Of a stretch of DNA of 64,000 bases, positions 1-64,000 are shown piece after piece. The DNA lies in contig CAZNZW010000004.1 in NCBI GenBank assembly GCA_964577615.1, positions 11,511 through 75,510 of the forward strand. The letters are read 5' to 3'. The notes under the pieces are model-generated. The model ran no database searches. It was not told where the DNA came from and was given only the letters and a program-made list of their open reading frames with translations. This stretch comes from an uncultured Desulfobacterales bacterium. GTDB lineage: Bacteria > Desulfobacterota > Desulfobacteria > Desulfobacterales > QNYZ01. The position numbers were made by a program, and so were the translations under genes. Numbering within the stretch: position 1 is the stretch's first letter; the number at the start of each line of letters is the position of its first letter.

Positions 1-1235
1 CCACCGATCCCATCGCCAATGCCGTTTTTTTCAGTATGCTGGCCAATGTGGGGGCCTATGTGGTGGGGTCGCTTTTCAGCCGGTCATCGGCCATGGAGCA
101 TACCCAGGCCGCGCTTTTCGTTGATGTGTTTCGATTTTCGCGCCAGGGACGTGATTCCCCTTTCTGGCGGGGAACGGCATCAATACCTGACCTGCGGGCC
201 CTTCTCGCCCGGTGTCTGGGGGAAGAACGGGCGGATTATGCCCTTTTTGCCTATGCGCAGAAACGGAATCTCAACTGGGACAAAAACGTCACGGCTGATG
301 CCGGGCTGGTGGAGTTTTCCGAAAAACTCCTCGCCGGCGCCATTGGATCCGCATCGGCCCGGGTGATGGTTTCTTCTGTTGTAAAGGAGGAACCGCTGGG
401 AATCGAGGAGGTCATGGGGATACTTGACGAAACCCGTCAGGTCATTGCCCACAGCCAGGAACTTGAAAAAGCGACCGACGAGCTGCGGGCGGCCAACGAG
501 CGTCTCAAAGAGCTCGACAGCCTGAAAGACGAATTTATCTCAACGGTGACCCATGAATTGCGGACGCCGTTGACCGCTGTTCGTTCCATCGCCGAAATCA
601 TTCACGACAGCCCGTCTCTCGGGGCCGAGCGGCGGGTAGAATTTGCCGGAATTATTATCAAGGAAAGTGAACGCCTTACCCGTCTGATCAATCAGGTCCT
701 CGATTTCCAGAAACTTGAGTCCGGCCGGATGGAATGGCAGATGGCAAAGGTTGACCTCTCCTCCGTGCTTCACCGGGCGGTCACCGGCATCAATCAGCTG
801 ATCCAGAACAAACATATACGGATCCATCTGGACCTCCCCGACCAGGTACCTGAAATAGACGGAGACAGGGACCGGCTGGTCCAGGTAATGATCAATCTCG
901 TGGCCAATGCGGTCAAGTTCTGCCCGGCGGATTCGGGCCGGATCGATATTTCACTCGTGGTCAAGCCAGCGGTTGTTCAGATCAATGTCAGGGACAACGG
1001 TTCCGGCATCACCTCTGATGAACAGAAGATCATCTTTGAAAGATTCAGACAGATCGCCGCCTCCGGCAAGGGCCGTCCCTCGGGCAGCGGGCTGGGGCTG
1101 TCGATCACCAAACATATCGTTGAATACCACGGGGGAGATATCTGGGTACAAAGCCGGCGCAATGAAGGGACGGTTTTCTCTTTTACGCTGCCGATTCACC
1201 GGCCGGACCACCACGGGGATCGAAACCGACCGTAA
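1..1235 (+). CDS. Sensor histidine kinase, C-terminal part (5' end is upstream of the window)
   Basis: The frame of ORF 36..1235 stays open back to the window edge. H-box EFISTVTHELRTPLTAV, N-box MINLVANAVKF, G1 VRDNGSGI and G2 GSGLGLSI indicate HisKA + HATPase_c. Confidence 0.9.
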   Translation, partial: TDPIANAVFFSMLANVGAYVVGSLFSRSSAMEHTQAALFVDVFRFSRQGRDSPFWRGTASIPDLRALLARCLGEERADYALFAYAQKRNLNWDKNVTADAGLVEFSEKLLAGAIGSASARVMVSSVVKEEPLGIEEVMGILDETRQVIAHSQELEKATDELRAANERLKELDSLKDEFISTVTHELRTPLTAVRSIAEIIHDSPSLGAERRVEFAGIIIKESERLTRLINQVLDFQKLESGRMEWQMAKVDLSSVLHRAVTGINQLIQNKHIRIHLDLPDQVPEIDGDRDRLVQVMINLVANAVKFCPADSGRIDISLVVKPAVVQINVRDNGSGITSDEQKIIFERFRQIAASGKGRPSGSGLGLSITKHIVEYHGGDIWVQSRRNEGTVFSFTLPIHRPDHHGDRNRP

Positions 1236-1310
1236 CTGCGCCATGCCTGTCCGCCCCGGGCCTGTCAGGTAAACCAATATCCTCAACGCCGGGCTCCGTT
1301 CCGTATCCCA

Positions 1311-3485
1311 TCAGTATTTCAACCGTGCCAGGTAGGTTTTCTGGGAGGCTTCCCTGGCGTCCTTGAGGGTGTAAATCCCCATCTCGAACAATAGCGGAAT
1401 AAGTTTTAAAAAAATATTCGCCGTGGCAATGGTGTCTCCCATCGCCGTATGGCGTCCCTGCACTTTCACGCCCATCCGTCTGGCAATATCCTCCAGCCCA
1501 TGGCCGCTGAGAGACGGATGCACCACGGCGGAGAGCAGAAGCGTATCCAGCACCGGATTGACAAATTTCAGGCCGGTATACCGTTCATTTATCTGCAGCA
1601 GGCGCATATCAAAGGCCGCATTGTGGGCCACCAGGACGGTTTCGTCAGCGAAATCGTAAAACCGGGGCAACACCTCTTCGATCGACGGCTGACCGGCCAC
1701 CATGTCGTCGGTAATCCCATGAAATTTTGTCGATGCGGCCGGAACCGCCCGGCCGGGATTGACCAGCTGATCGAATGGCTCGTCCGGAAGCAGACGGGCA
1801 TTGACAATGCGGACGGCGCCGATGGAGACAATCCGGTCCCCCCCATTGATATCCAGTCCCGTCGTTTCCATGTCAAACACCGTATAGGTCAGATCATCCA
1901 GGCGGCGGCTGTCGATCCGGTCATCCTGCCCCAGCTGATGAAAAAGATCAAAATCAAAAAATTCAGGCCGGCTTTCGGGGAGAATCGCCGCGCTCCTCTG
2001 CCGGAGCGGTTCGGAAGCGGTGTGCGCCGGCATAAAAATCCGGATATGCGGCCGGCTGCCGTCCGTTTTACCCGAATAGGCACCAATGTCCATGTGATGA
2101 TGACCGAGGATTTCTTTCAGCGTGAATGGCAGATGTTCCTCCCCGACCCGGATCGACTGATCTTCCCATATTTTCATCTGTTCGATCTTGACCGGATCGC
2201 CCGCCCAGACCATGTCGAGAACGATAAATCGCCCCGATTTTTTTAAAGACAGGGAAAGGCGGGATTGACCGCTGAAACGGTGCAGCCGGGCCAGGATAAA
2301 AACGGCTGCCAGGGTCATCGAATAGGTGTCGACCCGTACCCATCCACACGATTCATCCGTATCGCAGGTCAGCTGGAAACCGGCTATGCCCGCTGCTTTC
2401 TGAATAATCAGGTCGATCAGGTCCAGATCTTTGATAAACACCAGCGGCCAGCGCGTACCCGCACAGCAGCCGGCATACGCGTCTGATGTCTCGTCCAGTA
2501 CATGGCCCAGGGTCAGGGCCTGCTCATGAATCAAGTGAAAAAGCCGTGTCTTTTGGGCGGTGGACATGTCGGGATAGTCAAGGGTTGTTTCAATGGCCGA
2601 ACGGATGCCGGTAACGGCGGAGCGTACCTGTCGGGTCAACGTCTGCCAGAGAAAACGCGTGCGGCCTTCCACCTTCAGATCGGTCGTGATATCGTAGAGT
2701 ATGAGGACAAACCCGGCAAAGGCGTTGAGGTGATCCAGAATCGGGGCCGCCTCCACCCTGAGTGTCTGTGGATCCCTGTTAAGGACAAAATAGGCAGCCA
2801 TGTCCAGCTCTTTGTCGGCCAGCCGGGATTTCATCTCAGCCACGGCGTGCTGGATCATGTGAGGATCGATGAGATCATGAATCCATCGGCCGAGGCCGAC
2901 GATTTGATACGACCGCTGTTGACGGTCACCATCGCCACGGCGATTATTGCGGTTGGCGGCGAGAAAAAGTTTGGCGTGCTTGTTGTAGAGGAGAATTTTT
3001 CCGGCCGCATTGCAGATGACCACGCCCTCGGGCAATTCCGCCATGAAAGCCGCCAGAATATTTTTCTGGGTTTCCGATTCGGATCGCGCTTCGGTGATCC
3101 GGGCTTCGATGTCGGCCTGTTCCGATTCGATCTGCTCGGCCCATGCATTGATAATACCGGATAGTTTTACCAGCGTGCGGCTGCCGGCCGGCTGAATCCG
3201 GTGGGCAGGGTTCCCCGTGCGGATGAGTTCGGCCTCTTCGGCAATCCGGGCAACCGGAAAGACATACCGCTGCAGTACCCACACCAGTCCCGCGCCCAGT
3301 CCGAGCATCAACGCGCCGGTACCGACCAGGTAAAAGCGCAGTCCGCCCCGCAGGGTATCCGTCAACTGCATCTGTTGCGGGGGCGGCAGAAACAGCCAGA
3401 AAACAGAAAAGATACCGCAGAAAAGAACCAGGGGAAGGAATAAAGCAAAAACAGCCAGCAGATAGAATTTATCGGTCCGATTCAT
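1311..3485 (-). CDS. Membrane sensor fused to a DEDDh 3'-5' exonuclease (2 TM, HAMP/PAS-like region, His-less kinase-like core, DnaQ/Pol III epsilon-like C-terminus)
   Basis: Two N-terminal hydrophobic helices and a PAS-like stretch (AELPEGVVICNAAGKILLYNKHA). The DHp-like stretch FLWQTLTRQVRSAVTGIRSAIE aligns to an H-box but has Arg in place of His. Exonuclease motifs: FDMETTGL, HNAAFDMRLL, HTAMGDTIATA. Confidence 0.8.
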   Translation of the reverse strand: MNRTDKFYLLAVFALFLPLVLFCGIFSVFWLFLPPPQQMQLTDTLRGGLRFYLVGTGALMLGLGAGLVWVLQRYVFPVARIAEEAELIRTGNPAHRIQPAGSRTLVKLSGIINAWAEQIESEQADIEARITEARSESETQKNILAAFMAELPEGVVICNAAGKILLYNKHAKLFLAANRNNRRGDGDRQQRSYQIVGLGRWIHDLIDPHMIQHAVAEMKSRLADKELDMAAYFVLNRDPQTLRVEAAPILDHLNAFAGFVLILYDITTDLKVEGRTRFLWQTLTRQVRSAVTGIRSAIETTLDYPDMSTAQKTRLFHLIHEQALTLGHVLDETSDAYAGCCAGTRWPLVFIKDLDLIDLIIQKAAGIAGFQLTCDTDESCGWVRVDTYSMTLAAVFILARLHRFSGQSRLSLSLKKSGRFIVLDMVWAGDPVKIEQMKIWEDQSIRVGEEHLPFTLKEILGHHHMDIGAYSGKTDGSRPHIRIFMPAHTASEPLRQRSAAILPESRPEFFDFDLFHQLGQDDRIDSRRLDDLTYTVFDMETTGLDINGGDRIVSIGAVRIVNARLLPDEPFDQLVNPGRAVPAASTKFHGITDDMVAGQPSIEEVLPRFYDFADETVLVAHNAAFDMRLLQINERYTGLKFVNPVLDTLLLSAVVHPSLSGHGLEDIARRMGVKVQGRHTAMGDTIATANIFLKLIPLLFEMGIYTLKDAREASQKTYLARLKY

Positions 3486-3856
3486 GCCGGATCGTTGAGC
3501 AGCTTTCTGACATTTTCGATGATATCCATATTGGAAAACGGTTTGATGATATAGGCGTCCGCTCCCAGGACCATCCCCTTGGCCACATCCACATCCCGTC
3601 CCTTGGCGGTTAAAAATATAATTTTAACATGCTGACATTTCGGGTCCAGGCGGATGATTTCACATACCTCATATCCATCGATGCCCGGAAGCATGATATC
3701 CAGCAGAACCAGATCAGGATTATGCTTGCCGATTATTTCCAGCGCTTCTTCGCCGCTGCCGGCCACCAGTACGGTGTATCCGTTTTGTTCCATTAAAAAT
3801 TCGATGGGTACAACAATATTCGGTTCATCATCAACAATCAGAATCGTTTTGGGCAT
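3482..3856 (-). CDS. Stand-alone CheY-like response-regulator receiver
   Basis: ILIVDDEP, LVLLDIMLPGIDG, IIFLTAKG and IIKPF receiver motifs, with no output domain. Its stop overlaps the start of the downstream sensor-exonuclease (ATGA). Confidence 0.9.
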   Translation of the reverse strand: MPKTILIVDDEPNIVVPIEFLMEQNGYTVLVAGSGEEALEIIGKHNPDLVLLDIMLPGIDGYEVCEIIRLDPKCQHVKIIFLTAKGRDVDVAKGMVLGADAYIIKPFSNMDIIENVRKLLNDPA

Positions 3857-3912
3857 GACAGGCGTCCTTACCGCTGGCGGAAGAGTCAGCTTGTGAGAAA
3901 AGTCGGACGGGG

Positions 3913-3940
3913 ATTATGGTTCTCTCTCCCCTCTTTACAA
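3913..3940 (-). promoter_or_regulatory. Candidate sigma70-type promoter of the receiver / sensor-exonuclease operon
   Basis: On the minus strand: TTGTAA (3940-3935), 16-nt spacer, CATAAT (3918-3913), about 55 nt upstream of the ATG at 3856. The -35 lies inside one arm of the palindrome at 3931..3979. Confidence 0.3.
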
Positions 3941-3979
3941 AAAAGGTATTTTCTCCTTTTTACCATATTTTGTAAAGAG
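3931..3979. repeat. 12-bp perfect inverted repeat (CTCTTTACAAAA / TTTTGTAAAGAG)
   Basis: The arms lie within 3931-3944 and 3967-3979, separated by about 24 nt. The repeat sits between the prpE-like stop and the receiver start. It could be a terminator without a U-tract or an operator. Confidence 0.5.
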
Positions 3980-4058
3980 GAAAGAGTATATTTCGCTAAT
4001 ATTTGCCTGCTTCTGACCGATTTTCGCAGTTTCCTGCCCATCTGCCTTTTTGTTGAGC

Positions 4059-5972
4059 CTAAGTATCTCCGGTCCTGGCATAGCCGATATCCCTCAGCGC
4101 GTCCTTCATTTCACCGAGAATCGTGGGATCATCGATCGTCGCAGGGACTTTGTAGGGTTGATTGTCCGCAATCTTCTGAATGGTCCCCCGCAGGATCTTT
4201 CCCGAGCGGGTTTTGGGCAGGCGGGCCACCACGGTTGCGGTTTTGAAGGAAGCGACCGGACCGATGCGGTCCCGCACGGCCTGAATCACTTCTTTGATTA
4301 TTTCGGTCTTATCGCGGCTGACCCCGGCATTCAGGACGAGAAAACCAACCGGGATCTGGCCCTTGAGCTGATCCGCCACGCCAAGAACGGCGCATTCGGC
4401 CACGTCGGGATGATCGGCGAGCACCTCCTCCATGGCCCCTGTAGACAGGCGATGGCCGGCGACGTTGATGATATCATCGGTTCGGGACATGACAAACACA
4501 TAGCCGTCCTCGTCAATGAAACCCGCGTCCGCAGTTTTGTAATATCCCGGGAATTCATCCAGATACGACTCTATATATCGCGCGTCGTTGTGCCACAACG
4601 TCGGCAGACTGCCCGGCGGCAGCGGCAGCTTGACGGTCAGCGCGCCAATCTCGCCAGCCGGTACGGGGTGGTTGTCCGTATCAACCACCTGAACATTCCA
4701 GCCGGGCGCCGGCTTCGTTGGTGAGCCTTCCTTGACCGGATATGGATGCAGCCCCATGCAGTTGGCACAGATGGCCCATCCGGTTTCCGTCTGCCACCAG
4801 TGATCGATGACCGGTACGTTCAGGGCGTTTTCCGCCCAGTGCAGGGTATCCGGATCCAGGCGCTCACCGGCGAGAAAAAGGGTTTCGAATCCGGATAGGT
4901 CGTATTGCCGCATCCGCTCGGCCCGGGGATCCTCGCGCTTGATGGCGCGAAACGCCGTCGGGGCCGTAAAAAGACATTTGACCTTATGATCGGCAATCAC
5001 CCGCCAGAAGACGCCGGCATCCGGCGTGCCCACCGGTTTACCCTCAAAGAGGATTGTGGTGCATCCCCTGAAAAGGGGGCCATAGACAATGTACGAATGC
5101 CCGACAACCCAGCCGACGTCAGAGGCGGCCCAGTAAACATCCCCGGCATCCACATTGTAAATATTTTTCATCGTCCAGTTCAGGGCGACCACATGGCCGC
5201 CATTGTCCCGGACTACGCCTTTGGGTTCACCCGTGGTTCCCGACGTGTAGAGGATATAGAGCGGATCCGTGGCCGCCACCGGTACACAGTCATGGGGCCG
5301 GGCCGCGGCCATGGCCGTCTGCCAGTCCACATCCCGGCCGGCATTCATGTCAGCCGCCTGCTGGGGCCGCTGATAAATCACGCATTTACCGGGCCGGGCA
5401 TCGGCGGTGGACATGTCGATGGCCTCATCGAGAAGCGGTTTATAGGGGATCACACGGGTCACCTCAATGCCACAGGAGGCAGACACAATGACTTTTGGCT
5501 TGGCGTCGTTGATCCGGGTGGCCAGCTCATTGGCGGCAAACCCTCCGAAAACAACGGAATGCACGGCACCCAGACGGGCACAGGCCAGCATGGCGATGGC
5601 GGCCTGGGGAATCATGGGCATGTAGATCAGCACCCGATCCCCTTTTTGAACGCCCAGATCAGCCAGAACGCCGGCAAAACGAGCCGTTTCGTCCCGCAAT
5701 TCTGAAAACGTATAGGTCTTGACGGTATGGGTTACGGGACTGTCATAAATCAGTGCCGCCTGGCCGCCCCGGCCGCTATCAACATGTCTGTCAAGCGCAT
5801 TATAACATGTATTTAGCTCACCACCTGTGAACCATCTATAGAAGGGTTTGTGGGTATCATCCAGCACCTTGTCCCATTTTTTATACCAGTGGATACTCTC
5901 GGCGGCTTCCCCCCAGAAGCCGTCGGGATCCCTGATGGATCGTTCAAAGGCGATTTCATAAGGGTTGGCCAT
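4059..5972 (-). CDS. prpE: Propionate--CoA ligase-like acyl-CoA synthetase (PrpE/Acs family)
   Basis: The start is set at MANPYEIAFERSIRDPDGFWGEAA (ATG 5972, SD AAGGAGGG upstream). FYRWFTGGELNTCYNALDRHV, YTSGTTGEPKG, DHWWQTETG and LPKTRSGKILR motifs are present. The N-terminal pattern resembles PrpE more than Acs. Confidence 0.82.
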   Translation of the reverse strand: MANPYEIAFERSIRDPDGFWGEAAESIHWYKKWDKVLDDTHKPFYRWFTGGELNTCYNALDRHVDSGRGGQAALIYDSPVTHTVKTYTFSELRDETARFAGVLADLGVQKGDRVLIYMPMIPQAAIAMLACARLGAVHSVVFGGFAANELATRINDAKPKVIVSASCGIEVTRVIPYKPLLDEAIDMSTADARPGKCVIYQRPQQAADMNAGRDVDWQTAMAAARPHDCVPVAATDPLYILYTSGTTGEPKGVVRDNGGHVVALNWTMKNIYNVDAGDVYWAASDVGWVVGHSYIVYGPLFRGCTTILFEGKPVGTPDAGVFWRVIADHKVKCLFTAPTAFRAIKREDPRAERMRQYDLSGFETLFLAGERLDPDTLHWAENALNVPVIDHWWQTETGWAICANCMGLHPYPVKEGSPTKPAPGWNVQVVDTDNHPVPAGEIGALTVKLPLPPGSLPTLWHNDARYIESYLDEFPGYYKTADAGFIDEDGYVFVMSRTDDIINVAGHRLSTGAMEEVLADHPDVAECAVLGVADQLKGQIPVGFLVLNAGVSRDKTEIIKEVIQAVRDRIGPVASFKTATVVARLPKTRSGKILRGTIQKIADNQPYKVPATIDDPTILGEMKDALRDIGYARTGDT

Positions 5973-6164
5973 TTTTCCCTCCTTATTTCCTGCTGTCAGC
6001 TGCGTTAAAGGTTTGATGGCGGTTTTTCCCCGGGAATAAGGGCTTTCGGATATCGGATGGCGGTCTCGACGATTATCGCCTGCGCGATATCCAGCGATCA
6101 GCGCCCGCAACAGCATACCGCCGGGCGTATCCTCCCCCATTATCCGAAAGCCGGGGCAAACCGG

Positions 6165-8198
<2,034 letters not shown>

Positions 8199-8341
8199 GA
8201 GCTCCCCTCCTCATTTCTGTGTAGATGTTGGTGATTGTCCGATTCGGCGTATCTCGTACCGAATTTTCCAGATACTGCCCGGTGCGAAAACCGCTCTCTG
8301 CGGCATGATACAAACTTTGAATACAATTTATTATTTTATCG

Positions 8342-8371
8342 AGTATAAATTATTTACTGCCCGCATGTCAA
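8342..8371 (-). promoter_or_regulatory. Candidate sigma70-type promoter of acs
   Basis: On the minus strand: TTGACA (8371-8366), 18-nt spacer, TATACT (8347-8342), about 140 nt upstream of the acs ATG. Confidence 0.4.
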
Positions 8372-8438
8372 GAAAATTCTCGTTCATAACGTCTGCCCGC
8401 CCGGATATTTCCCATGCAACAAGCCGCCTTGCAAGGCC

Positions 8439-8984
8439 TCAGCGTTTTGCCTTTTTGATAATGGCCACATCCTCCTCATTGATGACCCCGTCATGATTTA
8501 TATCGGCGGAAAAAGGCGCTTCATTAATCGGAAAAAACAGACCGGCAACCAGATTTCCCGCTTTTTCTTTGAAAAAAGGAAATTGCAGAACCGGCTTTGT
8601 ATTGCCGTAGCGCATATTAATAGTGACAGAGCCTTCTCCGCTGGATTTAAAAATCGGATAGGATTTTCGGACATCATCAATACCCAGCTTTGTCTTTATG
8701 GCCCAGACCTTATAATAATAAAACAATTCTTCGGGACGCCTTTTCCGGTATCGGGCAATCAGCGCGGGCCAGGTGGCGGGAGGGTGACCATTCTCCAATA
8801 TTGTTTTAAGAATATATCGGGTCTGGTTGACTGCCCGCTTGTCCGATATGCTGATCGCCATACGATTCAGTTGAATCAGAATTTCATCAAAAAAACTGGT
8901 CCGATAGTGCCGGGAAAGCAGGAATACAGTACCGTAAACAATTGTTGACAGGAGGATTAAGGTAATCGCGATTCTTTTGGGCAT
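8439..8984 (-). CDS. Hypothetical membrane-anchored protein with a C-terminal EF-hand/dockerin-like Ca-binding loop
   Basis: N-terminal hydrophobic helix (ITLILLSTIVYGTVFLL) and C-terminal DINHDGVINEEDV (D-x-N-x-D-G-x-I-x-x-x-D pattern). The codon usage is visibly more AT-rich than in the neighbouring genes. Confidence 0.55.
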   Translation of the reverse strand: MPKRIAITLILLSTIVYGTVFLLSRHYRTSFFDEILIQLNRMAISISDKRAVNQTRYILKTILENGHPPATWPALIARYRKRRPEELFYYYKVWAIKTKLGIDDVRKSYPIFKSSGEGSVTINMRYGNTKPVLQFPFFKEKAGNLVAGLFFPINEAPFSADINHDGVINEEDVAIIKKAKR

Positions 8985-9157
8985 ATTGTTTTACAGCGCT
9001 CTGAGGGGTTCGTAAAAAACCGAAGCTGTTCAATATCGGGTCCTGAATTATTTTAAAAACCGCTGAGACCCTTCATATTAAACATATTTTTTTATCATAC
9101 CGCAAGCCCCCAGAACAATCAAGCGTCTTCATATATAATAAAAGCATAAAATCTCTC

Positions 9158-9186
9158 TTGACATTAATATGTATTATTGAGATACA
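9158..9186 (+). promoter_or_regulatory. Candidate sigma70-type promoter of the symporter operon
   Basis: TTGACA (9158-9163), 17-nt spacer, GATACA (9181-9186), in an AT-rich divergent intergenic region. Confidence 0.3.
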
Positions 9187-9251
9187 GAAAGTATGATCCC
9201 GTTTAATTTAGTGAACGGTATTTATCAATCTATTACCAAGGAGGGAAAAAG

Positions 9252-9509
9252 ATGAGTGAGAATTCAAGGGAGGAGTACTGGCGACAAAACATCAGACTGG
9301 TCATCGGATGTTTGATCGTGTGGTTTGTCGTTTCTTTCGGGTTCGGTATCATCCTGGTTCATCCGCTCAACGCCATTTCAATCGGCGGTTACAAACTCGG
9401 TTTCTGGTTCGCCCAGCAAGGTTCTATCTATGTCTTTGTGTTTCTGATTTTTTTCTATTCCAATCGGATCGGAAAACTGGATAAAAAATTCGGTGTCGAA
9501 GAAGAATAA
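9252..9509 (+). CDS. Small membrane subunit of a sodium:solute symporter (DUF4212 family)
   Basis: An 85-aa, two-helix protein (YWRQNIRLVIGCLIVWFVVSFGF...GFWFAQQGSIYVFVFLIFFY) located immediately upstream of an SSS transporter. Strong SD (AAGGAGGGAAAAAG-ATG). Confidence 0.85.
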   Translation: MSENSREEYWRQNIRLVIGCLIVWFVVSFGFGIILVHPLNAISIGGYKLGFWFAQQGSIYVFVFLIFFYSNRIGKLDKKFGVEEE

Positions 9510-9522
9510 AAGGAGATAAATC

Positions 9523-11280
9523 ATGAGCTTGAAACTTATGACATACCTTGTTGTGGGGGCGACTTTTGCCCTTTACATTTACATTGCCATTCGCTCCAAA
9601 GCCAAAAACACCGGCGATTTTTACATTGCCAGCAAAGGTGTCCATCCGATTTTCAACGGCATGGCAACCGGTGCCGACTGGATGTCGGCCGCATCGTTTA
9701 TTTCAATGGCCGGTCTGATCGCTTTTCTGGGTTACGACGCATCGGTTTATCTGATGGGCTGGACCGGTGGGTATTGTCTGCTGGCCATGCTGCTGGCCCC
9801 GTATCTCAGAAAGTTTGGAAAATATACCGTTTCCGAATTTATCGGGGAACGGTACTATTCCAATACGGCCAGAATGGTCGCCGTGATTTGCCTGATCACT
9901 GCATCGGTTACCTACGTTATCGGTCAGATGAAGGGCATCGGCGTCGTCTTTTCCCGGTCCCTGGATGTCTCTTTTCAGATGGGTATTTTTATCGGCATGA
10001 TTATCGTTTTTATCTATGCGGTGTTCGGCGGCATGAAGGGCGTCACCAATACCCAGGTTGCTCAATACTGCGTGCTGATATTTGCCTATACCGTACCGGC
10101 CATTTTTATCGCTTTTCAATTGACCGGCATGCCCATTCCCCAGCTGGGGCTTGGCAGTACCATGAGCACCGGCCACGGCATGTACCTTCTGGATAATCTC
10201 GATAAAATCCTTGTTGATCTGGGGTTTGCCAAATATACGGCCCAGAAGATGTCAACAACGAACATGCTCTTTCTGACCATGTCGCTGATGATCGGAACCG
10301 CCGGCCTGCCCCATGTGATCATGCGCTTTTTTACCGTTCCCAGCGTCAAGGATGCCCGCTCATCCGCCGGCTGGGCGCTTGTCTTTATCGCCCTGCTTTA
10401 CACCACGGCGCCGGCCGTGGGTGCCATGGCCCGCATGAATCTGATGCACACGATCCAGAAGGGAGAAGTGGGCAGTGTCGATGGAAACATCGAATATGCA
10501 AAAGTACCAGCCTGGTTCAAAAGCTGGGAAAAAACAGGCCTGCTGAAATTCGAGGATAAAAATGGAGACGGCCGGATTCAGTACTATAGTGAAAAAGGGC
10601 TGAAAAATGCCGCGTCGTACGGCTGGAAAGGCAACGAAATGGTAAAGGTTGACAGGGATATCATGGTTCTTGCCAATCCTGAAATCGCCGGACTGCCCAA
10701 CTGGGTCATCGCGCTGGTCACCGCCGGCGGGATTGCGGCGGCATTGTCCACGGCAGCGGGGCTTCTGCTGGCCATCGCCACCGCGATTTCTCATGACGTC
10801 CTCAAGGGCTGGCTGATGCCGGACATCGATGACAAAAAGGAATTGTTATATTCCCGCATAGCCATCGGCGCCGCCATTCTCGTTGCCGGCTATCTGGGTC
10901 TGAACCCACCGGGTTTTGCCGCGCAGGTTGTGGCGCTGGCCTTTGGTCTGGCGGCATCTTCCATCTTCCCGGCCATCATGATGGGAATCTTTTCAAAGCG
11001 CGTAAACAACAAGGGCGCCGTGGCCGGCATGCTCTGCGGTCTGGGCAGCACCCTGGTTTACATCTTTATTTATAAGGGCTGGTTCTTCTTTAAATCAACG
11101 GCCATGCTCCCCGATAACGTGGGGCACTGGCTGTTCGGTATCAATCCCCAGGCCTTCGGTTTTGTCGGCGCGCTGATCAACTTTCTGGTGGCATATCTGG
11201 TGTCCCGCAGCACCGAACCGCCTCCCGAGAGAATTCAGAAACTGGTTGAGGACATTCGCGTGCCCATTGCCAGCAAATAA
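9523..11280 (+). CDS. Sodium:solute symporter, VC_2705-like subfamily (likely acetate/short-chain carboxylate uptake)
   Basis: A 585-aa polytopic SSS-family sequence paired with a DUF4212 gene. The substrate is inferred only from the acs/prpE context. Confidence 0.88.
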   Translation: MSLKLMTYLVVGATFALYIYIAIRSKAKNTGDFYIASKGVHPIFNGMATGADWMSAASFISMAGLIAFLGYDASVYLMGWTGGYCLLAMLLAPYLRKFGKYTVSEFIGERYYSNTARMVAVICLITASVTYVIGQMKGIGVVFSRSLDVSFQMGIFIGMIIVFIYAVFGGMKGVTNTQVAQYCVLIFAYTVPAIFIAFQLTGMPIPQLGLGSTMSTGHGMYLLDNLDKILVDLGFAKYTAQKMSTTNMLFLTMSLMIGTAGLPHVIMRFFTVPSVKDARSSAGWALVFIALLYTTAPAVGAMARMNLMHTIQKGEVGSVDGNIEYAKVPAWFKSWEKTGLLKFEDKNGDGRIQYYSEKGLKNAASYGWKGNEMVKVDRDIMVLANPEIAGLPNWVIALVTAGGIAAALSTAAGLLLAIATAISHDVLKGWLMPDIDDKKELLYSRIAIGAAILVAGYLGLNPPGFAAQVVALAFGLAASSIFPAIMMGIFSKRVNNKGAVAGMLCGLGSTLVYIFIYKGWFFFKSTAMLPDNVGHWLFGINPQAFGFVGALINFLVAYLVSRSTEPPPERIQKLVEDIRVPIASK

Positions 11281-11304
11281 ATAACCGTTACATCCAAAAC
11301 AAGA

Positions 11305-11340
11305 AAGACGCCGCCCGGATCATGGGAGGCGTCTTTTTTG
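11305..11340 (+). terminator. Rho-independent terminator after the symporter
   Basis: Stem GACGCC (11307-11312) / GGCGTC (11328-11333) followed by TTTTTT (11334-11339). Confidence 0.7.
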
Positions 11341-11495
11341 TTATTTCCGGGTATCGATCCAGATATCGGCCCGGATTCCGGATAAATCCCCCCTCGCCTT
11401 TCCATCATTTTTATAGTACAGTATTCATATTCGCGTTAAGACAAGCTGTCCTGCGCATGAATACGACCTGGCAAGATCCCCACCGAGGAGCGGCC

Positions 11496-13826
11496 ATGAA
11501 CTCGGAAATTTTCTCATTCTTAGCTGATATGCCCCACTTTTCCCTTCTTCCCGAAGCGGAAATCAAAAAAGTGGCCGCATCGGGCACGGCCAGGCAATAT
11601 GACGCCGGAACCGTTGTGGCCGTGGCCGGACAAACCCGCATTAAAGAAATCTTTGTCGTTATCAAGGGGGCGCTGTCTCTTTTTGATGAAACCGACGGGC
11701 AGCGGAAACCGGTGGGATCAATCCGGGAAGGCGAGATTTTCGGCGGCATCACCATCGAGATGAACAACGGAATTTCCCTCAAAACAGTCGTTGCCGAACA
11801 AACCTGCGCGGGCTATGCCATCCCGGCGGATATTTTTCAGGATCTATGTGTCCACCATCGAGACTTTTTTGAATACTTCATCGAACATTTCAGTCATAAC
11901 ATCTCCGACCCCTCCCTTTTCGCCATCATAGAAACCGGCCAGACCCGATATTTTCTCACCACGCTGGCGCCATTTTCCTTTCTTCCCGAAGAAGAGATCG
12001 ACCGGGTTGTTTCGTCGCTGTCCGTTGTCAAATATGCCGAAAACACGATTCTCTTTGTACAGCAGCATTCCCGCATCGGACATCTGTATATTCTCCAAAA
12101 GGGTGCAGCCGAGCGCTATTACGAAACCCGAAAAGAAAAAACCATGCGGGGGATCCTGAGCGAAGGCGACCTGTTCGGCGGCATTTCCATTCTGCACAAC
12201 GACGGTGTGGCGGTTCGCAGTTTTCGGGTCACCGAGCCCTCGATATTTTATCTCCTGCCCAAAGCCGATTTTCTCGCGCTATGTGAAAACTATCCGGTTT
12301 TTATAGAATATTTTACCGATATTTTCGGCAAGCGGATGCTGGAAAAATCCTACGCCGCCCTTATCGCCAAAACAACACACCCGCCGGAGATGGAGAACCA
12401 GTTTTTCAACCAGCCCATCTCGTCCATCTGCACGATGGAGCCGATATTCGGAGATACCGGCATGTCGATTCAGGCGGCGGCCGGCGTCATGCAGCGGCAG
12501 CAGATCAGCGCGCTTTTTCTGAAATCACCCGGCGGCGACTGTGCGGGGATCGTGACGGAAAGGGACCTGGCGCGGCGGGTGGTCGCGCCGGGCCACGCCA
12601 TCACGGGGCCGGTATCTGAAATCATGTCCTCCCCGGTGATTACCTTTCCCATTGATGCACCGGTTTTTGAAGCCTGCATGGCCATGATGCAGCAGAACAT
12701 CCGGCACCTGGCCATCCGGGACACCCAGAATGAGGTGGTGGGCATTCTTTCCAATCGGGATATTTTAAAAAACCGCGGCCAGTCTCCGCTTTTTCTGATC
12801 CGGGAAACCGGTGACGCCGACGACATGACCAAACTCATTGAAAAACAGCACCGGCTGCCGGCAGTACTGCAGGAACTGGTCTCCAGTGGTGCCCATTCCA
12901 AAAACCTGACCCGGTTTATTTCAACTTTTTCCGATGTTATTTTAGATAAAATCATCGGGTTTACCCTCAACGAACTGGGGCCGCCGCCCGCCCAGTTTGT
13001 TTTCATGATCCTGGGCAGCGACGGCCGGTTCGAGCAGACCCTGAAAACCGACCAGGACAACGCCATTATTTACGAAGATGTCCCGTCGGATGCACAGGAA
13101 AGCGTCAATGCGTATTTTCTCCGCTTTGGCGAAACGGCCTGCGCTCTATTGGATCAGGCCGGATATACGTTCTGCACGGGGAACATCATGGCGCAAAATC
13201 CGGAATGGTGTCTGTCTCTGTCACAGTGGCAGGCCAAATTTTCCAGATGGATTCATGCCGCCGGCCCGGAGGATCTGCTGCATGCCAGCATCTTTTTCGA
13301 TTTTCGATGCGGATATGGCGACTGCGCTCTCATCGACCGGTTGCGGACATTTTTATTTGATTCATTGGAAAAAAGGCGGGGATTCTTTACTTACATGGCT
13401 GAAAATGCGCTCAGGGCCCGCCCGCCCCTGGGATTCTTTCGCAATTTCGTGGTTGAACCGAAGGGCAAACACCGCAGCAAATTCGACATCAAAAAGGCCA
13501 TGCTGCCCATCGTCGACCTGGCCCGGGTCTATGCCCTGAAAAACAAAGTCGAAACCACCAATACACTGGAGCGGCTGTACGACCTGAAACTTAAAAATGT
13601 GTTCACCCTCAGTCAATTCGATGAACTTGAAAAGGCGTACAGCTTTCTGATGCAGCTGCGTCTGGTCCGACAGATTACCGCCATCCGCGATGAAGGCCAG
13701 CCGCCGGACAATTATATTAATCCCAAAAAACTGACCCAGATCGAACAGAAAATGCTCAAGGAAATTTTCAGGCGGATCGAGTCGTTTCAGTCCAAAATGG
13801 AGGTTGACTTCACCGGTACCATTTAA
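11496..13826 (+). CDS. Signal-transduction protein: 2x cNMP-binding + CBS pair + DUF294 (Pol-beta-type) nucleotidyltransferase + DUF294_C
   Basis: The start is set at MNSEIF (GAGGAG SD 5 nt upstream). Two cNMP-binding-like regions, CBS-like stretches (VSEIMSSPVITFPIDAPVFEACMAMMQQNIRHLAI) and the NTase motif FVFMILGSDGRFEQTLKTDQDNAII are present. Confidence 0.85.
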   Translation: MNSEIFSFLADMPHFSLLPEAEIKKVAASGTARQYDAGTVVAVAGQTRIKEIFVVIKGALSLFDETDGQRKPVGSIREGEIFGGITIEMNNGISLKTVVAEQTCAGYAIPADIFQDLCVHHRDFFEYFIEHFSHNISDPSLFAIIETGQTRYFLTTLAPFSFLPEEEIDRVVSSLSVVKYAENTILFVQQHSRIGHLYILQKGAAERYYETRKEKTMRGILSEGDLFGGISILHNDGVAVRSFRVTEPSIFYLLPKADFLALCENYPVFIEYFTDIFGKRMLEKSYAALIAKTTHPPEMENQFFNQPISSICTMEPIFGDTGMSIQAAAGVMQRQQISALFLKSPGGDCAGIVTERDLARRVVAPGHAITGPVSEIMSSPVITFPIDAPVFEACMAMMQQNIRHLAIRDTQNEVVGILSNRDILKNRGQSPLFLIRETGDADDMTKLIEKQHRLPAVLQELVSSGAHSKNLTRFISTFSDVILDKIIGFTLNELGPPPAQFVFMILGSDGRFEQTLKTDQDNAIIYEDVPSDAQESVNAYFLRFGETACALLDQAGYTFCTGNIMAQNPEWCLSLSQWQAKFSRWIHAAGPEDLLHASIFFDFRCGYGDCALIDRLRTFLFDSLEKRRGFFTYMAENALRARPPLGFFRNFVVEPKGKHRSKFDIKKAMLPIVDLARVYALKNKVETTNTLERLYDLKLKNVFTLSQFDELEKAYSFLMQLRLVRQITAIRDEGQPPDNYINPKKLTQIEQKMLKEIFRRIESFQSKMEVDFTGTI

Positions 13827-13965
13827 CTAATGCACGGGCGTATAATATACTTTTACAACATATTAGATATACTTTCCTATTGTATTTGTTTAACTTATGC
13901 TTTGCCCTGTCTCACCCGCAAAAGACGACGCCGGGGATATTCGCCAATACATCTGACAGACGGAT

Positions 13966-15114
13966 TTATACCGGCTTTTTTCTCTTCCCATATCCCATCA
14001 GGCCGTCTCCCCGTAAAAACAGGGGATTGAATCCCGGGGCATGATGAATCCCCCACCGCACCAGATCGTGAAACCAGCCGGCCGGTTTGTTGAACGGACA
14101 GACCCGGATGCAATTGGCGCAGTCGGTACCATTTTTCGCCCAGAATGACAGACAGGTCTCGGCATTGATATGCCACGCCCGTACCCCTTCCCGGTTGGAA
14201 ATGTTGTGGATTTTTTCAGAAGGCCCGCCATGCATGATGCTCTGGCTGGGGCATTTCCGGGCGCATTTCTTACAGATCCGGCAGAATTCCCAGACACCAA
14301 ACGAAATCGGCCGGTCCGGCCGCAGGGGCAGATCGGTCAGGACTTTGGCCAGCCGAATCCGGGGGCCGAAGGCCGGGGTCACCAGCAGGCCGTTTCGGGC
14401 CATTTCCCCCAGGCCGGCATCAATGGCAATGGGAATGCTGCAGGCCGTATCGTTGCCACAGGGGATCGCCTGATACCCCAGCCCCCGGATATATTGCGCC
14501 AGCAGGCCGGCCGTGAAGGCCATTTTGGAATATCCCGTCCCGGTGGCCGCCGAAGCGGCTGCCGACGGCGACGTCCGGAGGGTTGGATAATCCATCTCCA
14601 CGGCAAGGGCAATGGCGGTTCGAAATGTGTCGGGGATGACGTTTTCCGCCGGCTTTCCCCCTTCCGAGGTCAGCAGATAGGCCGGGTCATAGAGCCAGCG
14701 CCGGTCCAGGTCACAGATTCCCACCAGCGAGGCCCCGAACAGCCGGGCCGCCTGTTTCACCGGTCCGGCCATGCGCCGGGCCACATCGGCCGATATTTTC
14801 AGGCCGGCCGGTACCCGGGGAAAACTGAATTTGCCGCTCCACTGCCAGCCGTACAACCCCATGCGGCCGCCGCGCACGCCCTGGGCAAACTCCCCTTCCA
14901 CCCGCCAGGACGCATTGGTCAGCGCCATGTCGGCCAGCCGATACCCGGGCCGGTCTCCGGGCATCACCGGCGCACGATAAAACCGGTCTCCCAGTTCCGC
15001 CAGGGCCGGGTCCCACCAGGGCCGCTTAAACATCTCGTTTTTCTGGTCAAAAGGCGTGATCCGGCCGACCACATACCGGCTGGCGCCCCGGTCCACATAG
15101 GAAAACGTTTTCAT
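13966..15114 (-). CDS. Reductive-dehalogenase-family (RdhA-like) corrinoid/Fe-S protein, cytoplasmic type
   Basis: FGASLVGICDLDRRWLYD, GYSKMAFTAGLLAQYIRGLGYQA, and GNDTACSIPIAIDAGLGEMARNGLLVTPAFGPRIRLAKV. Fe-S motifs CRICKKCARKCP and C-x10-CANCIRVCP. There is no twin-arginine signal. At 382 aa it is short for the family. Confidence 0.72.
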   Translation of the reverse strand: MKTFSYVDRGASRYVVGRITPFDQKNEMFKRPWWDPALAELGDRFYRAPVMPGDRPGYRLADMALTNASWRVEGEFAQGVRGGRMGLYGWQWSGKFSFPRVPAGLKISADVARRMAGPVKQAARLFGASLVGICDLDRRWLYDPAYLLTSEGGKPAENVIPDTFRTAIALAVEMDYPTLRTSPSAAASAATGTGYSKMAFTAGLLAQYIRGLGYQAIPCGNDTACSIPIAIDAGLGEMARNGLLVTPAFGPRIRLAKVLTDLPLRPDRPISFGVWEFCRICKKCARKCPSQSIMHGGPSEKIHNISNREGVRAWHINAETCLSFWAKNGTDCANCIRVCPFNKPAGWFHDLVRWGIHHAPGFNPLFLRGDGLMGYGKRKKPV

Positions 15115-15192
15115 CGTCCCGCTTCTGTATTATTGTAAATGACTGTGATTGTGATATGGTGCCGTTTCAGTTAACATGGCCGGTGCCGCTTG

Positions 15193-15219
15193 GCAATTAA
15201 TCGGCAGATAATTAATGGC
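15193..15219. promoter_or_regulatory. Imperfect palindrome GCAATTAAT-N9-ATTAATGGC between the RdhA-like and D-LDH-like genes (candidate operator)
   Basis: The 9-bp arms match at 8 of 9 positions, centred near 15206 in the 204-bp divergent intergenic region. Confidence 0.3.
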
Positions 15220-15318
15220 TGCTGAGCGCTGAAAACAGGCGTCGCGGCGGTGACTGCCGTTAATCGACGCTGTTCAATCGACAATCGCCAATAATTTTTA
15301 CACCACCCGGAGAGCCCA

Positions 15319-16710
15319 GTGACCCACCCGCCCCTTTCATCCACCGACCTCGCCGCCCTGTCGGCCATGGTTGACGCGGATCGTTTTTCCACCGGCGACT
15401 CGGTGCTGGATCTGCATGCCAGAGACCAGTCCCATCACCGCCCCCACAGGCCGGAAGCCGTCATCTGGCCAGTCAAGACATCCGAAGTGGCCGCCATTGC
15501 CGCCTATGCCAATGCGCACGGTATTGCTGTGACCGGCTGGGGATCCGGATCCAGTCTGGAAGGCAACCCGATTCCGGTCAGGCGGGGAATTGTTCTCGAT
15601 TTTTCCCGCATGAACCGGATTCTTTCCATCCAGGCGGAAAACTTTCAGGCCGATGTGGAGCCCGGTGTCATCTACCAGGATCTTAATGCCCGTCTGCGGC
15701 ACACCGGCCTCTTTTTCCCGCCCGATCCCGGCGCCCGGGCCACCATCGGCGGCATGATCGCCAACAATGCCGGGGGCACCACCACCGTTCGGTACGGTTC
15801 CACCAAGGATTATGTACTGAAGCTATCCGTGGTGCTGGCCAATGGCGAACTTATCGACATGGGCTGCCGGGTTAAAAAAACATCTTCCGCCTATGATCTG
15901 ATCCGCCTCTTTGTGGGATCTGAAGGAACCCTGGGCATCGTTGTGCGGGCCACGATCCGGCTGGTGGGACTGCCCGCGGAATTTTCCGCGACGATTGCCA
16001 ATTTTCCATCGGTGGAAGCGGCCAGCCGGGCCGTGTCTGAACTGATCCGGGCCGGCCTGGATCCGGCCGCGCTGGAGCTTCTCGACGCCGAGTGTATTCG
16101 ACTGATCAACCGCGAAAAGCAGCTGGGCCTCAATATCTCCCCCACCCTCTTTATGGAATTTCAGGGGCCGACATTGAATCAATTATCGGAAACCATGGAG
16201 ATGGCCCAGACGATCTGCGAAGAAACCGGATGCAGCGAATTCAGAACCGGGCTGGGCCGGCAGGAACGGAACCGCCTGTTTGAGGCCCGGCATGAGCTGG
16301 GAGAAATGGTCGTCCGCAACCATCCGGACGGCCGCATCCGGGTGATGGACATGGCCGTTCCCATTGCCACCTATCCGGAAATGATCGCCGATGCCCGCCA
16401 GGCCCTGACCGCGTCGGGACTGTCCGGTTATATCTTCAGCCACGCCGGCGACGGAAATATCCATATCAACGTCATCGGCCGGAAAAACAACTCCGCTCAA
16501 TGGGCACAAGTGGATCAGCTGACCGACCAGCTGGTGCAAAAAGCCCTGGATCTGGACGGCACGGCCACCGGCGAGCATGGGGTCGGCATCGGCAAGCGCC
16601 CATTCATGAAAGCGGAACATGGCAGCAGCCTGGCCTGGATGCAGCGGATCAAGTCTCTTTTTGATCCCAACAACATCCTCAACCCCGGGAAAATTTTCCC
16701 TGCCCCATAA
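15319..16710 (+). CDS. FAD-linked oxidase, D-lactate dehydrogenase / GlcD-like
   Basis: FAD_binding_4-type N-terminus (VIWPVKTSEVAAIAAYANAHGIAVTGWGSGSSLEGN) and a C-terminal GTATGEHGVGIGKR motif. GTG start. The gene lies upstream of lutABC. Confidence 0.85.
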   Translation: MTHPPLSSTDLAALSAMVDADRFSTGDSVLDLHARDQSHHRPHRPEAVIWPVKTSEVAAIAAYANAHGIAVTGWGSGSSLEGNPIPVRRGIVLDFSRMNRILSIQAENFQADVEPGVIYQDLNARLRHTGLFFPPDPGARATIGGMIANNAGGTTTVRYGSTKDYVLKLSVVLANGELIDMGCRVKKTSSAYDLIRLFVGSEGTLGIVVRATIRLVGLPAEFSATIANFPSVEAASRAVSELIRAGLDPAALELLDAECIRLINREKQLGLNISPTLFMEFQGPTLNQLSETMEMAQTICEETGCSEFRTGLGRQERNRLFEARHELGEMVVRNHPDGRIRVMDMAVPIATYPEMIADARQALTASGLSGYIFSHAGDGNIHINVIGRKNNSAQWAQVDQLTDQLVQKALDLDGTATGEHGVGIGKRPFMKAEHGSSLAWMQRIKSLFDPNNILNPGKIFPAP

Positions 16711-16808
16711 AACCCGAAAAACACGAAAACAACAGACTTATGTTAAAAAAACAGTGCAACGCCACACCGCAGACCGCCAGAAATCAATTTTCAACCGTTA
16801 ACCTGATG

Positions 16809-16845
16809 CCGTCGTCACCGGATGGCGGTGATGTCGGTTTTTTTT
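16809..16845 (+). terminator. Rho-independent terminator between the D-LDH-like gene and lutA
   Basis: 12-bp stem CCGTCGTCACCG / CGGTGATGTCGG (one wobble, one mismatch), loop GATGG, then T8 (16838-16845). Confidence 0.65.
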
Positions 16846-16864
16846 CCGAAACGGACAATCAGCC

Positions 16865-17608
16865 ATGAGCGCTCCCGTACCGGTTACCCTGTTTATTCCG
16901 TGTCTTGTGGACAGTTTTGCCCCGGACGTGGGCAAAGCCCTGGTACGGATTTTTGATCAGCTGGATATTCCGCTGGTCTACCCCCTGGACCAGACCTGCT
17001 GCGGTCAGCCCGCCTACAACGCCGGCTACCGCAACGAAGCCCGGACCGCTGCCGACCGGTTTATCGATATTTTTGAAAGCGCCGAAGCCATTGTCTGTCC
17101 ATCCGGATCGTGCGTCCACATGGTGCGGGATCATTACCTGGAATTGTTTAAGGATGATACCGGCCGCAGAAAACGCGCCCGGGCGATAGCCGATAAAACA
17201 TTTGAATTCACGGAATATCTGGTCGATGTTTTACAGATCACCGACCTGGGGGCCCGGTATGATGGCCGGGTCACCTATCACGAATCATGCCATTTGAACT
17301 ACGGCCTGAAAATCAGCGCGCAACCCCGGCAGCTGATCCAGGCTGTTGCCGGATGTGAGCTGGTGGAAATGGAAGAAGCCGACCGCTGCTGCGGGTTTGG
17401 CGGCAGTTTTTCCGTGAAGTATCCGGAGATTTCCATCGCCATGCTGGACGACAAGGTGGACCGTATCGTGGCCTCGGGCGCGGACACGGTCATCGGGTGT
17501 GATTTGGGCTGCCTGCTCAACATTTCGGGCCGGGTTTCCCGTCGCCAGCTGCCCATCAAGGTGCTGCATATTGCCCAGCTTTTATCCGGACAAGGAACCT
17601 CCCTATGA
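16865..17608 (+). CDS. lutA: Lactate utilization protein A (CCG-domain Fe-S oxidoreductase)
   Basis: VTLFIPCLVDSFAPDVGKALVRIFDQLDIPLVYPLDQTCCGQPAYNAGY and a second CCG motif (RCCGFGGSF). Confidence 0.9.
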   Translation: MSAPVPVTLFIPCLVDSFAPDVGKALVRIFDQLDIPLVYPLDQTCCGQPAYNAGYRNEARTAADRFIDIFESAEAIVCPSGSCVHMVRDHYLELFKDDTGRRKRARAIADKTFEFTEYLVDVLQITDLGARYDGRVTYHESCHLNYGLKISAQPRQLIQAVAGCELVEMEEADRCCGFGGSFSVKYPEISIAMLDDKVDRIVASGADTVIGCDLGCLLNISGRVSRRQLPIKVLHIAQLLSGQGTSL

Positions 17609-19056
17609 ACTCAAGTCATGTCACCACGGATCAATATCGGCAGGCCGCGCAGAAAGGGATCGAAAACCCGGTGCTGCAATCTGCCCTGGCCGGTCTCCAG
17701 GCCCGCATCGGCAGAGGCGCGGCGGCCGCCTACCTGGCCCTTCCCGAAGGGCCGTCACTGCGTCAGAAAGCCCATGCCATCCGGATGAAAAGCATCGATC
17801 ACCTCGATGTTCTTCTGGAAACCCTGGCCGGCCGGGTTCGCCAAAACGGCGGCCATGTTTTCTTTGCCGACACCGGAGCGGATGCCGTCAATTACTGTCT
17901 CAAGGTGGCCCGCAAACACCAGATCAAGCGCGTCGTCAAGGGCAAATCCATGGTTACCGAGGAGATCGGCCTCAATGATGCGCTGGCACAGGCCGGCATC
18001 GAACCGGTTGAAACCGATCTGGGCGAATACATCATTCAACTGGCCCACGAATCGCCATCTCACATCATTGCCCCGGCCATTCACAAAACCCGGAAAGAAA
18101 TCGGCGAATTGTTCGCCCGCAAACTGGGCATCCCCTATACCGACGATCCCCCGACCCTGACCCAGGCGGCCCGCAAGGCGCTGCGGGAAAAATTTCTCTC
18201 GGCCGGCATGGGCACCTCCGGCTGCAACCTGGCCTGCGCCGAAACCGGGCACATCGCCACCTTGTCCAACGAGGGCAATATCCGCATGTCCACCACGATG
18301 CCCAGGGTGCATATGTCTTTCATGGGCATGGAGCGGGTCACCGCCCGCCTTTCCGATCATGACATGCTTTTCAGGCTGTTGTCCCGGGGCGCGGCGGTCC
18401 AGACCATGGCCACCTACGTCAACTACGTCGGCGGACCGAGGCAACCCGGCCAGTCTGACGGCCCGGATGAATTTCATCTGGTGATTCTCGATAACGGCCG
18501 CAGTAAAATCCTGGCCGATCCCGAATTACGGGAAATTCTCGGCTGCATCCGCTGTGCCGCCTGCCTCAATGTCTGCCCGGTTTACGGCAAGATCGGTGGC
18601 CACGCATACGGATTTGCCTATTCGGGGCCGGTGGGGACCGTTATTACGCCGCTGCTGACCGGCATCAACCGGGCCAAAGACCTCTGCATGGGGGAAACCC
18701 TCTGCGGCGCCTGCAGGGAAATCTGCCCGGTTGAGATTGATCTGCCCCGGCTGATTCTGGCGCTGAGGGCCCGCCTGGCCGACGGCGATCCGGCCTGGGA
18801 TGTCACCCCGATCAGCCGCATGGAAAAAGGCGGCATGGTTGCCTGGGCAAAAATCATCCAAAGCCGAAAACGATACGACCACGCTCTGGCACTCGCCCGG
18901 CTGGGACAGAAGCTGCTGCCCGGAAAAGACGGCATGCTCCGCCGGCTGCCACCGCCTTTCAGCGGATGGACCGGCAAACGGGATTTGAAACGGATCGCCG
19001 ATGACAGTTTTAATGCCTGGTGGCGGGAAAAAGGCGCGGACCCCGGCAAGCGGTGA
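17605..19056 (+). CDS. lutB: Lactate utilization protein B (4Fe-4S, LUD domain)
   Basis: CIRCAACLNVCPVY and CGACREICPVEI ferredoxin motifs. ATGA overlap with lutA. Confidence 0.9.
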   Translation: MNSSHVTTDQYRQAAQKGIENPVLQSALAGLQARIGRGAAAAYLALPEGPSLRQKAHAIRMKSIDHLDVLLETLAGRVRQNGGHVFFADTGADAVNYCLKVARKHQIKRVVKGKSMVTEEIGLNDALAQAGIEPVETDLGEYIIQLAHESPSHIIAPAIHKTRKEIGELFARKLGIPYTDDPPTLTQAARKALREKFLSAGMGTSGCNLACAETGHIATLSNEGNIRMSTTMPRVHMSFMGMERVTARLSDHDMLFRLLSRGAAVQTMATYVNYVGGPRQPGQSDGPDEFHLVILDNGRSKILADPELREILGCIRCAACLNVCPVYGKIGGHAYGFAYSGPVGTVITPLLTGINRAKDLCMGETLCGACREICPVEIDLPRLILALRARLADGDPAWDVTPISRMEKGGMVAWAKIIQSRKRYDHALALARLGQKLLPGKDGMLRRLPPPFSGWTGKRDLKRIADDSFNAWWREKGADPGKR

Positions 19057-19126
19057 CGCGGCAGGGTTTCAGACCAGAGAGTAAACAGCGCCCTTTATCG
19101 TCATTTTAAGAAACGGAAAGCACACC

Positions 19127-19951
19127 ATGGTTGATCATAACGAAAAGACATTTATCGGGAGAGTCAAAACCGCTCTGAACGTATCTGAAGCGCCTCCCCG
19201 GCTATATTCGGAAATATTTCCCGGCCGGCCCGAAGAAACCACGCAGGCGATTCTTGACCGGGTCCAGAGCCGGGATACCGCCCAGCGCCTGGCGCTGCTT
19301 GACCGGTTGAAGGAAATCGCCGAAACGATTAACCTGAACGTCATCGCCCTGCCGGATATATCCGCTGTCACTGCCGCCATTGCCGGCCTGGCCCGGGACA
19401 AACAGCCGGAATGGGGAGATCATAAGCAGCTGGCCGTCTGGAAACACCCCTTGATCGACGCGCTGGGACTGCCCGACGCCCTCGCGGATCAGAAAATTAT
19501 CGTACATGATACGGCGCTGACCGATACGGAAACGCCGGCCGACGGTCGCCGCCGGATCCGGGAGCAGATCGTCGCTGCCTATATTGGTGTCACTGCCGCC
19601 GATTACTGCGTGGCCGATTCGGCGACCCTCGTCATGAAGACGCGACCCGGCCAGGCCCGCGCCGCGTCTCTGGTACCCGTCATTCATGTGGCCGTTATTT
19701 ATCTCGATCAGGTCCTTGCCAGTCTCACCGAATTGTACGTCCGGCTGAAAGCAGACCCGGATTTTGAGAAAACCGGCATCACCAACTGCCTGACCTTTAT
19801 TTCCGGCCCCAGCAAAACCGCGGACATTGAGGTGGTGATGGTTCATGGCGCCCATGGCCCCCGGGAAGTATACCTGTTTGTCATCACCGGCGACCGGCCG
19901 GCGATTTCCCAAAGCTCCCCGACGCCAGCGCCCCTGCCCGAGAGCCGGTGA
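19127..19951 (+). CDS. lutC: Lactate utilization protein C (LUD domain)
   Basis: Position after lutAB. LUD-like C-terminal half (IGVTAADYCVADSATLVM...ISGPSKTADIE). Confidence 0.78.
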   Translation: MVDHNEKTFIGRVKTALNVSEAPPRLYSEIFPGRPEETTQAILDRVQSRDTAQRLALLDRLKEIAETINLNVIALPDISAVTAAIAGLARDKQPEWGDHKQLAVWKHPLIDALGLPDALADQKIIVHDTALTDTETPADGRRRIREQIVAAYIGVTAADYCVADSATLVMKTRPGQARAASLVPVIHVAVIYLDQVLASLTELYVRLKADPDFEKTGITNCLTFISGPSKTADIEVVMVHGAHGPREVYLFVITGDRPAISQSSPTPAPLPESR

Positions 19952-21201
19952 CGCAGATGGATACCCGTTCCACACAGCACCCGTCCGTAAAAAGGCTGCT
20001 CTTTCTGTCCGGCCTGGCCCTGGCCTGGTTCTGGTTTATGATCGCGGCGCTCACCGGCCTGATTTACCTGTTTACCTGCCCGGCTTCAGCAGGCAAAATT
20101 CAAATCCGTTTATTTTTATACGCTCTGGGGGGTGGCGGTCTGCTGCTGGGCGTCGCCCTCAACCGTCGCCTCGCGGTCCGCCGGACAGAGCCGGGCCTGA
20201 TCCCCATCGGATCCATCGGAATGTCTCTTTTCGCACTGGATATGTGCTTCGCTCTGCGCACCGTGTCCGGTCTTTTTTCCCGCGCCGATTTCGGCAGTCT
20301 GTCCAGCCTGCTGTCTACCGGGGCCGGGTGGCGGCTGTCCGCCGACATCCTCTTTTTTACCGTGTCCGCCGGGCTGTTTGCCCTGCCGCTGCAGGCCTTT
20401 ATCCGCAATCAAAAGCATATCCGGACCGGCCGCTGTTTTCTGCCCGACAATTTCCGGCGGGCCCTGATTTTTGCCGGTGCCGCGCTGGCCCTGATCGCCA
20501 CGCTTTCCCGTCTGGGGCTGCCCGTCTGGTGGCATTGTATCGTTCTTGCCGTTTTGAACCTGATGGTGGCGTATGGTATTTACCGCGTGATCCCCGAATT
20601 TTTTTTCCGATTCCTCTGTTTTGTTCTTTCCCGGATAATCTACCGCGTTACCGTTGACGGATTGTCGCGCCTGCCCGAAAAGGGCCCGGCGGTCCTGGTC
20701 TGCAATCACATCACCTTTGTCGACTGGCTGATCATTGCCGGCGCCTGTCCGCGGCCCGTCCGGTTTGTCATGGACCAGGCTTTTCTGGATATCCCTTTTA
20801 CCGGACGTCTTTTCCGGGACGGCAAGGTCATTCCCATTTCTCCCGGCAGAAAAAGCCCCCGCCTGTTGAAAGCCGCTTTTGAAAGGATCGCCCTTGAGCT
20901 GGCATCCGGCAATATCGTCTGTATTTTCCCCGAGGGGGAAATCACCCGCACCGGCCGGATCAATCCGTTCAAGCCGGGTATCGAACGGATCATTTCCACC
21001 ACGCCGGTCCCCGTCATTCCCATGGCCTTGAATGGCCTGTGGGGCAGTTTTTTTTCCCGGAAATACGGCCGGGCCATGTCCAGACCGTTTCGCCGTTTCC
21101 GCTCCCGGATCACCCTTACAATCGGATCACCTGTTGCGCCGGAAACGGTCACTGCCGCCGGACTTCATGCGGCGGTGGCCGCGCTGTTTACCGGCCGGTA
21201 A
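19948..21201 (+). CDS. Membrane-embedded lysophospholipid acyltransferase (about 6 TM MFS-like half + PlsC domain)
   Basis: NHITFVDWLI (H-x4-D) and IFPEGEITRTG acyltransferase motifs follow a hydrophobic N-terminal half. The GTG at 19948 overlaps the lutC stop; an alternative ATG lies at 19957. Confidence 0.8.
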   Translation: MTQMDTRSTQHPSVKRLLFLSGLALAWFWFMIAALTGLIYLFTCPASAGKIQIRLFLYALGGGGLLLGVALNRRLAVRRTEPGLIPIGSIGMSLFALDMCFALRTVSGLFSRADFGSLSSLLSTGAGWRLSADILFFTVSAGLFALPLQAFIRNQKHIRTGRCFLPDNFRRALIFAGAALALIATLSRLGLPVWWHCIVLAVLNLMVAYGIYRVIPEFFFRFLCFVLSRIIYRVTVDGLSRLPEKGPAVLVCNHITFVDWLIIAGACPRPVRFVMDQAFLDIPFTGRLFRDGKVIPISPGRKSPRLLKAAFERIALELASGNIVCIFPEGEITRTGRINPFKPGIERIISTTPVPVIPMALNGLWGSFFSRKYGRAMSRPFRRFRSRITLTIGSPVAPETVTAAGLHAAVAALFTGR

Positions 21202-21237
21202 CAACCGCGCCGGAAAACAGAAACACAGGCGTTGCCA

Positions 21238-22551
21238 TTACAGCCGCCCGGAATTTTTGATATTGAGATACCGGTTGACCAGGGCCGCGGGCAGACGGTC
21301 CGCAGTGACATCAAGCGTCTGAATACCGCGACGGTTAAGGTTGTTCTGCTGGGCCGTGCGCTGGTTGAGATAATCCTGAAGCGCCAGGTGGCGCAGCGCA
21401 CCGTCAATTTTTTCAATGGGATCGTCAAGGGTCTTGTCGAGAATCGACTCCCTCAGGTCGGCAACGATGACAAGATGCCGCCGGGCCAGAAGAGAAGCGC
21501 CCTGACGGACATCGTTCTGATCCTCGGCGCGGCTGTTGGTCAACAGAATCACCAGGGCCCGGCGCCGCTGGAGAGCCATGAGCCTGCCGGCGGCGGTGAC
21601 ATAATCGGCGGCCGCGGTCGTGGCGTGCAGGTCAAAGGTGTGGTCAAGGAGCTGCCGGATGGCGTCTTCCCTTTTCAGGGGCGGAATCCAGCGGTCATGT
21701 CCGCCAAAGGTAAAGACGCCGGCCGCATCTCCCTGACGGACGGCCACGTGGGCCAGGAGCAGCAGGGCATTGAGCGCCTGGTCAAAAAACGTCCGTCCGG
21801 TTTCGGCGTGGCGCATGCGCCGGCCACAGTCAAGCAGAAAGATAATCTGCTGATCCCGTTCTGTCTGAAATTCCCGGGAAATCAGGCGCCCCATGCGCGA
21901 CGTCGCCTTCCAGTCTATCCGGCTGAGAGGATCTCCCTGCCGAAAATCCCTGAGTTGATGAAATTCCCCGCCCCGCCCCTTGTACCGGATCGCCCGGATC
22001 CCCATCCGGTTGAGCTGGTGACTGAGCGCCAGGAGGATATAGCGGCTGATCTGGCGAAAATTGGGAAAAACCCGGACGGTTGCCTCACAGGGGAAAAAGT
22101 ATTTCCGGCGCCAGAGCCGTAGCGGACTGGTGACGGCCACATCAACGCCGGAAAAGACAAATGTCCCCCGGCGGGTCGGGTAAATCCGGTAGGTCAGTGT
22201 GGCCGACCGACCAGGCGGCAGCGTCAGGTCAACCGGCATGCGGCGGTAGTGAAAATCGTACGGGATGCAGTCACAGACAGACAGGCCCAACGCCGCGGCG
22301 CCCTGATTTTCCATCTGGATCGTCCCCCGGGTCCAGGCCGTTACCGCCAGGCTCGGACGAATCGTCCGGCTGACCTTCAGATGGGGTTGCCGGCATACAC
22401 GGCGCCCATCGATCAGGGCTGCACCGGCAAAGGCACCGACACAGACAAGCCACAGGGCCGGCAGCCAGGATGCCCAGGGCATCACCGGCACCAGTATGGC
22501 CAGGCCCGTGAGCAGGACCAGACAGATCAAAGACTGGCGGGTCGGCGTCAT
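21238..22551 (-). CDS. DUF58 (vWA-like) protein, MoxR partner
   Basis: Two N-terminal TM helices. GGEFHQLRDFRQGDPLSRIDWKATSRMGRLISREFQTERDQQIIFLLDCG is the DUF58 signature. Confidence 0.85.
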   Translation of the reverse strand: MTPTRQSLICLVLLTGLAILVPVMPWASWLPALWLVCVGAFAGAALIDGRRVCRQPHLKVSRTIRPSLAVTAWTRGTIQMENQGAAALGLSVCDCIPYDFHYRRMPVDLTLPPGRSATLTYRIYPTRRGTFVFSGVDVAVTSPLRLWRRKYFFPCEATVRVFPNFRQISRYILLALSHQLNRMGIRAIRYKGRGGEFHQLRDFRQGDPLSRIDWKATSRMGRLISREFQTERDQQIIFLLDCGRRMRHAETGRTFFDQALNALLLLAHVAVRQGDAAGVFTFGGHDRWIPPLKREDAIRQLLDHTFDLHATTAAADYVTAAGRLMALQRRRALVILLTNSRAEDQNDVRQGASLLARRHLVIVADLRESILDKTLDDPIEKIDGALRHLALQDYLNQRTAQQNNLNRRGIQTLDVTADRLPAALVNRYLNIKNSGRL

Positions 22552-23558
22552 GCGCGGGGGGCATCCACGGATTCAATCAGATCGGTTAATACCTGGTCCG
22601 GCGTGAACCCTTCGATGTACAGATCGGTGGAAAGGGTAATCCGGTGCCGCAGTACGGGGATGCTTACCGCTTTAACATCATCGGGGATTACATACCCCCG
22701 GCCGTCAAGCAATGCCATGGACCGGGCCGCCCGCAGCAGATTGATCGATCCCCTGGGGCCGGCGCCCCGCTCGATACCGTTCCATTTCCGCGTGGCCCGG
22801 ACCAGGCGGACCACGTAATCGATCAGGGCGTCGTCCACCGTGAGAGACGCGGTAATGACCTGGAGTGCGGTCATCTGTTCGGGCGTCAGCACCGGTGCGA
22901 TATTCTTGAGATCGAGCGTATCGCCAACGGCATTTTCAGTGACCGTCCGGACAATCCGCCCTTCGTCCGCGGCCCCGGGGTAGGCAATGTGTACCTTGAA
23001 GAGAAACCGGTCGGTCTGGGCCTGGGGCAAGGGATAGGTACCTTCCTGTTCCACGGGATTCTGGGTGGCCATGACGAGAAAGGGGTGGTCCAGGGCAAAA
23101 GACTGGCCATCGATGGTCACCTGCTGCTCCTGCATGGCTTCAAGCAGGGCCGCCTGGGTTTTGGCCGGTGCCCGGTTGATTTCATCGGCCAGCAGCAGGT
23201 TGCAGAATACCGGTCCCTTGCGGACCACAAACCGGTTTTCATTTTTGTCAAACATGGAATGCCCGCTGATATCCGCCGGCATCAGGTCCGGCGTGAACTG
23301 GATCCGGCCGAACCGGCCGCTGATCGCCGCGGCCGCCGCGCGTACCAGGAGCGTTTTGCCAAGCCCCGGCACCCCCTCAATGAGGACATGCCCGCCGGCC
23401 AGAAAAGCCGCGGTCACCTGGCGAACCACCGCCGCCTGCCCGATCACCACGTTCATCAGGGTTTTTTCCAGCTTCAGCGCCAGGTCTGCCGCGGCCTGGC
23501 GTCGTTTCTCATTTTTGTCATCCGTACGCATCTGTTCTTCCTTTTTGCTTGATTTCAA
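22548..23558 (-). CDS. MoxR-family AAA+ ATPase
   Basis: VIGQAAVVRQVTAAFLAGGHVLIEGVPGLGKTLL (Walker A), LLADEINRA (Walker B), VMATQNP. ATGA overlap with the DUF58 gene. Confidence 0.92.
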   Translation of the reverse strand: MKSSKKEEQMRTDDKNEKRRQAAADLALKLEKTLMNVVIGQAAVVRQVTAAFLAGGHVLIEGVPGLGKTLLVRAAAAAISGRFGRIQFTPDLMPADISGHSMFDKNENRFVVRKGPVFCNLLLADEINRAPAKTQAALLEAMQEQQVTIDGQSFALDHPFLVMATQNPVEQEGTYPLPQAQTDRFLFKVHIAYPGAADEGRIVRTVTENAVGDTLDLKNIAPVLTPEQMTALQVITASLTVDDALIDYVVRLVRATRKWNGIERGAGPRGSINLLRAARSMALLDGRGYVIPDDVKAVSIPVLRHRITLSTDLYIEGFTPDQVLTDLIESVDAPRA

Positions 23559-23641
23559 CTGTTTTCGCTTCGATCACCCTGTTCCGGTTTGTCGCCACGA
23601 GTTGGCCGGGCCGATCCGGCCCCCGGACGTTACATACTCTT

Positions 23642-24967
23642 TTACGGTTTTTGCCGCCGGGCCGACCCCGCCTGCCTTAACTGCTGCAGGGTCCGGGCGA
23701 CCCCGATCAGATCCTGTTCGCTCTTTACCGTTCCGAACAGACCGGCCTTGATTTCATCCCCGGTCAGTCCGCTCAACCGGCCCACTGTTTCCGGATCAAT
23801 CGCCGATATGCCCTTGCGTGGGGATCGCCGTGACCAATACTGCAGAACCGGTTCCCGGACCCGGGAAAGCAGCCCGGCCGCCTGGTCCAGATCCCAGTTA
23901 AACTGCCCCAGACCATCGATGTGGGCGAGGATATGCCGGCGGGTTTTATCCGGTGGATCCCGCGGCGGCCCGATCCGGTATTGATACCGCCAGATAAAAA
24001 AGAGGACCAGCCCGGCCAGGGAAAAGAGAAACCGGGGCATCCGGTGGATCAGCATTGTAAAAATACCATCCATGTTATTCGAATACAGCAGCCAGGTGTT
24101 GGGATTGTCTTTCACCAGCCAGGCCAGCAGCCAGGCCCGGCCGTTTCCGTCAATCCGGGAATTGCTGAAGATGCTGCTTGCCGCCAGAAAAGTCAGTTTA
24201 CCTTTACCGATCCGGTACTGGAGAAGATATGCGCCGTCCTGCCCGGGGACGCCGATGCGAAACAAAGGCGCCTTCTCTCCGGATTCCAGGTAGTAGCGAT
24301 TGGGGAAATCAATATCGACCTGCATCCCGTCGGTGGTAACGGTAACCGCGTCATGGGTATCCTTTTTTTTCACCGGTTTTTCTGCGGACGCATCTGTTGA
24401 CGCCGTGGATGATTTCGACGGGTGCTGGATATCCGGCGGTTTTGCTTTGGTTGGATCGGCCGGTGCGCCCGCCGGGGTGCCGGTGCCCGTTTCATCATCT
24501 CTCTTCGGTTTGGACGGGCAGCCACAGTCCGTGTCTGAATTTTGGTACCGGAGGCGCACGCCGACCGCCTGGGCAATGCCGCCCGCCGCCGTTCCGTCAT
24601 TATCCTTATCCGGGCTGACTTCTTTGGGTTGCAGGATCAGATGACCGCCCGCCGACATCCAGTCAAAGAGCGCATCCCGTTCGGTGGGTGACAGGGTGCC
24701 GGCCTGCCGGTAAATAACAATGGCGTCCCCCGCCGGCGGCAGTGTGATGAGCAGATCGCGGCCCCGATGACTTTCCGCGTGCCGGCCCAGCGACTGGAGA
24801 AAACGGGTCGCCGCCAGAAGCGGGTTCCGGTAGGCCGCCGGAGACATACCGGTATGGATCTCGACCGGCTTGCGTTCGTAGCTGCTGAGAAACCAGATCA
24901 CCGACACTCCCGCCGCCAGCGCGCCACAGAGAAAAATCAGAATGGTGCGTTTTTTATCCGGCCGCAT
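23642..24967 (-). CDS. DUF4350-like membrane-anchored protein
   Basis: The start is set at MRPDKKRTILIFL (ATG 24967); ORF-track start is 25009. LFDWMSAGGHLILQP-type segment, a low-complexity acidic/Pro linker and a C-terminal TM. The family call comes from pattern and context. Confidence 0.65.
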   Translation of the reverse strand: MRPDKKRTILIFLCGALAAGVSVIWFLSSYERKPVEIHTGMSPAAYRNPLLAATRFLQSLGRHAESHRGRDLLITLPPAGDAIVIYRQAGTLSPTERDALFDWMSAGGHLILQPKEVSPDKDNDGTAAGGIAQAVGVRLRYQNSDTDCGCPSKPKRDDETGTGTPAGAPADPTKAKPPDIQHPSKSSTASTDASAEKPVKKKDTHDAVTVTTDGMQVDIDFPNRYYLESGEKAPLFRIGVPGQDGAYLLQYRIGKGKLTFLAASSIFSNSRIDGNGRAWLLAWLVKDNPNTWLLYSNNMDGIFTMLIHRMPRFLFSLAGLVLFFIWRYQYRIGPPRDPPDKTRRHILAHIDGLGQFNWDLDQAAGLLSRVREPVLQYWSRRSPRKGISAIDPETVGRLSGLTGDEIKAGLFGTVKSEQDLIGVARTLQQLRQAGSARRQKP

Positions 24968-25763
24968 GGGCGTCCCCTTCCCCGTCATACATCTGGTCCC
25001 AGCGATCAATCAGGGTGTCGATCCGGTCCCGCCCCGGATGACGATGACCATACGCCGTATTCAGCCAGCAGGCGGTCAGATGGTTAAATAATTCGGTTTC
25101 ACCGGCCGGCCGGTGGCTGGCAACCAGCTGGCGGCATTCCATTTCCGTGGCAGCGGCCGGTACGGGCAGGCCATGGACATGGAGTATCCGGGACAATGTG
25201 GCGCGGTACAATAAAGCCAGTGCCTGGCGCGGCTTTCCGTCTGTCAGCAGCCGCCGGCAGCTGCCCGGAATATCATCGGGAAGGCTTTCCGGGGTCACCG
25301 CCAGACCGAAAAGAACCGGGGCCGGCTGCCCGCCCGCTGGCGGTTTCCCGGCCGCATTGGCAAGCCACTTTTGAATATGCGTATAACGATAAATCAGCCA
25401 GACACCGCCGCTGCCGGCCAGTATCCATAGCAGTCCTTCACAGACAGTGGCCAGCGGTCCGGTCCATTGTTTAAAAAAGGCAGCCATGGCATCCAGCGCC
25501 GACGACAACCCCTTGAGCAGACGGTTGAGCCAGGAATCCGTCTTTTTTTTCCGGATCCGTTCCCAGCGGTAAACGGTTTTTTTCTGTCCAAAATCATTCT
25601 GCATCAAGACCTTTTGAAGGGCCTGCCGGCATTGCCGCGGCGGGGGCGTCCCGGCCGCCCGGGCCGGCATCCCTGACCATCCGCACATCAGCGCCCCGAT
25701 GATGATACCGGCGATCAGATGGATGCGTCCATACCGGCGGGTTTCTGTTGATTCAACCGGCAT
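24954..25763 (-). CDS. DUF4129-like membrane protein
   Basis: C-terminal ALALLYRATLSRILHVHGLPVPAAATEMECRQLV...WLNTAYGHRHP pattern. The start is ambiguous (25763 or 25817). Confidence 0.62.
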   Translation of the reverse strand: MPVESTETRRYGRIHLIAGIIIGALMCGWSGMPARAAGTPPPRQCRQALQKVLMQNDFGQKKTVYRWERIRKKKTDSWLNRLLKGLSSALDAMAAFFKQWTGPLATVCEGLLWILAGSGGVWLIYRYTHIQKWLANAAGKPPAGGQPAPVLFGLAVTPESLPDDIPGSCRRLLTDGKPRQALALLYRATLSRILHVHGLPVPAAATEMECRQLVASHRPAGETELFNHLTACWLNTAYGHRHPGRDRIDTLIDRWDQMYDGEGDAHAAG

Positions 25764-26502
25764 GATCACCTCGATGGGCTGCGGCCCGGTCCGCCATTTT
25801 TTTAAATCCGATTTCAAGGTCCCAGGCTTCGAGGTCCACCCGCCGGGAAATATAGAGCATGAACCCCCCTGTCACGTAAAAAGGCGCAATAATCGACACG
25901 GCGGCCAGATAAGCGGCCACGTAAAACAGCGGGAACGCAAACGGCGAGTGATAGTCAACGGCCATGCGCATGCTTTCCGGAACGAGAAACAGGGCCAGCA
26001 GAATGATGGACAGGCAGATGACACCCTCAACAGCCAGACAGGCACCGGTCAGCCAGAGGCCGCCGGACTGCTTCTTACCCAGAACCCGGTGCCGTTGCCT
26101 GCGCGTTTCCCGGGTGCCCCCTTCGAGAAACCGCACGGGCATCAGAAAGGACCGTTCGGGCAGAAAGCGGTCCCGGGTAATCAGACGGAGCAGATGCGGC
26201 CCCAGAATCCAGCGCCATTTTCCAGCGACCGGACGGACGGGAAGCGTTTCACCGAATACCGCCCGGCTCAGCCAGTATAAAAGCAACGGTTCGTGGATCG
26301 GTTTGAGCCACCAGATGAGCACCACCGCCAGACGGGGATATTTCAAGGCGATCAGACATCCGATGAGCCCGGTTGGCAGGCCGGTTACCAGCCACAACCG
26401 CCAGAGCCGGCCAAACCATTTTACGGCGACCCGGCATCCCAGATCCATGGCTTCCCAGGCGGATCGGGGACGGATGACGAGGGTCACATGGTCAAGATCC
26501 AT
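25753..26502 (-). CDS. Polytopic membrane protein of unknown function
   Basis: Four or more hydrophobic helices. It overlaps both neighbouring genes by about 11 nt, which suggests operon membership. Confidence 0.6.
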   Translation of the reverse strand: MDLDHVTLVIRPRSAWEAMDLGCRVAVKWFGRLWRLWLVTGLPTGLIGCLIALKYPRLAVVLIWWLKPIHEPLLLYWLSRAVFGETLPVRPVAGKWRWILGPHLLRLITRDRFLPERSFLMPVRFLEGGTRETRRQRHRVLGKKQSGGLWLTGACLAVEGVICLSIILLALFLVPESMRMAVDYHSPFAFPLFYVAAYLAAVSIIAPFYVTGGFMLYISRRVDLEAWDLEIGFKKMADRAAAHRGDHAG

Positions 26503-27484
26503 GTTGTCTCCCGGCCAGAACGAAGTAAGCGCTTACCATCAGCCAGTTGAAAGCGGCCACAGCCAGGCGCACCCCCGGAGGAACGGCGGACGGTGACCAG
26601 AATGCCTCCACGAAGGCGGCAATGAGCAGCATAAAGGCCGCGCCCATGACGAGTTTCAGCGCCTGCGGGGCCATTGCCTTCAGCGCGCCGCGCCGCGTCT
26701 GAATACCGGGCATGATCAGCGCCCGGGCCAGGAGCAGTCCGGCGGTTCCGGAAATAACGATGGCCGTCAGCTCAAAAGCGCCATGTCCGGCCACAAAGGG
26801 CCAGAATACCCCGGCATAGGGCGCATGGGATAAATGCCCGGCCACCGCGCCCAGAAACAGGCCGTTGAACAGAAGGGACAGCAGGGTGCCCAGCCCCAGC
26901 AGCATGCCGCCGGCAAAGGTCCGGAATCCGATGGAAATATTATTGAGAATATAAAAACCGAACATGCGCACATTGGTCTCCGATGTCCGGTTCATGTCCC
27001 GGCCGGGCTTGCGGTTCTGGGGATCGTACATGTATTCGACCCGGCTGACCTGGCCCTCATCCATGATGCCGTAAATCATCACCGGATCATGATAGGTGAG
27101 ATATCCGGCCACGGCGGCCGGTACAGCAAAGATCAGCAGGGTCAGATAAAAAATCGCCCGGTGCCGCCGCAGGGTACGGGGGAAGTCCGATCCGATAAAG
27201 GCAATCGCCTTCTGCACCCATGCCCGGCGGGGTCGATATAACTGCCGGTGCCCCCTGAGTACAAACCGGTGCAGACGCGCCACCAGGGCCGGGCTGTACT
27301 GCCGGCTCCGGGCCAGCGCGTAGTGGTTGCAGATCGTTTTATACAGACCCGGAAAATCCGCCGGATTATCGGATTCGGCGTCATGATGACCGTCATTTCC
27401 GGCAGACGCTTCAAATCCGGCCAGCATCCGGTTGAATCGCTCCCACAGGGGCGAATATAATGTTTCAAACTGTTCCTGACGCAT
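26492..27484 (-). CDS. SpoIIM-like (DUF95) membrane protein
   Basis: FGFYILNNISIGFRTFAGGMLLGLGTLLSLLFNGLFLGAVAGH is typical of the stage II sporulation protein M-like family. Confidence 0.75.
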   Translation of the reverse strand: MRQEQFETLYSPLWERFNRMLAGFEASAGNDGHHDAESDNPADFPGLYKTICNHYALARSRQYSPALVARLHRFVLRGHRQLYRPRRAWVQKAIAFIGSDFPRTLRRHRAIFYLTLLIFAVPAAVAGYLTYHDPVMIYGIMDEGQVSRVEYMYDPQNRKPGRDMNRTSETNVRMFGFYILNNISIGFRTFAGGMLLGLGTLLSLLFNGLFLGAVAGHLSHAPYAGVFWPFVAGHGAFELTAIVISGTAGLLLARALIMPGIQTRRGALKAMAPQALKLVMGAAFMLLIAAFVEAFWSPSAVPPGVRLAVAAFNWLMVSAYFVLAGRQHGS

Positions 27485-27487
27485 TAT

Positions 27488-28189
27488 TTATCGGCTCCCG
27501 GAAAACCAGTTGGCAAAAGCGAGCAGGGTCTGCTCGGGCGCTTCACCGTCCATGGAAAGAAAAGAGAGCCGGCCGGCCAGTTCCCGCCGCCGCCCGGCGG
27601 ACAATGAACCGCTCCGCTCGGCAAAATCCATGATCAGGCGCTGCTCGGCAAGGGTAAACGGCCGGGGCGGCCGGCGGGCCGGATACGCCGGAATTTTCCG
27701 GCGGCCGTCTTCTGTGTCTGTGTACACCACTACGGTGCCGGCGGCCAGGTCGCCCAGGCGCTGAAATTTCCCGTTCATCACCATGGCCACCAGGCCGGTA
27801 CCATAAAACAGCGGAAAAAAATCGGCGGTCCGGAGCAGATTGCGCAGCAGCGCGGTGGACCAGTTCAGCGGGGTGCCGTCGGCCTGCATGACCTCCAGCC
27901 CCAATGCCATTTTACCTGGTGTGGCCCGTTTGTACATTTCGAAAAGCACCGGATAAAACCACTCCATCAGGAAGATGAAGATCATGACGGCCGCCGTTCC
28001 CACTCCGCCAAACAGCGTTGAAACCGAAACCATCAGAACGATGAAATAGGCCACGGCCCGGATGGCCATGTCGATGGCCCAGGCCATACCCCGGGCCACG
28101 GGGCCGGCCGGCCGTAAAACCAGGGGAATCCCCTCCGGGGTCTCGTAGTCAAAAAGGGTGTCCAGGCCGGATGAGGCGATGGCGTTCAC
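27488..28189 (-). CDS. RDD-family membrane protein
   Basis: LRPAGPVARGMAWAIDMAIRAVAYFIVL...TPGKMALGLEV RDD-domain pattern. The GTG start overlaps the upstream stop (GTGA). Confidence 0.75.
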   Translation of the reverse strand: MNAIASSGLDTLFDYETPEGIPLVLRPAGPVARGMAWAIDMAIRAVAYFIVLMVSVSTLFGGVGTAAVMIFIFLMEWFYPVLFEMYKRATPGKMALGLEVMQADGTPLNWSTALLRNLLRTADFFPLFYGTGLVAMVMNGKFQRLGDLAAGTVVVYTDTEDGRRKIPAYPARRPPRPFTLAEQRLIMDFAERSGSLSAGRRRELAGRLSFLSMDGEAPEQTLLAFANWFSGSR

Positions 28190-29433
28190 GAATAAAACAG
28201 ATCCCGGTAGCCGGTGTAGATCGACAGGCTGACCACCGATATAACCGGTACCATCACCACCATCATCACCAGAGGGAAGATAAACATGGCTGGCAGCGCG
28301 CCCTGTACGCTGAAAAAGAGCGGGACCAGAATGGCCATGGCAATGCCGGAGATGATGGTGATGCCCATGAAGAGGAGCATGAGCACCAGCCCGTAAACGG
28401 TAAACGGCCAGAAATTTTTCCAGCAGGCCGCAAAACTGAGTTTCATGGCCGGCCAGGCATCGTAACCGTTTATCGCAATCAGCGGGGTCGCAAACCAGGC
28501 CGCCATATAGAGCGGTATGGACACCCCCAGACTGACAAGAAATCCGACCACAAGCATTAATATATTTCCACTAGAAAAAGACTCGGGAGAAACCGCGCCC
28601 GTAAAGATCGACACCCCGAAAAAGAGAAAAAGAGGCGCCACGCAAACGAGTATTCCCAGGACCATCAGGAGGGCGAACAGCATCAACTGGTTTCGATTGA
28701 TGGCAAATCCGGCGAACAGATAATTGAGCTGAAAAATGTCACCGTCGTTATGCGCCTGGGCCCCCAGCATCAGCCCGCCGAAAAAAACCGGGAAAAGGAA
28801 GTATCCGATAAACGGGCCGATCAGTGGTACCAGATTGGTCAACAATCCCAGAAAATACATCAGGGCAATGGCCCCCATCCAGGCCCAGGGGCGTTCCTTC
28901 AGCATACTGTAGGCATCCATCAGCCATTGCCAGCCCTGACCGGCCCGGACTTTCCGGGGCGTACCGAAACGGGTTTTGTCTGCCTCTTCCGCGTCCAGAT
29001 CCGCCCGTGGTGCGGCATACGGGTTGGCCGATGACGCTCCGGCCGCGCCGATGTTTTCAGCAGATGGCGATACCAGGGGCGGTCCGGCCGGTTTGAGTGG
29101 TGTGTCGGACGATTTGGCCGGGGTATCGGGCGGCACCGGGGGCGGGCCAGCGGGACCGGCCGGGGCCTGACTGGCCATTTCGGCGGACGGCGCCGCCGGG
29201 GTTGGCACCAGTTCAACGACCAGGCCGGCCTGTTCCAAGTTGCGGCGGATGGTTTCCCCTGTTTTCCGGTCAACGTCTTTTTTCACGATCACCTGTTTTC
29301 CGGCGGACACCAGCTGATCGGCCTGATCCGCCGGCAGGCCAAACCGGGCCGTTAATTTTTTTGACGTGTCGCCCGGTTCACACCCTGTCCGCAGATGCCC
29401 CAGAAAGACAACCTGATAGGTAGTAGATTCCAT
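28186..29433 (-). CDS. Membrane protein: small soluble N-domain, Pro-rich linker, polytopic C-terminal domain
   Basis: The start is set at MESTTYQVVF (ATG 29433). Linker PAGPAGPPPVPPDTPAKSSDTPLKPAGPPLV, then about 6 TM beginning GQGWQWLMDAY. This is the first gene of the MoxR operon. Confidence 0.6.
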   Translation of the reverse strand: MESTTYQVVFLGHLRTGCEPGDTSKKLTARFGLPADQADQLVSAGKQVIVKKDVDRKTGETIRRNLEQAGLVVELVPTPAAPSAEMASQAPAGPAGPPPVPPDTPAKSSDTPLKPAGPPLVSPSAENIGAAGASSANPYAAPRADLDAEEADKTRFGTPRKVRAGQGWQWLMDAYSMLKERPWAWMGAIALMYFLGLLTNLVPLIGPFIGYFLFPVFFGGLMLGAQAHNDGDIFQLNYLFAGFAINRNQLMLFALLMVLGILVCVAPLFLFFGVSIFTGAVSPESFSSGNILMLVVGFLVSLGVSIPLYMAAWFATPLIAINGYDAWPAMKLSFAACWKNFWPFTVYGLVLMLLFMGITIISGIAMAILVPLFFSVQGALPAMFIFPLVMMVVMVPVISVVSLSIYTGYRDLFYS

Positions 29434-29566
29434 TTTTTCATCCTTTTTCAGATTCCGGTTGCTTTTTTCAGGTAAGTATTTCCGTTTCCGTGCCAGACCT
29501 TTATTAAAACGTTTCACTGGAAACAGTCAACAATCTATAATCGTAAAAGATACAACAGGCTCTGGT

Positions 29567-29977
29567 TCAGACGCCGGGTGAAGCTGATGGAGATGTCTCC
29601 GTGTCATTGGCAATTTCAATCAGATTGCCATCCGGATCCCTGAAGTAGAAAGAAAGGATGGAATGGCGGGCGCCCGCGCGCGCCACCGGCCCTTCGATGA
29701 TGGGTACTCCCATATTTTTAACATGCGCCATGGCTTTTTCGAGGGGCGTCTTCGTCATAAAGCATACGTCCTGCGCACCGGGCATCGGCACATTAGCCGC
29801 TGGATCAATTTCCCCGCCCTGCGGATGAAGGTTGATTTTCTGCCGGCCGAACACCAGGGAGATACGGCCCCTGGCATCGGTCCTTACGTTCATACCGAGA
29901 ACAATGCGGTAAAAACGAACGGTTTCTTCAATATTTTTAACCGTCAGGACGATATGGTCGATGTGGGAAATATCCAT
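29567..29977 (-). CDS. VOC-family (glyoxalase/bleomycin-resistance/dioxygenase fold) protein
   Basis: MDISHIDHIVLTVKNIEETVRFYRIVLGM ... FYFRDPDGNLIEI. Confidence 0.85.
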   Translation of the reverse strand: MDISHIDHIVLTVKNIEETVRFYRIVLGMNVRTDARGRISLVFGRQKINLHPQGGEIDPAANVPMPGAQDVCFMTKTPLEKAMAHVKNMGVPIIEGPVARAGARHSILSFYFRDPDGNLIEIANDTETSPSASPGV

Positions 29978-30138
29978 TGCGCCCCTTTTTCCTCGATAAC
30001 CGGTTTTCCGCAGTATTCCGGCCCGTGGGGATTTGACTGTTCAACCGGCAGGCGCCTGTTGGGTTCATTGATTCCCGCCGGGCAGAATGATACCAGACAG
30101 GCTCAGAAAATGTCCAGATGTACACCCATTTATTTTCA

Positions 30139-30167
30139 TTGACTCGCCATGTGACGCTGATTATACA
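30139..30167 (+). promoter_or_regulatory. Candidate sigma70-type promoter of pepA
   Basis: TTGACT (30139-30144), 17-nt spacer, TATACA (30162-30167), about 65 nt upstream of the ATG. Confidence 0.35.
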
Positions 30168-30233
30168 TTTTACCGGGTCATTTGATCTCAGAGCAAACGG
30201 TTCCGCATTTTACACATAAAAGGAGAAATTTTC

Positions 30234-31709
30234 ATGCTGCAGCTTTCGACAGTCGATCCCGTTAAAACTAAACTGGCCCTGCTCGTCATTCCGGTCGCCG
30301 AAGACAACCCCCTCGGCGGAGACCGGACCCTGACCGCCCTGATCCGGAAAGTCAAAGCGCTTAAAGAATTCAAAGGCGCCAGAGATGACTCCCTCATGCT
30401 TTACGAATCGCCGAAAATCAAGGCGGACCGCGTGCTCTTTCTTGGATTGGGGAAAAGCGGGGAAATCAACGCCGAGCGATTGCGCAGCATGGCCGGCGAG
30501 GCTGTGAAAAAAGCGATCGCCTCAGGCCTTGCCGACATCGCGTTTTTCATCCCGCCGGCCAGACATCTGCCTCTGGACAAAACACAGGTTCTGACAGCCA
30601 TTGCCGAAGGGGCCCGTCTGGCCAATCATCGGTTTGACAGATACAAGAAACCGACGCATCCGCCTTTAAAACGGATCAAGATGCTTGTCAGCGCCCCGGC
30701 CAAGGCCGGTGACCGCGCTCTGCTGGCCAGAATCGACACGGTCTGCGAAGGGACCCTGACGGCCCGGGACTGGATCAACACGACGGCCAATGATAAACCA
30801 CCGGCGGTTTTTGCCCGCGAAATTAAACGGATCGCGCTGAAAACCGGTCTGAAGGTCGATGTCTACGATGAGCGCTGGCTGAAAAAAACCGGGCTGAACG
30901 CGCTGCTGGCCGTGGCACAGGGAAGTGAAAACCGGCCCCGGCTGATGGTCCTGCGGCATCGTCCCGGGAAAGGTAAAAAACCGGTTGCCCTGATCGGCAA
31001 GGGGGTGACCTTTGACTCCGGCGGTATCAATCTCAAGCCTTCCGGATCCATCGAAACCATGAAATGCGATATGTCCGGTGCCGCGGCCGTTGCTGCCACG
31101 CTCATCACCGCCGCCCGGCTGAACCTGGCAACTCCCCTGGTTGGCGTGATTCCAATGGTCGAGAACATGCCGTCGGGCAATGCCATCCGACCCGGCGATA
31201 TCGTCAAATCGTGGCTGGGAAAAACCATTGAGATCGGCAACACCGATGCCGAGGGCCGGTTGATCCTGATCGACGCCATGGCCTGGGCCATCAAAAAGTT
31301 TTCACCGGCGGTCACCATCGACATGGCAACGCTTACCGGCGCCTGTGTCGTCGCGCTGGGGGAAAACATCGCCGGCACCTTCTCACCCGATGATGCGCTG
31401 GCCGATGCGCTGGTGCAGGCTGGCAGAGACGTTCATGAACGCTGCTGGCGGATGCCGCTCCCGGATGATTATAAAGAGCTGCTCAAAAGTGATTTTGCCG
31501 ATCTGAATAATATCAGCGCGACGCGATGGGGCGGCGCCATTACCGCGGCGCTGTTCCTGTCCGAATTCGTCAAGGATACCCGCTGGGCGCATATCGATAT
31601 CGCCGGCCCGGCTTTTTTAAAAAAAGGCGCCGCTTACGGGGAAGCCGGGGCCACCGGATTTGGTGTCCGGCTGATTTGCCGGTTTCTGGAATCGTTTAAA
31701 GGTGTTTGA
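30234..31709 (+). CDS. pepA: Leucyl aminopeptidase (M17)
   Basis: IGKGVTFDSGGINLKP, MKCDMSGAA and NTDAEGRLILIDA motifs. Confidence 0.92.
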   Translation: MLQLSTVDPVKTKLALLVIPVAEDNPLGGDRTLTALIRKVKALKEFKGARDDSLMLYESPKIKADRVLFLGLGKSGEINAERLRSMAGEAVKKAIASGLADIAFFIPPARHLPLDKTQVLTAIAEGARLANHRFDRYKKPTHPPLKRIKMLVSAPAKAGDRALLARIDTVCEGTLTARDWINTTANDKPPAVFAREIKRIALKTGLKVDVYDERWLKKTGLNALLAVAQGSENRPRLMVLRHRPGKGKKPVALIGKGVTFDSGGINLKPSGSIETMKCDMSGAAAVAATLITAARLNLATPLVGVIPMVENMPSGNAIRPGDIVKSWLGKTIEIGNTDAEGRLILIDAMAWAIKKFSPAVTIDMATLTGACVVALGENIAGTFSPDDALADALVQAGRDVHERCWRMPLPDDYKELLKSDFADLNNISATRWGGAITAALFLSEFVKDTRWAHIDIAGPAFLKKGAAYGEAGATGFGVRLICRFLESFKGV

Positions 31710-31829
31710 TAAAGGTATCTGCCCCCCCGTTTCCCGCCACAAAGAAATCCGGCCGGATGGGTCCGCAATCCGGGCGCCCGTCCGGCCGAATCTGCCGATT
31801 TCACGCCCCTGCTGGTTTCCAACGCCCGC

Positions 31830-32906
31830 CTATTTAAACCGGATATCCAGCTGATAAATATTGTCTTCCATGATAAACTGCTGCTCGACGATATAATCGT
31901 GTTCGGGAATCAGATCGACCACAACGCGTATCTTCGGCTTTTTTCCCGCATGTATCCCCAGGCGGATGGCCCGGACAATCCCCGTTCCATATTCGACCTT
32001 TTTTTTCATCCCCGGAGACAGGTGCAGCCCGAAAAAATCGCTGACCACCCGGGGACGCTCGCCTTCCAGCACCATGGTGTGGGGAAGATGATAATTATTT
32101 AACACGATCTTGACAGTTTGCCGGTCGGCCACAGGGGTTTCAACAAGGATGGCCCGGATGAGGTTGTCGTCCGCCGCCGGCTGTGCAGGCGCATCCATCG
32201 AGAATAACATGCCATGAGCCCATCCTGTCCGGCCATCCTCGGTGTTGATCTGGTACCATCCGTCACGGGAGGCACTCACGGAAACTTTGTCGCCCTGTTT
32301 CAGATAAAAGAGGGTTCTGGCATCTGTGGACGGGGATTGGCGGACCCGCCCCACCGGGATTTTGACGTATAGCGTCTCCGGGCCTGAAACCAGATCCGAC
32401 TTTGGGTCGGATTTGCGATCCATTGTTTTGCTGAGGGCCGGATCCGGATTCGGCTTCTCTTTCCCGGCAAGCAGCTCTCCATCCTTTTCCACCGCCGCTG
32501 ACGCCAGCGGACGATCCGCTGCCGCCTCCGGCAGAGGATCGTCGCTGGTTACCGTTTTGTCTGGTTTTTCACCGGCCAGGGCCGCAGAGGCGTCCTCCCC
32601 CCCGGTATCCGGGGCCGCCGGCGTCTTTTCCGCGTCAGTATCCGTGCCCCCTTCGGACGCCGTTTTCTCTTCAACAGGCTGCGGCAAGTCCGCTGACACC
32701 TCTTTATTTCCCGGCAACGCCGGATGCGGCGGTGTCACTTTGTAACGTGCCGGGGGCGCAACAGCCACCGCCGCCCCCCCCAACCCGGACTGCGCCTCCT
32801 TATCGTTGGCAAAAATATTGTATAAGATATAGCCAGCGCCAACAGCCACCATAAGCAGAACAATGGCCGCTCCCCAAAAACCCGGTTTATTTTTTTTATT
32901 TGTCAT
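31830..32906 (-). CDS. Membrane-anchored SH3 + AMIN domain protein
   Basis: N-terminal TM, an acidic/Pro low-complexity linker, a bacterial SH3-like segment (VRQSPSTDARTLFYLKQGDKVSVSASRDGWYQINTEDGRTGWAH) and an AMIN-like C-terminus (RPRVVSDFFGL...KIRVVVDL). Confidence 0.65.
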   Translation of the reverse strand: MTNKKNKPGFWGAAIVLLMVAVGAGYILYNIFANDKEAQSGLGGAAVAVAPPARYKVTPPHPALPGNKEVSADLPQPVEEKTASEGGTDTDAEKTPAAPDTGGEDASAALAGEKPDKTVTSDDPLPEAAADRPLASAAVEKDGELLAGKEKPNPDPALSKTMDRKSDPKSDLVSGPETLYVKIPVGRVRQSPSTDARTLFYLKQGDKVSVSASRDGWYQINTEDGRTGWAHGMLFSMDAPAQPAADDNLIRAILVETPVADRQTVKIVLNNYHLPHTMVLEGERPRVVSDFFGLHLSPGMKKKVEYGTGIVRAIRLGIHAGKKPKIRVVVDLIPEHDYIVEQQFIMEDNIYQLDIRFK

Positions 32907-33149
32907 ATCTGTCTCTTCTCAGGAACGAATGCATACTTTTTTTCTACCAAAAATGAAGTAAAAGAACAAGAGCATACGCTGGTTATGGTATCCACACGAA
33001 CACAATATCCCCGCTGTTTTCATTCTTGCATAAATATCGCATATGGAAAATTACCTTTTTTTGTGATATCAAGGAGTTTAACGATTGTCGATTCCGTTGA
33101 CCGGCGCCCACATTTTCACATAAGACCGCCACCTCAAAAGGAGACTTCC

Positions 33150-34841
33150 ATGGAAAAGGAAATCAGGTATGCGGATAAACCGTGGCTGGACAATTACGGA
33201 GAGGGAACCTCTGCTGAAATAGCATTCGAAGAAACGTGTCTACCGGCGTTTCTGGATGCATCCGCCCGCAGCTTCCCCAGCAGCACCGCCCTGATTTTTC
33301 AAGGGTATAAGATGGATTATCAGCATCTCAATCAGGCGGTAAATACGTTTGCCGCCCGTTTGACGCAATTCGGGATCCAAAAGGGGGACAGCGTCGCCAT
33401 CCACCTGCCCAATCTCATCCCCTGTGTTATTGCTTATTACGCCATCCTCCGAATCGGCGCGATAGCCGTGATGAACAATCCTCTTTACGCGGATCGGGAG
33501 CTGGCCCACCAGTTCAATGATTCAGAGGCAAAACTGCTTATTACCCTTGATCTTCTGGGAAACCGGATGATTGATTTAAGGCCCAGGACAAAAATCAAAC
33601 AGATCATCATTGCATCCATCGGCGATTACCTGCCCTTCCCAAAAAATTTACTGTTTCCCCTGATCGGCAAAAAAAAGGGACTGGCGGCCGATGTCAAGCC
33701 GGCATCGGATGTTTACAAATGGAAAACACTGATGGCCGGTGCGCCGGAAGCGGCGGCGGATGTCGAAATCGCCTTCAATGACACCGCCATGTATCAGTAT
33801 ACGGGTGGCACGACCGGTGTTTCCAAAGGCGTGATCCTGACGCATGCCAACCTGAGCAGCAATGTCCAGCAGGTGCGATCCTGGTTTCCAAAGTTTAAAC
33901 GAGGGGAAGAAATCATGCTGGGCGCCCTGCCCTTTTTCCATGTCTTCGGTTTGACCACGGCCATGAATTTTGCCGTATATATGGGCTGGGGCAATATTCT
34001 CGTTCCCAAACCCCAGCCCGCGCCCCTGCTGGACGCCATTGAAAAATTCAAACCGACTTTTGCCCCTCTGGTTCCCACCATGTATATCGGCATGCTCAAT
34101 CATCCCAAAATCAAACAGACGGATCTCACTTCGATCAAGGGATGTTTTTCAGGAAGCGCGCCCCTGCCCGTTGACGTGATTCGCGAGTTTGAGGAAAAGA
34201 CCGGCGCCCGCATTGTCGAAGGATACGGTTTGACCGAATCATCACCGGTCACGCATACGAATCCCTTTTCCGGGGGGAAACGTAAAGTGGGGAGTATCGG
34301 CCTGCCCCTTTCAGATACGGTCTGCCGTATTGTTGACCTTGAAACCGGTGAGACAGACATGCCAGTCGGTGAATCCGGGGAGCTGATTATCCAAGGCCCC
34401 CAGGTGATGCAGGGGTATCTCAACCAACCCGGCGAAACAGAAAAAACCCTTACGGATGGCTGGCTGCATACCGGCGATATTGCCCGGATGGATGAAGAAG
34501 GGTATTTTTATATTGTTGACCGGAAAAAAGACATGATTATCTGCGGGGGCTACAATGTCTATCCCCGGGATATCGAAGAAGTCCTTTTTGAACACCCCTT
34601 AATCGTCGAAGCGGCGGCCATCGGTGTTCCCCATCCCACCCGTGGCGAACAGGTCAAAGCTTTCATCGTTCTCAAAGAGGGCGAAACAGCGACCGAAGCG
34701 GAAATCATTGCATACTGCAGGGAAAAACTGGCCACCTACAAACTGCCGACCCAGATCGAATTCAGAGACGCCCTGCCGAAAACCAACGTTGGCAAGATTC
34801 TCAAAAAAGATCTGAGACAGGAAAAAGAGGAACTGGCATAA
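33150..34841 (+). CDS. fadD: Long-chain-fatty-acid--CoA ligase
   Basis: The start is set at [12 protein letters not shown] (AAAGGAG SD). [28 protein letters not shown] and [12 protein letters not shown] motifs. Confidence 0.88.
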
Positions 34842-36448
34842 TGGTCGACTTCAACTTCACGGACATGTTCCCCCTCGCGGCAGACACCACCACCTACCGC
34901 CGCCTGGAAACCGATACAATATCCACGGCCACTTTTAACGGCGAACCGATTGTCAAGGTTGACCCCGGCGGATTGACACTTCTGGCCGAAACCGCTTTCC
35001 GGGACGTTTCTCATCTGCTGCGCACCGCGCACCTTGAATCACTGGCCAGAATCATAAAGGCCGCCGATGCGTCGGACAACGATCGCTATGTGGCGCTGGA
35101 AATGATTAAAAACGCGGTAATCGCCGCGGAAATGGAATTTCCCATGTGCCAGGACACGGGAACAGCCATCATCATCGGCAAAAAGGGGCAACGCGTATGG
35201 AGTGGGGACACCGATGCCAAGGCACTGTCCCGCGGTGTTTTCAATGCCTATACCGGGAACAACCTGCGTTATTCCCAGAATGCCCCGCTGACGATGTATG
35301 AAGAAAAAAATACCGGATGTAACCTGCCCGCCCAGATCGACCTGTATGCCACGGCCGGGGATGCCTATACTTTCCTGTTCATTGCCAAGGGCGGCGGGTC
35401 GGCCAACAAAACCTATCTCTACCAGGAAACCCGGGCCGTCCTGACCCCCGACAGTCTTGTTGATTTCATGCGCGCCAAAATGAAAACCCTGGGAACGGCC
35501 GCCTGTCCCCCGTACCATCTGGCCTTTGTCATCGGCGGCACATCGGCGGAAATGACCCTGAAAACAGTCAAACTGGCCTCGACCGGATACCTCGACGGGC
35601 TGCCGACTTCAGGCAGTGCCACCGGCCATGCCTTCCGGGATACAGCGCTGGAAAAGACCGTGCTGGCGCTTTCCCGGGACCTCGGGATCGGCGCCCAGTT
35701 CGGCGGCAGATATTTCTGCCACGACGTTCGGGTGATCCGGCTTCCCCGCCACGGCGCCTCCTGCCCCATCGGCATCGGGGTCAGCTGCAGCGCGGACCGG
35801 AACATCAAAGCCCGGATCACGGCGGACGGCATGTTCCTGGAACAGCTCGATACCGATCCGGCCCGGTTTCTGCCGGCACCCGCGTCGGCCGACGAAAAAG
35901 CCGTGGCCATCGATCTGAACCAGCCCATGGGCAAGATCCGGGAAACGCTCACCCGGTATCCGGTGGCCACCCGGTTGTCCCTCAGCGGCCAGATCGTTGT
36001 TGCGCGCGATATCGCCCACGCCAGGCTCAAAGAACAGCTCGATCAGGGCGGTGATCTGCCCGATTATCTGAAAAAACATATTATCTACTATGCCGGGCCG
36101 GCCAAAACGCCGCCCGGATACGCATCCGGATCATTCGGTCCCACAACGGCCGGACGCATGGATCCGTATGTGCCCCTTTTCCAGAAAAAAGGCGGCTCGC
36201 TTGTGATGCTGGCCAAGGGCAACCGGTCCAGGATAGTAACGGATGCCTGCAGGGAAAACGGGGGATTTTATCTGGGATCAATCGGCGGGCCTGCCGCCCG
36301 CCTGGGAAAGGATTGTATCACTAAAGTTGAGACACTGGCTTACCCTGAGCTGGGAATGGAAGCGATCTTCCTGATTACCGTCAAGGATTTTCCAGCATTT
36401 GTCATCGTGGACGACAAAGGTAACGATTTTTTTGAAAATTTGATGTAA
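34841..36448 (+). CDS. Class I (Fe-S) fumarate hydratase, fused alpha/beta
   Basis: [20 protein letters not shown] and a C-terminal GPTTAGRMD segment. The ATG overlaps the fadD TAA by 1 nt. Confidence 0.9.
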
Positions 36449-36566
36449 CGGGCGCTGACTGACCCGGAGCAGGCGCCAACCCGGGCCAGTCAATCAACGC
36501 GTATTTACCCATGCCCGCAGTCCCGGGCAACGGCATGCTTCAGAAAAACAGGCCGACTAGACGCCA

Positions 36567-36881
36567 TTAAAAAACCATGTATCGGTCAACCTCGTGGATC
36601 ATTTCCGCGTGCCTCGCCTGGGTGGCAAAATCCTTGAACCCGACGCCCGGCACTTCGTCCTCGCGGCCATGAAAGCCATAGGCCCGGAAGCTGACGTCAC
36701 ACACGGACAGCCTGGCCTTTCCCACCAGCCGTTTGAACGCCGGCTCCAGGGTTAAATAAACGCCTTTCCCGGAAAAAAATATACGCACGTCCTTGCCCTT
36801 TGCGTGGGCCGCTTCAGTCAGATTGACCAGTTCATCGAGATGTTTATTTGAGCTTACCAGAATGCCAAGTGTATCAGCCAT
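36567..36881 (-). CDS. DsrE-like sulfur-relay protein (Cys-containing)
   Basis: 104 aa with GILVSS...GKDVRIFFSGKGV and a conserved-looking Cys in LSVCDVSFRAYG. This is the last gene of the YeeE-TusA operon. Confidence 0.6.
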   Translation of the reverse strand: MADTLGILVSSNKHLDELVNLTEAAHAKGKDVRIFFSGKGVYLTLEPAFKRLVGKARLSVCDVSFRAYGFHGREDEVPGVGFKDFATQARHAEMIHEVDRYMVF

Positions 36882-36960
36882 TTTTATCCCCTTCTTTAAA
36901 ACAGATACCCGCGTGTCATTTTTTAAAATAACAGGTCCGGGTTTTTACGCTCAGCCCCGT

Positions 36961-37134
36961 CTACCACCAGCTGACAACCTTATCATGTGAAAAGATATCG
37001 TCGACCAGTTGAGACCAGTCTACATTGTCTTTGTATAATGCGACCGAAGCGGCTTCTTCACCACTGGATACGGATTCGCTTAACTGCGTAACGACCGCAT
37101 CCGGCTCACTGCGAAATATATTCAGTACCTTCAT
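36961..37134 (-). CDS. 57-aa ORF not in the ORF track; minimal DsrH/TusB-like protein?
   Basis: Manual translation gives MKVLNIFRSEPDAVVTQLSESVSSGEEAASVALYKDNVDWSQLVDDIFSHDKVVSWW. An AGGAGA SD lies 6 nt upstream of the ATG (37134). It fills the gap between two DsrE-like genes on the same strand. Confidence 0.6.
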   Translation of the reverse strand: MKVLNIFRSEPDAVVTQLSESVSSGEEAASVALYKDNVDWSQLVDDIFSHDKVVSWW

Positions 37135-37144
37135 TGTTATTCTC

Positions 37145-37438
37145 CTAAAACGGAATAATCGTATCCGCTGATTTAATCTTTTCGCCGACTTCCGCCATCG
37201 TTACCGGCTGGAATCCATGTTTTTCGACATTGGCCGGGACATTTGAAAAGCGTTCCCCTTCCATTTCGTCCAGAAAGCCCATGTTGTCGCTGTAGGCTTC
37301 ATCCATATTGGCGATCTCATGATCGAGTACGAACATCTGCACTTCGGTCATTTCAAGCAGCAATCCCAGGCTGGTTCGCAGGCCTTCGTATTGCTTTTCG
37401 ACATCCTTGATCAGCACAGCTACCTTTTTCATGGCCAT
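37145..37438 (-). CDS. DsrE/DsrF-like family protein (no Cys)
   Basis: 97 aa with KKVAVLIKD...EGLRTSLGLLLEMTEVQMFVLD. The start abuts the TusA stop. Confidence 0.55.
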   Translation of the reverse strand: MAMKKVAVLIKDVEKQYEGLRTSLGLLLEMTEVQMFVLDHEIANMDEAYSDNMGFLDEMEGERFSNVPANVEKHGFQPVTMAEVGEKIKSADTIIPF

Positions 37439-37684
37439 CTACCCTTTCTGAATAAAGTATCGCGTGTATCCATCCGAGACATCGATCATGCCGAGAAACG
37501 TGTTGCCCCCTTTGTTGCCAAAGTCGGGGATATCGTTTTTTGACCCCGGGTCCGTCCCCTGGATTTCCAGAATCTGTCCTGCGGACAGGCCCTTCAGGGT
37601 TTTTTTGGTTTTCAGCATCGGCATGGGACAGGTCAGTCCCTTGGCATCCAGTACCTGATCCGGTTTAATATCTGCAACATCCAT
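37439..37684 (-). CDS. TusA/YeeD-like sulfurtransferase
   Basis: The start is set at MDVADIKPD (ATG 37684, AAAGGAGA SD). The CPxP active site is in GLTCPMPMLKTKK. Confidence 0.88.
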   Translation of the reverse strand: MDVADIKPDQVLDAKGLTCPMPMLKTKKTLKGLSAGQILEIQGTDPGSKNDIPDFGNKGGNTFLGMIDVSDGYTRYFIQKG

Positions 37685-37709
37685 TTTTTTTCTCCTTTTC
37701 CAATGTGAG

Positions 37710-38906
37710 TTAAAAAATAACAAATTTTTCGGACGATTCGTTCCAGAGGGCCACAAACACCCAGAACAATAAAAAAATCAAAAATACCGGAATGGTCACA
37801 TACCAGGAAATCAGGTCCGGGATAAACACGCCGTTACCCAGTTTGTCAAAGATACCGATCTTTTTGAAAAGCGTCGCGGCAATGGAATTGGTCAGGGCAA
37901 AGGTGACCAGCGTCACCAGCAACTTGGTATGGCCTTCACCCACCCGCCAGAGTGTACTGCTGGCACACCCGCCGGCAAGAAGCATGCCGATACCGAAAAT
38001 CATGCCGCCCAGCAGGCTGCCGACCCAGAAATTATGATAAACGCCGGTCATGGGATCCTGGATAAAGCTCCATTTGATCACCGCCGCGCCCAGTCCGTAC
38101 ACCATCAGGCTCAGGGCCACGGCCTTGACCGTTTCGGCCTCGCCGGTCATCAGCGGGCATCGAAATGCGCGGACAAAACAGAACCGCGCCCGGTGCATGA
38201 CAAATCCGATCAGAAAACCGAAAAACAGCAGACCGCCATTAACAGTGGCCTCCAGGGCCGCGTACAGATAAAAAACCGCCACAACAATCAGCATGAGGGT
38301 CCCACCGGCAACAGGCTGCACACGATTCCAGTCGATCCCTTCGGTTTTCGGCTTTGTCGCCAGGGTAAACCAGCCCTGCGGCAGATGCTCCATTTCCCAG
38401 AGAAGATACCGCAGGCCGAGATAGGCACCGGCGCCCAGGCCAAACATCATGGCGATGCCCCCCAGGTCAAAAACAGCCAACGCAGTATAAAACCCGCCGA
38501 CATTACAGCCAGCGGCCAGAACCGCTCCGGTTCCCATCAGCACGCCGCCGGCAAGGGCTTTGACGTATTCAAACGCCGGCGCCCGCCGTACCTTGAACTG
38601 GCGGCTCATCAAAGCCGAAACAAGGGCACCGACAAACAACCCGAAATTGGACAGCGACATGGGCGACATCCAGGGCGGAAACGGGGGATGGGTCTTGTAA
38701 ATTCCCAGAATATAGAGGATCCAGTTTCCCCAGTTCCGGTACCCGCCGGCAATGCCCCAGGGGCTGCCGCCCCAGAGGTAAATCTGCAGGGCCAGAACAG
38801 CAATAAACAGCCCGGCCAGCCAGACCGGCCAGTCCTTTTCAAACAGAACCGAATACCCTTTCCGGCTTTCCGATTTGATCGTACCGATAAAATTGTCACT
38901 TTCCAC
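37710..38906 (-). CDS. YeeE/YedE-family sulfur-compound (thiosulfate-type) transporter
   Basis: Two sulf_transp halves with the conserved Cys motifs LAAGCNVGG and LLAGGCASS. Paired with a TusA-like gene. Confidence 0.85.
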   Translation of the reverse strand: MESDNFIGTIKSESRKGYSVLFEKDWPVWLAGLFIAVLALQIYLWGGSPWGIAGGYRNWGNWILYILGIYKTHPPFPPWMSPMSLSNFGLFVGALVSALMSRQFKVRRAPAFEYVKALAGGVLMGTGAVLAAGCNVGGFYTALAVFDLGGIAMMFGLGAGAYLGLRYLLWEMEHLPQGWFTLATKPKTEGIDWNRVQPVAGGTLMLIVVAVFYLYAALEATVNGGLLFFGFLIGFVMHRARFCFVRAFRCPLMTGEAETVKAVALSLMVYGLGAAVIKWSFIQDPMTGVYHNFWVGSLLGGMIFGIGMLLAGGCASSTLWRVGEGHTKLLVTLVTFALTNSIAATLFKKIGIFDKLGNGVFIPDLISWYVTIPVFLIFLLFWVFVALWNESSEKFVIF

Positions 38907-38986
38907 GGCGATGTTCTCCCGGCTGACACTCTGCGGGTGATTATTCCGGTAAATCGTTCAGCACCCGCCAGTTGCTCTTTTCTGAT

Positions 38987-39022
38987 AAAAGCCGGCATCC
39001 ATTAATAATGCAAATGCCGGCG
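38987..39022 (-). terminator. Rho-independent terminator (second of two hairpins after the porin gene)
   Basis: On the minus strand: stem GCCGGCAT / ATGCCGGC (39022-39015 / 38999-38992) followed by TTTT. Confidence 0.55.
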
Positions 39023-39040
39023 TCAATTCCAGTATTCAAG

Positions 39041-39077
39041 AAATTCAACCGACACCACAGGCGCCGGTTGAATTTCG
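39041..39077 (-). terminator. 12-bp perfect hairpin directly after the porin stop
   Basis: GAAATTCAACCG (39041-39052) / CGGTTGAATTTC (39066-39077) with a 13-nt loop. There is no long U tract. Confidence 0.45.
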
Positions 39078-39101
39078 TCTCTGTGTTTTCTCAATCCGGG
39101 T

Positions 39102-40919
39102 TTAAAACCGCATTGTTATAGACAGGTAGGCCGTCCAGACATCATCCACCACGGCATTTAAAGCATCAAGACCCGTGGCGTCTTTGATTTTGACCGGTTT
39201 GCCCAGCGGATTACCGCTGCCCGTATACTCGTAATCGTAATACTGCCCGCCAAGCTTGACAAAGAAATGCTGTCCAAAAATCGGCTGGATGTAATACGCT
39301 TCGTAAACGCTGCCCCGAACGGCCAGCTTGCTGCCCACCAGGGAGTCTTCGGCGCCGGTAAAGTTAAACCAGTACTTCGATCCCCAGTTGTATTCAAGAC
39401 CCAGACGCCCGTCTTTCGGCATGGGAAAGAGCACGCCGGCATATACATTGTATCCGTCATGGCTCTTAAGCTCGCCGTTGGAGCTGAGCAGCCCCTGGCC
39501 CATCATTTCATAGAAAGGATTGCGGGAAATTCGATCCGGACTCGTATGGGTCCACGATCCGGCAAAGAAGAAATCGATATCGGCAAACATTTCCGAGAAA
39601 TTGGTCCGTAATAAAAAGGTGGCCGCGTCCCAGTCGCCCAGATTGGTCGAAGGTTCCATGCGGGTGATAAAACCGCCGTTATTAGGTGTGAAGTAGTATT
39701 CGTTTTTCCCGTCTCCATTGGTATCCTGGCGGGAAATGATAAACGGCATGACCGTCAGGCCGGTAAACCCATCGGTAATATCCCAGGCATGGGCATAATT
39801 CAAAACCGCGCTGGTCATATCGTTATCGAACAGGGTGGCAATGAAACCTGCCAGATGGACATCATCCACCTGCGGGCGGGTTTCGTTGAGCGAAAAGGTG
39901 TTGCCCCAGTCGCCTTCAAATCCGACGCCGTAACAGAGTTTAAAAGCCGCTCCCGGGATCCCGGTGGCATCTTCCAGCCCGAAATTCAGGGACGCGCCGT
40001 CAAACTGCCAGTTGATAATCGTTCTCAGTGGAGATCCGCCCTCCAGGCTGTAGTTGCCGTATTCCGCCGGCGGGCCTTCAGTCGCCGGGCGACGCCCCAG
40101 TGAGAAATTGATCGGCACGGGCCCGACCGTCTTTTTATAGTTAAAATAGGCCCGTTCCAGACGGAGAACATCCCCATGAGGCAGGCTGCTCGTGTTCCCG
40201 TCAAACGTGACGTCCCCCAGGCTGCCCTGGTTGAATTTTACGCCGGTACTGTCTCCAAATACTTTATAGGCGGACAGCCGTCCGGCAAAATTCAGGCTCG
40301 AGTTGAATTTTGCCTTCATACCGAGCCGAAACCGGTTCGTAAAAATGACATCATTATCGGCATCATGTTTTTCGGCCGGAGGCACCATGCCGGCATAATT
40401 CATCAAGCCCATCATGCCCTGAATCTGCCCCAGCGTCGCGCCGTTAAAGCCGCCACTCATCTGGCCCATCATCTGCTGTACCTGGGCCGGGCTCATCATC
40501 TGCATGAGTCCCTGAAAATCGGCCGCGCCCATGCCGGCCACCTGGGGATTCACATTGGTGAAAAAGCTGTTGATCATCTGGCCGGGCGCCATCCGGGTAT
40601 CGCTGTAATGCAGAGAATCGGCTTTGGTTCTCAATTCCACACCAAAAGAGACTTTGTCGGTCGCCGTGTGGATTTCGGCCTTATTCAGCCGCTCATCCAT
40701 TTCTTTGATTCGTTTGGTCTTTTTAGCGTCTGTCGTCTGTAGTTTTTCCAGTTTATCCTGCACCTGTTTCACCTGGTCGGATAAAACTTTCAACTGATCC
40801 TTCAGCGCCTGAATATCATCAGACGCCCAAGCACCGGGTGCCGCCATCAACATCAATAGCAAAAAGATTCCACACCGCCCCAATAAGCGCATTCCCCCAT
40901 ACTTGCCGTTTTTCCTCAT
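39102..40919 (-). CDS. Outer-membrane beta-barrel porin with an N-terminal coiled coil (DUF3373-like)
   Basis: The start is set at MRKNGKYGGMRLLGRCGIFLLLMLMAAPGAWA (signal peptide, AGGAGG SD). Coiled coil LKDQLKVLSDQVKQVQDKLEKLQ, alternating beta-strand pattern and a C-terminal Phe (SITMRF). Confidence 0.65.
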   Translation of the reverse strand: MRKNGKYGGMRLLGRCGIFLLLMLMAAPGAWASDDIQALKDQLKVLSDQVKQVQDKLEKLQTTDAKKTKRIKEMDERLNKAEIHTATDKVSFGVELRTKADSLHYSDTRMAPGQMINSFFTNVNPQVAGMGAADFQGLMQMMSPAQVQQMMGQMSGGFNGATLGQIQGMMGLMNYAGMVPPAEKHDADNDVIFTNRFRLGMKAKFNSSLNFAGRLSAYKVFGDSTGVKFNQGSLGDVTFDGNTSSLPHGDVLRLERAYFNYKKTVGPVPINFSLGRRPATEGPPAEYGNYSLEGGSPLRTIINWQFDGASLNFGLEDATGIPGAAFKLCYGVGFEGDWGNTFSLNETRPQVDDVHLAGFIATLFDNDMTSAVLNYAHAWDITDGFTGLTVMPFIISRQDTNGDGKNEYYFTPNNGGFITRMEPSTNLGDWDAATFLLRTNFSEMFADIDFFFAGSWTHTSPDRISRNPFYEMMGQGLLSSNGELKSHDGYNVYAGVLFPMPKDGRLGLEYNWGSKYWFNFTGAEDSLVGSKLAVRGSVYEAYYIQPIFGQHFFVKLGGQYYDYEYTGSGNPLGKPVKIKDATGLDALNAVVDDVWTAYLSITMRF

Positions 40920-41090
40920 CATCTCCTCCTGTAGATATGGATCCAATTAAAAAACCGGGCCGTAGTGCCTACCGCCCACTTCAACAAATACCTGCATTTC
41001 CGGTTTTTCCATATGCGCAGTAAAAAAAATCCAAAAATACCGACCGGACCCAATCACTGGCATGTAAAACCAGACTGTCCCTTATCAAAA

Positions 41091-41109
41091 GATTGAAATT
41101 TCTTCAATC
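41091..41109. promoter_or_regulatory. Palindrome GATTGAA-N5-TTCAATC upstream of the porin gene
   Basis: Perfect 7-bp arms located about 170 nt upstream of the porin start. Confidence 0.3.
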
Positions 41110-41180
41110 ACCGTCGGTTATTTTCATATTATGAACATTTTCCCTGCCTGCCGGCGGCTGAAAACAAAACACCCGCCGCA

Positions 41181-41660
41181 TCACACCATCAATTCCTTAA
41201 CCGCCAGCATCGACGATCGCAACAGGTGCAGATCTTCAAGGACCGTCTTTCTCTGGTCAGATGTGAATTGCCGCAGGGTTTCCCGGTGAACATAATTCAA
41301 AAATTCCCGGATGGTGTCCATCCGTTTTTGCCCTTCGGGGGTTAAACTGAGAAGCGTTATGCGTGAATCTTCCGGATCTTTCACACGTTTAAGAAATTTT
41401 TTTTCAACCAGTCCATCAACAATTTTTGTCACCCGGCTTTTAACGACATTGAGCTTGTAGGCAATTCTTTTACTCGTCAGATACCGACTCTTCCCAAACA
41501 GGAGCAGGCAGCGTATTTCAGCATCGGGCAGCTGAAACTTTTCGCTCTGGTACTGTGCCCGTTCCTGACAGCATCGGAACAGGTCGGATATCAACGATTC
41601 AAACTGCGTCAGCTGATAATCGGGTATGTCCGCCTCATTTGTACGGGAATTATCTTTCAT
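41181..41660 (-). CDS. MarR-family transcriptional regulator
   Basis: The start is set at MKDNSRTNE (ATG 41660). Winged-HTH stretch LTSKRIAYKLNVVKSRVTKIVDGLVEKKFLKRVKDPEDSRITLLSLTPEG. Confidence 0.85.
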   Translation of the reverse strand: MKDNSRTNEADIPDYQLTQFESLISDLFRCCQERAQYQSEKFQLPDAEIRCLLLFGKSRYLTSKRIAYKLNVVKSRVTKIVDGLVEKKFLKRVKDPEDSRITLLSLTPEGQKRMDTIREFLNYVHRETLRQFTSDQRKTVLEDLHLLRSSMLAVKELMV

Positions 41661-41856
41661 AGCGTGAATTATATTGAATTCCGGTGGGATGTCAATACTT
41701 CTTTTCACTCTCCGGACAGGCCGGGGTCGGGATCCACTCAACAGTTGAAGGATTGATAAAAAAGCGGCACAATGGTATGAACAACAATCCATCCCGCATC
41801 AACGCGGCATCCCGCCGAAAGACATTTTGAGTGCCAGCGGGCATGCGGATCTGGTC

Positions 41857-41879
41857 ATTCAATGCGGCCGCTGTTGAAT
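41857..41879. promoter_or_regulatory. Palindrome ATTCAA-N11-TTGAAT in the marR / rhodanese divergent region
   Basis: 6-bp arms around a GCGGCCGC core, about 30 nt upstream of the rhodanese ATG. Confidence 0.3.
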
Positions 41880-41906
41880 TCAGCCGGATAACATAAAAGG
41901 AAACAC

Positions 41907-43031
41907 ATGGATCGAATATACAAAACGCCGGGCGTGCTTATTATAAAAATAATCGCGGTTTTTCTTATCGGATGCGCACCCATGCCGGCGCACCGGGCCG
42001 CCCCTCCGCCTCAGGCAGAAGCAGCGGGCCAATTTCATACACTGGTGGATGTGGCATTTGTCCGGCCATACATCCGCATGCCCCGCCCCCGGGGAGTCGC
42101 CATTATTGATTCCCGGCCTTATCTGTCCGGGTTTATTGCCGGACACATCCCCACGGCCGTCAGCATCCCCGCCGCACAATTCGATCAGTTTACCCATCGG
42201 CTGCCAGCGGATAAAAACAGTCTGCTGATTTTCTATTGCGATAACACCACCTGCCGGCAAAGTCACGCGTCCGCCAGGAAAGCGGAACAGCTCGGGTACC
42301 ATAATGTCAAGGTTCTGGCCGGCGGATATTCAGCGTATATCCGCTCGCCAGGCGCTTATGCCGGTATTTCCGCGCCGTACCTGATCCAATTGCTCTCATC
42401 CGGTCGCTTAATGCTCGTCGATGCCCGGCCCAGGCGGGCCAAATACGACAAGGGCTATATCCCCACCGCCATCAGCATGCCCGTCACCGAGTTTGATCAG
42501 CTCAAAGGCAAACTGCCGGCCGACAGGACCTTCCCGCTCGTTTTTTATTGTTGCGGATTGACATGAAAGCTGAGTCATCAAGCCGCCCGGCGGGCGGTTG
42601 CAATGGGATATACCAACGTCAAAGTCTTTGAGGCCGGCTATCCCGGCTACCAGAAATACATTGCCGCCCATGGCGATGATGCTGTACTCGAAGCGGGAAA
42701 AGAAGAGGGAGCCGTCGATATCGCGGCCTTTAAAAAGGCCCTGTCAGATCATCCGGCCAGCATGATGATTATCGATGTCCGCGACCCGGACGAATTTGCC
42801 GATGGACATTTCAAGACAGCCGTCAATCTCCCCCTGGGTACTTTTGATGAAAAAATCCCCGCCCTGCCTGCGGATAAACCCATTGTCCTTGTCTGCGCCA
42901 CAGGCGGTCGGGCCGGAGAGGCTTTCTATATGATCCAGGACCTGCGGCCGGCGCTGAAAAATGTCTATTTCCTCGATGCCGAATGCACCTACCACAAAGA
43001 CGGGTCATACCAGTTGAAACCACCCGAGTAG
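41907..43031 (+). CDS. Lipoprotein with three rhodanese domains; predicted selenoprotein (UGA 42564-42566 read as Sec)
   Basis: ORFs 41907..42566 and 42603..43031 share a frame and are separated by a single TGA. Lipobox AVFLIGC. The TGA aligns to Cys of FYCDNTTCRQSH in domain 1 (domain 2 reads FYCCGLT-TGA-KLSH). The third domain has CATGGRAGE. Confidence 0.7.
42576..42605 (+). other. Candidate bacterial SECIS hairpin
   Basis: Core stem CCGCC (42583-42587) / GGCGG (42593-42597), loop CGGCG, extended by AAC/GTT and CAT/ATG pairs with bulges. The apical loop lies about 24 nt after the U of UGA. Confidence 0.45.
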
Positions 43032-43059
43032 TTGATTAGTCTTCGCAGGCCGGGACGCC

Positions 43060-43701
43060 TTACCGGCCGTCACCAGTCGCTTGAATGCTCAACCGGATCG
43101 CCTGACCGGGCCGCCCGGCTTCCAGCAGCGCCGCGAGGGTCACTTTCTTACCGTCCAGCATCAGCGAACTTTCCGATCCGGTCAAAACCGGCGCGGCAAG
43201 ATTTAGAAATACCCGCACGGCCGAGACGTCCACATCGACCCCTTTTTCCAGAAAAGCCGGCCCGAGTTCCCGGGCCACAACGTTAAAAAGCCGGATCGTC
43301 ACCGTTCCCAGTGTGGATTCGGCTGGTGAATCGCCGCTTCCGGTACCCGTTGCCTGACAGGAAATACGTTGTCTCAGCTTGGCATAAAAGCCGCCCTTGC
43401 GCATGGTGGCCCCCACCAGGCCGGGCATGGCGGCGGACAGGGCCACAATGTCACCATCAGAAACCACCGTTTTTTCAACATCATCCACCGGGCTGCTGTT
43501 TAAAAACAAGGTCTGTACCCGGTTTTTCAGATAATCCGCATCGATCCCGAGTTGACCGCACAACAGACGGGAAAGAGATCCACCCACCCGGGCCTGTACT
43601 GAAAATCCTTTGGACAGCAGCGCCTGCAGTCCGGGCAAAACTGTTTCCCGCGAGCGGATGTAAATTCCAGATTCTTTTGTATCCATGTTTGATAAAGTCA
43701 T
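43060..43701 (-). CDS. Hypothetical protein (213 aa), last gene of the corrinoid/MtmB-like operon
   Basis: AAGGAGG SD upstream of ATG 43701. I recognise no motif. Confidence 0.55.
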   Translation of the reverse strand: MTLSNMDTKESGIYIRSRETVLPGLQALLSKGFSVQARVGGSLSRLLCGQLGIDADYLKNRVQTLFLNSSPVDDVEKTVVSDGDIVALSAAMPGLVGATMRKGGFYAKLRQRISCQATGTGSGDSPAESTLGTVTIRLFNVVARELGPAFLEKGVDVDVSAVRVFLNLAAPVLTGSESSLMLDGKKVTLAALLEAGRPGQAIRLSIQATGDGR

Positions 43702-43744
43702 GCAGCCTCCTTATGCCAGGAACATTGAAAATGCCGATTGTCGA

Positions 43745-44236
43745 TCACAAATCGTACAGGGTATCATCCCGCCGGGGGGGAAGTCTGCGCCGGGCCGTCT
43801 TACTTTTCCGATCCGGCAGCAGAAACGGATCTTCCGTTTCAAGCAGATCCCCCATCTGCGCTTCGATTTCATCCGGATCCTGACCGTCTTTCATCCGTTG
43901 AAGCGCTTCCTGCATCCCCGGGCCCAGTTCCATGCCGGTGATATCGGTCAGTTTTTCCATCAGTTTTGCGGCCTGGCGGGGATCGTCTTCGTTGATCTGT
44001 CCCGCCTCGGTGGCCAGCATCTGCATGGCTTTTTCCATCTTGCGCTCGTCAATGGGAAAATCGTCCACGGCATCTTCTTCCTGTTTACGGCCGCCGATGG
44101 CAAAAAGGGAGATTTCACGTGTCAGGGACCGGGTTTTACATTGGGGGCACTTGGGGCGTTTGGTCGTGTTGATGGTCTTTGAGAAAAAATTGAATATCGT
44201 ATGGCATGCATCACAATAAAATTCGTAAATCGGCAT
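43745..44236 (-). CDS. FmdB-family zinc-ribbon protein with an acidic tail
   Basis: MPIYEFYCDACHTIF...CPQCK (CxxC...CxxC), typical of the FmdB-type putative regulatory family. Confidence 0.8.
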   Translation of the reverse strand: MPIYEFYCDACHTIFNFFSKTINTTKRPKCPQCKTRSLTREISLFAIGGRKQEEDAVDDFPIDERKMEKAMQMLATEAGQINEDDPRQAAKLMEKLTDITGMELGPGMQEALQRMKDGQDPDEIEAQMGDLLETEDPFLLPDRKSKTARRRLPPRRDDTLYDL

Positions 44237-44271
44237 GGCGCTTTCCTCTCTGATCGCGGTTTTTTCATCAG

Positions 44272-44299
44272 GGGATCTGATGGGTTCACATCAGATCCC
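44272..44299. other. Perfect 11-bp hairpin in the mtmB-like / fmdB intergenic region
   Basis: GGGATCTGATG (44272-44282), loop GGTTCA, CATCAGATCCC (44289-44299). No U tract follows it on the coding (minus) strand. Confidence 0.6.
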
Positions 44300-44376
44300 T
44301 TGCGACTTAATTTACCACGAATTCATCAAAGAAAAAAGACGGTATGCACCGATCAAAAAGGCCGCCGCTTCGCTGT

Positions 44377-45759
44377 CTAAAAAGGAAACACCACGCCCAT
44401 TGCGGCAATGTCGTCTTTCACCTTTCGATACATGTCATAATGCTCCTGGCTGGGAAGCGCTTTGGCAACATCATAGCATTCAGGGTATTCCTTGCCCATG
44501 GACGCGGTCGCCGCCTGATCTTCGTATTTGGCCAGCAGTTTCAGGGCAATCTCATTGGCTGCCTCGCGGGTCATCCCCATCTGGGCCACGGCATGGCCGA
44601 CCTCGACCCCCAGGCGGGCTTCCATGGGCGTGGCACGGTTCCGGTATTTATTGCGGGTGGAGGCCATCTCCCATAAATGCCAGCCACTGACCGTACTGAC
44701 CAGGGCATGGCAGGCCGTTTCATAAAAAAGCATCTCGGTCATGGGGCCGGCATTGGCAAAACCGTTACTGGTGTACAGCAGCTTGCTGTTACGCGCCATG
44801 GCCTGACCGGCCATGGCAATGGGCCACAGCAATTCCCGGGTGGTATTGGATCCATAATTGAGATGAAAGGGAAAATGCTGATTGAACATGGCCCCGTGAA
44901 TCAGAAGCCCCTTGAGACTGTAAGCCACCAGAGTAACGGCCACGCCTTCGGAGCCGCCGCACCAGCCGCCGTAAATGGGGCCGGTCAGATTGCCGGTGTA
45001 ACAGCCATATTGGGCATAATGAACCGAGCGGTTGAGAAGGGTGTCGGCGGTTTTAAATTCGGTTAACGATCCCACCAGGCGGGCGTCGGTGGTGCGGACG
45101 CCCCATTCGTCGTTGGAAACTGCAATCTGGCCGGCATCATGCTCGGCCGTCCCCACAGCCACAAAAAAGGTGCCCGGGCGACCCAGTTGCCGGGCAGCGG
45201 CCCGCATATTGTAAATATGCTGGATGCAGCCGTTGATTTCAGTCGGCCCGCCCGACTCGATCAACTGCCCGATGGCATCTTCCAGAATCGGGGCGCAGAA
45301 GCCGTCGAGCAACGGCTCTTTCAGGTAGGCGGCGCACATGGAATGATGCAGATGTTCGTCAACGGTAATGTCCGGGCTGTAAATACAGAAAGGCGGCTCG
45401 GTATCCTCCACCTGCCGATGTTTCCACAGCCTGGCATCTTTGCCTTCACCCACCCAGTACCGGTCTTTGGCAACATACAGCGCCTCTTTGATCTCCGCGT
45501 CGGTCACCTGAATGATGCGGTGAGAATCGATATTATAGACGCCGACTTCCCGGAAAAGGTCCCAGCCCGCCTGCCAGATGCGATCCGCCATGGCATCGTC
45601 GGCGGGCAGCGGCGTTTCCGGATCGTATTTTATCTCGTATTTTTTGATAATTTTCTTGAGCGTCGGGGTAAACAATCTGGGCAGAAAATCGTCTTCGTCA
45701 ATGTGGGGGCCGGTCTTGGACCGGTCCATCATTTCCCAGATGCGATAGGCTGTGGTCAT
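44377..45759 (-). CDS. MtmB-family (monomethylamine methyltransferase-like) protein without pyrrolysine
   Basis: 460 aa, collinear (from memory of archaeal MtmB) with GRPG..., GSNTTRE, AGPMTEM, TPMEARLGVEV and the C-terminal GKEYPECYDV...MGVVFPF. There is no in-frame TAG. Confidence 0.75.
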   Translation of the reverse strand: MTTAYRIWEMMDRSKTGPHIDEDDFLPRLFTPTLKKIIKKYEIKYDPETPLPADDAMADRIWQAGWDLFREVGVYNIDSHRIIQVTDAEIKEALYVAKDRYWVGEGKDARLWKHRQVEDTEPPFCIYSPDITVDEHLHHSMCAAYLKEPLLDGFCAPILEDAIGQLIESGGPTEINGCIQHIYNMRAAARQLGRPGTFFVAVGTAEHDAGQIAVSNDEWGVRTTDARLVGSLTEFKTADTLLNRSVHYAQYGCYTGNLTGPIYGGWCGGSEGVAVTLVAYSLKGLLIHGAMFNQHFPFHLNYGSNTTRELLWPIAMAGQAMARNSKLLYTSNGFANAGPMTEMLFYETACHALVSTVSGWHLWEMASTRNKYRNRATPMEARLGVEVGHAVAQMGMTREAANEIALKLLAKYEDQAATASMGKEYPECYDVAKALPSQEHYDMYRKVKDDIAAMGVVFPF

Positions 45760-45877
45760 GGTGATTCCTCCCGTCGGTTATCAGTCTCCCGCATACAGAC
45801 CATCCTCAGGTCATCTTTGAATAAATCAATACCTGAATACCGTCATTGAAATTTGGCTGGTTCCGTTATCCCCAGTT

Positions 45878-46516
45878 CTATTTATCCAACAGGTCCGCCA
45901 TTTTGGTCGCCGCGCAATTGGCATCTTCGCAATAAAGATCGGCCCCGATCATATCCGCCCACATCTGGGAAGTCGGCGCCCCCCCGATGACGACCTTGTA
46001 CTTGTCCCTCAGGCCCTTATCCTTTAAAAACTCGATAATCTCTTTCTGGCGCGGTATCGTGGTGGTCATCAAGGACGATGCGCCGATAAAATCCGCCCCC
46101 ATCTCCTCGGCCGCCTTGATAAAATCCAGGGAGTCCACATCGTAGCCGAGATCTTTGACCTCGAATCCATTGGTTTCCAGCATCAGCTTGACAATATTTT
46201 TTCCGATTTCATGCAGATCGCCCTTTACCACACCGATAACCACCTTGCCCCTGGAAAAATCCCCTTTCGTGTCTTTCAGCTCGGGCTTGACGATATCCAC
46301 CACAGCGGTCAGGGCTTCCCCGGCCATCATGACTTCGGGCAAAAAAATTTCCAGGTCGGCAAACAGGTTGCCCACCCGCTCCATGGTTTTGGTCAGGCTG
46401 TCCAGGATTTCCAGCGGATCGGCCCCCTGGTCCAGAAGCGCCCGGGCGGCGGATTCACTGGCTTCTGTTTCACCGGTTTCAACCAGTTTATTCAATTCTT
46501 CCAATGACATGGACAT
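45878..46516 (-). CDS. Cobalamin-binding corrinoid protein (MtmC/MttC/MtgC-like)
   Basis: N-terminal B12 cap helix bundle plus a Rossmann domain with DxHxxG (GDLHEIGKNIV) and SSLMTTT. Confidence 0.9.
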   Translation of the reverse strand: MSMSLEELNKLVETGETEASESAARALLDQGADPLEILDSLTKTMERVGNLFADLEIFLPEVMMAGEALTAVVDIVKPELKDTKGDFSRGKVVIGVVKGDLHEIGKNIVKLMLETNGFEVKDLGYDVDSLDFIKAAEEMGADFIGASSLMTTTIPRQKEIIEFLKDKGLRDKYKVVIGGAPTSQMWADMIGADLYCEDANCAATKMADLLDK

Positions 46517-46616
46517 CCTCCTTGAAAAAAAGGCAACAATGCGTCATCTTATCGATTCCTGACGCGGCCATCCCGGCCACGATTCATGATCATTTTTAAT
46601 ATATTAATAATATTTT

Positions 46617-46647
46617 TGTCAATCCATTACTGATATTTATATTGACA
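46617..46647. promoter_or_regulatory. Candidate GntR operator TGTCAAT-N17-ATTGACA
   Basis: Perfect 7-bp arms (46617-46623 / 46641-46647) in the AT-rich divergent region between the corrinoid gene and gntR. Confidence 0.4.
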
Positions 46648-46678
46648 TTTTAGATGGATCGGTTAATAGGTTAAACCC

Positions 46679-47311
46679 ATGAATAAAGAAGAGGCCTACG
46701 AAAATCTGCGCATGCGCATTATTACCAATGATGTCGCGCCCGGAGAAATCCTCAACGAGAAGGATCTCATGGCCCGGCTCGGTATCGGCCGGTCCCCGTT
46801 GCGGGAAGTCCTTTTCCGGCTGCAGGAGGAGAACCTGATCAATCCCCTGCCCCGGCTGGGCTATATGGTGACTCCCCTGGATATCTCGGATGTGCGCGAA
46901 CTGGTGGAGCTGCGCCGGGAGCTGGAGGGGTTTGCCGGATATCTGGCGGCCCAGCGCATCACCGACAGTCAACTCGAAGACCTGCGCGCCCTCATCCACC
47001 AGGCCGAAACAGACGCTCCTCAAAAGCATGAATTCACCAGCATTTCGGAATATTACGACACCCGGTTTCATGATCTGCTTTACCAGGCCGCCCACAACCG
47101 GAAACTGGCTAAAACCTTACGGGGGCTGCATATCGACATGCTCCGGATCTGGTTTCATGTGGGACTCGATGCCATTGGATTTTCACCCGAGGTTCAAAAT
47201 TTTCACACTGTTCTGGCCGCCCTGGAACAAAAAGATGCCGAAAAGACCCGAAAGGCCATGGAAGCCCACGTGGATTTTTACGCGGCCCAGGTCAAGGATA
47301 AATTTCTATAA
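46679..47311 (+). CDS. GntR-family regulator (FadR/FCD type)
   Basis: NEKDLMARLGIGRSPLREVLFRLQEENLI wHTH plus an all-helical FCD-like C-terminal domain. Confidence 0.88.
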   Translation: MNKEEAYENLRMRIITNDVAPGEILNEKDLMARLGIGRSPLREVLFRLQEENLINPLPRLGYMVTPLDISDVRELVELRRELEGFAGYLAAQRITDSQLEDLRALIHQAETDAPQKHEFTSISEYYDTRFHDLLYQAAHNRKLAKTLRGLHIDMLRIWFHVGLDAIGFSPEVQNFHTVLAALEQKDAEKTRKAMEAHVDFYAAQVKDKFL

Positions 47312-47323
47312 GAGGAACGTTTC

Positions 47324-48796
47324 ATGAGTGATGAACCGGCGTCCCGCTGTATCCCCCACCACTACCGCCTGCTGACTGACGCGCAGATCAAACGCCTTCA
47401 TACCGCCACACTTGACATCCTGGAAACGGTCGGGGTCCGGGTTGAACATGATCAGGCCCGCCGGATGCTGGCCGATGCCGGGTGCCGGATCGCTGAAAAC
47501 GGAAATGTCCGTATCCCCGGCCAGATGGTGGAAGATGCCATTGACAGTGCGCCTTCACAGATAACCGTATACAACCGCCTGGGAGAAAAAGCCCTTCAGC
47601 TGGAAGGCCACCGCATCCACTTTGGCATGGGCACCGATCTTGCCAAAACCTATGACCTTGACACCGGCGAACTGCGGGCATCCTTGCTGAAAGATGTCCA
47701 AACAGCCGTCCACATTGCCGATGCCCTGCCGGAAATTGATTTTATCGCTTCATACGCCATTCCCACGGATTCGCCCTCCAACATGATATACGTGGATGCA
47801 TTTAAGGCGCAGCTGGAAAATTCCACCAAGCCCATATTTTTCACAGCCGCCGGACGGGAAGATATCGAGATCATCCGGGACATGGCGGCCGCGGCCGCTG
47901 GCGGGAAAAAAAATGTCCGCGACAAACCGTTCTGGATCCATTACGCGGAACCGCTCAGCCCGCTGATTCACACGACCGGGGCGATAGACAAGCTGTTTTT
48001 TTGCGCGGACAACCATATTCCGATCACTTACACACCGGGCATGATGTCCGGCGCCACGGCCCCGGTAACGCTGGCCGGTGCCCTGGCCCAGGGAAATGCC
48101 GAGGCATTGAGCGGACTGGTAATGCATCAGCTCCGCTGTCCGGGCGCGCCGATTATTTCGGGCATCGGCATGTCGACCATGGATATGGCCCGGGCCACCT
48201 GCATCTATGGATGTCCCGAATACCGTCTGGCCCTGTCGGCCTGTGCCGATCTGTACCACCATTACCAGCTCCCCATGTGGGGAACCGCCGGTGTCACCGA
48301 TGCCAACTGCCTTGACCAGCAGGCCGGGATGGAGTGGGGAATTTCCCTGATGCTGAACGCCATGTCCGGTGCCAACCTGATTCACGATGTCGGCTATATG
48401 GGTCAGGGGCTGATCGGCCACCCGGCCGCCCTGGTTATCTGTGATGAAATCATCAGCTATGTGAGACGATTTATGCGTGGATTTGACCTGGACGATGTCC
48501 ACCTGGATCTGGACTCGATCCGCCAGGTGGGCGCGGGGGGCAGTTTTTTATCCACCGATCAGACGGCGATGCGGTTCAGATCGGAGCATTGGTATCCCAC
48601 CCTCTCCAATCGAAAACCGGTGGGACTCTGGGAAAAAGAAGGGACCCGAGGCATGATTGACCTTGCGGTGGAAAAAGCCAGGGATATCCTGCGGAACCAT
48701 TCCCCGGCCCCCTTGACCGAATCCGTTCAGCAGGAGCTGCATGAGATTCGGTCTCAGGCAGAACACAGCCTCCGCAATATTCGTTTTGAAACCTGA
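47324..48796 (+). CDS. MttB-superfamily methyltransferase without pyrrolysine (quaternary-amine:corrinoid type)
   Basis: LTDAQIKRLHTATLDILETVGVRV N-terminus. The region aligning to the archaeal Pyl site reads WGTAGVTDANCLDQQAG, with no TAG. Confidence 0.82.
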   Translation: MSDEPASRCIPHHYRLLTDAQIKRLHTATLDILETVGVRVEHDQARRMLADAGCRIAENGNVRIPGQMVEDAIDSAPSQITVYNRLGEKALQLEGHRIHFGMGTDLAKTYDLDTGELRASLLKDVQTAVHIADALPEIDFIASYAIPTDSPSNMIYVDAFKAQLENSTKPIFFTAAGREDIEIIRDMAAAAAGGKKNVRDKPFWIHYAEPLSPLIHTTGAIDKLFFCADNHIPITYTPGMMSGATAPVTLAGALAQGNAEALSGLVMHQLRCPGAPIISGIGMSTMDMARATCIYGCPEYRLALSACADLYHHYQLPMWGTAGVTDANCLDQQAGMEWGISLMLNAMSGANLIHDVGYMGQGLIGHPAALVICDEIISYVRRFMRGFDLDDVHLDLDSIRQVGAGGSFLSTDQTAMRFRSEHWYPTLSNRKPVGLWEKEGTRGMIDLAVEKARDILRNHSPAPLTESVQQELHEIRSQAEHSLRNIRFET

Positions 48797-48840
48797 TTTT
48801 ATCTGGGATGGGACAACACGCAGATGCCAGTCCGGCCCCA

Positions 48841-49722
48841 TCAATCGTTGCGCGCCATATAGGTCTCCAGCCACTGGACGCCGAAGGAAAGCGTCAGGCA
48901 CATGACAAGATACATGGCGGTAATGGTGAGCCACACCTCGATGGTGACATGGGTGGCGGCCATCACCTGCATCCCCTGAAAAGTAAGTTCCTGGATCGAA
49001 ATAATCGACACAATGGCCGAGTATTTGATGGTATTGATGAACTCATTGGCCAATGGCGGCAGCACCCGTTTGAGCGCCTGGGGCATAACGATGTCCCGCA
49101 TCTGCTGCCGCCAGGACATCCCCAGGGCATAGGACGCTTCCCATTGACCTTTTTCAATGGATTGAATCCCGGCACGCACAATTTCGGTGATATAAGCGCC
49201 TTGAAAGACGGCCACTGTAACGACACCGGAAATAAAAGCCGTAAACAGATCCGGCGTCGAGAACAACCAAGCGAGGATTTTCTGGGTGCCGGGATCCCGG
49301 CTCCGGATAAACGATTCGACCCCCAGAATGGGCATGATTTGAGAGCTGACAAAAAAATAAAAGATAAAAATCAGCACCAGCGGGGGAACATTGCGGATCA
49401 ATTCCACATAAGTGCGGCCCACCAGGCGGTTGAACAGGCGGGGCGTTGTTCGCAATACGCCGGCCACCAGTCCGAAAACCGTGGCCAGCAAGGTGGCCCA
49501 CACGCTCAAACGGATGGTGGTAAACAGCCCCTGCAGCAGGACATTGGCTTTCCAGCGACCTTCGGCTTCATCAAAAAACCAGAGGTATTGGGGAATAATG
49601 GACCAGTTCCACTTGTAGTTGAGTTTGACGGCCAGCCGATAGACAATGAAAGCCGCCAGCGCCAATAGCAGTGCGGTCACAACCACATCCAGTCGGGTTA
49701 TACGTGTTTTGCGATGGTGCAA
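48841..49722 (-). CDS. ABC transporter permease (polar amino acid type)
   Basis: EAA-loop-containing HisM/GlnP-like permease with a long N-terminal extension, paralogous to 51578..52402. Confidence 0.85.
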   Translation of the reverse strand: MHHRKTRITRLDVVVTALLLALAAFIVYRLAVKLNYKWNWSIIPQYLWFFDEAEGRWKANVLLQGLFTTIRLSVWATLLATVFGLVAGVLRTTPRLFNRLVGRTYVELIRNVPPLVLIFIFYFFVSSQIMPILGVESFIRSRDPGTQKILAWLFSTPDLFTAFISGVVTVAVFQGAYITEIVRAGIQSIEKGQWEASYALGMSWRQQMRDIVMPQALKRVLPPLANEFINTIKYSAIVSIISIQELTFQGMQVMAATHVTIEVWLTITAMYLVMCLTLSFGVQWLETYMARND

Positions 49723-49823
49723 AAAAGCCCTCTGCGCTATACCTGTTTATCCAGTTCAGCCAATCTGTCCACCAGGCCCGTCTCTACCCCTGGAAGGGGC
49801 AGAGTCCGGCCCGATAGGATCCA

Positions 49824-50654
49824 TTATTCGACCAGGCTGGCCCAGTCCCTTGTTCCAAACCAATAGTAATGCCTGTCCTGGAGCCATCCCTGGTCATTTT
49901 TTGTCTGGATCCAGCTGTTAAAAAAAACCAGGGTATCAAAATCACCTTTTCGCAGGGCAAAACCGATGGGTTCCTTGGTGAAATTATCCCGCATGGGCAT
50001 AAACAGGGTGTCCGCGTACTTGACGGCTTCATACGCGGGCCGGGGGGCAGATCCGACCACGGCATGCACATTGCCGTTACGCAGTTCCTGATAAGCCTGG
50101 GCCTCATCTTCAAAAAGCCGCAATTTGGCTTTGGGCATATATTTTTTGGCCGCCATTACGGCGGTGGTGCCCAGCTTGACCGCCAGTTGAACATCCGGTT
50201 TGTTGAAATCATCCAGCGACTTAAATCCGGCTGCTTTTTTCCTGTGCGCCACCATGGACATCCCCGAGTAATCATAGGGAATGGTAAAATTCACCTTCAG
50301 AGCCCGTTTGGTCTGAATCCCCATGCCGCCGATAATCACATCAAATTTGCCGGTCAGCAGCGCCGGAATAATTCCGGCCCACTTGGTGGGAATAAATTCG
50401 ACTTTTACGCCCATGTCTTCGGCCAGTTGACGGGCCACATCAATTTCAAACCCGACAAACTCGCCGGTTTTGCTTTTCATGGCCCAGGGCACGAATGTAT
50501 CCATCCCCACCCGTATAACGCCCCGTTTCAGGATCTGTTCCAACGTGCTTTCTTTGGACAGCTTCATCTGCAGCTCACCGGCCGTGACACTGGCAGATAA
50601 ACAAAAACCCAGCGTCAAAATCAATGCGATGATTACCGTTGCGTTTCGTTTCAT
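49824..50654 (-). CDS. ABC transporter periplasmic substrate-binding protein (family 3)
   Basis: Signal peptide, then GVIRVGMDTFVPWAMKSKTGEFVGFEIDVARQLAEDMGVKVEFIPTKW. Confidence 0.88.
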   Translation of the reverse strand: MKRNATVIIALILTLGFCLSASVTAGELQMKLSKESTLEQILKRGVIRVGMDTFVPWAMKSKTGEFVGFEIDVARQLAEDMGVKVEFIPTKWAGIIPALLTGKFDVIIGGMGIQTKRALKVNFTIPYDYSGMSMVAHRKKAAGFKSLDDFNKPDVQLAVKLGTTAVMAAKKYMPKAKLRLFEDEAQAYQELRNGNVHAVVGSAPRPAYEAVKYADTLFMPMRDNFTKEPIGFALRKGDFDTLVFFNSWIQTKNDQGWLQDRHYYWFGTRDWASLVE

Positions 50655-50795
50655 TGTTTTTCCTCCTTTAAATAGATATTTCCGGTTAAAATAAAGATCT
50701 TACGATCACGGCGGTTCCTGTTTAACATGATAAAGGCAACTCCGGGGCCCCGAACCAACATCCGGAGACCCGTCCCAAAACCGGATATCCGGTAT

Positions 50796-51548
50796 TTATA
50801 AAATCTGGCTTAAAAACAGCCGGGTACGATCTTCGGTCGGCGCAGTAAAAAAATGTTCCACGGTACCGGCCTCTATGATTTTGCCATCTTCCATGAAAAT
50901 AACCCGGTCACTCACCTCACGGGCAAACCCCATCTCGTGCGTCACGCAGATCATGGTCATCCCCTCACGGGCCAGTGCTTTCATCACATCCAGCACTTCA
51001 CCGATCATTTCAGGGTCAAGCGCACTGGTCGCCTCATCAAAAAGCATCACCTTGGGCATCATGGCCAGGGCGCGGGCAATGGCCACCCGCTGCTGCTGAC
51101 CGCCGGAGAGCTGGTTGGGGTAGTTATCGGCCTTATCGGCAATACCGACTTTTTCCAAAAGGTCCATGGACATGGCCCGGGCCTGCTCCTTTGTTTTTTT
51201 ACGGACGCGCCGCTGGGCCAGGCTGATATTTTCCAATACCGTCATGTGGGGAAACAGGTTGAACTGCTGAAAGACCATCCCCACCTCTTTCCGGATTTCA
51301 AGCCTGTTCTTTTTATGGTCATCCAGAACAATACCGTCAATGGTAATGGCACCGCTGTCGATCTCCTCCAGGCCATTCAGGCAGCGCAGAAATGTTGATT
51401 TTCCCGAGCCGGACGGGCCGATGACGACCACCACTTCACCGCGATGGATCCGGGTGGAAAAATCGACGAGCGCCTTGACACCGTTGGGAAACGTTTTGCT
51501 GATATGTTCAACAACGATGATATAATCTCCCGAATCCGTAACGGGCAT
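50796..51548 (-). CDS. ABC transporter ATP-binding protein
   Basis: Walker [10 protein letters not shown], signature LSGGQQQRV, Walker [13 protein letters not shown]. Confidence 0.93.
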
Positions 51549-51577
51549 GTAAAATCTCCAATTTCTCTGTTTCCGGA

Positions 51578-52402
51578 TCAGCCAACCACTTTGAAACGGT
51601 GTTCCATGTAATTGACGATGACAGACAATGTCGCCGTGACAACCAGATACATCCCCGCCACGGTAAACCAGAGTTCAAAGGTTAAAAAGGTTTCCGCAAT
51701 CACGGCCTGGGCCTGCATGGTTAAATCGTAGATGGCAATGGTGCTGACCAGCGCGGAGTCCTTGATGAGCGAGATGGCCTGGCTGGTCAGGGGCGGCAAT
51801 ACCCGTCGAATCGCCTGGGGTAAAATAATATAAAAATAGGTGTCAAATCCGCTCAACCCCAGGCTATGAGCCGCCTCCCACTGCCCCCGGCGGATAGAAA
51901 CAATCCCTGCCCGGAATATTTCGGAAGTATAAGCGCCTTCAAACAGGCTCAGGGCAAGAACGGCCGATGTCATCCGGTTGATGCCCAGCACCGGCCCCAG
52001 AACAAAATAGATAAAAAACAGTTGGATCAAAAGCGGGGTGTTGCGAACCACCTCAAGATAAACCCGGGCAATGGCTTGAGCGACAAACGAATGTGACAGC
52101 CGAAAAAGAGCGGTACCCAGGCCGATAATAAATGCCAGTACCAGGCTGATTCCCGAAATTCGCAAGGTCACCATTAACCCCTCCCACAAAGGACCGGCAT
52201 AGTAGCCGGTTTCATCGTGGGTGAAGATATATTTGGGAATCTGGTACCATTGCCAGTTATAGCCCAATTTTTCAGTACCGGCGGAGAAAAACCAGACGAC
52301 AGCAAGCACCAGGAGGGTGAACTGGGCAACATCGAAAAGAGGTGACCGGTAAATGCGGCGCCAGAGCGGTTTACGCTGTGATGGATGAGATGCGCCCATC
52401 AA
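51578..52402 (-). CDS. ABC transporter permease (polar amino acid type)
   Basis: Paralogue of 48841..49722 ([14 protein letters not shown]... versus NYKWNWSIIPQYLW...). Confidence 0.85.
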
Positions 52403-52626
52403 TTACCTGTTTTTAAAAAGAATTGCAGATCCGCAATATAAATGTGCATCAGGAGTTTCTGTAATTTTGGCATGTTTTTGTATATCAAATCAATCCATCT
52501 CTGTCTATAATCGAATCGGTGGCCATGCGGGAAACCGGCCCGCCGGGTATGCCCAACACGGATGGTTTCTCCTCGCAATTTCGCCTGTATCATGATATTC
52601 TTAACTGATTCACGGGAGTCATGATC

Positions 52627-53115
52627 ATGAAAGTCGTATTCATTGAGCAAGACCGCTGCCTGGCGTGCCGCAATTGCGAACGTGCCTGTTCATTCCACGA
52701 TTCCAGAAATTTCAAGCGCGAATCAGCCAATATCTGGGTCCATATCGATATGGATATTCGCTCCATTTTCACCCTGACCTGCCAGCAGTGTGAAACGCCC
52801 GCCTGTCTCAATGTCTGCCCGACCGGAGCGATCAAACGTGACCCGGAAACCCGGGCCGTGATCGTTGACGAAGAAACCTGCGTCGGCTGCCGGATGTGCG
52901 TCAATGCCTGTCCTTTCGGCTGTGTCCATTTTGATGAAGCCGGGCATATTGCCGCCAAGTGCGACCTGTGCGGCGGAACGCCCAAATGTGTCCAGAACTG
53001 CATGTCCGGTGCCCTGCATTACGCTGACATCAACGATCTGGCCGTTATCAAGCGCCGCAAAACAGACAAAATCCGGGCCAACGCCGCCCTGTCTCATAAA
53101 ACGAAAGTCCGGTGA
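52627..53115 (+). CDS. 4Fe-4S dicluster electron-transfer subunit
   Basis: CLACRNCERAC, CQQCETPACLNVCP, CVGCRMCVNACP, CDLCGG...C. The start is more likely the second ATG (52627), 8 nt after GGGAG. Confidence 0.85.
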   Translation: MKVVFIEQDRCLACRNCERACSFHDSRNFKRESANIWVHIDMDIRSIFTLTCQQCETPACLNVCPTGAIKRDPETRAVIVDEETCVGCRMCVNACPFGCVHFDEAGHIAAKCDLCGGTPKCVQNCMSGALHYADINDLAVIKRRKTDKIRANAALSHKTKVR

Positions 53116-55181
53116 TGAAAGTAGATACAACGATAACCAATGGCAGTGTCCAGACCCTGTGCCGGATGTGCGATACCCGCTGTGCCATTAACGTCCACAT
53201 TAAAGACAGCGTGATAACCGAAATCACCCCATTTGAGGGGCACCCGATCAACCAGGGACGGATATGCCCGCGCAGCGAAGCGGCCATTGATATTTTTTAC
53301 CATCCGGATCGCATTCTGAAGCCCCTCAAACGCCGTGATACCGGCGGCTTCACCGAAATATCCTACGATCAGGCCCTGGATGAAATCAGCGCCAGGTTAA
53401 AAATCCTGAAAAAAGAACATGGCGCGCATACCGTGGGCGTCTGGAAAGGCGAAGGACTCGGGTTCTATCACCAGGAGGGTTATGCGCGGCGGTTTATTCA
53501 GGCCTTTGGTTCGCCGAATTACTTTTCCAACGACTCCGCGTGTTACAACGGCCGCTATCTGGGGCATCACCTGGTATGCGGGTTCTGGAATACGTTTCCC
53601 GAATTCAGCCAGGCCGGACTGATTCTGCTTTTCGGAACCAACCCGCCGATATGCCATCCTCCGTTTACACGCGAGCTTGCCGATGCACGGGAAAACGGCA
53701 CCCGGCTGGTGGTCATCGATCCCCGCCTGAACCCCATGGCCTGCTATGCCGATATCTTTGCCCAACCCCATCCGGGAACGGACGGCGCCCTCGGCTGGGG
53801 GCTGATTAACTATCTGATCCAAACCGGGAACTATGATCATAACCTGGTTGAACGATATGTCGTTGGATTTGAAAAAATCGCCGCCTATGCCCGAAAATTC
53901 ACCCCGCAATATGTTGAAGCGCAAAGTGGCATCTATGCCGATGTCGTGGAGTCCATCGGCCAGCTCATTATTAAAAACCAGCCCGATATCAGTATTTTTA
54001 CCGGCGCGGGGCTGGAACATCACGAAAACGGAGTGAACAGTGTCCGAACCCTGGTGATCCTCTCCTGTCTGAGCGGCGCTCTGGGCCGCCCCTGCGGTCT
54101 CTTCAAGCCTGAACCGCTGGGCACCCGGGAGTTGGTCCCTGACCAGGATCTGGCGTCATCTGATATCAAACCCATCGGCAGCGATAAATTCCCGGTGCTC
54201 TATGACATTCGCAAAGAATGCCACACCATGACAGCGATGGATTATATGCTGGGCCAGGGGGACTACCCCCTCAAAGGCCTGATCATTGCCGCCGCCAATC
54301 CGGCCGTCACCAACCCCAATACGGCCAAAGTGGAAAAAGCACTGAAAAATCTTGATCTTTTGGTCGTCAACGACTTTTTCATGACCAAAACCGCCCGGCT
54401 GGCCCATTATATTTTACCGGCCACCACTTTCCTGGAGCGCGAGGAGCTGCATTTTTATCCCAAGCTTCAAATGGTCAACCTCACCCGGCGCGTCGCCACG
54501 GTGGACGGGGTGATGGATGAATACCGGGTCTGGCGCGAGCTGGCCCTGCGCCTTGGATTCGGAGATCAATTTTTTCCCTGGGAAAACGACTCGGCAGTCA
54601 ACCGCTGGCTGCTGGAACCGACCGGCCTGACCGTGGAATTTCTGCACAATCATCCCGAGGGGTATGTCTATCAACCGATCCGTTATCAAAAACATTTGAG
54701 CGAAAATTTACCGACGCCGTCGGGCAAGCTGGAGTTTGCTTCCCCCTACCTTGAAAAGATGGGCCTTGACGAAATCCCGGTATACCGGCCCCCCTACCAT
54801 CGCCGTCATCCCAATAAGCAGTTTCCGCTGGTCATGACAACCGGCGCGCGCAAATCGTTATTTTATCATTCCCGCAATCAGAATATCCCCCGTTTTCGCC
54901 ATGTGCATCCTGAAGCCGAAGTGGAAATCCACCCGGAAGACGCGGCCCGGTTAAAAATCAAAGACGGAGAGGAAGTCCGGGTTATTTCCGAAATGGGCCG
55001 GCTCATCATCCGTGCGTCAATCAAGCATCACTCGGAATTGCGCCGGGGTATTGTGGAAATATACCATGGCTGGGAAGACTGGCGGGTCAATTTCCTCACC
55101 TACGATGAAATCAATGACCCCATCAGCGGCTTTCCCCTGCTCAAAGCCGTTCCTGTACGGATCGAAAAGATAGCCCCTTAA
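53112..55181 (+). CDS. Cytoplasmic molybdopterin (bis-MGD) oxidoreductase, substrate unknown
   Basis: N-terminal Fe-S motif CRMCDTRCAINVH, no Tat signal, candidate Mo-ligand Cys in NDSACYNGRY, C-terminal molydop-binding barrel. The ATG at 53115 overlaps the upstream TGA. Confidence 0.85.
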   Translation: MMKVDTTITNGSVQTLCRMCDTRCAINVHIKDSVITEITPFEGHPINQGRICPRSEAAIDIFYHPDRILKPLKRRDTGGFTEISYDQALDEISARLKILKKEHGAHTVGVWKGEGLGFYHQEGYARRFIQAFGSPNYFSNDSACYNGRYLGHHLVCGFWNTFPEFSQAGLILLFGTNPPICHPPFTRELADARENGTRLVVIDPRLNPMACYADIFAQPHPGTDGALGWGLINYLIQTGNYDHNLVERYVVGFEKIAAYARKFTPQYVEAQSGIYADVVESIGQLIIKNQPDISIFTGAGLEHHENGVNSVRTLVILSCLSGALGRPCGLFKPEPLGTRELVPDQDLASSDIKPIGSDKFPVLYDIRKECHTMTAMDYMLGQGDYPLKGLIIAAANPAVTNPNTAKVEKALKNLDLLVVNDFFMTKTARLAHYILPATTFLEREELHFYPKLQMVNLTRRVATVDGVMDEYRVWRELALRLGFGDQFFPWENDSAVNRWLLEPTGLTVEFLHNHPEGYVYQPIRYQKHLSENLPTPSGKLEFASPYLEKMGLDEIPVYRPPYHRRHPNKQFPLVMTTGARKSLFYHSRNQNIPRFRHVHPEAEVEIHPEDAARLKIKDGEEVRVISEMGRLIIRASIKHHSELRRGIVEIYHGWEDWRVNFLTYDEINDPISGFPLLKAVPVRIEKIAP

Positions 55182-55307
55182 ATATCGATCGGGACCATGC
55201 TTTATTTATCAATGTAGAATTTACATCTCTCATTTCCATTTGAGTCACAATACTTCCGGCAAAGCCGGAGGCCCGTATCTGTAAACCGCTCAAAGCGGTT
55301 ACTGTTT

Positions 55308-55345
55308 GGCCACTTGAAAGGTGGCGAAACCTTACTTGAACAAAC
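55308..55345. repeat. 38-bp element, left copy (inverted relative to 57073..57110)
   Basis: GGCCACTTGAAAGGTGGCGAAACCTTACTTGAACAAAC. It matches the reverse complement of 57073..57110 at 30 of 38 positions and contains the hairpin GCCAC-N7-GTGGC. Confidence 0.6.
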
Positions 55346-55361
55346 TTCGTCGGGCTAAACG

Positions 55362-56744
55362 CTAATATGTCATGCCTCGTTCCACCTCGCCGATGACAGT
55401 ATCGATAATATCCAGGGCCTGGTCAATCTCATCAGGGCTGATGATCAGGGCCGGCCGCAGGGTGATGATGTTGCCCTCGATCAGCTTAAAGGCCAGGCCT
55501 TTTTCCATGCATTTATACATGATTATTTCTGCCTCTTGCTCGGCCCTTTCCCGGGTGCGGGGATCTTTGACAAGATCAATGCCGATATGCAGACCTAGGC
55601 CGGCAACGTGGCCGATGAGCCGATGCGCCTCCTTCATCTTGTTTAAGCGTTCCATCGCATGATCACCTAACCGGCGGGCATGTTCGCAAAGGTTATTTTC
55701 ATTTATATACTTGATTTCCGCCAGAGCCGCCACCGAGCAAAGGGCATTTTTTTCGTGGGTGTAATGCCCGATCGATCGATGCGGACAGATATCATAGCGT
55801 TCGTGGGTGATCATCCCGGCGAAAGGAAGCAATCCGCCGCCCATGGATTTACCCAGTACGAGAATGTCGGGGGTGAGGAAATGCTCGCAGGCAAACATTT
55901 TTCCGGTGCGGCCAAATCCTTCGATGATTTCGTCAAATATCAATAACGCATCGTATGCTTCACAGAGTGCTTTTACACCCTCCCAGTAATATTTGCTGGG
56001 AATCACCGGATTGGCTGAAATCGGCTCTCCGATAACAGCTGCCACACCGGGCTCTTTTTTTAGAATCAATTCTATTTGTCGAAGACATTCGGCATCCACA
56101 TCCGCTTCGTTTTTAAACCCCCAGGGATTTCGGTAATAGTTGGGGAACTCAACATGCAGGGCACCGGGACTCATGGGTCCCATCCCCCCTTTGAAATGTG
56201 CTTCACCGCCAATACTGGCCGCGGCAAATCCGGCACCATGAAAGGCGTCCCAGAACGAGATGGTTTTAAATTTTCCCGTCACCTGTTTGGCCAGGGACAG
56301 GGCCATCTCAATCGCCTCGGAGCCGCCGGGACAAAACAGGGATTTACATAAATCGCCTGGCGTGATTTCTGCCAGGGCTTTGGCCAGGCGCACGGCGGTC
56401 TGGTTCGTGTATCGTCGCGGGCAAAACGTGAGCTCATTATCGAGATGCTGTTTAACGGCCGCGATGATTTCCGGATTATTGAACCCCGCATTATGGACGC
56501 CGTTACCATGCATATCAATATATTGCTTACCATCCATATCTTCGATGTAAGCGCCATGTGCCCTGGAAATGACATTCAATACCGGCGTGGACAGGCTTTG
56601 GTGCAGAAAATACCGACTATCCTCTTTGAAAATTTTTCTGGCGCCGGGGGAAAGGTTTTGCTCCCAATATTTTTTCCGATTGGCCGTGGTGTTGACATCG
56701 CCCTGCTCACGGCCCGTCTGTTTCGGGTCAGTTTTCGAGTTCAT
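55362..56744 (-). CDS. Class III (omega-type) PLP-dependent aminotransferase
   Basis: FCPGGSEAIE, LIFDEIIEGFGRTGKMFACEHF, LVLGKSMGGG (PLP Lys). Confidence 0.9.
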   Translation of the reverse strand: MNSKTDPKQTGREQGDVNTTANRKKYWEQNLSPGARKIFKEDSRYFLHQSLSTPVLNVISRAHGAYIEDMDGKQYIDMHGNGVHNAGFNNPEIIAAVKQHLDNELTFCPRRYTNQTAVRLAKALAEITPGDLCKSLFCPGGSEAIEMALSLAKQVTGKFKTISFWDAFHGAGFAAASIGGEAHFKGGMGPMSPGALHVEFPNYYRNPWGFKNEADVDAECLRQIELILKKEPGVAAVIGEPISANPVIPSKYYWEGVKALCEAYDALLIFDEIIEGFGRTGKMFACEHFLTPDILVLGKSMGGGLLPFAGMITHERYDICPHRSIGHYTHEKNALCSVAALAEIKYINENNLCEHARRLGDHAMERLNKMKEAHRLIGHVAGLGLHIGIDLVKDPRTRERAEQEAEIIMYKCMEKGLAFKLIEGNIITLRPALIISPDEIDQALDIIDTVIGEVERGMTY

Positions 56745-56987
56745 TCAACGATCTCCTTCCACTTCGCTGATGGATGTTTCCAATATATCTGCGCTCACAA
56801 TCAGTACCGGCGTTAAAACCGCCCTACCCATTGTCAACTTGAATCTCAATCCCATGGAAAGGTTCTGGTACATCACCGCTTCGGTTTCGTCCACCGCGTG
56901 CCGATCATCTTCAATCAGCTGATACCGCGTTCGGGCCACGATTGAGAGTCTGGTTACGATAAAGTATCGAAGGCCAGAGGTTATCAT
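56745..56987 (-). pseudogene. 5'-truncated remnant of a second, diverged class III aminotransferase
   Basis: The 80-codon ORF ends ...ETEAVMYQNLSMGLRFKLTMGRAVLTPVLIVSADILETSISEVEGDR. This parallels the C-terminus of the intact gene (...EAEIIMYKCMEKGLAFKLIEGNIITLRPALIISPDEID...GEVERG). Its TGA abuts the downstream ATG. Confidence 0.5.
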
Positions 56988-57072
56988 ATTCCCATCGGAG
57001 GCTGAAATGAATTAACGATCCATGAATACGCTATCTATCCAATTAATGAGGAACGCCGCTGATCTCAACTAT

Positions 57073-57110
57073 GTTTGTTCGATTAAGTCTTCGCCACCCT
57101 TTAGGTCGCC
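57073..57110. repeat. 38-bp element, right copy
   Basis: GTTTGTTCGATTAAGTCTTCGCCACCCTTTAGGTCGCC, the inverted partner of 55308..55345. Confidence 0.6.
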
Positions 57111-57150
57111 GGCAGTTGGCAAATCTGGGATCATCGGTAAATTTTTTAAA

Positions 57151-59661
57151 TTACTCTCCTTGACTGGCCTCCAGGGCGGGACGAATTTTTATCTTTTGAC
57201 CATTGGTTACCATTTGGATGGCGCCGCTCCTGCCTGTACTGAAGATTTTATATCCCCTCCGGCGATATCTTTTCAAGACGGTGGGATGGGGAAAATGGTA
57301 ACGGCCGGCCCTGTCGCAGGAAATAATCACTGTTTCCGGCGAGACGGTATCTAAAAAGTCCGGGCTGCTGGATGTGCGGCTGCCGTGATGGGGAGCGATC
57401 AAAATCGTGCTGCGCAAGGCATCACGCTGGAGGGCTGCCAGCTCTTTTTCCGCTTCCTTTTCAATATCGCCGGGAAAAAGAAACGATATTTTCCCCAGGG
57501 AAATTTTAACGACCAGAGAATGATTATTGGCATCAGCATCATCGTTGCTGTCCGGATGAAAGGTTGCCGGTGGATACAAAATGGCCACCCGGGCACCGTG
57601 AACAGAGATGATTCTCGGTAAATTGCGAAATAAAGGGGCATCGATCCGGCGTCTGGCCACCACCTTCATCAGCTGCCGGTATCCATAGGTATGAGCGGGC
57701 TCGCCATTGGACCAGAACCTTTTGACATGAAAATGGTCGGCAATATAGATCAGACCGTTTAAATGATCGCTGTTGGGGTGGGACAGAACGATGGTGTCCA
57801 CGGTCATGATCTTTTGGTGCCATAATACCGGCGCCACGACCCGGGCGCCCACATCGAAGACCGTGTTGTCGGTAAACCCGCCGCCATCGATCAGCATAAC
57901 CGGCCCCCGTGGAAATTCGACCAGCGCGGCGCTGCCGGTGCCCACATCGATAACAGTCACCCGTAGGTCGCGGTGCAGGAACCGATGGTAAATCCAATAC
58001 CCGCCATCGACTGCGGTGGCTGCCCCGATGATGATAACCGCGGCCACGAGCCGCCGGACCGGAATATCGGCCACGACGCCCGGTCTTTGTCGACCGTGTC
58101 TGCCACGCAGCCAGCTCAGAAAAGCGGGGGCAAGCCAGATCCCCATCGATACCCAGGCATAATACAGCACCGTTTCGATGCGTGTCGGGCTGAAGGTTTT
58201 TATGGCGGCAAACGGACAGTCGGCCAGAAACCGTATTACCGCCAGCGACACGGAAAGGAAAAATCCAGCCACCTGAAAACAATACATCGCAAGGGCGGCG
58301 CTGAATGCATGGGCCAGCGCACCGAACAGTCCGATCGGCACAACGATAAATCCGATCAATGGGACGGCGATCAGGTTGGCCCCGATTCCGATCAGCGATA
58401 CCGTGTTGAAAGTGCCCATTACCAGCGGCAACGTGCCGGCCGTGGCCAGAAACGTGGTGCCGGTCAGAAGCCCGATTCTCTTCAATCCCGGCCGGGCCGG
58501 GGATTTTCTGGATGATATTTCCGGCCAGCGGCGGGACATGCCGAGGATAATAAACCCCACTGCGGCAAAAGAGAGCTGGAAAGAGATGGAAAACAGTGCC
58601 GGTGGAAACACGGCAAGAATAATCATTCCGGCCGCCGCCAGGGTATTGGCCGTATCATGACGCCTGCCGATGATATAGGCCAGCAGAAAAACGGATATCA
58701 TCACAACGGCCCGCTGGGTCGACGGCGACATGCCGGCCAGAACCCCATAGACAAGGACAGGGACAAGCGTAAAAAAAGCGGCCGTTTTTCCGGCCCAGGC
58801 CCGGCGACGCAAAAATCGGCTGAAAACCAGCAGCCATTTTAACAGAAAAAAAGAAACCGATGCAACGATACCAATGTGCAGGCCTGAAATGGCCAGCAGA
58901 TGCCCGGTACCGGTCCGGCTGAAAATCTGTCGCAGTTCAGGAGAAATCCCGGACCGGTCGCCGATGATCAGTGCTTTAAGGATCGGGCGGCTGTCGCTGG
59001 AAACGGCCCGGTCAATCTGTCCGGAGACCGCATCCCGTATCCGGCTGATCCAGCGGGTGACCGGTGGCGCTGCCGGGCGTTCCAGAAAGATCAGGTGCCG
59101 GGAAGACACCCACATCCGGCACCAGATTTTTTTAAACGCGAGATACCGCTCGTAATTAAAACCGCCCGGATTGTGAAACCCATGGACACGCTTGAGGTGG
59201 CCCGTCACCTGAATCCGGTCGCCCGGCCGAATGCGCACCGTATTTTCGTCGCCCAGACTCACCCGGATCCGGCCACAGACGGGAAAATCCTTTTTGCCGC
59301 GTTTCAGCCCGGTGGCTGCCAGGGTGAACTGGATCCGTTTGGGCCGGATCACCGGCGTATCGGTGACCACCCCGGTAACGGCCCATTTACGGGAATCCGC
59401 GTGATGAATGACATGCTGTACGGGAAACACCGGAGCCGTCCAGGGCTGGATTGACAGATATCCGATGGCGAGAAAAAGCGTCAACGGCAGGGCCAGCGCT
59501 TCCCGTTTTCGCCACCATGCGCCGGCAACCCCGACTGCGGCCAGCATAGCTACCCATAAAATCCAGCTATCGTATCCAGGCAGCCGGTCACCGCAGATAA
59601 TGCCGGCCATGACGGTAATCAGAATTGGAATAATGGGTCGGGCAAATAGATTCGCGCCCAT
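57151..59661 (-). CDS. comEC: ComEC/Rec2 DNA internalization protein with a metallo-beta-lactamase domain
   Basis: DUF4131-like N-terminus, polytopic competence domain and a C-terminal beta-lactamase-fold motif VLSHPNSDHLNG. Confidence 0.88.
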   Translation of the reverse strand: MGANLFARPIIPILITVMAGIICGDRLPGYDSWILWVAMLAAVGVAGAWWRKREALALPLTLFLAIGYLSIQPWTAPVFPVQHVIHHADSRKWAVTGVVTDTPVIRPKRIQFTLAATGLKRGKKDFPVCGRIRVSLGDENTVRIRPGDRIQVTGHLKRVHGFHNPGGFNYERYLAFKKIWCRMWVSSRHLIFLERPAAPPVTRWISRIRDAVSGQIDRAVSSDSRPILKALIIGDRSGISPELRQIFSRTGTGHLLAISGLHIGIVASVSFFLLKWLLVFSRFLRRRAWAGKTAAFFTLVPVLVYGVLAGMSPSTQRAVVMISVFLLAYIIGRRHDTANTLAAAGMIILAVFPPALFSISFQLSFAAVGFIILGMSRRWPEISSRKSPARPGLKRIGLLTGTTFLATAGTLPLVMGTFNTVSLIGIGANLIAVPLIGFIVVPIGLFGALAHAFSAALAMYCFQVAGFFLSVSLAVIRFLADCPFAAIKTFSPTRIETVLYYAWVSMGIWLAPAFLSWLRGRHGRQRPGVVADIPVRRLVAAVIIIGAATAVDGGYWIYHRFLHRDLRVTVIDVGTGSAALVEFPRGPVMLIDGGGFTDNTVFDVGARVVAPVLWHQKIMTVDTIVLSHPNSDHLNGLIYIADHFHVKRFWSNGEPAHTYGYRQLMKVVARRRIDAPLFRNLPRIISVHGARVAILYPPATFHPDSNDDADANNHSLVVKISLGKISFLFPGDIEKEAEKELAALQRDALRSTILIAPHHGSRTSSSPDFLDTVSPETVIISCDRAGRYHFPHPTVLKRYRRRGYKIFSTGRSGAIQMVTNGQKIKIRPALEASQGE

Positions 59662-59751
59662 GGTTTCGAGCTCCGCCCCGGTACGTATTTCCCGCCGGAT
59701 GAATATCCAGCCGCCCGGTCGTCCCGTTTTGGTGACCGCCTCGCCCGGCGG

Positions 59752-61002
59752 TTATTTTTCCCGACGGATATTGGCGCCCAGACTGGCCAGTTTTTTCTCC
59801 AGGGCCTCATATCCGCGATCAAGATGGTAGACCCGGTTGACCACTGTTTCTCCTTTTGCCACCAGACCGGCCAATATCAACGACGCACTGGCCCGCAGGT
59901 CTGACGCCATGACCGGCGCTCCGGACAGGTGGGGAACGCCCCGGACGATCGCCGTCTGACCGGAAATGGTTATATCCGCGCCCATCCTCAGCAGTTCACT
60001 GACATGAATGAGCCGTTTCTCGAAAATCGTTTCAGCAATCAGGCTCGATCCATTGGCCACGGTCATTAATACCATAAACTGGGCCTGCATATCGGTGGGA
60101 AAGCCGGGATAGGGCATGGTCTGAATATCGGCACTGAGAATCGTGTCGGGCCCCGTCACCTGGATGAAACGATCGCCGACAATGATACTGGCGCCCGCTG
60201 CTTTTAATTTATCGACGACCGCTCCCAGATGTTCAGGCTCACAATGGGTCAGGCGCACATCTCCCCGGGTCAGGGCCGCCGCGACCATGAGCGTTCCCGC
60301 TTCGATCCGGTCGGGGATGATGCGCACTTCCACAGGATTGAGCCGGTCAACCCCTTCAACAGTTACCACGGCCGTTCCAGCGCCCAGAATTTTCGCGCCC
60401 ATCTGGTTGAGCATTTTGGCCAGGGCCACCACTTCCGGTTCCCGGGCCGTGTTCCTCAGCACGGTTGTCCCCCTGGCCAGTACGGCCGCCATCATCATGT
60501 TTTCCGTACCGGTGACGGTGACCACATCAAAGTTGATTTCGCACCCTTTGAGGCCGTCGGTCACCGCTTCCACATCGCCATGCGCAAGGTTAATCCGGGC
60601 GCCCATCTGTTCAAGACCCCGCAGATGCAGATCAATCGGCCGCGCACCGATTGCGCATCCCCCCGGCAGAGAGACCCGGGCCTTTTTTAGGCGGGTCACC
60701 ATGGGACCGAGCACCAGTACCGACGCCCGCATTTTCCGGACGAGGTCGTATGGCGCCACGTGATGGTTCGCCTCCCGGGTATCGATCTGTACCCGGTCAC
60801 CGTCGGTTTCAATGCGGGCCCCCAGATGCGCCAGCAGCAGTTTAATGCTGTGAATATCCTGCAGCTGCGGCACATTGGTAAATGTGCTGACGCCTTCCGT
60901 TAAAAGAGATGCGGCCAGCATCGGGAGCGCGGCGTTTTTCGCGCCGCTGACGGCCACTTCGCCGGTCAGCCGGTTTCCGCCGTTGATAATGATTTTATCC
61001 AT
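59752..61002 (-). CDS. murA: UDP-N-acetylglucosamine 1-carboxyvinyltransferase
   Basis: MDKIIINGGNRLTGEVAVSGAKNAALP and the active-site Cys in LPGGCAIGARPIDLH. Confidence 0.95.
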   Translation of the reverse strand: MDKIIINGGNRLTGEVAVSGAKNAALPMLAASLLTEGVSTFTNVPQLQDIHSIKLLLAHLGARIETDGDRVQIDTREANHHVAPYDLVRKMRASVLVLGPMVTRLKKARVSLPGGCAIGARPIDLHLRGLEQMGARINLAHGDVEAVTDGLKGCEINFDVVTVTGTENMMMAAVLARGTTVLRNTAREPEVVALAKMLNQMGAKILGAGTAVVTVEGVDRLNPVEVRIIPDRIEAGTLMVAAALTRGDVRLTHCEPEHLGAVVDKLKAAGASIIVGDRFIQVTGPDTILSADIQTMPYPGFPTDMQAQFMVLMTVANGSSLIAETIFEKRLIHVSELLRMGADITISGQTAIVRGVPHLSGAPVMASDLRASASLILAGLVAKGETVVNRVYHLDRGYEALEKKLASLGANIRREK

Positions 61003-61065
61003 GCCCGTTCCTGTCTGTTACCTGTTTCAGGTTGTGTATTGCGCCGTCATGTGCCGGGTTCAGAA

Positions 61066-61106
61066 TGAAAAAGCGCCTGCCCGGATGCTTTGTTCGGGGC
61101 AGGCGC
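61066..61106 (-). terminator. Rho-independent terminator after the Mo/FeS/NrfD operon
   Basis: 11-bp stem AGCGCCTGCCC / GGGCAGGCGCT (61072-61082 / 61096-61106), followed on the minus strand by TTTTT. Confidence 0.75.
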
Positions 61107-61132
61107 TGAGACCGTCAATCATGTTATTTTTT

Positions 61133-61294
61133 TCAGGAATGTGAATTGTTTCCGCCGTCCCGCGTCGTGTCAATCACCGTCTTGACAATACAATACGTCA
61201 TCCCGATGCCAATCATGGACAGGGCGTACCAGAGCCCGCCATGAAAAACCATATGCCCCATGTCCCAGATCCATTCAAAAGAAAACGGAAACAT
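61133..61294 (-). CDS. 53-aa single-TM protein not in the ORF track, downstream of the NrfD-like gene
   Basis: Manual translation gives MFPFSFEWIWDMGHMVFHGGLWYALSMIGIGMTYCIVKTVIDTTRDGGNNSHS. An AAGGAG SD lies 8 nt upstream of ATG 61294, and the terminator follows directly. Confidence 0.55.
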   Translation of the reverse strand: MFPFSFEWIWDMGHMVFHGGLWYALSMIGIGMTYCIVKTVIDTTRDGGNNSHS

Positions 61295-61318
61295 AAATAA
61301 TGCTCCTTATATAATCGA

Positions 61319-62647
61319 TTAGGCCGGTGTCGGCGCGCCGTCCACGATCACGGCGTCTGAAGCTGTTTCTGTGTCTGTTTCATCTTCAGGCAAAGCCGCC
61401 GGGGCCGATGGGGCCACCGGGTTCAGTTCAACTTCTTGTGGAAAAATTGGCAGATAACGATAAGATATCATTATCAAGATAACGCCATAAGCAACCGGCA
61501 GGACCGTGGTGGCCACTTCCTGCCAGCTGGGAATATACATGGCCCAGGTATCAAAGGGCAACACGGGAACGGCCATGACCTGCAATACCATGACCCATCT
61601 GTTAAGGCAGACGCCGATGATGCCCAGGACAATCGCGACAATCCGGATCCGTGGATTGGCCCGCCATTTCGGGCTGACCAGAATAATTGCCGGTACCACT
61701 CCGCAGACACCGATTTCGACCACCAGAATCCAGATACCATAAAGGGGATTATGGGAATAAAAATCATTCAGGGTAAATCCCCTGGCCGGAGCGGTCACCG
61801 TGGCCCAGTAAATCGTATCGGCTATTTTGGCGATGATATACGTGAGGATCATCCAGCCGGATATTTTGGCGAGCAGTTGTTTAACATTATCCCTGACCAG
61901 TTCCTTGCCGGTGATTTTCTCCGTGAGCCAGGTAATAAAAAGCGTGAAACAGGGTCCGTACGCCGCAGCTGACCAGGTAAACAGAAAAAAAGTATACGGC
62001 CAGACAAGAATATGTTCGCGATAGGCAAACGGCCGGCCAAAGAGGACACCGGCCACCCCGCCCAGTGAACCCTGGTGGAAAAAAGACAAAAAGGCGCCGG
62101 TCGCGGCAAAAACGGCCATGATGTGATGCATGTTATGGCCCAGATGGTGGGCAAACGGAATTCGGTCAATCTGGCGGTTTTCAAGAATCAGGGGCACATA
62201 TTCGATGGTCAACACCCCGAAATAGCAGGAGAGACAGAAAGCCACCTCGGTCAGCATGGAATGGACATTGGCATGCCAGAAAATAAACCAGCTCCGCAGC
62301 GGCTGGCCCACATCAATGGCCAGAATCAGCAGCGCCGAGCTGTAACAGATAAATCCGATGAGGACGGCATAATTGATGATGTTTTTCAGTTCATCAATGC
62401 CGAAAATATAGCGCAGCAGCCCGGTAAAAAAGGCACCGCCGCCCAGGGCGATAACGGCGAGGTCCGCCCAGATCCAGATGGCAAACCCGTAGTAATCGTT
62501 CATGTTGGTTTGATTGAGCCCCTTGACCCAGCAGAGGATCAGGCCCACCACTCCCCAGATCAGAACCGCGCCGGCAATGGCGAGGCCCAGGAGGAATTTG
62601 TTAATGTGGCACCGTTTTACACCGACGGGGAAAAGTGCGGAATCCAT
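61319..62647 (-). CDS. NrfD/PsrC-family integral membrane quinone-interacting subunit
   Basis: 442 aa with about 10 TM helices, positioned after the Mo and FeS subunits. Confidence 0.82.
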   Translation of the reverse strand: MDSALFPVGVKRCHINKFLLGLAIAGAVLIWGVVGLILCWVKGLNQTNMNDYYGFAIWIWADLAVIALGGGAFFTGLLRYIFGIDELKNIINYAVLIGFICYSSALLILAIDVGQPLRSWFIFWHANVHSMLTEVAFCLSCYFGVLTIEYVPLILENRQIDRIPFAHHLGHNMHHIMAVFAATGAFLSFFHQGSLGGVAGVLFGRPFAYREHILVWPYTFFLFTWSAAAYGPCFTLFITWLTEKITGKELVRDNVKQLLAKISGWMILTYIIAKIADTIYWATVTAPARGFTLNDFYSHNPLYGIWILVVEIGVCGVVPAIILVSPKWRANPRIRIVAIVLGIIGVCLNRWVMVLQVMAVPVLPFDTWAMYIPSWQEVATTVLPVAYGVILIMISYRYLPIFPQEVELNPVAPSAPAALPEDETDTETASDAVIVDGAPTPA

Positions 62648-62681
62648 CGTTTACCTCTGGTTCAATCGTCGTTGGTTGACA

Positions 62682-63494
62682 TTATTCATGTGAAGCGGGT
62701 GTTTCGTCATTTAAATAATGATCTCCGGCCCGCCGGACCCATTCCCGGCTGGAAATATAGTAAATTTTTGGGTTGGTATGCAGCCTTTCCAGCAGCCGGA
62801 ACGCCTTGGGATTTCGTGGCCGCCCGTGGTGATGGGGATCCGGCTGGGCCAGTTGATGCACCTGATGCTCGGGATTGTTCAGATCCCCAAAGACAATGGC
62901 GCCCGCCGGGCAGGCCTGGGTACAGGCCGTCTGATATTCGGCTTCCTCCAGCTCTTGCCGCCCCTCCAGGTGCGCCTTTTCCATGGCCAGCTGAGCACGG
63001 TGATAACAGAAGCTGCACTTTTCCACGATCCCCCGCATCCGGGGGGAAACATTCGGGTTAAGCGACTTTTCCATCTCGCCCGGCCAGACCGGATCCCACC
63101 AGTTGAAATAGCGGGCATGATACGGGCAGGCCCCCATGCAGTATCGGCATCCGAAACAGCGGGTGTAAATCTGGCTGACGATGCCCGTCTCGCGGTCATA
63201 ATCGGTGGCCGTGGCCGGACAGACAGACACGCAGGGAGAATGGCCGGTATGCTCGCCCTCGCAATGCTGGCAGGGCCGGGGCAGATAGCAGATATCATGG
63301 TCGGGATAGGATTTGCCGTTGGTCAGTTTGTATACCCGCATCCAGGTAATACTCAACCGTTTATCGGTTTCATCCTTTTTAAACGGCACATTGTTCTCGG
63401 CCATACAGGCGACCATGCAGGTTCCGCAACCGGTGCATTTATCCAGGTCGATGACCATGCCGTATTTTTTGGCTTTTGCTTGCGCGTATTTCAT
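62682..63494 (-). CDS. 4Fe-4S cluster subunit (PsrB/QrcC/DmsB-like)
   Basis: YGMVIDLDKCTGCGTCMVACMAENN, CQHC...CVSVCP, CFGCRYCMGACP, CTQACPAGA. Confidence 0.88.
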   Translation of the reverse strand: MKYAQAKAKKYGMVIDLDKCTGCGTCMVACMAENNVPFKKDETDKRLSITWMRVYKLTNGKSYPDHDICYLPRPCQHCEGEHTGHSPCVSVCPATATDYDRETGIVSQIYTRCFGCRYCMGACPYHARYFNWWDPVWPGEMEKSLNPNVSPRMRGIVEKCSFCYHRAQLAMEKAHLEGRQELEEAEYQTACTQACPAGAIVFGDLNNPEHQVHQLAQPDPHHHGRPRNPKAFRLLERLHTNPKIYYISSREWVRRAGDHYLNDETPASHE

Positions 63495-63566
63495 GAAGAC
63501 CTCATGTGGTCCTTGGGATCCACGTCAACCTGATCCCATTTTTCAGGTAAATTTCGTCCTGCCGGC

Positions 63567-64000
63567 TCAGGCCGCCGTCACTTTGGCCCGGATACCCCAG
63601 GCGGCGTCAAAGCCGGAAACCGGATCTTCCATCGGGCCAATGAGCTGATTGACATTGACGCCCTTGCCGGCCAGGTAATCATCAAAGGCCGTATGCCCCA
63701 GTCCTGTCGGCATGGCCAGTATCCCGGGTTTGATTCTTTCGGACAGATGAATTCGTACAGCTGCCTGCCCCTTGGGCGTGGATAGCACGGCGGCCGATCC
63801 TTCGCCCAATTTGTATTGGCCGGCGGTTTCCGGGTTGACCGCGACAAAAATATCGGAGTGGACCAACACGGTATCCGCCACAATTTTGGTAACAAACGGG
63901 GGATTGGCAATATTTCCACTGGACAGACGCATGGAATCGTATGGCACGAGCAGAAGCGGGAAGTCCCCGCTTTTGCCGCCTGCGTCCAGGGAAACCGCCT
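63567..64000 (-). CDS. Molybdopterin-oxidoreductase-family large subunit, C-terminal part (5' end beyond the window)
   Basis: The frame is open to the window edge. Molydop-binding barrel sequence VAVNPETAGQYKLGEGSAAVLSTPKGQAAVRIHLSERIKPGILAM. Confidence 0.8.
   Translation of the reverse strand, partial: AVSLDAGGKSGDFPLLLVPYDSMRLSSGNIANPPFVTKIVADTVLVHSDIFVAVNPETAGQYKLGEGSAAVLSTPKGQAAVRIHLSERIKPGILAMPTGLGHTAFDDYLAGKGVNVNQLIGPMEDPVSGFDAAWGIRAKVTAA

Follow-up and report, generated by a model that had tools for sequence, protein, structure and literature searches.

A conserved signalling module sits inside a monocarboxylate uptake and activation locus of an uncultured Desulfobacterales bacterium, and a transporter-like kinase appears to act on its exonuclease by way of a bare receiver, rather than by way of a transcription factor. 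The same locus encodes a DUF294 nucleotidyltransferase. The idea that this enzyme and the exonuclease may act as writer and eraser, raised earlier in a sequence-only reading, is consistent with the data.

Gene content of the locus

The window is the whole 64,000-nucleotide stretch of DNA, and the locus occupies its positions 1-13826. The sequence-only reading had listed the genes and their placement, including a histidine kinase convergent to the exonuclease gene, and each of them was found in its place:

3..1235, forward strand: C-terminal 410 residues (DHp and catalytic core; HisKA and HATPase_c) of an SLC5/STAC-type sensor histidine kinase
1311..3485, reverse strand: membrane-anchored sensor-exonuclease, 724 residues, with two TM helices, a linker, PAS, a His-less DHp/CA-like module and a DEDDh 3'-5' exonuclease
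3482..3856, reverse strand: stand-alone receiver, 124 residues (Response_reg, E = 2.5e-29)
4059..6140, reverse strand: prpE-like AMP-forming acyl-CoA synthetase (ACAS_N, AMP-binding, AMP-binding_C), 24 bp downstream of acs
6165..8198, reverse strand: acs, acetyl-CoA synthetase (TIGR02188, 766 bits, cut-off 725; NF001208, 784 bits, cut-off 657)
8342..8371, reverse strand: candidate sigma-70-like promoter for acs, TTGACA-18-TATACT (11/12 in a consensus scan; a consensus match only)
9252..9509, forward strand: DUF4212 symporter small subunit (PF13937, E = 1e-33; TIGR03647, 111 bits, cut-off 26.05)
9523..11280, forward strand: large subunit of a VC_2705-family sodium:solute (monocarboxylate-type) symporter (TIGR03648, 845.5 bits, cut-off 320.75)
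11496..13826, forward strand: sensor nucleotidyltransferase, 776 residues, with two cNMP-binding domains, a CBS pair, the DUF294 nucleotidyltransferase and a DUF294_C helical domain (Pfam; identical 776-residue database protein)

With acs, a prpE-like ligase and a two-subunit VC_2705 symporter, this is a locus for monocarboxylate uptake and activation. The DUF4212 small subunit directly precedes the large subunit, with a gap of 13 bp, which is the two-subunit arrangement. The best NCBIfam match of the ligase is propionate-CoA ligase, below the cut-off (NF007815, 752 bits versus 955; TIGR02316, 708 versus 827). Full PrpE identity was rejected because these equivalog cut-offs were missed, which makes "prpE-like" the appropriate name. 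The most probable start of the DUF294 gene is 11496, since a protein identical to the resulting 776-residue product exists in the database; a start at 11322 is unlikely. Between this gene and that of the sensor-exonuclease lie 11 kb; the two are on opposite strands and in different transcription units. The locus contains no DNA-binding regulator, and there was no LuxR-type or CrbR-type regulator in the 25 kb inspected. An approximate ACTU-like motif, a rough consensus from four published sites, had no intergenic match in the locus, which also yielded neither an Rfam family nor a conserved structured RNA.

Kinase, receiver and sensor-exonuclease

The convergent kinase is present as described earlier, but it turned out to be a 917-residue SLC5/STAC-type protein of which only the C-terminal 410 residues are inside the window; its gene starts at G000:C4:9992, and the first 507 residues are encoded upstream. 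With a profile of 24 homologues, the full kinase matches the Pseudomonas CbrA SLC5-STAC structure (PDB 10ED) over residues 6-627 (E = 1.1e-86). BLASTP also aligns it, weakly but in register, with the symporter of the window itself (E = 9e-4). The profile match places the kinase among the SLC5/STAC "transceptors" of the CbrA/CrbS family. It is the only SLC5/STAC kinase in this genome, and homologous kinases are present in 21 of the fetched loci. The protein ends at residue 917, after HATPase_c, with neither a C-terminal receiver nor a PAS domain.

The only receiver nearby is the 124-residue single-domain protein, which carries no DNA-binding or sigma-54 domain and has all of D9, D10, D53, T83 and K105. 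The nuclease had been thought to have acquired both a membrane sensor and a receiver of its own. The membrane sensor is indeed part of the protein; the receiver is not. A fusion was rejected, as the receiver is a separate open reading frame that overlaps the start of the sensor-exonuclease by 4 nt, an overlap that couples the two genes translationally. In all relatives inspected, a homologous receiver stands directly before the sensor-exonuclease, and in four loci (L228, L213, L216, L238) it directly follows the SLC5/STAC kinase. Across loci, the receiver thus adjoins either the kinase or the pseudo-kinase protein, and from this invariant gene adjacency we infer that, once phosphorylated, it may bind the His-less module.

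RNase_T (PF00929) covers residues 536-692 of the sensor-exonuclease (131.8 bits, E = 5e-38) and is preceded by two N-terminal TM helices, a weak PAS and the His-less kinase-like module. The five DEDDh residues, D538, E540, D626, H679 and D684, are all kept and are invariant in 32 relatives. The H-box of the pseudo-kinase reads TRQVRSAVTGI, and Arg288 replaces the His in at least 90% of the 32 relatives. The sensor-exonuclease family comprises at least 168 clusters. Among solved structures, its exonuclease domain is closest to that of PolC (2p1j, E = 5e-29), and the nearest solved relatives are DNA proofreading domains, those of PolC, epsilon, DinG and ExoX. In a tree, the 11 exonuclease domains of the sensor type group together (SH-aLRT 91), and a 97% branch sets this clade apart from the short partner clades, the rooting being uncertain. 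Placement of the window's exonuclease within the clade of short DUF294-adjacent exonucleases was rejected, since the sensor-type domains are not nested there.

In four loci (L213, L215, L216, L238), it is DUF294, not the exonuclease, that carries the PAS and His-less kinase module (residues 141-543) as a fusion (BLASTP, 30% identity, E = 6e-62). HisKA matches these swapped-output homologues weakly (E = 7e-5). Since the same input module is fused to an exonuclease here and to a nucleotidyltransferase elsewhere, this supports the idea of one pathway with two opposed outputs.

The nucleotidyltransferase and its linkage to the exonuclease

Pfam recovered the architecture read earlier from the letters, two cNMP-binding domains, a CBS pair and a Pol-beta-type nucleotidyltransferase in one protein, with DUF294 (PF03445) at 155.5 bits (cut-off 21) and DUF294_C (PF10335) at 158.4 bits (cut-off 22.5). 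The earlier reading would have fallen had the catalytic residues been missing. The motif GSDGRFEQTLKTDQD is present, and the GS...DxD residues G71, S72, D83 and D85 and the third acidic residue, D166 (numbering of a 340-residue segment), are intact and invariant in 47 sequences. We searched an AlphaFold model (pLDDT 82.7) with Foldseek. It matched GlnE AT-N, GlnE AT-C and DrrA at a TM of about 0.6 and E values of 3e-7 to 3e-6 (1v4a, E = 3.3e-7; 3k7d, 1.3e-6; 6yx5, 3.4e-6), followed by aminoglycoside ANTs at E > 0.01. The modelled nucleotidyltransferase and helical domain thus match a GlnE/DrrA-like fold. GlnE and DrrA are protein AMPylases or de-AMPylases. Foldseek gave no similarity to cGAS/DncV/OAS or GGDEF-type synthases. 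GlnE and GlnD are absent from the Pfam and NCBIfam matches of the protein, and a sequence search of PDB returned its CBS and cNMP domains only. DUF294_C belongs to the same Pfam clan as the GlnD/GlnE C-terminal domains (GlnE/KNTase type). Of the three targets proposed earlier, a protein, an RNA 3' end or a small oligonucleotide, the modelled fold would favour a protein or small-molecule acceptor and disfavour an RNA 3' end. The genome encodes three class III cyclases. The literature searched offered no biochemical data on any DUF294 protein or partner exonuclease.

The two enzymes had been taken for a pair, and gene neighbourhoods bear out the linkage. A sample of 201 genomes of the phylum contained 103 DUF294 genes, in 63 genomes; an RNase_T gene lay within 15 kb of 40 of these 103 genes and directly adjacent, on the same strand, to 26. 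Of 92 DUF294 loci, 27 had an RNase_T exonuclease within 20 kb versus 0.5 expected, and 39 an SSF symporter versus 1.4; acs was near 12 of the 92. DUF294, the DEDDh exonuclease, the symporters and acs are therefore linked far above chance, and the linkage spans 18 families and several gene orders. Sensor-exonucleases occur within 10 kb of DUF294 in relatives such as L007 and L008 and in 28 of the 80 closest loci, usually directly upstream. Roughly two thirds of the DUF294 loci lack an exonuclease in their vicinity, so the nucleotidyltransferase does not need one.

That the symporter, DUF294 and nuclease genes neighbour CrbS/CrbR-controlled acetate loci in Pseudomonas, as the sequence-only reading had it, is borne out by papers. 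The pair of DUF294 and RNase_T has already been published as a target of CrbS/R (MxtR/ErdR) and belongs to its acetate/propionate regulon: PP_0354/PP_0353 in Pseudomonas putida KT2440, PA3233/PA3232 in P. aeruginosa and Pflu5625 in P. fluorescens. No genes depend more strongly on ErdR than PP_0353 and PP_0354, whose mutants show only mild phenotypes, poorer growth on propionate and, for PP_0353, also on pyruvate, with none on acetate. In addition, cofitness links DUF4212 symporter genes to the COG2905 gene next to them, and in Vibrio VC2702 is crbR.

These observations bear on whether the enzymes share a substrate at all. They could be separate outputs of carboxylate signalling, or one could regulate the other (the nucleotidyltransferase modifying the exonuclease, kinase or receiver, for example), with co-location due only to co-regulation. 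The separate transcription units 11 kb apart would fit, as would the partly different phenotypes of PP_0353 and PP_0354 deletions, the many DUF294 genes whose sole neighbour of the set is a symporter, and three sampled genomes that keep kinase, receiver and sensor-exonuclease with no DUF294 within 10 kb. However, the 26 pairs directly adjacent on one strand speak against this reading, members of the short exonuclease clades almost never occur away from DUF294, and the two enzymes exchange the same input module. Moreover, DUF294 is present in every one of the 8 sampled genomes that have a sensor-exonuclease, versus 63 of 201 overall. We consider this reading unlikely.

Proposed mechanism and comparison with known systems

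The best explanation, which we put forward tentatively and at well short of even confidence, combines signalling from kinase through receiver to pseudo-kinase with a nucleotidyltransferase and an exonuclease that act on a shared, protein-bound NMP. The transporter-like SLC5/STAC kinase would sense carboxylate availability or flux and phosphorylate the 124-residue receiver. The phosphorylated receiver would dock on the His-less DHp/CA module, as DivK~P does on DivL, and switch the DEDDh exonuclease domain. In parallel, the GlnE/DrrA-like DUF294 enzyme, gated by a cyclic nucleotide and, through its CBS pair, by adenine nucleotides, would transfer a nucleotidyl group. Its most likely acceptor would be a pathway protein: Acs or the acyl-CoA ligase, the symporter or the symporter small subunit. 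The exonuclease would then hydrolyse the same phosphodiester-linked NMP, releasing 5'-NMP. Both the wiring and the protein acceptor are things we infer, and the shared substrate is the weakest step. Counted against this mechanism were the 11 kb and opposite strands, the separate exonuclease clade, the DNA-proofreading relatives, the exonuclease-free DUF294 loci and the mild Pseudomonas phenotypes.

Instead of modifying a protein, the nucleotidyltransferase could make a small nucleotide signal, a linear di- or oligonucleotide or an NMP-metabolite adduct, and the exonuclease could degrade it, as in GGDEF/EAL or cyclase/phosphodiesterase systems; its reader would possibly be the cNMP or CBS domains themselves, the symporter or Acs. 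Both enzymes have interchangeable inputs (cNMP/CBS, Cache-PAS-CBS, PAS-pseudokinase plus receiver), the characteristic trait of enzymes that make or break messengers. Oligonucleotides provide the phosphodiester-bound 3'-terminal nucleotide that DEDDh enzymes require, and small-molecule adenylyltransferases are the second tier of the fold matches. A published precedent is PorX, a response regulator that hydrolyses signalling oligonucleotides (PMC9757075). Yet the best fold matches are protein-modifying enzymes and none is a synthase of the cGAS/DncV/OAS or GGDEF type, no candidate receptor was identified, and most DUF294 genes have no partner exonuclease in their surroundings. A messenger of this kind is therefore a doubtful alternative. 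Control of uptake-gene expression at the RNA level is improbable; here the nucleotidyltransferase would add a 3' tail to one particular RNA (the mRNA of acs or of the symporter, or a small RNA), and the exonuclease would trim or degrade that RNA. Degradation of mRNAs by PP_0353 was a speculation of Henriquez et al., and RNase_T-family enzymes include RNA exonucleases, but the fold is that of GlnE/DrrA, not of a poly(A) polymerase or CCA-adding enzyme, with a C-terminal domain of the GlnE/KNTase type, the locus lacks an Rfam family or conserved structured RNA, and the exonuclease is membrane-anchored, with its closest solved relatives acting on DNA.

The nearest counterpart of the proposed writer and eraser is PP_0354/PP_0353. 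Both systems combine a cNMP-CBS-DUF294 protein with a DEDDh exonuclease, and both are tied to acs, acetate/propionate/pyruvate symporter genes and an SLC5/STAC kinase. In Pseudomonas, the pair forms one operon, whereas here 11 kb and opposite strands separate the genes. The Pseudomonas exonuclease is short, about 200-250 residues; the one described here adds TM helices, PAS and a His-less kinase module with its own receiver, and its catalytic domain falls in a separate clade. Control in Pseudomonas is transcriptional, through the LuxR-type CrbR/ErdR and the ACTU motif. What our analysis adds is the kinase class, the receiver as a separate gene, the swap of the PAS and His-less module, and the GlnE/DrrA-like fold of the nucleotidyltransferase.

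The kinase shares its SLC5-STAC sensor domain with CrbS/CrbR, CbrA/CbrB and RpuS/RpuR and, like CrbS, which governs acs and actP, it stands beside carboxylate uptake and activation genes. Unlike CrbS, it has no C-terminal receiver, and it also lacks a PAS domain. Its output is presumably not transcription but an enzyme, the exonuclease (or, in other genomes, the nucleotidyltransferase). The pairing of a His-less DHp/CA module with a stand-alone receiver resembles Caulobacter DivL, a His-less kinase that reads the phosphorylated single-domain receiver DivK. DivL controls another kinase, CckA; here the module shares one polypeptide with a hydrolase or a transferase.

The predicted nucleotidyltransferase and helical-domain fold, and the writer/eraser logic of reversible protein nucleotidylylation, recall GlnE (ATase), GlnD and Legionella DrrA/SidM with its eraser SidD, although by sequence the protein is not a significant member of either the GlnE or the GlnD family. 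Known erasers are an NTase-fold phosphorylase (GlnE), an HD domain (GlnD) and a PP2C-like enzyme (SidD). To our knowledge, a DEDD exonuclease has never filled this role in such systems, and we know of none that removes NMP from a protein. Acs is under post-translational on/off control by Pat/CobB and by the cAMP-gated acetyltransferase of mycobacteria, which is fused to a cNMP-binding domain. That modification is acetylation, whereas nucleotidylylation is proposed here, with Acs a candidate target only. If the mechanism is correct, the nucleotidyltransferase and exonuclease would set carboxylate uptake and activation post-translationally, analogous to the acetylation of Acs by Pat/CobB.

Genes of the locus

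We followed up a sequence-only reading that placed a possible writer/eraser pair, a DUF294/DUF294_C nucleotidyltransferase (NTase) and a DEDDh exonuclease, around carboxylate genes at window positions 1-13826. Its gene list was borne out by the ORF list and family scans.

Genes of the locus (window coordinates, strand, identity and basis)
3-1235, plus: histidine kinase, convergent; the window opens inside the gene, and the full protein, read from the upstream contig, has 917 aa
1311-3485, minus: DEDDh (RNase_T) exonuclease, 724 aa, domain C-terminal (ORF list and family scans)
3482-3856, minus: receiver, 124 aa, with a 4-nt overlap with the exonuclease start (ORF list and family scans)
4059-6140, minus: prpE-like AMP-forming ligase (top match propionate-CoA ligase, under the equivalog cut-off)
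6165-8198, minus: bona fide acs (exceeds the TIGR02188 and NF001208 cut-offs)
9252-9509, plus: DUF4212 small subunit (family scan)
9523-11280, plus: VC_2705-family symporter (TIGR03648, 845 bits)
11496-13826, plus: protein with two cNMP-binding domains, a CBS pair, DUF294 and DUF294_C (family scans; an identical 776-aa database protein indicates 11496 as the true start)

The source genome, a MAG of 3.1 Mb that is 89% complete, encodes a single true DUF294 protein and two RNase_T proteins; the nearest database relatives of its proteins carry Desulfobacterales annotations. Located 3′ of the DUF294 gene (13966-19056) are genes for a short RdhA-like Fe-S protein and an FAD-linked oxidase resembling D-lactate dehydrogenase, together with LutA/LutB-type genes. 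In published fitness data, DUF4212 symporter genes are cofit with an adjoining COG2905 gene on lactate or D-alanine, and the authors guessed that the COG2905 protein is required for transporter expression (Price et al., 10.1101/072470). Taken with the downstream lactate-type genes, these data suggest that lactate may be handled by the locus in addition to acetate and propionate.

The AT-rich spacer at 8199-9251 (GC about 0.44) contains a 181-aa ORF (8439-8984, minus strand) between the candidate acs promoter and the symporter operon; its putative product would have a hydrophobic stretch at the N-terminus and one dockerin/EF-hand-like loop (Dockerin_1, E 9e-4, under the cut-off). We looked for a shared operator by comparing the regions upstream of the receiver, acs, symporter, DUF294 and kinase genes and obtained only scattered 9-mers and one weak hairpin. 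A rough ACTU consensus had zero intergenic matches in the locus. For structured RNA, positions 1-16000 compared with Rfam at E ≤ 1 gave a single sub-threshold match, to an archaeal snoRNA and within the exonuclease gene, which we dismissed.

Linkage of DUF294, exonuclease and symporter genes

We sampled 201 genomes evenly from the window's phylum, searched them with Pfam models for DUF294, RNase_T and SSF, and fetched up to 20 kb around each DUF294 gene, yielding 92 non-overlapping loci. There are 103 DUF294 genes, in 63 of the 201 genomes; an RNase_T gene lies within 15 kb of 40 of them and is directly adjacent on the same strand in 26. We looked for NTase-exonuclease fusions in these 201 genomes and found none; neighbouring pairs are encoded by separate frames. 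The co-occurrence suggested by the sequence-only reading is far above chance: by tblastn an exonuclease is present in 27 of the 92 loci (30 by iterated HMM) versus 0.5 expected from genome size and copy number, and an SSF symporter in 39 versus 1.4 expected. An acs-type ligase occurs in 12, and 53 loci carry at least one of these three genes. At the genome level, an SSF gene is found in 62 of the 63 DUF294 genomes versus 48 of the 138 others, and since related genomes in the sample are not independent, p-values for such comparisons are overstated. Linked DUF294/exonuclease pairs are spread over 18 families, in variable gene order. The association of DUF294, exonuclease and symporter is real.

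Among the 80 species-level loci nearest to the window NTase, 34 have an exonuclease within 10 kb and at least 42 an SSF symporter. Most of these exonucleases (28 of 34) are of the long sensor type found in the window, usually encoded immediately upstream of DUF294. The two genes depend on each other unequally: DUF294 mostly occurs without a nearby exonuclease, and the short exonucleases of the partner clades almost never occur away from DUF294. The closest species-level relatives of the window DUF294 protein (loci L163, L164, L165 and L167, NTase 64-67% identical) lack all three partners, exonuclease, symporter and acs, within 10 kb, so close DUF294 paralogues or orthologues exist outside the carboxylate context. 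At two other loci (L022, G030:C1; L041, G069:C1), a short exonuclease gene sits between two DUF294 genes, one of the cNMP-CBS and one of the CBS type, beside an ActP-like symporter; there, one exonuclease may serve two NTases.

The link to acetate (CrbS/CrbR) loci that the sequence-only reading mentioned holds for Pseudomonas. The P. putida KT2440 genes PP_0354 (cNMP-CBS-NTase) and PP_0353 (RNase_T) share an operon, which ErdR/CrbR binds directly and whose transcripts are among the most ErdR-dependent; deletion of either gene leaves growth on acetate unaffected and lowers growth on propionate, and deletion of PP_0353 lowers growth on pyruvate too (PMC9927547; bioRxiv 10.64898/2026.09.07.749794). 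[quoted passage not shown] The enzyme pair is thus already known in the literature as an unexplained CrbS/R target. In Vibrio cholerae, crbR is VC2702 (PMC5436829), by locus number three genes from VC_2705, the namesake of the symporter family.

Kinase, receiver and an exchanged dead-kinase module

The first 679 residues of the kinase had no match in Pfam or NCBIfam, and its SLC5/STAC identity emerged solely when a profile built from 24 homologues was compared with solved structures. This profile matched PDB 10ED over residues 6-627 (E 1.1e-86), the cryo-EM structure of CbrA SLC5-STAC from Pseudomonas (PMC13488458). BLASTP also aligns the kinase weakly, and in register, with the symporter of the window, and homologues carry JGI names such as "Na+/proline symporter/histidine kinase". 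By these sequence comparisons, we assign it as a CbrA/CrbS-type SLC5/STAC transceptor, unique of its type in the genome. CrbS has a C-terminal receiver, whereas the window kinase lacks one, and the 10 kb upstream of it hold housekeeping genes and no DNA-binding regulator. An AlphaFold model of the whole kinase (pLDDT 60) was too poor for a fold search. Homologues of this kinase occur in 21 of the fetched DUF294/exonuclease loci, short-exonuclease loci among them.

The receiver has a complete phospho-acceptor set (D9, D10, D53, T83 and K105), and a homologous 124-aa receiver gene lies immediately 5′ of the sensor-exonuclease in all relatives inspected. In four loci (L228, L213, L216 and L238), a small receiver gene directly follows the kinase gene. 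A receiver that adjoins either the kinase or the pseudokinase protein is the pattern expected of a go-between. The DEDDh domain of the exonuclease is preceded by two TM helices, a PAS-like stretch and a DHp/CA-like module; in this module, Arg replaces the phospho-accepting His in at least 90% of the family. This family comprises at least 168 clusters at 90% identity, almost all of 720-730 aa. Three relatives (41-46% identity) again have the receiver/exonuclease pair beside DUF294, acs and an SSF symporter, in three different gene orders and with a DUF485/ActP-type symporter in one.

When 94 exonuclease domains were placed in a tree, the 11 of the sensor type fell in a single clade (SH-aLRT 91). 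Its neighbours are, on one side, housekeeping enzymes of the PolC/epsilon/DinG-like kind and, on the other, a grade of short enzymes encoded next to DUF294. The clade is parted from these short partners by a 97% branch, so the tree does not establish their common origin. Long "sensor-like" exonuclease frames in some high-GC genomes (L017, L040 and L110) were rejected as stop-free artefacts upstream of ordinary short genes.

In Desulfobacula/Desulfobacteraceae MAGs, we found the PAS and His-less kinase module fused in one ORF (730-760 aa) to DUF294 and DUF294_C rather than to the exonuclease.

Pseudokinase-NTase fusion ORFs (locus and coordinates)
L213: 8834-11032
L216: 2572-4803
L238: about 8777-11038
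L215: about 8807-11020

The window exonuclease (residues 141-543) and the L213 protein (residues 5-393) can be aligned at 30% identity (E 6e-62), up to a common "ELTYT" junction. Pfam confirms the NTase domains of the fusions and gives a weak HisKA match. Three fusion loci also have the SLC5/STAC kinase and receiver, with no exonuclease within 10 kb; the L215 locus has a short exonuclease, a VC_2705 symporter, acs and a prpE-like ligase. This module swap suggests that a single receiver-dependent pathway has the NTase and the exonuclease as its outputs, either paired or as alternatives, and it is the strongest evidence for that in our analysis. In such a pathway, the SLC5/STAC kinase would phosphorylate the bare receiver, which would dock on the dead-kinase module and gate the exonuclease. 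The two enzymes could also be separate outputs with no common substrate. The sensor-type exonuclease occurs in 8 of the 201 genomes; in 3 of these it is accompanied by receiver and kinase with DUF294 absent within 10 kb, while DUF294 is present in all 8 genomes and linked in 4 (in the remaining one the contig is too short to tell). We consider separate outputs with no common substrate unlikely.

Proposed nucleotidyl transfer and comparison with known systems

From their intact active sites, both enzymes look active. The exonuclease residues D538, E540, D626, H679 and D684 are invariant in 32 relatives (40-65% identity), and the nearest solved relative of the domain is the PolC exonuclease domain. 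Loss of NTase catalytic residues had been raised as a point against the writer role; the motif GSDGRFEQTLKTDQD is present, and its G, S and two D residues and a later D are invariant in 47 of 47 aligned relatives. The NTase part had zero sequence matches among solved structures. For a fold search, we modelled residues 495-834, numbered on the 834-aa frame that opens at 11322, with AlphaFold (mean pLDDT 82.7, pTM 0.82). The four significant matches are GlnE AT-N (1v4a), GlnE AT-C (3k7d, two chains) and DrrA:Rab8a (6yx5), with TM about 0.6 and E 3e-7 to 3e-6, followed at E > 0.01 by aminoglycoside adenylyltransferases and MNT/HEPN pairs. This agrees with the placement of DUF294_C in one Pfam clan with the GlnD/GlnE C-terminal domains (PMC3710099). 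The GlnE/DrrA-like fold of the model makes a protein or small molecule a likelier acceptor than the 3′ end of an RNA. Alternatively, the NTase would make a small nucleotide messenger and the exonuclease would degrade it; cGAS/OAS and GGDEF are absent among the 50 matches listed, and we regard a messenger as improbable. Tailing of RNA by the NTase and trimming by the exonuclease is less likely still, with poly(A) polymerase and CCA-adding enzyme also absent from those matches.

Three class III cyclase genes in the genome make a cNMP input to the NTase plausible. A third DUF294 input architecture, Cache-PAS-CBS-DUF294 (about 980 aa), has no exonuclease nearby and a symporter only occasionally; examples are L013:9225-12206 (minus strand), L059:7856-10756 (plus strand) and about 8 similar loci, with periplasmic sCache_2/dCache, PAS and a CBS pair before the NTase.

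We favor, tentatively, a writer/eraser reading in which DUF294 would nucleotidylylate a pathway protein under cNMP and adenylate control and, more speculatively, the receiver-gated exonuclease would remove the nucleotidyl mark. Releasing 5′-NMP from a protein-O-P-O5′-nucleoside is chemically analogous to DEDD action at a 3′ end; to our knowledge, no DEDD exonuclease is known to release NMP from protein. Kinase/receiver/dead-kinase gating, marking by the NTase and erasure by the exonuclease are possible in combination, at somewhat less than even chances. A non-transcriptional two-component pathway, in which the dead-kinase adaptor gates either the DEDDh exonuclease or the GlnE/DrrA-like NTase, and writing and erasing of a nucleotidyl mark, on a protein or as a small nucleotide signal, tunes monocarboxylate uptake and activation, is a slightly more doubtful proposition. 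SidD is PP2C-like, and as an alternative eraser we considered an HDOD and SpoIIE/PP2C-like gene directly 5′ of one fusion (L213:7061-8803, plus strand); the remaining fusion loci do not share this gene, and it was rejected.

If the writer/eraser reading is true, de-nucleotidylylation by a DEDD exonuclease would be new to that superfamily, and assimilation of acetate, propionate and lactate would come under a novel form of post-translational or second-messenger control, with a type of two-component output that is also new. Should it be false, the genes can still be classed, from their co-occurrence, as accessories of monocarboxylate symport systems. Genes for DUF294/COG2905 proteins and for the exonucleases that accompany them occur widely; those of Pseudomonas rank with the genes that short-chain fatty acids induce most strongly. 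In the Desulfobacterales form, the wiring shows in the gene content, where a CrbS/CbrA-family kinase, an output-less receiver and a dead-kinase adaptor on either enzyme come together, and a few direct experiments with purified proteins could approach the role of the pair. In the literature we searched, there was no description of this variant, with its SLC5/STAC kinase, bare receiver and dead-kinase adaptor on the exonuclease or, elsewhere, on the NTase.

The proposed passage from kinase to receiver to dead-kinase docking resembles DivL/DivK. The logic of the proposed NTase control is similar to that of Pat/CobB or the mycobacterial cAMP-gated acetyltransferase acting on Acs. The Pseudomonas pair is an operon under the transcription regulator ErdR/CrbR, whereas the window has an output-less receiver together with a dead-kinase adaptor.

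Follow-up and report, generated by a model that had tools for sequence, protein, structure and literature searches.

What could a 3′-5′ exonuclease be doing at the end of a membrane-anchored protein that resembles a histidine kinase, encoded directly behind a lone receiver? The question is raised by two minus-strand genes of the window, the whole 64,000-nucleotide stretch analysed here. As the first-pass annotation had reported, a stand-alone CheY-like receiver of 124 aa (3482..3856; Pfam Response_reg, 2.5e-29) precedes a 724-aa reading frame, identified from the ORF list (1311-3485). The minus-strand junction reads GATCCGGCATGAATCGG, where the ATGA (3482..3485, minus strand) that had already been pointed out contains both the receiver's TGA and the start ATG of the 724-aa ORF, and the two genes are probably translationally coupled through it. 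A 4-nt overlap of this kind could exist in 39 related loci, and an overlap of some length in 47; the annotated receiver and exonuclease genes of Paracoccus denitrificans PD1222 likewise share 4 nt.

The translated receiver carries the acidic pocket D9-D10, the phospho-accepting D53 (in LLDIMLPG), T83 (FLTAKG) and K105 (IIKPF), key positions which are all invariant in a 22-sequence alignment. Searches against PDB sequences placed it closest to PhoP/YycF/VicR receiver domains and RR468 (PhoP 2.8e-26, YycF 2.2e-25, RR468 2.4e-22), with DivK also among the matches. Judged by these residues, it is a canonical CheY-like receiver without an output domain. The intergenic region 5′ of the receiver (3857..4058, minus strand) is A+T-rich and carries two sigma-70-like matches (consensus matches only); it is therefore the probable promoter of a receiver-exonuclease operon. 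Conserved RNA was looked for near the locus and none was found.

From N- to C-terminus, the 724-aa protein begins with a two-helix hairpin in the membrane, continues through a HAMP-like helix pair, a PAS domain and a degenerate DHp/CA core, and ends with a linker motif and a DEDDh exonuclease; of these, Pfam recognised nothing beyond PAS (weakly) and RNase_T. Its segments all lie on the minus strand. The hairpin (residues 1-72, 3270..3485) is seen both in the sequence, as hydrophobic helices at about 8-32 and 49-71 with a ~15-residue loop between them, and in the AlphaFold2 model (helices 3-31 and 35-90); it matches the two transmembrane helices first annotated and has no extracytoplasmic sensor domain. 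The next segment (residues 73-150, 3036..3269; AlphaFold2 helices 35-90 and 103-150) is a helix-loop-helix followed by a long signalling helix. P77 and N92 are invariant there in close homologues, and the region matches the Tsr TM2-HAMP region weakly (E=0.077). Its assignment as HAMP-like, which follows from the helix-loop-helix after TM2 and the full-length WalK match only, is tentative because Pfam HAMP was matched in 0 of 42 family members. The PAS domain (residues 151-267, 2685..3035), predicted to be cytoplasmic, is better defined. PAS_4 is weak in the protein itself (0.0066, 17.1 bits against a Pfam cut-off of 23.1); 36 of 42 homologues match PAS families, the Paracoccus homologue passes the cut-off, and AlphaFold2 gives a five-strand PAS topology at residues 154-265. 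C158, R200 and F233 are invariant in 84/84 sequences, and N159, G162, Y167, N168, G197 and G199 are conserved in 80-83 of 84. From the HAMP/PAS-like stretch initially proposed, PAS is thus borne out by homologue profiles and the model, and HAMP stays tentative.

Behind the PAS domain come a degenerate DHp two-helix hairpin (residues 268-345, 2451..2684; alignments, AlphaFold2 helices 267-303 and 309-340) and a degenerate, GHKL-like alpha/beta CA domain (residues 346-490, 2016..2450; hhalign, Foldseek). Several comparisons tie them to histidine kinases. By BLASTP, the window's own kinase aligns with residues 282-439 (E=0.012), its T-H facing T-R285. A 42-sequence profile searched against PDB sequences matched the VicK-like kinase 4i5s over residues 257-488 (E=2.9e-11), and a profile of the middle region only matched WalK 4u7n (4.6e-5). 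Compared by hhalign with the DHp and CA domains of the cassette's genuine kinases, the region aligned over 221 columns (probability 98.6%, E=9.3e-16). The AlphaFold2 model of the 724-aa protein (mean pLDDT 78.4) has as its top Foldseek matches full-length WalK (1.3e-21) and VicK (1e-16), and matches of the CA-like domain include WalK, VicK, HK853, DivL and NifL. Profile searches, profile-profile comparison and predicted structure therefore agree, confirming that the middle region is derived from a histidine-kinase DHp/CA core, as had been proposed from a single alignment.

This core has lost the residues of a working kinase. R285 (nt 2631-2633) stands where the phospho-accepting His would be, the replacement by Arg being as first read; the equivalent column is never His in 42 close homologues (R29, G4, T4, Q3, V1, N1) and is mostly Glu among 84 sequences (E55, R7, D7, Q5, G2, T2, H2, K1). 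Such variation across the family would count against receiver docking if the residue matters for binding. The N, G1 and G2 boxes, which the first-pass annotation could not recognise, are indeed gone: by hhalign, the N-box Asn residues are both aligned with hydrophobic residues, the G1 Asp is aligned with the invariant W427, and the GxGxG loop of G2 falls in a 10-residue deletion that leaves the lid 10 residues shorter. The ATP-binding N, G1, F and G2 boxes of a HisKA-type kinase are absent from the 724-aa protein. Pfam HATPase_c was matched in 0/42 members and HisKA weakly in 2/42. The HisKA phosphatase motif, E/D-x-x-T/N after the His, is missing too, with R-Q-V-R-S here and E-G-S-R-A in most relatives. 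Having neither the His nor the N/G1/G2 boxes, the protein appears to be a pseudo-kinase.

What is kept in the core is patterned. The DHp is among the better conserved segments outside the nuclease, with R288, A297 and E299 conserved, and it has a pattern in common with the partner kinase's DHp at +3, +6, +9, +10, +11 and +14 from the His; receiver helix 1 is likewise highly conserved. The DHp pattern fits a retained protein-protein surface. W346, P347, D424, W427, G429 and W440 are conserved in the CA-like domain. The PAS-pseudo-kinase module also occurs as a complete stand-alone protein of ~340 aa, adjoining a transporter-like kinase gene, which suggests that the module is a regulatory unit in its own right.

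The CA-like domain is joined to the exonuclease through the linker motif R-P-E-[FY]-[FY]-D-F-D-L-F (residues 506-515, 1941..1970, minus strand). R506, D511, F512 and F515 are identical in 84/84 sequences of several phyla, and P507, D513 and L514 are conserved in 83/84; AlphaFold2 confidence is low in this stretch (pLDDT 39 for residues 501-510, 71 for 511-520). The C-terminal domain (residues 531-724, 1314..1895, minus strand) is a DnaQ-type 3′-5′ exonuclease by Pfam RNase_T (residues 536-692, E=4.6e-38). The three motifs noticed at the outset were located at residues 537-544 (FDMETTGL), 621-630 (HNAAFDMRLL) and 679-689 (HTAMGDTIATA), and supply the D-x-E of Exo I (D538 and E540), the Asp of Exo II (D626, in HNAAFDM) and the H-x4-D of Exo III (H679 and D684). 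All five residues are invariant in 42 close homologues and in 84 sequences of several phyla. The conserved C-terminal tail ends in Tyr. Model confidence is high in the domain (pLDDT mostly 80-94); phmmer matched the PolC exonuclease 2p1j (E=4.7e-29, 104 bits), and Foldseek superposed the domain on epsilon (2gui, 1j53, 2ido) and DnaQ-domain structures (8h18, 8h2f) with TM-scores of 0.83-0.87 and rmsd of 2.2-2.7 Å. On sequence grounds it is a DEDDh exonuclease with a complete catalytic set.

The phyletic survey that the first-pass annotation had called for found a widespread family, with relatives of the 724-aa protein encoded in at least 528 species genomes. This conservation of the fusion rules out an assembly artefact. 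Gene order was compared in 83 distinct loci, namely the best 80, which cover several phyla, two metagenome contigs and the window. The receiver lies directly 5′ of the exonuclease gene on the same strand in 77/83 loci. A transporter-like kinase of ~900 aa is found within the flank in 65/83, and in 57 loci it lies upstream on the same strand, giving the order small ORF, kinase, receiver, exonuclease. Where the kinase is elsewhere or convergent, the receiver keeps its place beside the exonuclease gene. A DUF294 nucleotidyltransferase is present in the flank of 61/83 loci (within 600 nt downstream in 40), an SSF symporter in 36/83 and Acs in 29/83. In P. denitrificans PD1222, DUF294, small ORF, kinase, receiver and exonuclease form a single run of overlapping genes. 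Replication or repair genes do not recur beside the exonuclease gene. In the two metagenome loci with precomputed Pfam annotation (L001 and L003), no DNA-binding response regulator was called, so that the receiver needs a protein target. Together, the receiver, the pseudo-kinase/exonuclease and the transporter-like kinase appear to form a widespread signalling cassette linked to acetate uptake genes.

The window holds counterparts of these neighbours. Beyond what had first been annotated, the locus includes two acetyl-CoA synthetases, an acetate-type symporter, DUF294 and a kinase that is of SLC5 type. Convergent with the exonuclease gene is the 3′ part of a gene for a genuine histidine kinase (1..1235, plus strand; HisKA 4.8e-17, HATPase_c 1.7e-29), whose ORF extends past the window start, bases 1-35 containing no in-frame stop. 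With 57% identity to residues 521-916 of the 924-aa L003 kinase, it corresponds to the C-terminal 400 aa of a transporter-like (SLC5-type) sensor kinase, about 900-925 aa long in all. In the N-terminal part of the Paracoccus homologue, Pfam matches SSF weakly. Upstream of the receiver lie two tandem acetyl-CoA synthetase genes (4059-6140 and 6165-8198, minus strand), called from their ORFs and from L001 and L003 counterparts with ACAS_N/AMP-binding domains; the true start of the 4059-6140 gene is probably near 5972. On the plus strand, a DUF4212 small subunit (9252-9509) and a sodium:solute symporter (9523-11280; SSF 1.3e-47), 88-89% identical to the L001 DUF4212/SSF pair, make up a predicted acetate-type uptake system. 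They are followed by a gene with two cNMP-binding stretches, a CBS pair, DUF294 and DUF294_C by Pfam (11322..13826, plus strand), whose product is a predicted GlnD/GlnE-like nucleotidyltransferase and the exonuclease's recurrent partner. As the kinase is convergent and the DUF294 gene 8 kb away, co-regulation is weaker here than in the proteobacterial operons.

We conclude that the 724-aa protein is neither a kinase nor a replication subunit. That it serves as the output of a two-component pathway of its own, in which the phosphorylated receiver docks on the dead DHp and switches the exonuclease, stands in our estimate at about an even chance; docking and gating of this kind would account most economically for the conserved gene order. 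The anatomy, the lost kinase motifs, the intact nuclease site and the conserved order and overlap of the genes are observed; the route of phosphorylation, the docking, the gating, the substrate and the physiological role are inferred. The transporter-like kinase (3′ end at 1-1235) would sense a transported monocarboxylate, for example acetate, and phosphorylate the 124-aa receiver. The phosphorylated, output-less receiver would bind the degenerate DHp of the membrane-anchored pseudo-kinase, as DivK binds DivL, and a conformational change would pass through the dead CA domain and the RPE[FY][FY]DFDLF linker to switch the DEDDh exonuclease on or off, the PAS domain probably supplying a second, cytoplasmic input. 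The exonuclease and the DUF294 nucleotidyltransferase of the locus would most likely be a remove/add pair with a nucleotide 3′ end or a nucleotidyl group as its target, tuning assimilation of acetate and related acids. In a bolder version, which we regard as speculative and probably wrong in this form, the receiver-gated exonuclease, controlled through a dead kinase, and a cNMP/CBS-regulated DUF294 enzyme run a reversible add/remove cycle on an RNA 3′ end or a nucleotidylated protein. If true, the target could be a specific RNA, acetyl-CoA synthetase or the symporter, the cycle would govern the entry of acetate, propionate and pyruvate into central metabolism with no transcription factor involved, and the cassette would be a new class of two-component output. 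Mutual information across 78 receiver/pseudo-kinase pairs gave 45 DHp pairs in the top 300 against 37 expected, which is no DHp enrichment among pairs whose signal is dominated by phylogeny.

That co-variation result suits a different arrangement, in which PAS/HAMP is the real sensor and the dead DHp/CA a dimerisation scaffold for two exonuclease domains, the receiver acting elsewhere (its target being the DUF294 enzyme or the symporter, for example, or its role that of a phosphate sink for the kinase). Dimerisation is the native role of DHp domains in histidine kinases, the His-position residue varies, and PAS residues invariant across phyla suggest a specific ligand or partner. We nevertheless consider this arrangement rather unlikely: the receiver goes with the exonuclease gene (77/83 loci, often overlapping) rather than with DUF294 or the symporter, even where the kinase is convergent or encoded elsewhere, and a mere scaffold needs no DHp helix-1 pattern mirroring that of the partner kinase. 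The same likeness of the two DHp sequences, which are homologous with many helix-1 positions in common, would also suit a heterodimer. RetS forms such a DHp heterodimer with GacS, and here both proteins are membrane-anchored and co-encoded; the pseudo-kinase would modulate the transporter-like kinase or be recruited by it to the membrane, with the receiver as phosphoryl acceptor. An output-less receiver would then be left without a target, however, and stand-alone and exonuclease-fused modules occur in some loci with no kinase in the flank, which makes this a distinctly improbable solution.

No more probable is that the degenerate DHp works solely as a phosphatase of the phosphorylated receiver, as in bifunctional kinases whose kinase activity is dead, while the exonuclease acts independently. 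Many HisKA kinases do dephosphorylate their receiver through the DHp, ATP hydrolysis not being needed, and the Arg at H+3 is retained with the helix-1 pattern. The activity normally also requires a His or a substitute in that register, however, and the family has E/R-G-x-R-A/S in place of His then E/D-x-x-T/N. Least probable of all, to a degree that we hardly reckon with it, is a plain proofreading exonuclease of replication or repair that has incidental N-terminal domains. Its nearest solved relatives are indeed exonuclease domains of PolC, epsilon and DinG, and several database entries are named 'DNA polymerase III subunit epsilon'; but the protein is anchored in the membrane, carries a fused signalling module, is paired with a receiver (77/83) and usually with the kinase and DUF294 in acetate uptake/activation loci, and has no recurring replication or repair neighbours.

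The N-terminal DEDDh domains of PolC, Pol III epsilon and DinG have in common with the 724-aa protein the fold and the full DEDDh set, aligned PolC exonuclease structures being 31-36% identical (Foldseek table). Unlike them, the exonuclease studied here lies outside any polymerase or helicase, is preceded by the RPE[FY][FY]DFDLF motif and is tethered to the membrane within a signalling cassette. HisKA kinases of the WalK/VicK/PhoR type have the identical order of TM hairpin, HAMP-like segment, PAS, DHp and CA and are the best structural and profile matches, and the receiver is nearest to the receiver domains of WalR/VicR/PhoP. In contrast to these kinases, the 724-aa protein lacks the His and the N, G1 and G2 boxes, has a shortened lid and carries an extra C-terminal exonuclease, and the receiver, unlike WalR/VicR/PhoP, has no DNA-binding domain. 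The partner kinase resembles the SLC5/STAC kinases CrbS and CbrA in its large N-terminal membrane domain with a weak SSF signal, in the small membrane ORF that precedes it and in the acetate genes nearby. It differs in that Pfam called HisKA and HATPase_c alone, with no STAC or C-terminal receiver domain, and in its presumed partner, a single-domain receiver instead of a LuxR- or NtrC-type regulator.

The closest precedent for the proposed docking is 'reverse' signalling in Caulobacter crescentus, where DivL, a His-less kinase homologue, binds the phosphorylated single-domain receiver DivK. Both systems combine a His-less DHp/CA scaffold with a stand-alone receiver, and Foldseek matches of the 724-aa model include DivL (4q20). 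In DivL, however, a Tyr replaces the His and the CA domain is still a nucleotide-binding one, whereas the 724-aa family has Arg or Glu and a destroyed ATP site; the output of DivL is another kinase, CckA, whereas here a nuclease is fused to the scaffold, and receiver binding is a proposal. The first-pass annotation held that a sensor-controlled exonuclease was not a described signalling output, and our full-text literature searches, the PA3232 literature standing outside this result, found no paper describing one.

In Pseudomonas, an operon of DUF294 and a short exonuclease is already known as a target of the acetate two-component system CrbS/R (PMC9927547). The operon adjoins actP and is among the genes most dependent on MxtR/ErdR (CrbS/R), and its mutants grow more poorly on propionate and pyruvate (PMC9927547; bioRxiv 10.64898/2026.09.07.749794; PMC5715377). 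Loci of the PP_0354/PP_0353 type, like the window, bring together DUF294, a DEDDh exonuclease, an SLC5-type sensor kinase and acetate uptake/activation genes, and in the window the exonuclease gene is linked to DUF294, acs and symporter genes as in that type. The exonuclease domain is 30% identical to the 208-aa P. aeruginosa protein (E=2e-18, 71 bits) and 24% identical to a 240-aa Vibrio protein, both weaker than the PolC-type match (104 bits); the suggested equivalence with PP_0353/PA3232 therefore draws on gene context only. The Pseudomonas enzyme is a short single domain (208 aa in P. aeruginosa), whereas here the exonuclease is fused to a PAS-pseudo-kinase. Control in Pseudomonas is transcriptional, through the DNA-binding CrbR/ErdR; the fusion to a pseudo-kinase and the output-less receiver found here imply control at the level of the protein.

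Standard domain searches saw little of the 724-aa protein. Pfam recognised only an RNase_T domain (residues 536-692, 4.6e-38), with a PAS match below threshold; among 42 homologues it returned RNase_T in 42, PAS families in 36 and a weak HisKA in 2, and neither HATPase_c nor HAMP in any of the 42. The AlphaFold2 model (mean pLDDT 78.4) displays a membrane hairpin running into a HAMP-like helix (residues 3-31 and 35-90), a long signalling helix (103-150), a PAS domain (154-265), a DHp hairpin (267-303 and 309-340), an alpha/beta CA-like domain (349-486), a linker (about 487-530, where pLDDT falls below 50 only at 493-509) and the exonuclease (534-723). Every element that the first-pass annotation had read from the sequence was recovered by profile searches, profile-profile comparison and the structure model; the HAMP assignment alone is tentative. 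Taken as residues 151-267 (2685-3035, minus strand), the PAS domain has invariant C158, R200 and F233, and invariant or near-invariant N159, G162, Y167, N168, G197 and G199, in 84 sequences from several phyla. Because these residues are kept across phyla, a specific ligand or cofactor is suggested.

The central region was compared with known kinases in several ways. A profile of the 42 homologues matched in the PDB a VicK-like kinase (4i5s, E=2.9e-11, residues 257-488) and WalK (1e-5), and a profile from the middle region alone matched WalK (4.6e-5) with the H-box His aligned with R285. Profile-profile comparison with the DHp and CA domains of the genuine kinases from the same cassettes gave a probability of 98.6% (E=9.3e-16, 221 columns). 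The top Foldseek matches of the model were full-length WalK (1.3e-21), VicK, LOV-kinase chimeras, ThkA and HK853, and the search also returned the pseudo-kinases DivL and NifL. At the level of profiles and predicted fold, these comparisons show that residues 268-490 descend from a DHp and CA kinase core.

This core lacks the catalytic signatures of a kinase. The His column is occupied by R, G, T, Q, V or N in the 42 close homologues and, in the 84 sequences from several phyla, by E (55), R (7), D (7), Q (5), G (2), T (2), H (2) and K (1). In the alignment with the genuine kinases, hydrophobic residues stand at the N-box Asn positions, the invariant W427 at the G1 Asp position and a 10-residue deletion at the G2 loop. 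The kinase-like character of the middle region, the replacement of the phospho-accepting His by Arg and the loss of the N, G1 and G2 boxes, all proposed at first pass, are thus borne out. Arg at the His position (codon 2631-2633, minus strand) is the state of the Desulfobacterales clade. Most proteobacterial and Chloroflexota members (55/84; loci L004-L083) have Glu, possibly acting as a phosphomimic. His occurs there in two divergent Desulfobacteraceae members, L048 and L051, which nonetheless lack the ATP-binding boxes.

The DEDDh motifs noticed at first pass are all present, and their five catalytic residues (D538, E540, D626, H679 and D684) are invariant in all sequences compared, the 42 close homologues as well as the 84 from several phyla. 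The C-terminal tail (…ARxKY; residues 716-724, 1314-1340, minus strand) ends with Tyr in 83/84 sequences; such conservation up to the final residue is unusual at the end of a protein. Between the CA-like domain and the exonuclease lies the motif R-P-E-[FY]-[FY]-D-F-D-L-F (residues 506-515, 1941-1970, minus strand), with R506, D511, F512 and F515 identical in 84/84 sequences from several phyla. The motif exceeds the DHp in conservation and falls in the linker, where model confidence is low. From this conservation it is a good candidate for a switch element; a switch or autoinhibitory peptide and a partner-binding site are the candidate roles. The beta-clamp-binding consensus is QL[SD]LF, and a reading of DFDLF as such a motif was set aside as unsupported because an invariant Asp occupies the place of the key first Gln. 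A mimic of the SSB C-terminal tail was likewise dropped, since the SSB-type motif requires a free C-terminus.

Directly upstream on the minus strand, the receiver ORF (3482-3856, 124 aa; Pfam Response_reg 2.5e-29) precedes the pseudo-kinase-exonuclease ORF (1311-3485, 724 aa). Reading the minus strand gives GGC ATG AAT at the junction, the receiver TGA and the next start codon sharing ATGA, as first described. A start codon permitting this 4-nt overlap is present in 39 related loci, and one permitting an overlap of any kind in 47. The receiver is canonical in its residues (a DD pair, D53, T83 and K105), and its nearest solved relatives in a PDB sequence search are the receiver domains of PhoP, YycF/WalR, VicR and RR468.

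The surrounding genes point to acetate metabolism. The plus-strand ORF at 36-1235 (HisKA and HATPase_c) has no upstream in-frame stop, so it represents the 3′ part of a longer gene; its product shares 57% identity with the C-terminal 400 aa of a 924-aa kinase on a related metagenome contig (L003). The N-terminal 650 aa of such kinases form membrane domains with a weak SSF (SLC5) signal, and a small membrane ORF lies ahead of them, matching published descriptions of the acetate sensor CrbS and of CbrA (PMC5715377, PMC9100948). Upstream of the receiver are two acetyl-CoA synthetase genes (4059-8198, minus strand), then on the opposite strand a DUF4212 gene with an SSF symporter (9252-11280, plus strand), followed by a gene for a cNMP-binding, CBS, DUF294 and DUF294_C protein (11322-13826, plus strand). 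Homologues on two long metagenome contigs, L001 and L003, lie within this same gene set. The tandem acs paralogues share only ~34% identity, and the pair is kept in related Desulfobacterales contigs; the first, listed as 693 aa, probably starts ~56 codons later, at MANPYE. A lower-GC stretch (0.44 vs about 0.56) between the second acs and the DUF4212 gene contains a 181-aa ORF (8439-8984, minus strand); its N terminus includes a hydrophobic segment, and its only match is weak and dockerin-like; L001 has in the equivalent position a 184-aa ORF with no Pfam match.

The phyletic survey settles in favour of a real fusion the question of an assembly artefact: with one genome taken per species, a relative is present in at least 528 loci or species-level genomes, and gene order is conserved among the 83 loci compared. 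The protein database contains upward of 120 full-length homologues, each about 720 aa long. The best 80 of the at least 528 loci include Desulfobacterales, Chloroflexota, one Thermoleophilia MAG, many Betaproteobacteria (Zoogloea, Dechloromonas, Azonexus, Accumulibacter, Hydrogenophaga, Rhodoferax, Sulfuritalea, Thauera) and, from the Gammaproteobacteria, a Pseudomonas, Thiothrix, Colwellia and Thioalkalivibrio. Megaplasmids of Cupriavidus necator and several Paracoccus species also carry the cassette.

Neighbours were mapped by tblastn of seed proteins against 83 loci. The receiver is directly upstream on the same strand in 77/83, and a genuine kinase of ~900 aa is found in the flank in 65/83, upstream on the same strand in 57 and convergent, as in the window, in 6. 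A DUF294 nucleotidyltransferase lies in the flank in 61/83 (within 600 nt downstream in 40), an SSF symporter is present in 36/83 and acetyl-CoA synthetase in 29/83. In the RefSeq annotation of Paracoccus denitrificans PD1222, five consecutive overlapping genes (PDEN_RS25395-25415) form the cassette: a DUF294 protein, an 81-aa hypothetical, a 901-aa ‘ATP-binding protein’ (the kinase), a response regulator and a 706-aa ‘exonuclease domain-containing protein’. The same replicon has another, more divergent copy, with the gene order acs, DUF4212, SSF, DUF294, hypothetical, response regulator and 3′-5′ exonuclease. The two cassettes lie at 782-9643 of the plasmid locus L087 and at 3993-10893 of L084; in the copy next to acs a 165-aa hypothetical takes the place of the kinase, and the more divergent exonuclease protein has 659 aa. 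Two Betaproteobacteria MAG loci, L027 and L050, likewise have two copies.

Exhaustive search with a profile of the pseudo-kinase module gave 516 clusters at 50% identity (E<=1e-10), most of them of 700-730 aa with the module at the same position. About 15 clusters are complete proteins of 330-390 aa consisting of PAS and pseudo-kinase only. One of these, P0148 (340 aa, without exonuclease; 3272-4294 in L089 and 2638-3660 in L090), is encoded directly after a 95-aa ArsR-type HTH gene in both loci and divergently from a 76-aa ORF and a long gene cut by the contig end, an arrangement seen elsewhere for the transporter-like kinase. In another protein, P0128 (811 aa; L088, 2313-4748), PAS-pseudo-kinase and the first exonuclease strand (…LTELTYTV) run straight into DUF294 and DUF294_C. 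Loss of the exonuclease domain by deletion apparently fused neighbouring genes here, and the fusion could be an artefact; because this apparent deletion comes from a single 5.6-kb MAG contig, we set it aside as proof of shared regulation of PAS-pseudo-kinase and DUF294. The two cases tentatively suggest that the PAS-pseudo-kinase module may be a self-contained regulatory unit.

The anatomy is as first described, and the mechanistic idea attached to it seems reasonable. The transporter-like kinase would phosphorylate the receiver, which would then bind the dead DHp, in the manner of DivK~P on DivL, and so alter the activity of the fused predicted exonuclease; the PAS domain probably supplies a cytoplasmic input, and the DUF294 enzyme, under cNMP and adenine nucleotide control, would provide the counter-activity. 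The signalling part, from kinase through receiver and dead DHp to exonuclease, would be the simplest reading of the cassette, and we give it even chances. The receiver has no output domain, and nearly all loci join its gene to that of the pseudo-kinase; L001 and L003, the two metagenome loci with precomputed Pfam annotation, have no called DNA-binding regulator. Helix 1 of the dead DHp matches the partner-kinase pattern at +3, +6, +9, +10, +11 and +14. Beside this pairing, it is unlikely that the protein is a PAS-driven sensor whose dead DHp/CA is a dimerisation scaffold for the exonuclease, the receiver acting elsewhere. APC-corrected mutual information over 78 receiver/pseudo-kinase pairs gave top pairs scattered over all domains (DHp 45/300 vs 37 expected); this signal reflects the Desulfobacterales-versus-rest split and was dropped as evidence either way.

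A RetS-like DHp heterodimer of pseudo-kinase and genuine kinase was weighed alongside, which we regard as quite improbable. We think equally little of the degenerate DHp as a phosphatase for the phosphorylated receiver; the HisKA phosphatase motif is missing from the pseudo-kinase columns of the homologues. Foldseek matches the C-terminal domain to PolC, DinG, epsilon and Exo X, and a plain proofreading exonuclease with extra N-terminal domains would fit such matches; set against the conserved cassette, it has hardly any credence with us. For receiver-gated control through the dead DHp, any particular exonuclease substrate would be proposed with far less confidence than the signalling part, and an Rfam scan of window positions 1-16000 gave no candidate RNA substrate at gathering thresholds.

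Bacteria signal chiefly through two-component systems, whose known outputs are for the most part transcription factors, cyclic-di-GMP enzymes, methylesterases and protein partners. If true, a nuclease-type output behind a dead kinase scaffold would be a novel addition to that list. The kinase-like half escapes standard domain scans entirely, and members are therefore misfiled as replication proteins, under the names ‘DNA polymerase III subunit epsilon’ or ‘exonuclease domain-containing protein’; with the partner kinase entered as an ‘ATP-binding protein’, nothing in current annotation reveals the signalling character of the cassette. Full-text searches of the literature returned no description of a kinase-like exonuclease (text matches to ‘DUF294’ were mostly DUF2946). 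The system is widespread, unannotated and tied to an unsolved part of the bacterial acetate switch, and it is present in tractable organisms (Paracoccus denitrificans PD1222, Cupriavidus necator, Azonexus and Colwellia).

That SLC5-type kinases, DUF294, DEDDh exonucleases and acetate genes go together is already known. MxtR/ErdR (= CrbS/CrbR), the SLC5-type two-component system of Pseudomonas by which acs and actP are turned on, directly targets the operon PP_0354 (cNMP/CBS/DUF294)-PP_0353 (RNase_T-type exonuclease), which is among the genes depending most strongly on it; deletion mutants of the operon grow normally on acetate and more poorly on propionate and pyruvate, and its function is unknown according to the authors (PMC9927547; bioRxiv 10.64898/2026.09.07.749794; for the P. 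fluorescens DUF294 protein, PMC5715377). DUF294 is classed with the GlnD/GlnE protein nucleotidyltransferases (PMC3710099). A P. aeruginosa record reads DUF485, acetate symporter, cNMP/CBS protein and 208-aa 3′-5′ exonuclease, the last two genes overlapping, and a Vibrio record has DUF294 followed by a 240-aa exonuclease. Long-form and short-form exonuclease domains are only 24-30% identical, and the long form is closer to PolC-type domains than to the short Pseudomonas/Vibrio forms, so their equivalence rests on gene context. The cassette bears on the open question in Pseudomonas and Vibrio, the role of the strongly CrbS/R-dependent DUF294/exonuclease operon. What differs is the predicted wiring of two-component signalling: whereas the short Pseudomonas exonuclease is controlled through a DNA-binding regulator, the long form shares one polypeptide with a PAS-pseudo-kinase and is paired with an output-less receiver.

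Follow-up and report, generated by a model that had tools for sequence, protein, structure and literature searches.

A predicted selenocysteine codon in a triple-rhodanese lipoprotein gene of an uncultured Desulfobacterales bacterium

Described rhodanese selenoproteins and related systems

Rhodanese selenoproteins are already known, and five forms have been catalogued (PMC13188914). The form nearest to the protein described here is the rhodanese domain (UxxxxU) of TsoB ("rhodanese form 5," NF045694), a protein of ~572 aa that is named as a DsbD-like fusion and belongs to a three-selenoprotein operon. Sec in TsoB lies five residues past the first loop residue, which is the same x4 spacing as in the loop of the protein encoded in our window (the whole 64-kb stretch of DNA that was analyzed). 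While TsoB has Sec at both loop positions, the first position stays Cys in the window protein, which has three tandem rhodanese domains and a lipobox. Within NCBIfam, the TsoB model gave the best partial match to domains 1 and 2, with an E of 3e-27 in the case of the window protein and of 6e-35 in that of a double-Sec orthologue, but it reached only 94.8 bits against the 805 required for the whole protein and covered the rhodanese part only (profile positions 59–151 of 572). None of the NCBIfam selenoprotein models reached its cutoff for the window protein. In rhodanese_LYCAU ("form 3," CxU; NF041203) the catalytic Cys is kept and Sec lies inside the loop, as in the window protein, but Sec is found there at +2 rather than +5 and in a single domain of 126 aa; this model gave 75 bits against a cutoff of 115, the window loop being F-Y-C-C-G-L-T-U. 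LYCAU and the forms with Sec at the catalytic site (UxxS and UxxG) are bioinformatically predicted rhodanese selenoproteins, many of them from Deltaproteobacteria. "Form 1" (UxxS, WP_010941598.1) may share the U-K-L-S context seen in the window protein, and the two may be the same.

A similar logic is found in the ExtH-ExtI-ExtKL system of Geobacter sulfurreducens, in which a lipid-anchored rhodanese is encoded together with a pore of the outer membrane and one or more periplasmic multiheme cytochromes (PMC6148476, PMC5877670, PMC13510729). The sulfur chemistry of this system is selenium-dependent (MccSep is a multiheme polysulfide-reductase selenoprotein), as is proposed here. Sec is located in the cytochrome in Geobacter, whereas it is predicted in the rhodanese in the window family, and the Geobacter cytochrome is the pentaheme ExtKL, whereas the neighbor in relatives of the window locus is the octaheme cytochrome of TIGR04315. 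The ExtH model (NF040901) did not match the window protein and gave 18 bits against a cutoff of 200 for a double-Sec orthologue.

Among Cys-only proteins, Sud of Wolinella is a periplasmic polysulfide-sulfur transferase, which acts as the sulfur carrier for the respiratory reductase Psr. YnjE of Escherichia coli is also periplasmic and has three rhodanese domains like the window protein. Both Sud and YnjE have one active loop each, unlike the window protein, and the identity to YnjE is ~14%. Orthologue P0002 was modeled with AlphaFold2 (pLDDT 88.8). The matches of a Foldseek search of the PDB, YnjE among them, were all generic proteins with several rhodanese domains, and their TM scores over the whole chain were low. 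The C-x4-C loop is also present in BH2092 of Bacillus halodurans (PDB 3NHV/3O3W), a single-domain protein deposited merely as "BH2092 protein," whose loop (YCWGPACNG) aligns column for column with the window protein and whose fold matches at an rmsd of 2.2 Å. We know of no Sec form of BH2092.

No annotated Sec was present at the window column in any of the best 120 database matches, and no mention of a CxxxxU motif was found in the literature searched. The first-pass annotation had regarded an exported, lipid-anchored, three-domain rhodanese next to a YeeE/porin island as a new context. Because rhodanese selenoproteins are already catalogued, what would be new is the form and the architecture and not the class, and the YeeE/porin context is that of a minority of the family.

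A single reading frame across an in-frame UGA

The two ORFs 41907–42566 and 42603–43031 had been proposed to lie in the same frame, and they are indeed a single frame joined by the TGA (Table 1). Translation of 41907–43031 gives 374 sense codons with one internal stop, the TGA at 42564–42566, which is separated from ATG 42603 by 12 sense codons. Full-length homologues of the window protein are 370–385 aa long. A Shine-Dalgarno-like AAGGA is located upstream of ATG 41907. Comparison of sequences establishes the Cys/Sec pairing and the conservation of the SECIS element, and it shows that coding is intact past the UGA and that an export signal is present. Judging from these comparisons, UGA 42564–42566 is very probably decoded as selenocysteine, and we think it likely that the whole of 41907–43031 is one gene, in which this UGA is recoded as Sec and the product is a lipid-anchored periplasmic protein with three rhodanese domains.

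Table 1. Features of the triple-rhodanese locus and its neighbors (positions in the window)
Feature	Position	Strand	Remarks
Triple-rhodanese lipoprotein gene	41907..43031	+	374 aa, read through UGA 42564-42566; terminal stop TAG 43029-43031
Signal peptide and lipobox L-I-G-C	41907..41975	+	Cys23 codon 41973-41975; read from sequence
Rhodanese domain 1	42096..42341	+	Pfam best stretch, residues 64-145; loop C111-D-N-T-T-C116
Degenerate hairpin UCCGC-CAGGAAA-GCGGA after domain-1 TGC	42270..42286	+	Covariance-model match, 34.4 bits
Rhodanese domain 2	42384..42656	+	Loop C215-C-G-L-T-U220; catalytic Cys215 codon 42549-42551
UGA, predicted selenocysteine codon (residue 220)	42564..42566	+	Aligned Cys in homologues; only TGC/TGT/TGA at column
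Bacterial SECIS-type hairpin (candidate)	42581..42599	+	7-8 bp stem, apical loop GGC 42589-42591
Rhodanese domain 3	42714..43016	+	Pfam; single-Cys loop C330-A-T-G-G-R, codon 42894-42896
Conserved hypothetical, 213 aa	43060..43701	-	Convergent with rhodanese gene; no Pfam/NCBIfam match
MarR-family regulator	41181..41792	-	Pfam MarR; divergent from rhodanese gene; public gene calls start 41660
DUF3373, putative outer-membrane pore	39102..40946	-	Pfam E 1e-120
YeeE/YedE (Sulf_transp)	37710-38906	-	Pfam, gene calls
TusA	37439-37756 (also given as 37439-37684)	-	Pfam, gene calls
Two small ORFs	37145-37432, 36961-37134	-	Gene calls
DsrE-like	36567-36881	-	Pfam, gene calls

Public gene callers of all sources call the locus as two ORFs (219 and 142 aa), as would be the case if the TGA were a real stop and the downstream ORF a decaying remnant of a pseudogene or nonsense truncation; in addition, the window protein is a divergent, long-branch member of its family, and Sec decoding in this genome is a prediction from locus comparison. 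However, the identical TGA recurs in assemblies from four further sample records, namely ENA, Logan, and a pair of JGI metagenomes (L084–L088), and is thus not an assembly error. The 154 codons downstream of the TGA are open, all 27 family-invariant residues located after residue 220, including the active site of domain 3, are retained in the window protein, and the variants after the TGA in near-identical copies are exclusively synonymous. Relatives of intermediate distance (70–95% identity) were not found in the metagenome scan. Since the TGA sites of relatives are confined to two columns and the downstream hairpin is upheld by synonymous codon choice, as described below, we consider the decay of this gene improbable.

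Architecture of the product and the position of Sec

The lipobox AVFLIGC noted in the first-pass annotation corresponds to residues 17–23, the N-terminus being MDRIYKTPGVLIIKIIAVFLIG-C23, which agrees with the pattern [LVI]-x-[GAS]-C after an N-terminal signal peptide. From this pattern, the window product is a predicted exported lipoprotein. An xxGC lipobox is present in 54 of the 84 family members, and most of the others have type I-like signal peptides.

Three rhodanese domains had also been claimed, and the Pfam Rhodanese model (PF00581) matches three stretches with E 2.9e-44 (150 bits; gathering cutoff, 22.2). Domains 1 and 2 align without gaps, as had been reported, so that the TGA faces Cys116 (TGC 42252–42254), each being five residues past the cysteine of FYC. 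Cys116 is the Cys version of the Sec site, and orthologues often have TGA there. In an alignment with TSTD1 (6bev), the loop Cys of TSTD1 falls on C215. Sec would occupy loop position +5 (C-x4-U), adjoining the retained catalytic Cys and not replacing it. It would be the final residue of the six-residue loop, a position filled by Thr, Ser, or Arg in classical rhodaneses. The window loops CDNTTC and CCGLTU are atypical compared with the family consensus CGGxxC/U. In domain 3, C330, T332, and G333 are invariant across the family.

The presence of an ATG (42603) 12 codons past the TGA, and Pfam Rhodanese matches on each piece in precomputed annotations, could be taken to indicate two separate functional genes, with a 219-aa product ending at the TGA and a 142-aa product starting from ATG 42603. 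The break, however, interrupts domain 2 within its active-site loop, so that the first product would lack the helix and strand needed for a complete fold, while the second would start in mid-domain. The bases preceding ATG 42603 are the 3′ arm of the hairpin, with no clear ribosome-binding site, the 12 intervening codons (KLSHQAARRAVA) rank among the most conserved of the family, and more than 100 homologues are single polypeptides. We therefore regard two genes as very improbable, and one polypeptide read through the UGA is the reading followed below.

Cys and Sec across the family

The residue aligned with the window TGA is Cys in 116 of 119 homologues and "W" in the other three (P0007, P0025, and P0028), whose DNA has TGA at both paralogous sites. 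These public Trp calls would be in line with UGA being read as a standard amino acid, either through Trp/Gly reassignment (code 4/25) or through near-cognate read-through. Nevertheless, the internal TGAs of these three genes are limited to the two C-x4-C columns, homologues show Cys and never Trp or Gly, and a reassigned codon does not need a conserved hairpin. Moreover, 12 of the window's 40 genes with Pfam support end in TGA as an ordinary stop, and the host therefore does not use code 4/25. We give this explanation hardly any credence.

Over the two paralogous columns, 209 sites from ~110 loci consist of TGC (108), TGT (13), and TGA (88), with no TAA, TAG, or frameshift at any of them. This settles a point raised in the first-pass annotation, namely what orthologues encode at this column: it is either Cys or an in-frame TGA, and never another stop. 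The states of domain 1/domain 2 in 80 GTDB species loci and the window are CC (54), UU (21), UC (4), and CU (2), TGA being present in domain 1, domain 2, or both in 27 of these 81 species-level loci. TGA-bearing orthologues were also found outside the window, in a further 26 GTDB species loci as well as in more than 20 contigs from metagenomes. One double-TGA orthologue (L013) belongs to the Olavius Delta 1 symbiont, whose richness in selenoproteins has been documented.

In the 64-kb window, selA, selB, and selD were absent (Pfam on 40 ORFs), as were tRNAs and hence tRNA-Sec (selC); a tRNA-Sec search of 30 related loci also gave none. Among all TGA-joined ORF pairs in the 64-kb window, there was no credible second selenoprotein gene. 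The pair 57011–55362 was rejected, since its second member is a class III aminotransferase gene that has its own ATG and is merely preceded by a short ORF.

A candidate SECIS element downstream of the UGA

A bulged hairpin had been proposed to follow the UGA. The hairpin exists, with stem limits of 42581/2–42598/9 in the minimum-free-energy fold, and the bulged version corresponds to a weak outer stem at ~42575–42606. Its loop is 22 nt from the UGA, and its fold energy is −13.0 kcal/mol. The bSECIS model (PMC13188914) specifies a loop of 3–9 nt, a stem of 4–16 bp, G within the first two loop positions, a distance of 16–37 nt from the UGA, and an MFE of ≤ −7.5 kcal/mol, and the window hairpin lies within these limits for loop, stem, G in the loop, spacing, and energy. 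No SECIS family of Rfam was matched, either in the whole window at gathering thresholds or in 42500–42700 at E ≤ 10, where only chance snoRNA matches appeared. The 62-nt segment folded alone is not exceptional compared with shuffled sequences (z = −0.86); the significance of the hairpin comes from comparison across loci and not from the single-sequence fold.

A consensus hairpin, CCGCC-NGGNN-GGCGG, is found at a fixed offset after all of the 54 TGA sites analyzed. The stem has 4–8 bp (mean 6.1) at these sites vs a median of 0 at 113 TGC/TGT sites (Mann-Whitney p ~7e-25, which overstates independence because the sites are phylogenetically related). Compensatory double changes occur in four of the seven stem pairs, only one cell is broken in the core pairs among 52 distinct sequences, the observed covariation score was reached by none of 500 shuffles, and RNAalifold found the same helix independently. 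Thus the hairpin, for which covariation had been named as a check, is conserved and co-varies only where TGA is present, while TGC/TGT sites are usually without it. Where the encoded peptide is identical (KSARKAE), 5/5 core pairs are present at 16 Sec sites, compared with 3–4/5 at eight Cys sites. Judging from these alignments, the hairpin is maintained through synonymous codon choice. The second-best match of the covariance model derived from TGA sites is the segment following the TGC of domain 1 in the window gene, which has two non-canonical pairs and appears to be the remnant of an earlier SECIS element.

Gene neighborhood and possible function

The five neighbors listed in the first-pass annotation (MarR, porin, YeeE, TusA, and DsrE-like) were all recovered by Pfam or gene calls. 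The DUF3373 family is counted among outer-membrane pore-forming proteins (PMC4827864), and its gene is co-directional with the rhodanese gene in two related loci (L011 and L015). The set at 36567..38906 on the minus strand matches the composition of the "YTD" or DsrEFH type II sulfur-relay cluster as defined previously (PMC13490349, PMC13293266). In L004, the closest of the orthologous loci, a homologue with 62% identity to the 213-aa hypothetical protein occupies the corresponding position. The commonest neighbors in the family are an octaheme cytochrome c and a cytochrome b, and the neighborhoods include a TIGR04315 octaheme cytochrome (506 bits; cutoff, 375), a PhsC-like cytochrome b, a PhsA-like enzyme, and DUF3373/YTD; the window locus is without the usual cytochromes. 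No in-frame TGA was found in the neighboring octaheme cytochromes of 76 loci, a family catalogued as a GenBank-annotated selenoprotein.

We infer the chemistry, substrates, and partners of the triple-rhodanese protein from rhodanese chemistry and gene neighborhoods. The hairpin at 42581–42599 would be bound by SelB as a bacterial SECIS element, leading to recoding of the UGA to Sec, and the product would be exported by the Sec pathway and lipid-anchored in the periplasm with its three rhodanese domains. Cys215 may take sulfane sulfur from thiosulfate, tetrathionate, or polysulfide to form a persulfide, which the neighboring selenolate would accept or resolve via an S-Se intermediate, and this step may speed up the hand-over to a partner. 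In the window locus, sulfur would be handed to the DUF3373 pore and the YeeE-TusA-DsrEFH import relay, while in most relatives the partner would be either a PhsA-like molybdoenzyme or an octaheme cytochrome of the tetrathionate-reductase family. Such a sulfur-relay role is plausible, if not quite probable.

The protein might instead be a selenoprotein for the handling of Se/Te oxyanions rather than for sulfur respiration or import, through selenotrisulfide binding or by supplying Se to YedE-type transport. The best model for the YeeE neighbor is the YedE/FdhT selenium-metabolism model (116 bits, below its cutoff), and the rhodanese lipoprotein ExtH and the porin ExtI of Geobacter have been implicated in selenite/tellurite reduction (PMC5877670). 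On the other hand, the similarity to ExtH is negligible as described above, the YTD-like neighbor set is tied to sulfur transfer, and the dominant neighbors in relatives are tetrathionate- and thiosulfate-reductase-family enzymes. A role in Se/Te handling is accordingly unlikely in our opinion.

Returning to sulfur relay, we propose, only tentatively, that these proteins constitute an undescribed periplasmic selenoprotein family with tandem C-x4-U rhodanese domains and up to two Sec per chain, which may be the missing extracytoplasmic component for sulfur capture and hand-over in Desulfobacterota. Such a family would serve octaheme tetrathionate-reductase-family cytochromes, PhsA-like reductases, and the YeeE-TusA-DsrEFH type II import relay, and its selenolate would supply a fast S-Se exchange step.

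Implications

On the basis of locus comparison, the predicted Sec form occurs widely among sulfate-reducing Desulfobacterales but is annotated wrongly: one or two predicted Sec codons are present in at least 27 of 81 species-level loci. Because public calls fragment these genes or read the UGA as Trp, protein databases largely miss a predicted selenoprotein that is common in sulfate reducers of marine and sediment habitats. The many independent switches between Sec and Cys, together with relic hairpins, provide material on the gain and loss of SECIS elements within coding sequence. The predicted Sec has an unusual position, at the loop end and adjoining a catalytic Cys that is retained, which suggests an S-Se relay or a redox pair rather than the mere replacement of the nucleophilic Cys by Sec. 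The uptake of sulfur substrates by octaheme, PhsA-like, and YTD-type systems has been described as unresolved (PMC13293266, PMC13490349), and the triple-rhodanese family is a testable candidate for a periplasmic step in sulfur-intermediate metabolism, in parallel with the recently characterized selenium-dependent polysulfide reductase MccSep (PMC13510729).

Gene structure and reading frame

Translation of positions 41907-43031 in one frame gave 374 sense codons with TGA 42564-42566 (residue 220) as the sole interruption and TAG 43029-43031 as the true stop. The protein begins with a lipobox-bearing signal peptide, MDRIYKTPGVLIIKIIAVFLIG-C23, and Pfam Rhodanese matches three stretches of the fused protein (E 2.9e-44). 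The alignment of domains 1 and 2 is gapless, each site lying five residues past the Cys at the end of the F-Y-C strand, so that the TGA stands opposite Cys116 (TGC 42252-42254). The observation of the first-pass annotation, namely an ORF split within one frame, a lipobox, three rhodanese domains and a TGA opposite the second Cys, is thus confirmed by translation, Pfam and the domain alignment. An identical gene with the same TGA is present in the assemblies of four other sample records (metagenome loci L084-L088), which excludes an assembly error, and TGA terminates 12 of the 40 Pfam-supported genes of the window, indicating that the genetic code is standard.

An AAGGA precedes ATG 41907. The bases immediately 5' of ATG 42603, which lies 12 codons past the TGA, fall within the 3' arm of a hairpin, and no clear ribosome-binding site is seen there. 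Past residue 220, 27 columns are invariant in an alignment including the window protein, among them L222, S223, and H224 right after the TGA site and C330, T332, and G333 of the domain-3 loop. Near-identical environmental copies differ after the TGA exclusively by synonymous changes (codon 232, GCA>GCG; codon 330, TGC>TGT).

Cysteine and predicted selenocysteine in relatives

With the fused sequence as protein query, >1,000 relatives were returned. The best 120 are nearly all single polypeptides of 357-408 aa with ~50% identity, and most come from metagenome-assembled Desulfobacterales genomes. In a MAFFT alignment of these best relatives, 116 of 119 sequences have Cys opposite the TGA. The remaining three (P0007, P0025, and P0028; loci L001-L003) show 'W', and their DNA has TGA at both the domain-1 and domain-2 columns, so the gene caller applied a code with TGA as sense. 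Most other selenocysteine (Sec) forms in public protein databases are fragments (e.g., P0001, 219 aa).

A GTDB scan with one genome per species gave 80 loci; with the window added, the states of domains 1 and 2 are Cys/Cys (54), Sec/Sec (21), Sec/Cys (4), and Cys/Sec (2, the window and locus L008). When metagenome contigs are added, the codons at the two columns are TGC (108), TGT (13), and TGA (88), and nothing else. If the gene were decaying, other stops or frameshifts would be expected, whereas orthologues carry Cys or an in-frame TGA at the column in question and never another stop codon, as the check proposed in the first-pass annotation has now established.

The putative SECIS hairpin

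All 54 TGA sites in the first set of loci are followed, exactly 16 nt downstream, by CCGCC-NGGNN-GGCGG or a variant. In this fixed register the TGA sites all have stems of 4-8 bp (mean 6.1), vs. a median of 0 at 113 TGC/TGT sites, and double changes preserve pairing in the variants (CUGCC/GGCAG, CAGCC/GGCUG, and CCGCU/AGCGG). In the 54-sequence alignment, four of seven pairs change on both sides, variation at pairs 21-33 and 24-30 is exclusively compensatory, and one core-pair cell is unpaired. None of 500 shuffles reached the observed covariation score, slid registers were 32-51% paired vs. 86% in the true register, and RNAalifold, unaided, returned the same 5-bp core. The most telling evidence is a synonymous-codon control: the identical peptide K-S-A-R-K-A-E is encoded with 5/5 core pairs at 16 distinct Sec sites vs. 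3-4/5 at 8 distinct Cys sites, and the stem is therefore no by-product of the protein sequence.

The window hairpin has a 7-8 bp stem (42581/2-42598/9), a GGC loop, a UGA-to-loop distance of 22 nt, and a folding energy of -13.0 kcal/mol, and satisfies every constraint of the published bacterial SECIS consensus (as quoted in PMC13188914). By itself it is unremarkable in G+C-rich sequence (z = -0.86), and an Rfam search gave no family matching it. The case for a putative SECIS rests on comparison, single-sequence folding aside; the hairpin noted at first pass is real, fits the bacterial model and co-varies across TGA sites.

Sec forms occupy at least three places on a neighbor-joining tree, adjoining Cys forms, and some Cys sites retain an intact or nearly intact hairpin (e.g., L052 domain 1). 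In domain 1 of the window gene, the TGC at the Sec column is followed (region 42252-42305) by a degraded hairpin, UCCGC-CAGGAAA-GCGGA (42270-42286), with two non-canonical pairs. It ranks second (34.4 bits) among the hits of a covariance model built from the TGA sites and suggests a past Sec-to-Cys replacement.

Neither tRNAs nor selA, selB, or selD occur in the 64-kb window, and no other TGA-interrupted gene there is credible. Because the source genome is outside the loci returned by the scan, we infer its Sec-decoding trait from relatives; the double-TGA orthologue L013 belongs to the Olavius Delta 1 symbiont, for which a very large selenoproteome is documented. Judging from the Cys/TGA pairing, the co-varying hairpin and the conserved downstream coding, which support the interpretation first proposed, UGA 42564-42566 is very probably decoded as Sec.

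Genomic context

The neighbors named in the first-pass annotation (MarR, porin, YeeE, TusA, and DsrE-like) were all confirmed (Table). The rhodanese gene points away from the series MarR-DUF3373-YeeE-TusA-(two small ORFs)-DsrE. In gene content, the stretch from YeeE to DsrE matches the YTD / DsrEFH type II cluster, a cytoplasmic sulfur relay whose uptake system is thought to set substrate specificity (PMC13490349, PMC13293266).

Table. Annotated features of the window
Feature	Position	Basis
Sodium:solute symporter	9523-11280	
cNMP/CBS/DUF294 nucleotidyltransferase-type regulator	11322-13826	
DsrE-like	36567-36881	Pfam / gene calls
TusA	37439-37756	Pfam / gene calls
YeeE/Sulf_transp	37710-38906	Pfam / gene calls
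DUF3373, putative outer-membrane pore family	39102-40946	Pfam / gene calls
MarR	41181-41792	Pfam / gene calls
MtmB-family protein, 460 aa, uninterrupted	44377-45759	
B12-binding corrinoid protein	45878-46516	
GntR/FCD regulator	46679-47311	
MttB-family protein, uninterrupted	47324-48796	
ABC transporter with family-3 solute-binding protein	48841-52402	

Clustering of ORFs within 7 kb of the rhodanese gene at 84 loci showed that the commonest co-directional upstream neighbor (53/84) encodes a ~116-aa protein, which is conserved and secreted and has no family match. Downstream, the commonest co-directional neighbor (64/84) is a ~547-aa cytochrome with eight CxxCH motifs, a tetrathionate-reductase-family octaheme cytochrome c (NCBIfam TIGR04315, 506 bits vs. 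a cutoff of 375), followed at 41 loci by a ~217-aa membrane protein, a PhsC-like cytochrome b below the NCBIfam cutoff. This pair is typical 3' of the orthologues in L004-L083 (e.g., L015:10001-14000, L014, and L054). Although the octaheme family has a catalogue entry as a GenBank-annotated selenoprotein, no in-frame TGA occurs in any of 76 octaheme homologues. A divergent sigma-54-type regulator is found at 53 of the 84 loci. Another subset carries a PhsA-like molybdoenzyme (560 bits vs. a cutoff of 694) with an Fe-S subunit and, read by eye, a TorD-like chaperone. DUF3373 and/or YTD genes occur at about a dozen of the 84 loci, and locus L015 joins the two contexts in the co-directional order DUF3373-YTD-small ORF-rhodanese-octaheme cytochrome-cytochrome b. 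Export signals run through the family, with a lipobox at 54 of 84 loci and a type I-like signal peptide in most others.

Convergent with the rhodanese gene is a 213-aa ORF (43060-43701, minus strand) that matches nothing in Pfam or NCBIfam. L004, the nearest of the Sec-form loci, has a homologue of 62% identity at the corresponding position, and the ORF may be functionally linked to the rhodanese gene.

Active-site loop and proposed function

In a sequence alignment the loop Cys of human TSTD1 (6bev) falls on the motif's first Cys, C215, which we take to be the catalytic Cys. Sec would therefore close the six-residue active-site loop, and the nucleophilic Cys is kept. In classical rhodaneses this last position is Thr, Ser, or Arg, and its side chain faces the persulfide. 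BH2092 (3o3w/3nhv) shares the C-x4-C loop, column for column. Orthologue P0002 was modelled by AlphaFold2 with good confidence (pLDDT 88.8) and shows three rhodanese domains. Foldseek matches are limited to multi-rhodanese proteins of a generic kind, among them YnjE, which is periplasmic and has three domains. The window protein sits on a long branch and its loops (CDNTTC and CCGLTU) are atypical, which slightly lowers our confidence that it behaves as is typical of the family.

From the export signals and the sulfur-system neighbors, we propose that the protein is a carrier of sulfane sulfur in the periplasm. Reaction with thiosulfate, tetrathionate, or polysulfide would leave Cys215 as a persulfide or thiosulfonate; Sec220 would then take over or resolve the bound sulfur via an S-Se bond and could hand it on to a reductase or YeeE. 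This chemistry, the substrates and the partners are presumptive, and we advance the sulfur-relay role tentatively, as a possibility just short of an even chance. Wolinella Sud-Psr offers a parallel to such a carrier, as does the Geobacter ExtH-ExtI-ExtKL/MccSep system.

Other features of the window

The genes at 44377-48796 form a methylamine-type methyltransferase cluster, followed by the ABC transporter. The uninterrupted MtmB-family ORF implies no pyrrolysine (Pyl) codon, and the cluster looks like a non-Pyl quaternary-amine demethylation locus; an MtmB homologue without Pyl is unusual. A 165-aa ORF (43685-44182, plus strand) was rejected as a shadow of a real 163-aa FmdB-type zinc-ribbon gene (43745-44236, minus strand; Zn_ribbon_8 in the precomputed annotation). 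Also rejected was a selenoprotein at 55362-57011 (minus strand), where TGA 56745-56747 joins an 80-codon ORF in frame to a class III aminotransferase: the aminotransferase has its own ATG directly behind the TGA, no family signal is seen in the 80-codon part, and we judge the two to be adjacent ORFs.

A 4Fe-4S protein and a 689-aa molybdopterin oxidoreductase, in which no Tat signal is apparent by eye, lie at 52621-55181. A second molybdopterin system (61319-63947), with an NrfD-type membrane subunit (61319-62647) and an ORF (63567-63947) that by eye resembles the C-terminus of a molybdopterin subunit cut off by the window end, may represent a reductase of the Psr/Phs/Ttr type. Near the symporter and the nucleotidyltransferase-type regulator lie two adjacent paralogues (4059-8198, minus strand) resembling acyl/acetyl-CoA synthetases, of 693 aa (the one scanned with Pfam) and 677 aa.

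Relation to known selenoproteins

Five forms of rhodanese-domain selenoprotein appear in a 2026 catalogue (PMC13188914): UxxS, UxxG (twice), CxU, and UxxxxU (TsoB). Neither the window protein nor a double-Sec orthologue reached the cutoff of any NCBIfam model, scoring 94.8-120 bits with TsoB (cutoff 805) and 75-86 bits with LYCAU (cutoff 115); ExtH gave 18 bits (cutoff 200). Among catalogued selenoproteins, the nearest relative is the rhodanese domain of TsoB, where two Sec residues flank an identical x4 spacer. The catalogue (PMC13188914) contains no exported lipoprotein with C-x4-U in tandem domains, and the literature searched mentions none. Because earlier Deltaproteobacteria surveys count several 'rhodanese-related sulfurtransferase' selenoproteins, and the motif U-K-L-S formally fits 'UxxS', we file the family as a variant, not a new class.

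Another rhodanese selenoprotein in Desulfobacterota will not surprise the specialist. What is reportable is the position of Sec, the tandem double-Sec build, the periplasmic location, and the scale of mis-annotation, together with the consistent association with the YTD cluster and with systems of the tetrathionate- and thiosulfate-reductase families.
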